Source: Chlamydiales bacterium
GTDB lineage: Bacteria > Chlamydiota > Chlamydiia > Chlamydiales > JBDQID01
Direction: 5' to 3'
Assembly: GCA_047611865.1 (NCBI GenBank)
Contig: JBLFWS010000033.1
Location: 1 to 24,837, forward strand
DNA length: 24,837 bases
Part shown: positions 1-24,837 of the stretch, piece after piece
Layout of the letters: every line of letters begins with the position of its first letter
How positions within the stretch are numbered: the first letter of the stretch is position 1
Notes under the pieces: generated by a model
Database searches by the model: none
The model's input: only the letters and a program-made list of their open reading frames with translations
Told to the model about the DNA's origin: nothing
Position numbers and translations under genes: made by a program

Positions 1-70
1 CGGTGGTAAAATTTAATCATAAGCCTCTTGTAGACGCATGTTTTATGCAAAAACTCCCCAAAAGACTGAT

Positions 71-1078
71 TTATGCGCAAGCACTCCCACAAAGTTCTTC
101 AACTTTAGCTTTCATCGGAATGAGTCCCAGAATATCCATTAAGCGGTCATCTTCAGAAAGACCACAATTGTCTGTGGTTAGCAGTTTTTCTCCTGTATGG
201 ATGGAGTTTGCTCCTGCCATAAAGCAGAGACCTTGTTCAGCTATAGAAAAATGAACCCGTCCAGCAGAGAGACGTACCAAAGCATTTGGCATTACGACAC
301 GGGCTGTAGCTATCATTCGTACGAATTCCCATACAGGAATTGGCTTCCGGTCTTCAAGAGGAGTTCCTTTTACTGCAATGAGCGCATTTATCGGAACGGA
401 TTCGGGGTGTTCGGGCATTGTTGACAGGGTATGGAGGAGATCAATACGGTCATCATGAGTTTCACCCATGCCTAAGATTCCACCGCAACAAACGGACATT
501 CCCGCTTTGCGAATATTTTCCAAAGTTTTCAGCCTATCTTCATACTCACGAGTAGAGATGATCTTTTCGTAGTACTTGGCTCCCGTATCAAGGTTGTGAT
601 TGTATGCGTAGGTTCCTGCTTCTTTAAGACGTTTTGCCTGATCTTCGGTGAGCATCCCCATTGTGCAGCAGACTTCCATTCCCAGATCCCTTACAGAAGA
701 TACCACATCGAGGACATGGTCAAAATCCTTGCTATCGCGAACTTTCCTCCAGGCAGCACCCATGCAAAAGCGGCTGCTTCCAGCTTCTTTAGCTTTTTGG
801 GCCGCACCCATGACAGTCTCTTTATCAAGAATCTTTTGAGCATTAACACCCGTATGGTAACGAGCTGCTTGTGGGCAATACGCGCAGTCTTCAGGGCATC
901 CACCTGTCTTCACAGATAGAAGAGTACAAAGCTGTACCTCACCAGCTTTGTGATGTTCCTGATGGACAGCATTAGCACGAAACATCAGGGGAAGAAGAGG
1001 GGTGTTGTAGATTTCTGCTATTTCACTACGTGTCCAGTCTGTGCGGACAGCTTGACTTGTTCTTTCCATTATCATCAT
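71..1078 (-). CDS. bioB: Biotin synthase (radical SAM)
   Basis: CxxxCxxC motif in KTGGCPEDCAYCPQ; SRFCMGAAWR, YNHNLDT, VCCGGILGMGE, PESVPINAL, VRLSAGR and GANSI..GEKLLT are typical BioB motifs. Confidence 0.97.
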   Translation of the reverse strand: MMIMERTSQAVRTDWTRSEIAEIYNTPLLPLMFRANAVHQEHHKAGEVQLCTLLSVKTGGCPEDCAYCPQAARYHTGVNAQKILDKETVMGAAQKAKEAGSSRFCMGAAWRKVRDSKDFDHVLDVVSSVRDLGMEVCCTMGMLTEDQAKRLKEAGTYAYNHNLDTGAKYYEKIISTREYEDRLKTLENIRKAGMSVCCGGILGMGETHDDRIDLLHTLSTMPEHPESVPINALIAVKGTPLEDRKPIPVWEFVRMIATARVVMPNALVRLSAGRVHFSIAEQGLCFMAGANSIHTGEKLLTTDNCGLSEDDRLMDILGLIPMKAKVEELCGSACA

Positions 1079-1103
1079 CCAGAATTCAAGTTTTGGAGGA
1101 GCT

Positions 1104-1132
1104 AGGATGCCCTATGGAAATAAAAATTGCAA
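1104..1132 (-). promoter_or_regulatory. Possible sigma70-type promoter for bioB
   Basis: Minus strand TTGCAA-N17-CATCCT, ending about 25 nt upstream of the bioB start; the -10 is imperfect. Confidence 0.3.
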
Positions 1133-1336
1133 GGGGAGGTTTATGCTTATAATTAACTCATTTCGTAAAATGCCTGTTTATATTTACGACTTCTTATTAA
1201 AATACTTATTATAAGTTATATATTATTAATCTAAACTAAAACCACAAAGGGAATATCAAATATAAACAAAAAAAAAGAAAAAGGAAGAATTAAAATTTCT
1301 AGCCTAACAAGTGTACCTCTTACCGCAAAAACTACA

Positions 1337-1840
1337 ATGCCAGTTGATTCCAGACCACTACCCTCTACCACTGGAGAATCCGACGGTAGAACAATCTCAT
1401 TAAAAGAAGTTCCAAATAAGAAAAACATCGTTTCAAGAGTTGCCTCTACATTCGCGAAAACAGTTTGTACTATTGTCGGAGGTTCCATTTACGGAGCTGG
1501 CATGGCTGTTAATGGAGCAATTACAGCCGCCATCTGGCTACCCACTGCAGTTTGTGCTGGAGCCGGGGCTATTGTCGGAGGAATAATTGGTTCCGTACAA
1601 GGAAAAGAAGGAGCTAAAAGTGGCGCATTAGGTGGTGCAATGGGAATAGGCGCTATTCCATTTGTAGTCACTGCAATTCCAGCCTCCCTTACAGTATTGC
1701 CAAGATTTGTTATTGCGGTCCCCTCATTTATTGGGGCAGGTATATTAAAGGCCGGATTAGGCGATAAAGTTAATTTTGAAACTTTAACAAACGGCATCAT
1801 GGCATCGATCGCTGACTTTTACTTATATAGTAAAAAATAA
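1337..1840 (+). CDS. Hypothetical Gly/Ala-rich membrane protein (glycine-zipper-like)
   Basis: 167-aa ORF filling the bioB-purF gap and followed by a strong hairpin; hydrophilic Ser/Thr/Pro N-terminus, then a long hydrophobic GxxxG-rich region (AGAGAIVGGIIG, GALGGAMGIG). Confidence 0.7.
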   Translation: MPVDSRPLPSTTGESDGRTISLKEVPNKKNIVSRVASTFAKTVCTIVGGSIYGAGMAVNGAITAAIWLPTAVCAGAGAIVGGIIGSVQGKEGAKSGALGGAMGIGAIPFVVTAIPASLTVLPRFVIAVPSFIGAGILKAGLGDKVNFETLTNGIMASIADFYLYSKK

Positions 1841-1854
1841 AAAATGCACAATTT

Positions 1855-1887
1855 AACAGGGTGAAAAATCACCCTGTTTCTATTTTT
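1855..1887 (+). terminator. Intrinsic terminator hairpin between convergent genes
   Basis: Perfect 10-bp stem AACAGGGTGA (1855-1864) / TCACCCTGTT (1869-1878), AAAA loop, followed by TCTATTTTT on +; lies between the 3' ends of the 167-aa ORF and purF. Confidence 0.8.
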
Positions 1888-1908
1888 CCAAATCAGAATC
1901 TGAAAAAA

Positions 1909-3339
1909 TTACCTATGAGCTTTAAGCTTTTCCTCTTCAATCGCTTTAAAGAGATTTTCTGTCACTTTTGTGGGGTACTCTCCGGAAAAGCAAGCATCAC
2001 AGAAACTTTGACTATCGTAAAGAGCACGAAAATCATGGATTGAAGGGTAGATTAAGTTGTCTACTCCGATATATTCCTGAATTTCTTGATAGTTCATTTT
2101 AGCCGCTATCATCTCACTTTTGCGTGACATGTCTATACCGTAGACACAAGGGTGTTTAATCGGTGGGCAAGAAGAGACGAAGGTAATTTCTTTTGCTCCA
2201 GCATCTCGAAGTTGTTGTACAATATATTTCGACGTGGTGCCTCTGACAATGGAGTCATCGACTACAGCGAGGTGCTTACCCTCGATAACTGATTTAATAG
2301 GGTTAAGCTTACGCTTAACAATGGTCTCTCGCATTTCTTGGGTAGAGGAGATAAAACTTCTTTTTGCGTTGTTATTCTTAACCAGCCCTCTTTTATATGG
2401 AACCCCCAAAGCTTCTGCCAGTCCTTGAGCACAAAAGTATGCAGCTGAGGGTACATCAATGACAATATCGGGCTTGATATTCATTCTTTTGAATTTTTCT
2501 GCAATAGCTTTTCCCATCTTTTCCCTCTCCCCTGCTATTAGGCGACCATGAAGTATGGAGTCTTCTTTGGCAAAGTAGATGTATTCAAAGATACAGAAGG
2601 CTTGTTTGCGTCGATTACAAATTCTGGAGTGAACTTTTTTATTTTTATCGATAAATATCGCTTCACCGGGTTGCAGGTCGTGTACCACATCATATCCCAG
2701 GTGGTCAAAACATGAAGATTCAGATGCAAAGGCGAAAGATACTCCTTTGTCCGTTTCTTTTCTTCCGAGAAGAAGAGGCCTGATGCCATAAGGGTCCATG
2801 AAAGCCAGCATCCCTTGATTGGCTATCAAGGCAACTGTTGCATAGGCACCTTCCACCTGTTTCTGTATAGAACGAACACAATCGAAAATATCATCTACGG
2901 AAAGTTTATGGAGATCTTTCTTTCCAATTTCGATTGAAAGCATCTCAAGAATCAACTCTACATCGTTTGAGGTATTGATATGACGGTGGTGCTCTTCTGA
3001 CAAGGATTTTTTAAGCTGTTCGAAGTTCGTTACGTTCCCGTTATGTACCATAGCTATCCCATAGGGATAATGCACCGTAAAGGGTTGTGCGTCGGCAATA
3101 TCTGCCCTGCCCTGTGTGGAATAACGGATATGCCCAAGCCCTATATTACCTTTAAGAAGTTCAGCATCCTTTTCTGTGAAGACAGTGTTGGCAAGGCCTT
3201 CACCTTTTTTAATGTTAAACGTGTGATTCAGCGTAACTATACCCGCCATATCCTGACCACGATGTTGTAAGGTTGTCAGCCCATAGACCAGTTCTCCAAA
3301 GACATCTTCACAGCCACTAATACCAAAAACGCCGCACAC
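1909..3339 (-). CDS. purF: Amidophosphoribosyltransferase, [4Fe-4S]-type, no propeptide
   Basis: N-terminal nucleophile MCGVFG, LQHRGQD, GHIRYST, HNGN, PRPP loop VVDDSIVRGTT; four cluster-type Cys (FCIFEY, HPCVYG, FCDACF); GTG start overlaps the purN stop (TAGTG). Confidence 0.97.
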   Translation of the reverse strand: MCGVFGISGCEDVFGELVYGLTTLQHRGQDMAGIVTLNHTFNIKKGEGLANTVFTEKDAELLKGNIGLGHIRYSTQGRADIADAQPFTVHYPYGIAMVHNGNVTNFEQLKKSLSEEHHRHINTSNDVELILEMLSIEIGKKDLHKLSVDDIFDCVRSIQKQVEGAYATVALIANQGMLAFMDPYGIRPLLLGRKETDKGVSFAFASESSCFDHLGYDVVHDLQPGEAIFIDKNKKVHSRICNRRKQAFCIFEYIYFAKEDSILHGRLIAGEREKMGKAIAEKFKRMNIKPDIVIDVPSAAYFCAQGLAEALGVPYKRGLVKNNNAKRSFISSTQEMRETIVKRKLNPIKSVIEGKHLAVVDDSIVRGTTSKYIVQQLRDAGAKEITFVSSCPPIKHPCVYGIDMSRKSEMIAAKMNYQEIQEYIGVDNLIYPSIHDFRALYDSQSFCDACFSGEYPTKVTENLFKAIEEEKLKAHR

Positions 3340-3935
3340 TATAGACTCCCTACATTCAATCTAGATTTCGAAAAAAGTTTCTCTAAAACGGTACTGTAAA
3401 TTTGATTTTCCAATTGAAGACCCTTCTGAAGAGTATCTTCCAGGGTTTCCACGCCACGCAAGTCCAAGGCGACTTTTGCGATAACCTCTCCGGTATCTAT
3501 TCCCTCATCAACAAAATGAACGGTAATCTTTGTTTCTTCCAGACCTTGTTCAAAAGCCCACTGGTATCCATCTACACCTTGATGTTCGACGGTATCCGCT
3601 GGATGTATGTTAATGATTTTTTTGGGATAATGAGAAATAAAAGTTCCCGTGAGAATCCGCATAAACCCTGCCAAGACAATATACTCTGCAGAATAAGATG
3701 CTAGACAGATAAGCAGGTCTTCTTCAAATTTCTTTCTCGATTTCCCTTTCGATTCAATGTACTCCACAGGGATGCCCAGGCTCTCGGCAATGTCGAGTCC
3801 TGGAGCATCTCTCCTGTTTGAAATAACAACCGCCACCTCACAAAGACTTTGGAGGGAGCCAGCCAGAGTATTTCTGGCTATGGCTTCCATATTGCTCCCT
3901 CTTCCGGATATAAGGATCGCTATTCTTCTTTTCAT
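3339..3935 (-). CDS. purN: Phosphoribosylglycinamide formyltransferase
   Basis: ISGRGSNMEAI, LAGFMRIL, INIHP, TVHFVDEGIDTG; ATGA overlap with purD. Confidence 0.95.
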   Translation of the reverse strand: MKRRIAILISGRGSNMEAIARNTLAGSLQSLCEVAVVISNRRDAPGLDIAESLGIPVEYIESKGKSRKKFEEDLLICLASYSAEYIVLAGFMRILTGTFISHYPKKIINIHPADTVEHQGVDGYQWAFEQGLEETKITVHFVDEGIDTGEVIAKVALDLRGVETLEDTLQKGLQLENQIYSTVLEKLFSKSRLNVGSL

Positions 3936-5179
3936 ACAGACAGCAAACGTCCTCCGATATCCTTTCTGTAAAAAAGTCCATCGAAGTCAATCTTCGCGCA
4001 TTCTTCATAGATTTTCTGTACCGCTTCTTCCAAGCTTGCACCATGATCTACAAGGTCCAGCACACGACCGCCGTCTGTCAGGAATTTATCGCCTTCCAGC
4101 TTCGTGCCCGCATGAAACACCAAAGTCTCCGGTCGGAGATCCTCTAGGCCTTTAATCTCTTTACCTAGCTCATACTTGCCTGGATATCCACCAGATGCTA
4201 GTACTACCGTCACAAAATATCCTGGCTGATATTCTATTTCAAAATCTCTCAGTGTTCCATGAAAGCATGCCATGATCAAAGGTACGAGGTCACTTTTCAG
4301 TGCTGGGAGTATCACCTGAGCTTCAGGATCTCCAAAGCGCACGTTGTATTCTAATAACTTCGGTCCGGATTTTGTGATCATTACTCCGAAATAAATAATC
4401 CCGCAATAAGAAAGCCCTTCTTTTTTCAGTCCGTCAAGAGTGGGTTGGATGATTTTTTGATTAATGTCCTCTTCCAGGCCCGCACTCCAGAAAGGTACCG
4501 GGCAATAAGCTCCCATCCCCCCGGTGTTGGGACCTTTGTCCCCATCGAAAGCTCGTTTATGATCCTGCGAAGGACTAAGAAGTTTTACCACTTTGCCGTC
4601 TGTGATTCCTACAAGTGAAACCTCTTCTCCCTCGAGTCTCTCTTCTACGATCAATTCTACTTCTTCGCCGTATTGAGATTTAAGAGTTTCAAGAGCCGCA
4701 TCAACTTCTGTCATTTTATAACAGACGTGTACCCCTTTTCCACCAGCCAAGCCATCATATTTGATAACCACGTCTCCAGCACTCTCTTGAGATGCCTTTC
4801 TTGCTTCCGAGATACTTTTGCAGTGCTTATAAACTGCTGTGGCTACGCCGTACTTTTTCATGAAGTCTTTAGACCACACTTTTGAGCTTTCAAGGCGTGC
4901 CGCAGCTGAATTGGGTCCGAAGACATAAATCTCTTCATCTTTAAAGCTGTCGACAATTCCGTTTGCCAGAGGAACTTCTGGTCCCACGACTACCAAGTCT
5001 ATAGTGTTTTCACTACAAAACTTTTTTATCTCGTCGAAATCAGTGATATCTACTCCATAGCTATTCGCAAAACTTGGGTTACCCGGGAGGAGGAAAATCT
5101 CTGACTGTTCATTGGAAAGGCCAAGCTTCCATGTAAGGGCATGTTCTCTACCCCCACCGCCTATTACAACTATCCTCAT
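3932..5179 (-). CDS. purD: Phosphoribosylamine-glycine ligase
   Basis: GGGGREHAL, VVGPEVPL, LESSK, KYDGLAGGKGV, QDHKR, GPNTGGMGAY, LEYNVRFGDPE, GGRVL; ATGA overlap with purC/E. Confidence 0.97.
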   Translation of the reverse strand: MRIVVIGGGGREHALTWKLGLSNEQSEIFLLPGNPSFANSYGVDITDFDEIKKFCSENTIDLVVVGPEVPLANGIVDSFKDEEIYVFGPNSAAARLESSKVWSKDFMKKYGVATAVYKHCKSISEARKASQESAGDVVIKYDGLAGGKGVHVCYKMTEVDAALETLKSQYGEEVELIVEERLEGEEVSLVGITDGKVVKLLSPSQDHKRAFDGDKGPNTGGMGAYCPVPFWSAGLEEDINQKIIQPTLDGLKKEGLSYCGIIYFGVMITKSGPKLLEYNVRFGDPEAQVILPALKSDLVPLIMACFHGTLRDFEIEYQPGYFVTVVLASGGYPGKYELGKEIKGLEDLRPETLVFHAGTKLEGDKFLTDGGRVLDLVDHGASLEEAVQKIYEECAKIDFDGLFYRKDIGGRLLSV

Positions 5180-6579
5180 TGTGCTGCGTACTCCTCTGCT
5201 TTTTCTCTTAGTCTACGGTCTTCTTTATTCAATTCTGCTTTTACTTCCACGATCTCTTCTTGAAAGCGCTTTTTAAGTCTAGCTAAATTGAGACTTCGCA
5301 AAGCCATTTGTGCGGCGGCATCTGCTCCGATACATGTGGCAGCTGGAGCATTTGTCGGCATCATCAATGAAGAATTCAAGTTAATCATCATATCAACCTG
5401 ATCTTTAAAGGGTGGACAATTGATCACCGGAATCGCAAGGTTTGCTGAGAGAGCTCCCCCCAAACCGTTGGACCTTCCCGCTATGGCAATTACAGCCCCT
5501 GGTTCAACGGAGTTATTGTACTCCTCTGCCATAGGGATGATATCCTCACCATTTTTGTGGGCAGATACAACACGAAAATCTATCATCACATCGTATGCTT
5601 CGATTTCTTTTTTAATTTTCATGGCGTGATCTAGATCTCTTCTTGAAGCCATCACTATGGAGATGTAGCCATCTTTAATGATGTTCGAACGCTGCAAATT
5701 CTCAGACATTCTCCTGTGAATGTCTTCAGATTCTGTTCGTGGGCTTTCTCCCAAAAGTGCTTCATAAACCATGATATACCGACGGGAAGCCTCTTCAACA
5801 ACCTCCCTTGGCAAAGATGTCACCTTATCGCTGTTTGGCTGACTAAGGATCCACTGACGAACAAATTCCTTATCCAGGGAATATTCCTTAGACGAGTCCT
5901 TTTCATAGTGTTCCGCGCACCAGAAGCGTGAAGAGTCTGGAGTGTGTATCTCGTCAATCAGAATAAGTTTTCCATCGAGGAGACCAAACTCATATTTAGT
6001 ATCTACGAGGATAAGATTCTTTGAAGAACATAGTTCGTAACCGAAAGAAAAAAGTTTTGAGCTTACTGATACCATTTCCTCGTAATGCTCTTTACTTACC
6101 AAGCCACTAGCTACAATTTCTTCAGGAGTAATAGCTACGTCAACCACATCTTTTGTTGTGGGAGTAATGATGGGTTCCGGAAAAGGGTCGTTTCTTTGCA
6201 ATCCATCAGGAAGTGTTACCCCGGAAAAGCACCTATTGCCTTTCGAGTATTCGCGCCATATGGATCCTGTGAGATACTTTCGAACGATCATTTCCACGCG
6301 GATTGGCTCAGCTTCTCTTACTAGAGAAATATTCGGGTCTATAACTTCAAGGAGGTGGTTATCAATAATATGCCGTGTCTTATTAAGCCATGCACTTGCC
6401 AGCCCATTAAGAACTGCACCTTTATGAGGAATAGTATTTTTCATGATCCTGTCGAAACAGGAAACTCTGTCCGTCACAACGATCAATCTACTCTGATCAT
6501 CAACACGAAGGCTCTCCCTGACTTTACCACTATGGATTTTCTTCAGTTGAGGAGTCGAAAATTGTTTTATCGTATTCAT
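5176..6579 (-). CDS. purC: SAICAR synthetase (PurC) fused to a C-terminal class II-like AIR carboxylase (PurE)
   Basis: First ~300 aa: SGKVRE, TDRVSCFD, LVDTKYEFG, DEIHTPDSSRFW, LDKEFVR. C-terminal ~160 aa: VVSAHK, IAGRSNGLGG, PVINCPP. GAGGA RBS upstream. Confidence 0.92.
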   Translation of the reverse strand: MNTIKQFSTPQLKKIHSGKVRESLRVDDQSRLIVVTDRVSCFDRIMKNTIPHKGAVLNGLASAWLNKTRHIIDNHLLEVIDPNISLVREAEPIRVEMIVRKYLTGSIWREYSKGNRCFSGVTLPDGLQRNDPFPEPIITPTTKDVVDVAITPEEIVASGLVSKEHYEEMVSVSSKLFSFGYELCSSKNLILVDTKYEFGLLDGKLILIDEIHTPDSSRFWCAEHYEKDSSKEYSLDKEFVRQWILSQPNSDKVTSLPREVVEEASRRYIMVYEALLGESPRTESEDIHRRMSENLQRSNIIKDGYISIVMASRRDLDHAMKIKKEIEAYDVMIDFRVVSAHKNGEDIIPMAEEYNNSVEPGAVIAIAGRSNGLGGALSANLAIPVINCPPFKDQVDMMINLNSSLMMPTNAPAATCIGADAAAQMALRSLNLARLKKRFQEEIVEVKAELNKEDRRLREKAEEYAAQ

Positions 6580-6588
6580 GTTTTCCTC

Positions 6589-8193
6589 TTAATGTTTAAA
6601 ATGTCTTAAGCCTGTCATTACCATAGATATGCCACGTCTGTCGCATTCTGCTACTACTGCATCATCGCGGATGGATCCACCCGGCTGAAGAATAGATTTG
6701 ATACCATAATCCCCACAAACTTCCACGCTATCCGGGAAAGGGAAAAACGCCTCAGAAACCAATAAAGCTTGTCCCAATTCCTTTTTAATATAGGCTTCGA
6801 GATCCTCTGGCTTCCCAATGAACTCTTGTGACAAGTTCTCTCTACATTTTGCTACTGCCAACGACACTGACGTAAGGCGGTTGGGCTGTCCTGCTCCCAT
6901 CCCCAGCAATTGTAGCGTGCCTCCAGACTGTTGACGTACTACAACAATGGCGTTAGACTTCACCTGACGGACAGACTTGAGTCCGAACTCCATGAGCTCT
7001 CTGCTACAAGACTCTGCTTTCGTCTGTGTCACGCAGGTCAAGTCTTTAAATAATTCTTCGTCATTGTCCTGAAGGAGAAGAGAGCCTTTAAAATAGCGAA
7101 GTTCTCTAGTTTCCCCTTTCTCTTGCTGCTTAAATTTAACTAGCCGCAGGTTTTTATGTACCCGAAGTTTTTCCAACGCTTTTGGAGTAAATTCTGGTGC
7201 TACAATCACCTCGATAAATTTCCTCTGGCTTCTGTCTGGGTTAGATAGTTGGAAAAAGTCTACCGTATCTTCTTTTACTGCTTCATTAAAAGAAATTACC
7301 GATCCAAAGGCTGAAACAGGATCTCCTTGCCACGCCAACGCCAACGCCTCTGCCTGATCGTTACTTTCACTCAATCCACAGGGAGTATTATGTTTAATTA
7401 CGGCACATGCTGATTTCTGAAGATCTCTAAGTGCATCTATCGCACTGTTGATATCCATCAGGTTGTTAAAGGAGAGCTGCTTTCCGTGTAGAACATCCAT
7501 GTCATAAAGAGAGTTTTCTGCGTTCTTTTCTTTATAAAAAAAGGCTTTTTGGTGAGAGTTCTCTCCATATCGCAAAGGGACTCCCTCGGTAAAGGCTAGC
7601 CTTACTGAGTTCATTTCGCTTTCTCTGTCCATCGCTACAGCGATTGCAGCATCGTAGTCAGCCGTATAGTTAAAAGCTTTTCGCATCAGTTGTTTACGCG
7701 TCTTTTTACTTAGCTCTCCATTATTACTATCTAGTTCTTCGATAATAGTAGAGTAATCTTTAGGATCTGTTACAACAGCTACATGGGCAAAGTTTTTCGC
7801 TGCGGAACGAATCATAGTCGGCCCTCCGATATCGATGTTCTCAATCAAACAATCGAAATCGGCATTCTGCTTGTTAACCTTTTCAAAGGGGTAGCAGTTA
7901 CAAACCACAAGATCAATAGGTTCTATCCCAAATTTCTCTGCTTCTTCTGCATCTTTTTCTCTGTCGAAAAGTATGGCGGAAGATGTTTGAAAAGATAGAG
8001 TTTTGACCCTGCCTCCAAAAACTTCTGGATTCTTTGTTACTGTACTAATATCCCGTACTTGAACGCCCCCTTCCTTTAGAACACGCAGGGTACCTCCTGT
8101 AGAGATTATGTCACATCCAAGCCTTTGCAAAGTTTCTGCAAAAAGCACAATATCTGTTTTATCGCTTACACTAATGAGGGCTCTTTTGACCAT
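6589..8193 (-). CDS. purH: Bifunctional AICAR transformylase / IMP cyclohydrolase
   Basis: RALISVSDK, STGGT, GGRVKTL, ENIDIGGPTMIRSAAKN, LRYGENSHQ, KHNTPCG, GAGQPNR, QPGGSIRD, RHFKH. Confidence 0.97.
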   Translation of the reverse strand: MVKRALISVSDKTDIVLFAETLQRLGCDIISTGGTLRVLKEGGVQVRDISTVTKNPEVFGGRVKTLSFQTSSAILFDREKDAEEAEKFGIEPIDLVVCNCYPFEKVNKQNADFDCLIENIDIGGPTMIRSAAKNFAHVAVVTDPKDYSTIIEELDSNNGELSKKTRKQLMRKAFNYTADYDAAIAVAMDRESEMNSVRLAFTEGVPLRYGENSHQKAFFYKEKNAENSLYDMDVLHGKQLSFNNLMDINSAIDALRDLQKSACAVIKHNTPCGLSESNDQAEALALAWQGDPVSAFGSVISFNEAVKEDTVDFFQLSNPDRSQRKFIEVIVAPEFTPKALEKLRVHKNLRLVKFKQQEKGETRELRYFKGSLLLQDNDEELFKDLTCVTQTKAESCSRELMEFGLKSVRQVKSNAIVVVRQQSGGTLQLLGMGAGQPNRLTSVSLAVAKCRENLSQEFIGKPEDLEAYIKKELGQALLVSEAFFPFPDSVEVCGDYGIKSILQPGGSIRDDAVVAECDRRGISMVMTGLRHFKH

Positions 8194-9020
8194 TCGACTT
8201 TCCGTTTTTTAAGAAACTGAACCATATTCATAAAAAGCTGCAACCCTTCTCCATCCTGAGGATATTCCGGATTATTATGCAGTATCTGCCCCCATGCGGG
8301 GTGGTTATATATCGAGAGAAAGGCTTCTGGGTGAGGCATCATCCCAATTACTTGACCAGTCGTATTGCAAAGTCCTGCGCAATTCATAAAGGATCCGTTT
8401 GGATTCTGGGGATACTCATCTGTAGAGACGCCTCCCTTATCGCAGTACTCCATACAGATCAAACCCTTTTGGATAATTTCTCTGGCTACTTCAGGATCCT
8501 TTACGACGAGTTTTCCTTCAGCATGTCTTATTGGCAAGTCAATAACTCGACTTCTTCCCAAGATTTTATTGGCTGGTCCGTCTTTTATTTTACAACGAAC
8601 CCATCGATCTTCAAACTTACCCGAATCATTTCCAAAGAGAGAAATCTCTTGTTCGAATTGTAAGTCGAGTCCAGGAAGAAGCCCCAGAGACACCAGAGTT
8701 TGGAAACCATTGCATATCCCGAGGATGTATTTCCCCTTATCCAAGTATTCGTGTAGTTGATCGAAAAAAAGTTTTCCGGAGGGCAGCTTTCTATAGCGCA
8801 ATAAATTTGCCAACACTCGGCCAGCACCTAAATCATCTCCGAAGGAAAAGCCTCCGGGAAAGGCGATGATATCGTAATCAAAGATCGACTTTTCTTCTGA
8901 AAAGATATCTTTAAGATGTACTATTTCGGCTTCAGCTCCTGAAAGAGTAAATGCTGCTTGCGTTTCCTCTTCGCAGTTGATTCCAAAACCAGTTAGTACA
9001 AGGGCACGAACATTTTCCAT
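8166..9020 (-). CDS. purQ: FGAM synthase glutaminase subunit
   Basis: GFGINCEEE, FPGGFSFGDDL, catalytic GICNGFQ and MMPHPE; start placed at ATG 9020 (TAATG overlap with the purL stop, AAGGA RBS) rather than 9044. Confidence 0.95.
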   Translation of the reverse strand: MENVRALVLTGFGINCEEETQAAFTLSGAEAEIVHLKDIFSEEKSIFDYDIIAFPGGFSFGDDLGAGRVLANLLRYRKLPSGKLFFDQLHEYLDKGKYILGICNGFQTLVSLGLLPGLDLQFEQEISLFGNDSGKFEDRWVRCKIKDGPANKILGRSRVIDLPIRHAEGKLVVKDPEVAREIIQKGLICMEYCDKGGVSTDEYPQNPNGSFMNCAGLCNTTGQVIGMMPHPEAFLSIYNHPAWGQILHNNPEYPQDGEGLQLFMNMVQFLKKRKVEWSKEPSLV

Positions 9021-12013
9021 TATATCCTTAGGCCTCCTCGCCAAGCTTCCAATATGCGGTCAACCTCAAGGTCCACCCATTCTTTCCCATTTTGAGTGAT
9101 GAGCATCCGTGGCTCTTCTGTCACTCTCCCTAAATACTGATAGTGCCCCTGCATCAATTCTTCAAACACTCCACATAGTTCCGGCTTTACGGATACAACG
9201 AAACGTGAATGAGACTCTGAAAACAGTTGTATGCGAGCGTCTTCCTCTCCCAAAGCTACATTTGCTCCGAGATCTCCACCAAAGGCCGATTCTGCCAAAG
9301 CCACACTCAAGCCACCATCTGATAGGTCGTGACAAGATGACAAGAGCCTCTTTTGATGGGCTGTATGCACCTTCCTGTAGAGAGCAATGGCCTCCTCTTT
9401 CCGAACAACGGGAACATTTGCTCCAAGCAGGCCAAAGAGATGATAAAACTCCGAGCCTCCCAGTTCGTCATACGTCTTTCCAAGAAGGTATATCGCATCT
9501 CCTGCAGCTTTGAATTCTGTTGTTGTCGCTGTACGGATGTCGTCAATTTGTGAAACCATAGAATAAAGGATGGTCGGAGGGATGGATACTTTCACCTTTC
9601 CGTCTCGAAAATCATTCTTCATGCTATCTTTTCCCGAAGTCATAGGAACGTTATATGCCGTTGCCATATCGTAGAGACCGTCACACATCCGGACGAGCTG
9701 TGCCAATTTGTATTTGCCATCAGGATTCGTTTCTGGATCATATACAGAATCAGGTACGCAGAAGTTATCGTTAACTGACCAAAAAGGGCTACTAGCGGCA
9801 TCGAGATCTGGTAGATCACCTCCAACAGATATAACCTGACGCACAGCTTCATCAAAGGCTCCTGTGGACATATGATAGGCATCGATATCACCGTAACGTG
9901 GGATAATTCCGTTAGAAACGATCAGTCCTTTCCATGAGTCGAAATCCAGTCTCATGACAGCTGCATCTTGAGGAGCATTGCCATTTTTTCCCATTAGGGG
10001 CTTAACCACTGTTTTCCCTTTCACTTCATGGTCGTAACGTCGGATCACCGACTCCTTTGAGCAAATGTTGTAAGAAGCCATCAATTGCAGCAAGAGGCCG
10101 TTATAGTCATCCTTAGGAGGAAGTACCGGTTCTTTCAAATCAGGCCGCTTCCACTCTGCCACTAGATGTTTCCGTGGTACACCATTATGAAGAAAATCTA
10201 AATCGAGATGCGCCACCATCTTGTCGTGATAGAGGACATCCAGGGATCCTTTAGATGTGAAAATACCTACTTCTGACAATTCTACAGCAAAACCCTGTGC
10301 TAGCATATGAAGCTCTTGTAGATCTTCTTTTTTTACTACCAGAGTCATCCGCTCTTGTGATTCGGAAATAAAGATTTCCCAAGGCTGTAGCCCAGAATAT
10401 TTTAGAGGTACCTTTTCCAGGTAAACTTCTGCCCCATTAGAAAACTCAGCCATCTCTCCAATAGATGAGGAGAGTCCTCCTGCACCGTTATCTGTGCAAG
10501 TCTTTACCAGTCCTGTTTCACAGGCTACAGTCAAAAAATCAGCTAGGAGTTTCTGCGTCATTGGACTACCGATCTGAACAACAGTCTGTGGAGTGTCCGC
10601 ATCAACATAGGAAGAGGATAAAGTAGCCCCATGAATGCCATCTTTCCCTACACGCCCCCCAGCCATTACAATAATATCACCACTGTCTACCGGTTTATGC
10701 CAGGATTCTTTGCCATCCATGTATTTAGGCATGATAGAACCCGTGCCACAAAACACTAGAGGCTTTCCACAGTATCGTTCATCAAAAACAATCGACCCGT
10801 TAACTGTGGGAACACCGGATTTATTTCCGCCATCCATGATCCCCTCTACCACCCCTTTTAAAACTCTAGAGGGAGGGAGCTGTCCTTTCATCAACTTTTT
10901 ACTGTAGGTCGGTTCCGCAAAACAAAGAACGTTTGTATTAAACAGAAGCTTGGCTCCACCGATTCCAGTACCTAGTGCGTCGCGATTATTCCCGAGTATC
11001 CCGGTTATTGCACCGCCGTATGGATCTAGTGCCGAAGGGGTATTATGTGTTTCCACCTTCCAAATAAAAAGCCGGCTATTGTCTATTTTCACAACGCCGG
11101 CATTATCCGCAAAGACCTTCACTAGCCAGTGGTGGCCAGATTTTTTTAGTCGTGACTCAATTATCCGAGTAGATTCTTTAATCTTGCTGTCGAAAAGTGA
11201 AGACACTGTCCGGATTTGCCCCGTATCAAGGTCTCGATATTCGATTATAGCACTCATTTCTTTGTGCTTGCAGTGCTCCGACCAAGTCTGGGCAAGTATC
11301 TCTATCTCACAATCTGTAGGTTCTTTAGGTAGACCTAAGGATTCCCTTTTCTTTTTGCTATCATCAGAACCAAAGTATGCCTGAATTGCCTTCATCTCTA
11401 CGAGATTGAGGCAAAGGTGTCTTTTTTTGGAAATCAAGAGAAGTTCTTCGTCGGAAACCTGAATATTCACAGAATCCGTGTGAGCTCTCCCCTCAGTTTG
11501 GCCAATGGGAACCGTGTGCACTTCCCCATTCCAGCTTCCATATTCAAAATGATGAATAAGAGGGTTACCGATACTTAAAGCAATACGATCAAGATCCTTG
11601 TCTTCCAATGCATTTTCTATGAAAAAGATCTCTTGGGTAAATACACTTTGTTCCTCCATTTCAAAAGGATCATCCATAAAGTCGCTAAGAGCTCTTTGTG
11701 CGGATAATCCTTCATCATCAGTAACTCCTGGTCTTTTTGCTATAAGAATATAAGACTTAAAGAGTGGGTTATGAAACCACTTGTTTACATAGGCATCGTG
11801 TGTCACGGGATCTTTTAAAGCTTTGTGTGCAAAGCTTTCTACGACGCCTTGATTAGGAGGGTTTATAATCTGAAAGATTTTCCCTGATTTAATACTGCCA
11901 GTATTCAGACCTAAAAACTTTTTCGACTTTTCTGCAACAATATTTGCAGCTCCGTCAACCATGTTATCTTTAGGTAACAGCTGGATATGAGAATGTTCTT
12001 GAGTGCTCGTCAC
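9020..12013 (-). CDS. purL: FGAM synthase PurL, ~1000-aa form with PurS-like N-terminal region
   Basis: QTWSEHCKH, DNAGVV, KVETHNTPS, GAITG, DGIHGAT, DNGAGGL, SESQERM, YDHEV, SGKDSM, HDLSDGG, LFSES; GTG start with GAGGGG RBS; no C-terminal glutaminase domain. Confidence 0.95.
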   Translation of the reverse strand: MTSTQEHSHIQLLPKDNMVDGAANIVAEKSKKFLGLNTGSIKSGKIFQIINPPNQGVVESFAHKALKDPVTHDAYVNKWFHNPLFKSYILIAKRPGVTDDEGLSAQRALSDFMDDPFEMEEQSVFTQEIFFIENALEDKDLDRIALSIGNPLIHHFEYGSWNGEVHTVPIGQTEGRAHTDSVNIQVSDEELLLISKKRHLCLNLVEMKAIQAYFGSDDSKKKRESLGLPKEPTDCEIEILAQTWSEHCKHKEMSAIIEYRDLDTGQIRTVSSLFDSKIKESTRIIESRLKKSGHHWLVKVFADNAGVVKIDNSRLFIWKVETHNTPSALDPYGGAITGILGNNRDALGTGIGGAKLLFNTNVLCFAEPTYSKKLMKGQLPPSRVLKGVVEGIMDGGNKSGVPTVNGSIVFDERYCGKPLVFCGTGSIMPKYMDGKESWHKPVDSGDIIVMAGGRVGKDGIHGATLSSSYVDADTPQTVVQIGSPMTQKLLADFLTVACETGLVKTCTDNGAGGLSSSIGEMAEFSNGAEVYLEKVPLKYSGLQPWEIFISESQERMTLVVKKEDLQELHMLAQGFAVELSEVGIFTSKGSLDVLYHDKMVAHLDLDFLHNGVPRKHLVAEWKRPDLKEPVLPPKDDYNGLLLQLMASYNICSKESVIRRYDHEVKGKTVVKPLMGKNGNAPQDAAVMRLDFDSWKGLIVSNGIIPRYGDIDAYHMSTGAFDEAVRQVISVGGDLPDLDAASSPFWSVNDNFCVPDSVYDPETNPDGKYKLAQLVRMCDGLYDMATAYNVPMTSGKDSMKNDFRDGKVKVSIPPTILYSMVSQIDDIRTATTTEFKAAGDAIYLLGKTYDELGGSEFYHLFGLLGANVPVVRKEEAIALYRKVHTAHQKRLLSSCHDLSDGGLSVALAESAFGGDLGANVALGEEDARIQLFSESHSRFVVSVKPELCGVFEELMQGHYQYLGRVTEEPRMLITQNGKEWVDLEVDRILEAWRGGLRI

Positions 12014-12037
12014 AACCCCTCTTAAAATAATGCCTTG

Positions 12038-13129
12038 TTAATGTACTTCATAAATAAGAGTCGTGGGTTTAACACTCTTACTATGCAAAACGATCGTCTC
12101 ATCTGCTGTCACAACACCGGCAACTCGACCTTGGTATTGATTCATGCGAATGATATCTAAAGCTCTCTCTTCATCTCCACTTTCTACGATCACTAACATG
12201 GCGTTACCCATATTCCACAATTCGTAAACTTGTTCTTCGTCAATATTTCCAAGCTCCTGAAGCTCCGTCATAAACGAATGAGGTTCGAATAGATTGTTAA
12301 GCTCTGCTCCTACTTTATTTTTCCGCAACATACGAGAAAGATTTCCTGCGATCCCGCCTCCTGTCACGTGCACTGTGCCATGAATATCCACATCTTCTGC
12401 ATGTAGCTTCATGATGGCTGGTGAGCATATAAGCGACGGGATAAGAAGGATTTGCCCCCAAGGAATTCCTGAGTGACTAATCTCTTCATGCCACTTGTCT
12501 CCGAAGGCTGCCTCTAGAATCTTCCGGGCCATGGTAAAGCCGTTGCTCCGAAAGCCGAGGCTTTTGATAGCTATTATGCTATCTCCTGGCTTTATGGTAG
12601 AACCGTCGATAGGATTCTTATTCTTTGCTAATGCGCCAATACCTGTTGCGCACCAGTTAAAGTGCATCCCCGACCCGTAACCAGAAATACGGCTACCTAA
12701 TTCGGCGATTTCTCCACCTGTTACGGCTATTGAAGCTACATTAGAAGCTTCATAAAGACCTTCCATCAAGGAATCTACCACCTTTTCATCAAGGTAGTCT
12801 ACATCTAGAATATTGGAAAAGTTCACCGGCTCTGCACCAATGCATGCCAAGTCGTCCACAACCATGGAGACAAGATCGAATCCCAAGGAGTTATATATGC
12901 CTGTTCTTTCAGCGACTTCTATTTTAGTTCCTATACCATCAGAAGCGATAGCAAGACGTAAGTCACCATAATCGAGAACATTGGCATATGAGCCCTTGAG
13001 TCTTGTGTCCGGCATTCCGATACGGTGCCGGCGATTCGGGAAGGTTTTCTGGGCCCATTCAAATGCTATTTTCGAGCATTTGTCACCCAGATGAATATCT
13101 ACCCCAGACTCTTTCACATCAAGCATCAA
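12038..13129 (-). CDS. purM: AIR synthetase (FGAM cyclo-ligase)
   Basis: SGVDI, DGIGTK, GAEP, GGEIAE, GFRSNGFT, HVTGGG, WNMG; start may be ATG 13126. Confidence 0.93.
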   Translation of the reverse strand: MMLDVKESGVDIHLGDKCSKIAFEWAQKTFPNRRHRIGMPDTRLKGSYANVLDYGDLRLAIASDGIGTKIEVAERTGIYNSLGFDLVSMVVDDLACIGAEPVNFSNILDVDYLDEKVVDSLMEGLYEASNVASIAVTGGEIAELGSRISGYGSGMHFNWCATGIGALAKNKNPIDGSTIKPGDSIIAIKSLGFRSNGFTMARKILEAAFGDKWHEEISHSGIPWGQILLIPSLICSPAIMKLHAEDVDIHGTVHVTGGGIAGNLSRMLRKNKVGAELNNLFEPHSFMTELQELGNIDEEQVYELWNMGNAMLVIVESGDEERALDIIRMNQYQGRVAGVVTADETIVLHSKSVKPTTLIYEVH

Positions 13130-13207
13130 AAGGTACGCTTTTTCGGAGGTTTCGATTACTTTTGGAATGAAGAGAGAGTGTATAAATCAGCAGGTTTTTT
13201 TACAGCA

Positions 13208-13228
13208 ATTTAAATCGTCGATTTAAAT
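13208..13228. promoter_or_regulatory. Perfect 21-bp palindrome, candidate operator
   Basis: ATTTAAATCG-T-CGATTTAAAT, about 80 bp upstream of purM in the divergent purM/cyclase intergenic region; function inferred. Confidence 0.45.
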
Positions 13229-13472
13229 ATTTTTTTTCTTTTCAGAAATAGGTGAGAAGGCTTTTACCCCCATCACAACATTGATATTTAAAGAGTTGCA
13301 ACCCTACAGCTTCGCCAATCACTACTTAATACATAGGATTAATTCACATACCAACGTAAGCCTTTCTTAAGCTCTACTCTTTTTTAAAAAAAACTTTTAC
13401 AATAGGCCTTTTTTTATTTTAACATTCTTGTAATATAGACTATTAAATGCTTTGTTCTATTGGAGGAATAAT

Positions 13473-14894
13473 TTGTCCGCTAAAATTCTACACAAGCTCT
13501 TAAAAAAACCAAAAATCGCCGCTCTGATTGAACACCTCTCACAAAACCCTAATGAACCTCTAGCCATTTCTGATCAAAATGGACAACTACTCCTTGGTCG
13601 AACTGGCAAAGTCCCCGGAATCCGATATCCTGTTAAGTTTTCTGATACCACAATAGGTTGGGTTGAAGGAGAAAATGGCGTTGATCATATAGCAGGCATT
13701 TTGTCTCACCTGGTAGAGATGGAAGGCGAAAAGAAGTCTCTCGTCAGAGAAGTCCTTTCCGGATACAAGGAACTCAATCTTTTTTACTCCATTTCTCAAA
13801 AAATGAATGAATGCTTGGATTTCAAAGATGTTGCTAATTTAGCTTTAAAAGAAGCCTGTAAACTCATCAAATCAGAGAAAGCTTCCGTATTGCTTTTTAA
13901 CGAATCAAGCGCTTCTTTTGATAAACTCGCCTACGTTGGAAAAGCCTCTCTCAAAAAAGTCAATCTTCAAGCAGGCATAGGCATCGGTGGTGACATCTTT
14001 GTAAAAGGGGAACCCGAACTCATCAACGATGTAGAAAAAGATCCCCGCTACGTCCCAGGAAAAAGCAAGCATTCCGCATTGATTTGCGTACCCTTAAAAG
14101 TCGATGGGAAAACTATTGGCCTGATAAATATCAGCGCATTGCCAGATAAAACTTTCGATGCTCAGGATTTGAAACTGGCTATTGCTGTTGCCACCCATGC
14201 CTGTTCATGTATGGAAATTGTCACCCTTCATGAACGTCGCCTTGAACAGGACCGACTAAAAAGTCACCTTGAAAGATATGTCTCCTCCCATGTAGTCGAC
14301 GGTATCATGGAATCTCAAGATCATGACCCCCTTAAACCAGCAAGACGTGATGTTTCAGTACTCTTCTCTGATATTCGCAACTTCACCCAGATGTGCGAAT
14401 CCTTACCCGCAGATGAGATGGCTAAGTACCTTAATACTTACTTTTCCAGCATGGTAGATGTAATCTTTGAACAAGGGGGTACTTTAGACAAATTTGTTGG
14501 AGACGAAATATTAACCTTTTTCAACGCCCCTAAAAAAAGCAAAGAACACGAAAGAAAGACCGTGGAAACGGCTATCCTTATGCAACAGAAAATTCACAGT
14601 ATTTCTGATCCCTGGATACGTGAGAATTTTCGTATAGGTATGGGCATCAATAGTGGCATGACTATTGTGGGGAATATTGGATCACCCAAACATTGTGATT
14701 ACACCGTCATTGGGGACACTGTAAATATCGGAGCCAGACTCCAAGCCATGGCAAAGGGTGGACAAATTCTTGTTAGCAGCTCAATTTACGAAGCAACAAA
14801 AGAATATTTTTGTTACCATCGCATTGGTACTTTTCCTTTAAAAGGAAAAAAAGAACACATCGAAGTTTTCGAAGTCGAATACAAACGGGACTAA
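13473..14894 (+). CDS. GAF-domain class III adenylate cyclase
   Basis: GAF (LINDVEKDPRY, ICVPLKVDGKTIGLINI, FDAQDL); cyclase VLFSDIRNFT, TLDKFVGD, GMGINSG, DYTVIGDTVNIGARLQ with ATP-specifying Lys/Asp; start placed at TTG 13473 behind GGAGG (13462-13466); no TM segment seen. Confidence 0.9.
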   Translation: MSAKILHKLLKKPKIAALIEHLSQNPNEPLAISDQNGQLLLGRTGKVPGIRYPVKFSDTTIGWVEGENGVDHIAGILSHLVEMEGEKKSLVREVLSGYKELNLFYSISQKMNECLDFKDVANLALKEACKLIKSEKASVLLFNESSASFDKLAYVGKASLKKVNLQAGIGIGGDIFVKGEPELINDVEKDPRYVPGKSKHSALICVPLKVDGKTIGLINISALPDKTFDAQDLKLAIAVATHACSCMEIVTLHERRLEQDRLKSHLERYVSSHVVDGIMESQDHDPLKPARRDVSVLFSDIRNFTQMCESLPADEMAKYLNTYFSSMVDVIFEQGGTLDKFVGDEILTFFNAPKKSKEHERKTVETAILMQQKIHSISDPWIRENFRIGMGINSGMTIVGNIGSPKHCDYTVIGDTVNIGARLQAMAKGGQILVSSSIYEATKEYFCYHRIGTFPLKGKKEHIEVFEVEYKRD

Positions 14895-14899
14895 CGACA

Positions 14900-15277
14900 A
14901 TGAATAAGAAAATTCTAATTGTTGATGACGAACTACATTTAAGAAGCCTCTTGAAACAAACCCTTGAGGAACTAGAAGACGAAGGAGTCGAGTTAGTGAC
15001 TGCTTCTGACGGGCAAGACGCCCTCGATAAGATTCAAAATGAAAAGCCTCAACTTGTTTTTCTTGACCTCATGCTACCAAAAATTAATGGCTATGAAGTC
15101 TGTGAAACCATAAAGCACAAGCTCAAGCTTCCTGGGATCTACATTGTCATGCTCACAGCTAAAGGCCAACAGTTGGATAAGGAAAAAGGTATCGAAGTCG
15201 GTGCTGACCTTTACATAACCAAACCTTTTGATCCCGATTCAATCATTGAAAAAGCCCGAGAAGTTCTCGGTATGTAG
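14900..15277 (+). CDS. Single-domain response regulator (receiver only)
   Basis: KILIVDDE, phospho-acceptor VFLDLMLP, MLTA, YITKPF; ATG 14900 lies 5 nt after the cyclase stop; 125 aa, no output domain. Confidence 0.93.
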   Translation: MNKKILIVDDELHLRSLLKQTLEELEDEGVELVTASDGQDALDKIQNEKPQLVFLDLMLPKINGYEVCETIKHKLKLPGIYIVMLTAKGQQLDKEKGIEVGADLYITKPFDPDSIIEKAREVLGM

Positions 15278-15293
15278 GCTCAAATGGGGTCTT

Positions 15294-15339
15294 TGCGCCT
15301 TTGCCATTTCGAAAATTTAAATCGAAATATTGAGGCGCA
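15294..15339. terminator. Imperfect long hairpin between convergent genes
   Basis: Outer stem TGCGCCT (15294-15300) / AGGCGCA (15333-15339); inner stem ATTTCGA (15306-15312) / TCGAAAT (15322-15328); no clear U-tract. Confidence 0.45.
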
Positions 15340-15375
15340 TGCTTACATTCACAATCTCTCCTTATGATCAAAGCT

Positions 15376-17277
15376 CTATTTTCCAATATTGTATTTGATG
15401 ACTTTGGCAGGAATTCGAAAAAAGAAGACTGTACCTTCATCTAATTTACTTTCCACCCAGATTTTGCCATTGTGATTTTGCACGATCTGTTTACTGATGT
15501 ATAAACCTAGACCTGAGCCTTTAGGTTTGTTTTCAAGGATATCTCCGACCTGCTTAAATTTATCAAAGACCAACTGTACATTGTCCTCTGAAATCCCCAC
15601 TCCAGTGTCAATAATACTGATTTCTATCTCGTTCCTAACTCTCACAGCTCTGCAAGTAACGCTACCTTTTTCCGTAAATTTTTCGGCATTAGATATCAGA
15701 TTAATTAGCACTTGTATCAATTTATCTCTGTCACCAAAAACCTGCGGTAGATTCCTGTCGACTTCTTTTTTAATCTCCACATCCCTGTATTCAAAAAGAG
15801 AAGATGTCGCGCACATGGCCTGGTCGATAAGTCTTTCCACATCATAGAAATCCATGTCCCAATCACTTTGCACAGATTCCAATTTAGCAATATCGAGGAC
15901 ATCATTAATGAGTTTACTCAAACGTTCGCCCTCCTCCAAAACGATATCAATATTTTCCATCGTCTGGCCGTACCATTTCATCACCTGCTTTTCCTCTGTA
16001 GGAAGATAGGGAGAGATCTTAAATTCCAGTCTCTTCTTTACTAAGGATGTAAAGCCCAATATTGAAGCTAGTGGCGTTCGGAGTTCATGAGAAACTGTTG
16101 ATATGAAACTATCCTTCATATTGAGTAATTCTTTTTCTTTCGTGATGTCCCTAATAACGACGACGAATGCACTGTAGGTTCCAATCTTTCTACTTTCCAT
16201 TTTTTTGGGATACAGAAAGGAACAAACTGCTTGGCCAGTCTTGCCGTTATTCAAGATAATTTCAGAGGAACTCATACGACTAGTGCACTGAAAGCTTGTC
16301 AACATGAGACTATTTATTTCTTCTCCAAAGGCATCACTACAGTACTTTCCTATAAGGTTCGATGTAAGATAATGGTGCCCAAACATATTCGATAATGCGG
16401 GATTACATTTAACTACCTTCCCATCCAGGTCGAGAACGAGTATACCATCCCCCATTTTGTGCAGGAGTATAGTCATTTCCTCATCATTTTCCCTTAGGCG
16501 CCTCATTTGTGACTTTATGGCCTTATTTCTAGCATGAAGACTTTGCGTAAGAGTGTTATAGGCATTCGCCAGGTGAGCAAATTCATCCCCTGTATCGATT
16601 TCAATAATATAATCCTCTTGGTCTGCCTCAAATTCTTCAATTCCGTCAGTGAGCTTTTTGAGGGATTGTGTGATCAACCTACTAATGTAAATCGACATAA
16701 GAGTGAATAAACCGAGTATCATCAATATAAGAGCTAAGAATGTAATCTGATTACTTTCAATAGCTCCAACTGCACTTTGACTGATATTTATCTGTTCCTT
16801 ACTAATGATTTTATTGATCTCAAAAATCTGTGTATTAGTGATATCGTGACATACCCGTAAAAGCTCATTTAGCTTAGCTCTTTTAGCAGGCCCTTCAGTC
16901 TCCTTCATCTCCCTGACAAAGTTCTTTACTAATGAGATGCTATTTTTGAGCTTGTTTAGCAGCTTTGTTGCTTCTGGTTTGTTCAGATTTTTTTCGATCT
17001 TTAAGACTAAGGCATCAGCTGAAATTATCGGAAGCAACTCCATTGCTTCTTTTCCTTTGATCTCGTCAAGAGCAATAGTTAAGGAATTTTCCCAGGATTT
17101 TTCACTGATAGCTTTTAGCTCTGCAATTTCCTTTTCAAGTAATTGATGACGGACAAGCATGGAATCCAAAGATCCACTCACTTTCCGTAGATTCTGGTAA
17201 GAATAGATACCTACAATAAGTAGAAGGGTTACGACACACACTCCTCCAATATTTCTCATTTTCCGCCAGCTCACCAT
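15376..17277 (-). CDS. Membrane sensor histidine kinase (2 TM, HAMP, PAS, HisKA, HATPase)
   Basis: Two hydrophobic segments flanking a helical sensor region; HAMP (DTGDEFAHLANAYN); PAS (GDGILVLDLDGKVVKCNPA); H-box SHELRTPL; N-box LINLISNAEKFT; DTGVGI; GSGLGL. Confidence 0.95.
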   Translation of the reverse strand: MVSWRKMRNIGGVCVVTLLLIVGIYSYQNLRKVSGSLDSMLVRHQLLEKEIAELKAISEKSWENSLTIALDEIKGKEAMELLPIISADALVLKIEKNLNKPEATKLLNKLKNSISLVKNFVREMKETEGPAKRAKLNELLRVCHDITNTQIFEINKIISKEQINISQSAVGAIESNQITFLALILMILGLFTLMSIYISRLITQSLKKLTDGIEEFEADQEDYIIEIDTGDEFAHLANAYNTLTQSLHARNKAIKSQMRRLRENDEEMTILLHKMGDGILVLDLDGKVVKCNPALSNMFGHHYLTSNLIGKYCSDAFGEEINSLMLTSFQCTSRMSSSEIILNNGKTGQAVCSFLYPKKMESRKIGTYSAFVVVIRDITKEKELLNMKDSFISTVSHELRTPLASILGFTSLVKKRLEFKISPYLPTEEKQVMKWYGQTMENIDIVLEEGERLSKLINDVLDIAKLESVQSDWDMDFYDVERLIDQAMCATSSLFEYRDVEIKKEVDRNLPQVFGDRDKLIQVLINLISNAEKFTEKGSVTCRAVRVRNEIEISIIDTGVGISEDNVQLVFDKFKQVGDILENKPKGSGLGLYISKQIVQNHNGKIWVESKLDEGTVFFFRIPAKVIKYNIGK

Positions 17278-17611
17278 GACCCCTATGGGCTAATAGTATT
17301 ATTACTAATTAGTTATCGGAATAGAGAGGAATAGTTTCACTATTATATTTCTTTACACTCCCCAAACAAAGCTAAAGTGCTTGAAATAAATGATTTAGGT
17401 GCTATCCAGAGGCAATAAATTATTTCCTATCTAGAAAAAAATAAAATAAGCCCAGTTGATATGTAAAATATTGAATACGTGCTCATTAGAGAACTGCTTA
17501 ACTTCCAGCTATCGTACATTATAATTGGGTGTTTCAGATTTTATCAGTGGAAAGATAAAAGGAAAAAGGCGAAAGTGTATGCTCTAAATTCAAAAAAATG
17601 AGGTGTAAGCC

Positions 17612-19051
17612 ATGACTAAAAATTACCAATCCCCCCTTGGCATCCGCTATGCCAGCGAGGAAATGAGCGCTCTTTTTTCTTCTCAAAACAAGCATGCTAC
17701 CTGGAGGCGTATGTGGATTGCTCTGGCACAAGCTGAAATGGAGCTAGGACTGCCTATAACAGAGGAACAAATTGCTGAACTCACCGAGAACGTTGACAAT
17801 ATAGACTTTGACAAAGCCAATGAGTATGAAAAGCAGCTCAAACATGATGTGATGGCCCATATCCATGCATATGGAGATCAGTGCCCCAAAGCCCGTCCTA
17901 TCATCCATCTGGGAGCGACCTCTTGCCTGATTACCGACAATAGCGACGTTATTATCCTCCGTGATGCTTTACACATCCTCCAAAAAAAACTTGTCACTGT
18001 AATAAAAAAGCTCTCAGATACAGCCAAAAAATATCAGAACCTTCCTTGCTTGAGCTTTACACACTTTCAGACAGCCCAACCCACAACAGTGGGAAAAAGA
18101 ATGTGTCTTTGGCTTCAGGATTTTCTGTTGGATTTAGAAGATCTTGAATTTCGCCTTAAAAAACTGCGCCTCTTAGGAATAAAAGGAGCTACGGGCACTC
18201 AGGCCTCCTTTTTAAATTTATTCGAAGGAGACCATGAAAAGGTTCGAAAACTTGAGGCTATAATTTGCCAACGCCTGGGTTTTGAAAAGCCCTTCCCTGT
18301 TACTGGACAGACTTATTCCAGAAAGCAAGACGTACAAATTCTTCAAGTCCTCTCCGGCATTGCCACGACTGCTCACAAAATGGCAACAGACCTTCGCCTT
18401 CTGGCTCACATGAAAGAAATCGAAGAGCCTTTTTCCGAAAAGCAAATTGGTTCTTCTGCTATGCCCTACAAGCGCAACCCCATGCAAAGTGAACGCATCT
18501 GCTCTATTGCCCGCTTTGTCATCTCCCTATCAGAAAACCCCACCTACACCGCTGCCACACAATGGTTCGAGAGAACACTCGACGATTCTGCCAACAGGCG
18601 CTTGTGCATTCCCGAATCCTTCCTCGCTGTAGATTCTATTCTCCGCCTTCTCATAAATATTTCCGGAGATATGGTCGTATACCCCAAAGTAATTGAGAAA
18701 AATTTAAAAAATGAGATGCCCTTTCTTGCCACGGAAAACATCCTCATGGAAAGTGTCAGAAAAGGTGCCGATCGCCAGAACATACACGAATTAATTCGTC
18801 AGCACAGCATAACCGTTGGCAAAAGAATAAAAGAAGAAGGCCTCGATAACGATCTTATAGCCCGAATTGCCGAAGATAAAAACATCCCGCTAAGTGAAGA
18901 AGAGCTGGATAATTGTCTGGAAGCTCGCCGCTACATTGGTAGAGCACCTGAGCAGGTAGAAGAATTCATGCTTAATGAAATTGCCGACGTAATGGAAAGA
19001 TACAGGGAAGTCGATATAGAAAAAGAAGCACTCGTGACGATCAACAATTAA
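17612..19051 (+). CDS. purB: Adenylosuccinate lyase (long, ADSL-like subtype)
   Basis: YQSPLGIRYAS, KHDVMAH, IHLGATS, FTHFQTAQPTTVGKR, KGATGT, GSSAMPYKRNP, QWFERTLDDSANRR; GAGGT RBS. Confidence 0.97.
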   Translation: MTKNYQSPLGIRYASEEMSALFSSQNKHATWRRMWIALAQAEMELGLPITEEQIAELTENVDNIDFDKANEYEKQLKHDVMAHIHAYGDQCPKARPIIHLGATSCLITDNSDVIILRDALHILQKKLVTVIKKLSDTAKKYQNLPCLSFTHFQTAQPTTVGKRMCLWLQDFLLDLEDLEFRLKKLRLLGIKGATGTQASFLNLFEGDHEKVRKLEAIICQRLGFEKPFPVTGQTYSRKQDVQILQVLSGIATTAHKMATDLRLLAHMKEIEEPFSEKQIGSSAMPYKRNPMQSERICSIARFVISLSENPTYTAATQWFERTLDDSANRRLCIPESFLAVDSILRLLINISGDMVVYPKVIEKNLKNEMPFLATENILMESVRKGADRQNIHELIRQHSITVGKRIKEEGLDNDLIARIAEDKNIPLSEEELDNCLEARRYIGRAPEQVEEFMLNEIADVMERYREVDIEKEALVTINN

Positions 19052-19065
19052 CTACTTACATATAA

Positions 19066-19944
19066 GTGATTTACATGGGAGATAGAAATATACAGCTACT
19101 TAAAATTTCGTTCTGCTTTAATGTTCTTTTGACCTCCCTTAGTCTTTGTGCAGCAGATATCGTAAGTAGCGATGAAAACTATATCGGTTCAATCAAAATC
19201 TATAATACGGGTATTAAAGAAGATCCTGTTTCCGGAGGAAAGATCGGAAAGGGTGTACAGTCGCTAAATTCGAGCTACTGGATTAAAGATTTGGGGTGCT
19301 TTATAGCAAAAAACCTCCCCATACTAAAACATCACCTCCACTATGCTTACAAAGCAGCTCAGGAGGAAAAAGGCATCGATTCCACCTATTTCTGCAACCA
19401 GGCCAATCAACTGTTTTGCAAAGCCGAAAACGAAGGCTTACAAAGTAAAAAAGCTCGCGATTGTTTTATGATGGCATCATGGCTCGCTATGGCTGCAGCT
19501 GAAGTAGATGACTACAATTACAGCAAATACAGTAAAGAGGAAAGAGAGGTAAACAAGGAAGCCTTCTACCAATGTTATTTTAGTGCCGTCGACTACCCCG
19601 AAAACGAATTCCCTGCTGAAAAAATGATGGGGATATTCTTTGCCCCTCCTTCACGCATTGATATGATTCCACATGTAGCTCTTGAGAGGCTAGGACTGCA
19701 CAATGAACTCTGTGCCATAAAATTCGCAGACCCCACACATTGGAAACGCGAGGGGTTTCCCATCAGCAAAAGAATCTCAAGTTTGAAACGACATTTTGAT
19801 GCTGTCCATGCAAAAAAAAGCGACGAAGATCATGTAGCTCACCTCATCTGGAATTTTATGGCCATATACCATGTTCTCACGGTTCATCCAGAACTCAATG
19901 ATCTGACAAATTACGAAGTCTTAAGGACCCTGCCAAAGGTATAG
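19066..19944 (+). CDS. Hypothetical protein with possible signal peptide
   Basis: 292-aa ORF starting 14 nt after purB; N-terminal hydrophobic stretch (ISFCFNVLLTSLSLCA-AD); no family recognised; start may be ATG 19075. Confidence 0.65.
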   Translation: MIYMGDRNIQLLKISFCFNVLLTSLSLCAADIVSSDENYIGSIKIYNTGIKEDPVSGGKIGKGVQSLNSSYWIKDLGCFIAKNLPILKHHLHYAYKAAQEEKGIDSTYFCNQANQLFCKAENEGLQSKKARDCFMMASWLAMAAAEVDDYNYSKYSKEEREVNKEAFYQCYFSAVDYPENEFPAEKMMGIFFAPPSRIDMIPHVALERLGLHNELCAIKFADPTHWKREGFPISKRISSLKRHFDAVHAKKSDEDHVAHLIWNFMAIYHVLTVHPELNDLTNYEVLRTLPKV

Positions 19945-19982
19945 TGAAAGTAGACTACAAGATTCCGAAATAAACTTTAAAG

Positions 19983-21863
19983 CTACGCTACGTTTTCAAG
20001 CAAATGTTCCAAACGCTTGGTTTCTTCCTTCAGGTGAAGAAATTTCCGCAAGGTCAGTGGAGTGTAAGTTATCCCATTCCAAAGAATGTCATGCCCTCTC
20101 GCTCCCATAGCCCCCATCATTATTTTCAATAGGAAAGGAGTGTTCAGAGTCGTAGACATACAAACTCGGTAAAAACGATTCCTTGTAAGGCTCTTAAAGG
20201 TATGCTGTGAAGGTAGAAATATACCCGCGGCAGAAGCCACTCTTACCACAAAGACCGTGCAGCTCTCCTCAAGGGCCTGAAAGGTCGGAGGAGCATCGCC
20301 CTTACTTTCCGCAACAGCATTTAGCCGTTCTTTTTTGATCACTGCCATTGCCTTATAAGCATCTTCTTTCGATATCCTGTCTTCAAAAGAAGAAATCCCA
20401 CGTTCTGGCATGGTTACATTTGAATCAAAATAATGAAGTTCCGTAGCAAAGCGTTTAAGGGGTTGATTAAACTCGAAAGGATAAGCGAATTTCCCAAAAG
20501 GATAACGAGCAACCTTTACTTTACCTTCTGGCACACCACTTTGATTTTCTACTGGTAGGCTCATAACAAGAAAGGAGTGAGTCCCTTTTATCTGGGCACC
20601 ATCTACTGTATGTGTTGTTACGTGACGAATTCGGCATCCCTCATCATTCTCATCTTCAAGGTCAAGGGTAGCCGTTTCATAAAGTGGGAGTCCCTCCCAC
20701 CATTTTTCCGCTTCGAAATTCACTCCTTGCCACTCCCCATTAGGCAAACGAGTTTCCCACGTACGCGGATTCCATGGTATTAAGCCATTTTCCGGGGAGA
20801 AGGAGTAGCCATTTTCACAATTCTCTCGACTTTTCGGTGAGACCATCGGCCAGTTGTCTCCTTTTTCGTTTAAGCCCAGTGTCCACCATCCCATTAGGTT
20901 TTTGAATGTTCCATCATCATAACCTGGAAGGGTACGGACGGCTCTTTTTCTTCCCTCAAAAAGTATCTCCGGAAATCCTGACGCCCCCACTTCTATGCGT
21001 TCTGAAGTAATTGTCAGACTTTTGCTTAGGCTTTCTGCCTTTTTCAAAAAAAAGGATTCCTGTGGAAAGCGGAGAAAAACATCCAAGGGAAGTTGTGCCG
21101 TAATCACCTGTTTTTTAAACAGAGTTTGGATATTTTTATCATCGAGCAATAGCGAAGCATATTCGGGGAACTCCTGAAAGATTTTGTCTGCACAGGCTTG
21201 TGCTCTTAAAGCGACTTCCGCTAAATCTTTTTCTAGAATACTTTCTTGGGGTCCCAGGATATTTTCTACTTCAGCCTTTACTGTTCTATACCTCGCAACC
21301 GTTTGCTCTAGTACTACCCTGTCATTATTATCTCTTGGTAGACCATCTATAATGGTTTCAATATTATACAATTCTCTTTCGTCAAGATCCGGCCTCAAAG
21401 TGGGTCTTAGAGTATCCTTAAACCATACTTGACATCTCTTTTCCAGTTCACTCTTGGTAGAGGGATCAAGAGAAGTACTTTCTGAGGGAGTAAAAACACC
21501 CTTCAAGCTCTGTAGGTGAAGTCTCATGCTTGATTGCTTGAAAAGAAAGCGCTGGTAACTCTTTTTATCCTGAGCTCTTAAGCAAATGCAAGAGCGCCCC
21601 TTAGTTTTTTCCAGAAATTCATCTGATTCGCAAAAGAGTTTTTTAATATCCTCTTCCTGACTTGCTGTTATACTTAAAGTCTCAGTCCCTGGACGTAACA
21701 CCTCTAAGTCTCCAAGTTTTTTTAGAAACACATTCGTCGCTTTCTGGTCTGCTGCAGTCGAGAAATAGCTAGAAACAGTATTACTTACCCGGCTGATAGC
21801 CGAGGATATCATCGCAGTTCCTGGAAAAGCATAAGATGAGGAATCATTGGTTTGAACTGTCAT
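19983..21863 (-). CDS. Hypothetical protein with possible C-terminal permuted papain-like domain
   Basis: 626-aa ORF with AAGGAGAG RBS and its own promoter-like site; Ser-rich N-terminus; GTHSFL (His429) and FQALEESCTVF (Cys535). Confidence 0.75.
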   Translation of the reverse strand: MTVQTNDSSSYAFPGTAMISSAISRVSNTVSSYFSTAADQKATNVFLKKLGDLEVLRPGTETLSITASQEEDIKKLFCESDEFLEKTKGRSCICLRAQDKKSYQRFLFKQSSMRLHLQSLKGVFTPSESTSLDPSTKSELEKRCQVWFKDTLRPTLRPDLDERELYNIETIIDGLPRDNNDRVVLEQTVARYRTVKAEVENILGPQESILEKDLAEVALRAQACADKIFQEFPEYASLLLDDKNIQTLFKKQVITAQLPLDVFLRFPQESFFLKKAESLSKSLTITSERIEVGASGFPEILFEGRKRAVRTLPGYDDGTFKNLMGWWTLGLNEKGDNWPMVSPKSRENCENGYSFSPENGLIPWNPRTWETRLPNGEWQGVNFEAEKWWEGLPLYETATLDLEDENDEGCRIRHVTTHTVDGAQIKGTHSFLVMSLPVENQSGVPEGKVKVARYPFGKFAYPFEFNQPLKRFATELHYFDSNVTMPERGISSFEDRISKEDAYKAMAVIKKERLNAVAESKGDAPPTFQALEESCTVFVVRVASAAGIFLPSQHTFKSLTRNRFYRVCMSTTLNTPFLLKIMMGAMGARGHDILWNGITYTPLTLRKFLHLKEETKRLEHLLENVA

Positions 21864-21902
21864 AGCATCTCTCCTTAGACTCTTTTATGTAAGCTGTGCA
21901 GA

Positions 21903-21931
21903 ATCGTAACTTTTAAAAAAATATTTTACAA
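21903..21931 (-). promoter_or_regulatory. sigma70-type promoter for the 626-aa gene
   Basis: Minus strand TTGTAA-N17-TACGAT, ending 39 nt upstream of the ATG. Confidence 0.6.
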
Positions 21932-21941
21932 TAGACGTGGT

Positions 21942-21970
21942 GAGAGCGATGAAATTCATTCATCGCCCCC
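21942..21970 (-). terminator. Hairpin downstream of purA
   Basis: Perfect 8-bp stem GCGATGAA / TTCATCGC (21946-21966), extendable to 12 bp with G-U pairs on the minus strand; 14 nt past the purA stop; no immediate U-tract. Confidence 0.55.
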
Positions 21971-21984
21971 AAATGAAACCTGGA

Positions 21985-23340
21985 TTAACAGGAAATCGGC
22001 CAATCTGAATCGAGCACGATTGTCTGATCCCGAGCAGGACCTACAGAAATCAAAGCAACAGGAACCTCGCAAAGTTCAGCAATCTTCTGAACATACAAGC
22101 GAGCATTTTCCGGAAGGTCTTCATAGTTTTTAACGTTTTCTGTTGAAGTCATCCACCCATCTATTTCTTCATAAACCGGTGTCACGTCATCAAGGCTTGT
22201 AGCCATTCCTGGAACGTACTTATAAGTTTCCCCACGATAAAGATATTCGGTACAGATCTTTATTTTGGGTAGGGTATCTAAAATATCGAGTTTCATCAAA
22301 GCAAGGGAATCCGCTCCATTCATCTTCAAAGAAGACCTGGTTAAAACTCCATCAAACCAACCCACTCTTCTTACTCTTCCGGTAGTCGTTCCTACTTCCC
22401 TTCCTTTTTTTACATCGAAGAACATCTGATCTTCAGGAAGTTCTGTAGGCATAGGGCCTCTTCCGACTCTAGTAATATAAGCTTTTACAACAGCCAGGGT
22501 ATGCTTGATACGAGTAGGTCCAACTCCTGAACCTGTACAAATCCCTCCAGACAATGTGCAGGAAGATGTCACATAAGGGACAGTTCCGTATGTATTGTCG
22601 AGTAATGCACCTTGTGCCCCCTCAAACAAAACAGCTTTACCATTAGAGATATCGTCATTGATTTGCCACTCGACATCACCTGAAACAAAGGACCTAAGTT
22701 CTTCAGCGTAGGCACGGTATTCCGCATGGATTTCTTCAAAATCCATAGGCTCTTCACCGTACAGTTTTGTATGCCTTTCGTTGATAAGCTTAAGGTGTCT
22801 TGACAAGAGATCTCTGAAATGATCAGCATCCATAAGGTCGTTAATGCGAATACCTACCCGGTGGGCCTTATCTGCGTAACACGGACCGATCCCCCGTTTC
22901 GTCGTTCCAACGATATCCTTCCCCTTCCTATCTTCTATTAGAACGTCTTCGTGTCTATGATAAGGCATAATCACATTCGCATAAGGCGAGATCCATAACC
23001 TCCCACGAACTGTAATACCTCTTTTTTCTAGACCATGAATCTCCTCGAGTAAGACTCCGGGGTCAACCACGACTCCACCACCGAGGTAACATTGGCAATG
23101 CCCCTGTAAGATTCCCGACGGAACAAGGTGAAGCTTGTATTCTTCATCCCCTATGATCACTGTATGGCCTGCGTTGTTTCCCCCTTGAGAGCGGACAATC
23201 GTGTCAGCACCCTTGGCAAGAAAATCAATAACTTTTCCTTTTCCTTCATCACCCCACTGTGCACCAATTACGATCATACTTACGCAATTTTGAGAATGGG
23301 ACTGCTTTGGGTGAGCCGCTGTCATCAGAGGCATATTCAT
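21985..23340 (-). CDS. purA: Adenylosuccinate synthetase
   Basis: GAQWGDEGKGK, QGGNNAGHTV, LHLVPSG, GTTKRGIGP, FEGAQG, PYVTSS, GTTTGRVRRVGWFD, KLDILD, SVGP; AGGAGAG RBS. Confidence 0.97.
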   Translation of the reverse strand: MNMPLMTAAHPKQSHSQNCVSMIVIGAQWGDEGKGKVIDFLAKGADTIVRSQGGNNAGHTVIIGDEEYKLHLVPSGILQGHCQCYLGGGVVVDPGVLLEEIHGLEKRGITVRGRLWISPYANVIMPYHRHEDVLIEDRKGKDIVGTTKRGIGPCYADKAHRVGIRINDLMDADHFRDLLSRHLKLINERHTKLYGEEPMDFEEIHAEYRAYAEELRSFVSGDVEWQINDDISNGKAVLFEGAQGALLDNTYGTVPYVTSSCTLSGGICTGSGVGPTRIKHTLAVVKAYITRVGRGPMPTELPEDQMFFDVKKGREVGTTTGRVRRVGWFDGVLTRSSLKMNGADSLALMKLDILDTLPKIKICTEYLYRGETYKYVPGMATSLDDVTPVYEEIDGWMTSTENVKNYEDLPENARLYVQKIAELCEVPVALISVGPARDQTIVLDSDWPISC

Positions 23341-23468
23341 AAATCTCTCCTGAATATGAGATTGAAAATCGTTGGTATTTGTTAAAAAACTTCTCGAACA
23401 CCGCTTGAGGATACTATTCGATCATCAGATTCCTAACCAGAAAAAACCCTGACAAAAGGCAGCAAATA

Positions 23469-23497
23469 TTGCAGCGTATTCCCAAAACCATTAGAGT
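23469..23497 (+). promoter_or_regulatory. sigma70-type promoter for guaB
   Basis: TTGCAG-N17-TAGAGT, ending 72 nt upstream of ATG 23570. Confidence 0.5.
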
Positions 23498-23569
23498 ATC
23501 CCTAACCTTAAAATCCCCTTATCTTTTAGAGCATTAAACCAGCTCTTCGTAAACCTCAGGAGGTCTTAC

Positions 23570-24837
23570 ATGAAAAATACGGTAATTACTCCCGGCGAAA
23601 CCGCTCATACCCAAAAAAATGAATTCAATGAGCTTTCCGCTATATCCGATGGCCTCTCTGGCGAAGAGCTTTTCACCAGAGGTGTCAGCTACAGCTATGA
23701 TGATTTTATCATTCTTCCCGGGCATATTGATTTTACTGTCGACGATGTATCCATAGAAACAAATTTTTCTCGAAATATTCGCTTAAAGACCCCTTTTGTC
23801 AGTTCTCCTATGGACACCGTAACAGAAACCCAGATGGCTATCTCCATGGCTCTTATGGGAGGAATAGGAATCCTTCACTATAATAACTCCATTGAAGAGC
23901 AAGTGAAGATGGTCCGCACCGTTAAACGCTTTAAAAATGGTTTTATCCTCAATCCGATCGTCCTCTCCCCTTCACATTGCCTAAGAGATTTAGATGAAGT
24001 AAAAAGAAAGCACGGTTTTTCCGGCATCCCCATCACCGAGGACGGCCATCTCGGAAGTAAGCTCGTGGGAATCATAACGAAAACAGATGTGGACTTCGAA
24101 GAAAACCGTGACCTGCCCGTTTCCAACTTCATGACTACTAAAATCTCCGTCGCCTCCCAGTCTACCACACTAACAGAGGCCTACAAGTTGTTGAAAAGCA
24201 GCAAGAAATCTCTCCTCCCCATTGTCAATGATGCCCATGAGCTTGTGGCTCTCATCTCACGAAAAGACTTAAAGACCAACAAAGGCTTTCCCCTCGCCTC
24301 ATTGAATCCCAACACCCGCCAACTCCTTGTAGGAGCAGCCGTAGGGACCAGAGAAATTGACAAAGAGCGTGTAGATGCCTTAGTTGAAGCAGGTGTTGAC
24401 GCCATTGTTATAGACTCTTCCCAGGGTGATTCTACCTTCCAATACCAGATGATTGACCATATTAAAAAACACCACCCCACCATTGATGTTATCGGTGGCA
24501 ATGTCGTCTCTGTTTCTCAGGCCTTGCATCTCATCGAAGCTGGAGTTGACGGTTTACGAGTAGGCATGGGTGTGGGTTCCATTTGTATCACTCAAGAAGT
24601 TATGGCTGTGGGTAGAGCTCAGGCTACCGCCGTCTATCAGGTTGCCAAATATGCCCGCCAGCGAGGAATCCCTGTCATCGCTGACGGTGGCTTACGCAAT
24701 CCAGGAAATCTCAACAAAGCCCTCTCTTTAGGAGCAAACACTGTAATGATGGGGTCTATGTTAGCCGGAACTGTCGAGACGCCTGGTGAATATTATTACA
24801 GTGATGGCCAAAGAGTGAAACGCTATAGAGGGATGGG
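23570..24837 (+). CDS. guaB: IMP dehydrogenase, eukaryote-type, with CBS pair (3' end beyond the window)
   Basis: Not in the ORF track; hand-translated and open to the window end: [78 protein letters not shown] (Cys339)..ADGG..YRGMG; AGGAGGT RBS at 23558-23564. Confidence 0.96.

Follow-up and report, generated by a model that had tools for sequence, protein, structure and literature searches.

The stretch of DNA analysed here (the window; 24,837 bp, the whole of contig C33) comes from an uncultured, environmental chlamydia and carries a complete cluster of de novo purine genes, much as a preliminary sequence-only reading had proposed. The operon on the minus strand at 1909..13129 comprises, by its Pfam matches, purF, purN, purD, a purC-purE fusion (supported by NCBIfam), purH, purQ, purL and purM; purB (adenylosuccinate lyase; PF00206 and PF10397) lies on the plus strand at 17612..19051 and purA (adenylosuccinate synthetase; PF00709, 5.1e-164) on the minus strand at 21985..23340. 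Between purB and purA there is a hypothetical gene of 626 aa, with homologues in the chlamydial genomes G289 (336 bits) and G272. The terminal position in the cluster, head to head with purA, is occupied by guaB (23570..24837, plus strand; PF00478 and CBS domains), whose product resembles the eukaryotic rather than the ordinary bacterial IMP dehydrogenases (IMPDHs). Its divergent neighbour purA is of the ordinary bacterial type: the ranking of its PDB matches, a table without organism names, is headed by chains such as 1ade, and we take these top matches to be bacterial chains.

The guaB frame (23570..24835) is open through 422 codons and leaves the window at the contig end, which cuts the 518-codon gene after codon 422, so that its 3' end is missing. 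A full-length form of 518 aa (P0001), known from other assemblies, is 100% identical across the 422 residues in the window; the C-terminal 96 residues, among them the flap Gln and the Arg-Tyr pair, lie beyond the window end and were read from P0001. All six of the peptide strings originally quoted for this protein are present in the guaB translation. By the ORF coordinates, purA and guaB diverge from an intergenic region of 229 bp (23341..23569), which contains a Shine-Dalgarno-like AGGAGG (23558..23563, plus strand, read directly in the sequence) 6 nt 5' of the ATG at 23570. Of the bacterial ribosome-binding site and promoter that had been claimed for the gene, the former therefore stands, but the latter is not confirmed, since a search of 23300-23620 gave 0 sigma-70-like matches against 0.9 expected; no terminator-like site was found in the same interval either. 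Besides guaB, the genome has no IMPDH-family match. The guaA gene, which might have been looked for downstream of guaB, is absent from this contig and is carried instead by contig C184 (3 kb). Among 80 metagenome loci with an IMPDH gene, none has purA within 6 kb and one has guaA, so the divergent purA-guaB pair was not found elsewhere.

Enzyme class and catalytic residues

The assignment of the protein to the IMPDH family is straightforward. The part encoded in the window matches the Pfam IMPDH model PF00478 at 9.5e-107 and the CBS domain PF00571 at 5.8e-13 (residues 184-234), and P0001 scores 618.8 bits against the NCBIfam IMP dehydrogenase equivalog TIGR01302 (cut-off 481.5). The scores of P0001 against the GMP reductase models (113-208 bits) are below their cut-offs (344-675), and those against the GuaB1 and GuaB3 models are also under cut-off. 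When the window protein was compared by phmmer with the PDB sequences, human IMPDH1 (500.4 bits) and IMPDH2 (484.9 bits) came first, followed by the chains 4af0, 4z87, 5mcp and 6rpu at 455-460 bits; the last three best match the fungal protein P0122, and the Ashbya gossypii IMPDH (AgIMPDH) entry 5TC3 has the same sequence. The remaining chains, which we read as bacterial although the table gives no organism names, reach at most 307.9 bits, with the Pseudomonas aeruginosa IMPDH entry 4DQW at 283.7. P0001 likewise has its best solved-structure matches in the human enzymes (7RFE, 1JCN, 1B3O), with 606.6 bits for IMPDH1 over residues 26-517 and 582 bits for IMPDH2, and scores 550 bits with the Ashbya protein. 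The initial proposal that this is a eukaryotic type of IMPDH and not an ordinary GuaB is thus upheld by a wide difference in score, and the product, judged by its sequence, belongs to the eukaryote-type class as a distinct and old subclade.

The likeness to human IMPDH extends to the GSICITQEV loop, the residues at human positions Arg 322, Gln 441 and Arg/Phe 253/282, the RYF flap dyad and the C-terminal ...EKRT..AQ..G.VHSLHSY tail. The query differs from the human enzymes in having about 25 additional N-terminal residues and in being a bacterial gene with a Shine-Dalgarno site inside a purine cluster. With ordinary GuaB it shares a predicted reaction and the layout of a catalytic barrel with a CBS pair; the ordinary GuaBs of chlamydiae (L061-L070), often near purine genes as well, are nevertheless only 42-46% identical to it (384-421 bits). 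The flap Glu of ordinary GuaB is replaced by Gln447, and these enzymes, including the Pseudomonas one, lie across a long branch from the query in every tree.

The putative catalytic residue is Cys339 (TGT, 24584..24586, plus strand) in GSICITQEV, invariant in the 17/17 sequences of the clade alignment; the flap dyad Arg435-Tyr436, read in P0001 past the window end, is invariant in that alignment too. By analogy, the enzyme would oxidise IMP to XMP using NAD+: Cys339 would attack IMP, and the covalent intermediate would be hydrolysed by Arg435-Tyr436 of the flap. XMP would then feed the GMP synthase encoded on the other contig, and guaB with the adjoining purine genes could provide a complete route from PRPP to both AMP and GMP. 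Such a complete route is absent from most chlamydiae: purH, for example, is present in 27 of 401 chlamydial genomes, and Dharamshi 2023 (PMC9816063) infer the loss of purC, purD and purH already in the last common chlamydial ancestor.

The Arg before VGMG that had been singled out at the outset is indeed present: Arg330 (CGA, 24557..24559, plus strand) aligns with human IMPDH2 Arg322, a position linked to mycophenolate selectivity. Gln447 of P0001 occupies the position of human Q441, and Arg261 and Phe290 those of human 253 and 282. The pair at 322/441 is Arg/Gln in all 49 eukaryote-type rows of our alignment, Lys/Glu in the four ordinary GuaBs tabulated and Arg/Glu in four of four chlamydial ordinary GuaBs. 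The difference between Gln and Glu at the flap position is noted in PMC6336804. Given Arg330, Gln447, Arg261 and Phe290, the enzyme is predicted to bind its cofactor in a eukaryote-like manner and to be sensitive to mycophenolic acid.

Phylogeny and distribution

In our main tree (supports are given as UFBoot/SH-aLRT) the eukaryote-type IMPDHs form a clade of 49 rows (98/94) that is separate from the ordinary GuaB of bacteria and archaea, and this split recurs in four further trees. Within it the query pairs with P0002 (100/100), then with P0003 (100/99), inside a 14-row clade (99/96) that includes sequences from three further chlamydial genomes, G189, G279 and G397. Four of the 14 members are tied to chlamydial genomes, and P0036, from a contig of 4,475 b, is labelled Melainabacteria; the protein of G189, a genome of the "same order" as ours, is identical to P0085, which has the NCBI label Rhabdochlamydiaceae. 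This chlamydial clade persists (SH-aLRT 92) in a catalytic-domain-only tree from which the columns of the regulatory domain (approximately residues 118-252) had been dropped. The backbone around it is poorly supported: the main tree separates the chlamydial clade from the remainder at 84/67; in a tree with added Viridiplantae the chlamydial clade joins Armatimonadota/Spirochaetota (89), and in the catalytic-domain-only tree it falls into a polytomy. In none of these three trees is the query nested in a sampled eukaryotic lineage. When the eukaryotes are constrained to stay together, the log-likelihood is 4.40 above that of the free tree (p-AU 0.62) and, with ordinary GuaB as the root, the chlamydial clade branches first, the other bacterial groups next, and then the monophyletic eukaryotes. 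A few outer sequences (P0133 and P0128/P0129/P0139) branch further out still than the chlamydial clade in the main tree; at the two drug positions P0128/P0129/P0139 have Arg and Gln, and P0133 has Lys and Gln.

The type is rare among chlamydiae. Out of 400 genomes scored, four have a eukaryote-type IMPDH and ten an ordinary full-length GuaB, with none having both. Among many bacteria outside the phylum it also occurs in Vampirovibrionales, Armatimonadota and Spirochaetota (for example P0045 of Vampirovibrio chlorellavorus, P0112 and L002), whose proteins are 52-65% identical to the query and form clades separate from the chlamydial one. The caveat on novelty attached to the first reading of this locus, a large bacterial clade of the same type, is consequently well founded: public data already hold a large set of bacterial eukaryote-type IMPDHs. 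A single-protein search of genome contigs gave 56 loci. L002 (Spirochaetales, 52% identity) alone among them was of the eukaryote type; the other 55, at 35-43% identity, were IMPDH relatives either ordinary or short, and some of the 56 served as outgroup only. Searching representatives at 50% identity reduced the eukaryote-type clade to a few rows, including P0121, P0122 and P0130, and in the ESM Atlas clusters bacterial and eukaryotic IMPDHs are mixed. A literature search covering few subscription journals turned up no paper on eukaryote-type IMPDH in chlamydiae or Vampirovibrio, but bacterial members may already appear in the supplementary figures of Buey 2015 or in Figure S10 of bioRxiv 10.64898/2026.01.19.700455. 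With eukaryote-type IMPDH already widespread among bacteria in public data, the novelty here lies in the regulatory domain that members of the chlamydial clade carry.

The Bateman domain

The Bateman (CBS-pair) regulatory module of the query (approximately residues 118-252; 23921..24325, plus strand; PF00571) is inserted in the catalytic barrel and aligns throughout with the human and Ashbya modules, corresponding via P0122 to Ashbya residues 118-245. AgIMPDH (4Z87, 5TC3, 5MCP, 6RPU) is the reference for three-site inhibition by GTP/GDP; the query is an enzyme of the same type, and many residues of site 2 and of the pocket are common to both. In Ashbya numbering, the query keeps the equivalents of Asn118, Gly119, Ile121, Phe145, Gly147, Asp168, Thr184, Leu196, Lys208, Arg226, Asp228 and Leu229. 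Other contacts are replaced: Gly209 by Ser, Lys210 by Leu, Asn200 by Tyr, Lys240 by Leu, Lys231 by Thr, Arg167 by Thr, Asp186 by Lys and Lys245 by Arg. Compared with the human enzymes, the query correspondingly has KKSL for KKGK, Tyr for Asn198, Leu for Lys238 and Thr for Lys229.

The KKSL motif (residues 212-215; 24203..24214, plus strand; codons AAG AAA TCT CTC) stands at the position of the eukaryotic KKGK and the bacterial RIEK. According to a figure legend in Buey 2015 (PMC4660370), the Gly of KKGK "defines eukaryotic IMPDHs"; in the query this residue is Ser214. The same paper describes the Glu of RIEK as contacting Mg-ATP and as strictly conserved among prokaryotic IMPDHs; it is present in the four ordinary GuaBs that we have compared and is again replaced by Ser214. 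All 14 of the tabulated members of the chlamydial clade have KKS[L/I], with Ser in 14/14 and Leu or Ile in 14/14, whereas the Gly-Lys of KKGK is found in 30 of 31 rows from non-plant eukaryotes, Vampirovibrionia and Armatimonadota/Spirochaetota. KKSL was seen at none of 79 informative metagenome loci, every one of which has [KR][KRV]GK.

A second departure concerns the non-canonical GDP site. Here Tyr205 (24182..24184, plus strand) aligns with Ashbya Asn200 and human Asn198, a guanine contact, and the equivalent of Asn200 is lost in 13 of the 14 clade members. Of Asn118, Asn200 and Lys240, to which Buey 2015 (PMC4660370) attribute guanine specificity at this site, the query keeps only Asn118; more generally, the third site retains Asn118, Gly119, Leu196 and Leu229 and is changed at Asn200, Lys240 and Lys245. 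The uniform KKS[L/I] and the nearly uniform loss of Asn200 leave eukaryote-like GTP allostery unsupported, and the early suggestion of a eukaryote-like CBS allostery finds no support in a protein that lacks the Gly and Lys of KKGK, Asn200, Lys240 and Arg167, residues to which Buey 2015 ascribe roles in GTP/GDP binding and inhibition. Since its GTP/GDP-sensing residues are replaced, three-site inhibition is predicted to be absent or different in this enzyme, a prediction drawn from only 8-10 contact residues. The retention of Arg226, Asp228, Asn118, Gly119, Phe145 and Leu196 nonetheless makes it likely, on sequence grounds, that the domain binds nucleotides of some kind.

Alternative readings and significance

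It is extremely improbable that the locus is an artefact, be it a chimeric purA-guaB junction or a contig mis-binned from another organism. The genome is admittedly a MAG in 272 contigs with an estimated contamination of 2.5%, guaB is placed at a contig end, and the MAG may itself derive from the three runs in which the junction is seen; but contigs built separately from these runs cross the junction, leave no loose ends and show 0 differences over 22600-24837 (X1 with 25,087 b, and X2 with 25,503 b, which extends 686 b beyond the window end), and the chimeric assembly of which the sequence-only reading had warned is not seen there. In composition C33 resembles the genome as a whole (tetranucleotide correlation 0.9775, rank 54 of 123 contigs), its lineage-restricted 626-aa gene is matched over its full length in other chlamydial genomes, and the same IMPDH subclade is found in three other such genomes, in two of them beside purine genes. 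If the gene is authentic, the chlamydia could have taken it from a protist that is, or recently was, its host, one of the two origins first envisaged for the gene. Chlamydiae inhabit eukaryotic cells, the type is rare in the phylum (4/400), and guaB is eukaryote-like over its entire length, with a G+C of 0.463 against 0.415 for the genome. Even so we consider such a transfer very unlikely: the query is 58% identical to Chrysophaeum (the highest value among the named eukaryotic proteins compared), 57% to Mycoemilia and 49% to Olea, no closer than to the Vampirovibrionales proteins at 60-65%; it shares a 99/96 clade with the IMPDHs of three further chlamydial genomes belonging to two other families and falls inside no eukaryotic lineage sampled; a monophyly of eukaryotes that leaves it out is not rejected; and both its Shine-Dalgarno site and its gene neighbours are those of a bacterium. 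A bacterial sister clade of eukaryotic IMPDH, the other origin envisaged, fits these data better than recent transfer, although the weak backbone tempers this part of the claim. Finally, the query might have kept the eukaryote-style allostery, with GTP/GDP binding to the Bateman domain, including its third site, and inhibiting the enzyme. In favour of this are the overall Bateman fold, the 12 retained contact equivalents and the full footprint in other bacterial members of the type (10/10 Vampirovibrionia and 6/6 Armatimonadota/Spirochaetota rows); yet, unlike the chlamydial clade, all 16 of those rows keep KKGK, Asn200, Lys240 and Lys245, while in the query Gly209, Lys210, Asn200, Lys240, Lys231, Arg167 and Asp186 are all changed. 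According to Buey 2015 (PMC4660370), AgIMPDH loses sensitivity to GTP/GDP with either R167E or N200K, and the alpha-phosphate of GDP is contacted by the KKGK glycine. Retained allostery thus appears distinctly unlikely.

The direction of the older exchange is another matter. The whole eukaryote type may have been born in bacteria and acquired from them by eukaryotes, in which case the chlamydial gene is not foreign at all. The best-likelihood tree found, with its succession of chlamydial clade, other bacteria and monophyletic eukaryotes, points this way, as do the outer sequences with eukaryote-type residues at the drug positions (Lys/Gln in P0133). On the other side are the weak backbone with its other arrangements in two of the trees, the universality of the type among the eukaryotes sampled as opposed to its patchiness among bacteria, and the possibility that long-branch or domain-divergence effects draw the clade basally. 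We regard a bacterial birth as possible, with the odds somewhat against it. Rather improbable, and offered tentatively, is the fuller scenario in which eukaryotic IMPDH is a bacterial invention acquired before LECA, the KKSL clade is its earliest surviving branch and the GTP/GDP sensor came later; the three-site sensor may then have evolved only after the acquisition or in the immediate bacterial donors. Were this so, IMPDH would be another core eukaryotic enzyme from a non-mitochondrial bacterial donor, and the chlamydial enzymes would display the state that preceded the GTP sensor.

The reading that we prefer, with a probability of roughly 70%, is that guaB encodes the sole IMPDH of this chlamydia, that the enzyme has a eukaryote-type catalytic core and belongs to an old, chlamydia-containing subclade rather than being a recent acquisition from a host, and that, to go by its residues, it should be sensitive to mycophenolate and altered in its sensing of GTP/GDP. 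The composition of guaB counts against this reading: its G+C exceeds that of the genome (0.463 against 0.415), and its tetranucleotide correlation of 0.661 is close to 0.636, the 5th percentile for random pieces of equal size. Eukaryotic and bacterial IMPDHs have been treated as two regulatory worlds, with the third GTP site exclusive to eukaryotes (Buey 2015, PMC4660370; Fernandez-Justel 2022, PMC9462843). The chlamydial enzymes would represent a fourth arrangement, in which a catalytic core of the eukaryotic type is combined with a regulatory module of neither the eukaryotic nor the bacterial pattern, and hence a natural experiment on the coupling of catalytic type and allosteric control. 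They also bear on the source of eukaryotic IMPDH and mark a rare chlamydial lineage with de novo purine synthesis, whose GMP branch is completed by an enzyme type that only 4 of the 400 chlamydial genomes scored possess. Drugs of the mycophenolate class are predicted to hit such bacteria while sparing ordinary ones.

A link with plants was considered as well, the bryophyte-like P0123 sharing ILI.SKKSLLP with the chlamydial clade. Before further plant sequences were included, a constraint that unites P0123, Olea and the chlamydial clade could not be rejected (delta lnL 2.65, p-AU 0.35). With 13 Viridiplantae added, among which the green algae and Chara have KK[GN][KR], the plants join the remaining eukaryotes rather than the chlamydial clade, and the KKSL of P0123 is read as convergence.

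Eukaryotic character of the chlamydial IMP dehydrogenase

The window is one entire contig and belongs to a 3.59-Mb, 272-contig genome bin (estimated completeness 95.5%, contamination 2.5%), whose only IMPDH-family match is the guaB gene that opens at position 23570 on the forward strand and continues as a stop-free frame of 422 codons to the last base. An AGGAGG 6 nt upstream of the ATG bears out the bacterial ribosome-binding site claimed in the sequence-only reading, and all six peptides quoted there are found in the frame, which matches the Pfam IMPDH model (9.5e-107) as well as the CBS domain. The full-length form of the protein (P0001, complete at 518 aa and identical to the frame at each of its 422 residues) has three member sequences on two contigs of other assemblies, the longest of 25,652 b. 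It passed the NCBI IMP dehydrogenase equivalog model (618.8 bits vs a cut-off of 481.5) and fell below the cut-off on every one of the GMP reductase, GuaB1 and GuaB3 models.

The eukaryote-type signatures proposed for this gene are clearly present. Among the sequences of solved structures, the window fragment scores 500.4 bits against human IMPDH1, 484.9 against IMPDH2 and 455-460 against chains 4af0, 4z87, 5mcp and 6rpu (three of which match the fungal IMPDH P0122 best), as against at most 307.9 bits for the chains that we read as bacterial and 283.7 for the P. aeruginosa entry 4DQW. P0001 aligns to human IMPDH1 over residues 26-517 (606.6 bits). As in the human enzymes, there is an RYF flap dyad, Arg/Phe at 253/282 and a eukaryotic C-terminal tail; the human 322 and 441 positions hold Arg and Gln, whereas the four ordinary GuaB proteins tabulated have Lys and Glu. 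The role of Arg322 in IMPDH has reportedly been treated in Hedstrom's work. The Gln/Glu difference is described, in a portion of PMC6336804, as a mark of mycophenolate contact in the two IMPDH classes.

A divergent regulatory domain

Eukaryote-type IMPDH is already abundant in bacterial sequence data; what is new is a regulatory variant of it, in a further phylum. Our literature searches, incomplete in coverage and exclusive of supplementary trees, found no publication describing the chlamydial variant. The sections of Buey 2015 (PMC4660370) consulted identify the residues by which the Ashbya enzyme binds three GDPs, distinguish eukaryotic IMPDHs by the Gly in KKGK from prokaryotic ones by the Glu in RIEK, and report that each of R167E, F145A, N200K and R226P abolishes GTP/GDP inhibition. 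We carried this numbering over through an alignment of P0122 to PDB 6RPU and tabulated the columns for 15 non-plant eukaryotes, 10 Vampirovibrionia, 6 Armatimonadota/Spirochaetota and the 14 rows of the chlamydial clade, the IMPDH subclade that includes the query. Gly209, kept in 14/15, 10/10 and 6/6 rows of the first three groups, is Ser in all 14 chlamydial rows. Lys210, Asn200 and Lys245, present in every row of those three groups, are respectively Leu/Ile (14/14), non-Asn (13/14) and non-Lys (14/14) in the clade. Lys240 is kept in 13/15, 10/10, 6/6 and 9/14 rows, and Lys231 in 15/15, 10/10 and 2/6, with 12/14 chlamydial rows being non-Lys. The query has also replaced Arg167 by Thr, Asp186 by Lys and Lys240 by Leu. 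From the 546 relatives confirmed in a metagenome scan, 80 were retained; the 79 informative loci carry KKGK (74) or KRGK, RKGK or KVGK (5), KKSL in none, and Asn200 in 77.

By this KKSL-type pattern, unlike that of the other groups, the chlamydial clade is a separate regulatory variant: it joins a eukaryotic-type catalytic core to a Bateman module (the CBS-pair regulatory domain) that fits neither published footprint. With the Gly and Lys of KKGK, Asn200 and Lys245 replaced, we infer that these enzymes either lack the three-site inhibition by GTP/GDP or have it in changed form, and the eukaryote-like CBS allostery that had been thought possible is accordingly disfavored. Since Arg226, Asp228, Asn118 and Phe145 are kept, the module likely still binds nucleotide of some kind.

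Several IMPDHs of bryophytes and other land plants (P0123, P0330, P0335, P0342, P0343) also carry KKSL instead of KKGK. Angiosperm rows diverge further at this site (ELEF, KLKY), whereas the motif is KK[GN][KR] in green algae and Chara, so plants, too, seem to have lost the eukaryotic GTP footprint in the course of their evolution.

Distribution and phylogeny

In the phylum sample of 400 scored genomes (one more was unscored), eukaryote-type IMPDH occurs in four, namely this bin and G397, G189 and G279 (62-64% identity to the query). Ordinary GuaB in full-length form (42-46% identity) occurs in ten genomes, and none of the 400 has both full-length types. In G189, purB and purF are 4-6 kb away from the eukaryote-type gene; in G279 the gene adjoins guaA. 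One protein encoded by G189, which is of the same order as the bin, is identical to one labelled Rhabdochlamydiaceae by NCBI, which speaks for a chlamydial bin, as do the homologues of the 626-aa protein described below. The marker of the de novo purine pathway, purH, is above cut-off in 27/401 sampled genomes, often a few kb from an IMPDH gene (e.g. G044, G285, G334, G014, G189); a complete pathway is unusual in the phylum. The last chlamydial ancestor is inferred, in the part of Dharamshi 2023 (PMC9816063) consulted, to have lost purC, purD and purH. In genus g4 (loci L076-L086, genomes of 1.0-1.3 Mb) the IMPDH relatives of ~366 aa align only to query residues ~250-512 and hence are without the CBS pair; that of G009 has two in-frame TAG stops.

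Outside the phylum, eukaryote-type IMPDH is frequent. Among the best 120 of 7,999 scored matches, seven bear the label Vampirovibrio, Vampirovibrionales or Melainabacteria, and Rhabdochlamydiaceae, Armatimonadota and Coleofasciculaceae are each the label of one; six are from eukaryotic transcriptome sets, and some of the 120 lie on contigs as long as 2.87 Mb. With a profile of nine eukaryotic sequences, Vampirovibrionales proteins score level with eukaryotic ones.

Four trees were built, one with FastTree (145 rows), one with quick IQ-TREE LG+C20 (89 rows), one in a careful run (61 rows x 516 columns) and one in a quick run (64 rows with 13 added Viridiplantae), from rows hand-picked among the matches, many near-duplicates being omitted. 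The first row sets hold seven named eukaryotes (Chrysophaeum, Mycoemilia, Olea, Dictyostelium, Tieghemostelium, Mucochytrium, Phaeomonas); the other eukaryotic rows are EukProt and MMETSP entries without species name, and there is no animal row. The eukaryote-type clade is stable (UFBoot/SH-aLRT 98/94). The query groups with database protein P0002 (100/100), then P0003 (100/99), and this trio, P0053/P0069 and a nine-row group that includes G397, G189 and G279 form the 14-row chlamydial clade (99/96), which is recovered with the Bateman columns removed (SH-aLRT 92). Its position among eukaryotic supergroups and other bacterial clades is unstable: sister to the remaining eukaryote-type rows in the careful tree (84/67), joined to Armatimonadota/Spirochaetota in the 64-row tree (89), and part of a polytomy without the Bateman columns.

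Either a eukaryote-to-bacterium transfer or a bacterial sister clade had been envisaged. The data do not support recent acquisition from a host, given the 99/96 clade with other chlamydial genomes and the likelihood obtained when the 17 eukaryotic rows were held together (4.40 units above the free search, p-AU 0.62). Rooted on ordinary GuaB, that constrained tree places the chlamydial clade first, other bacteria next and eukaryotes last. The eukaryote type is confirmed, and the sequences support an old relationship between the chlamydial clade and eukaryotic IMPDH, in which transfer may have gone in either direction.

The purine cluster

The gene indeed sits in a bacterial purine cluster. Upstream of guaB come the divergent purA, at a distance of 229 bp, a hypothetical gene of 626 aa, a small dGTP-diphosphohydrolase-like gene and purB, then a three-gene signalling insert and the eight-gene operon purM, purL, purQ, purH, purC-purE, purD, purN, purF. 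The purA-guaB junction held up: contigs of three public runs, built separately, cover 22600-24837 with no letter differing and with neither joints nor loose ends, and one reaches 686 b past the window end; as the bin may itself derive from these runs, the agreement indicates a consistent assembly and is not an independent sample. The tetranucleotide profile of the contig correlates with the rest of the genome at 0.9775 (rank 54 of 123 contigs of at least 10 kb). For guaB, G+C is 0.463 vs 0.415 for the genome, and the tetranucleotide value of 0.661 falls towards the bottom of the range for random pieces of its size (5th percentile 0.636).

The 626-aa protein (19983-21863, reverse strand), between purB and purA, has no match in Pfam or NCBIfam; full-length homologues occur in the chlamydial genomes G289 (33% identity, 336 bits) and G272 (176 bits), with weak ~640-aa matches in 11 further genomes among the 400 scored. 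Directly 3' of purB, a 292-aa protein (19066-19944, forward) weakly matches a dATP/dGTP diphosphohydrolase N-terminal domain (6.5e-07) and nothing in NCBIfam. The signalling insert between purM and purB (13452-17277) comprises a GAF-adenylate/guanylate cyclase and a response regulator (both forward) and a HAMP-PAS histidine kinase (reverse), and might connect purine synthesis with cyclic-nucleotide signalling.

In the 467-aa PurC-PurE fusion (5176-6579, reverse) the SAICAR synthetase domain precedes the AIR carboxylase, as in animal PAICS, and the best structure matches of its PurE half are PAICS 4JA0 (97 bits) and 2H31 (91 bits). No PurK is above cut-off anywhere in the bin (best 168 bits vs 318), and the fusion without PurK would be consistent with a class II carboxylase, which does not depend on PurK. 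FGAM synthase is split (8166-12013, reverse) into a 997-aa PurL with a large-form linker domain and a stand-alone glutaminase (GATase_5, 292 aa), whose frames overlap by 25 nt.
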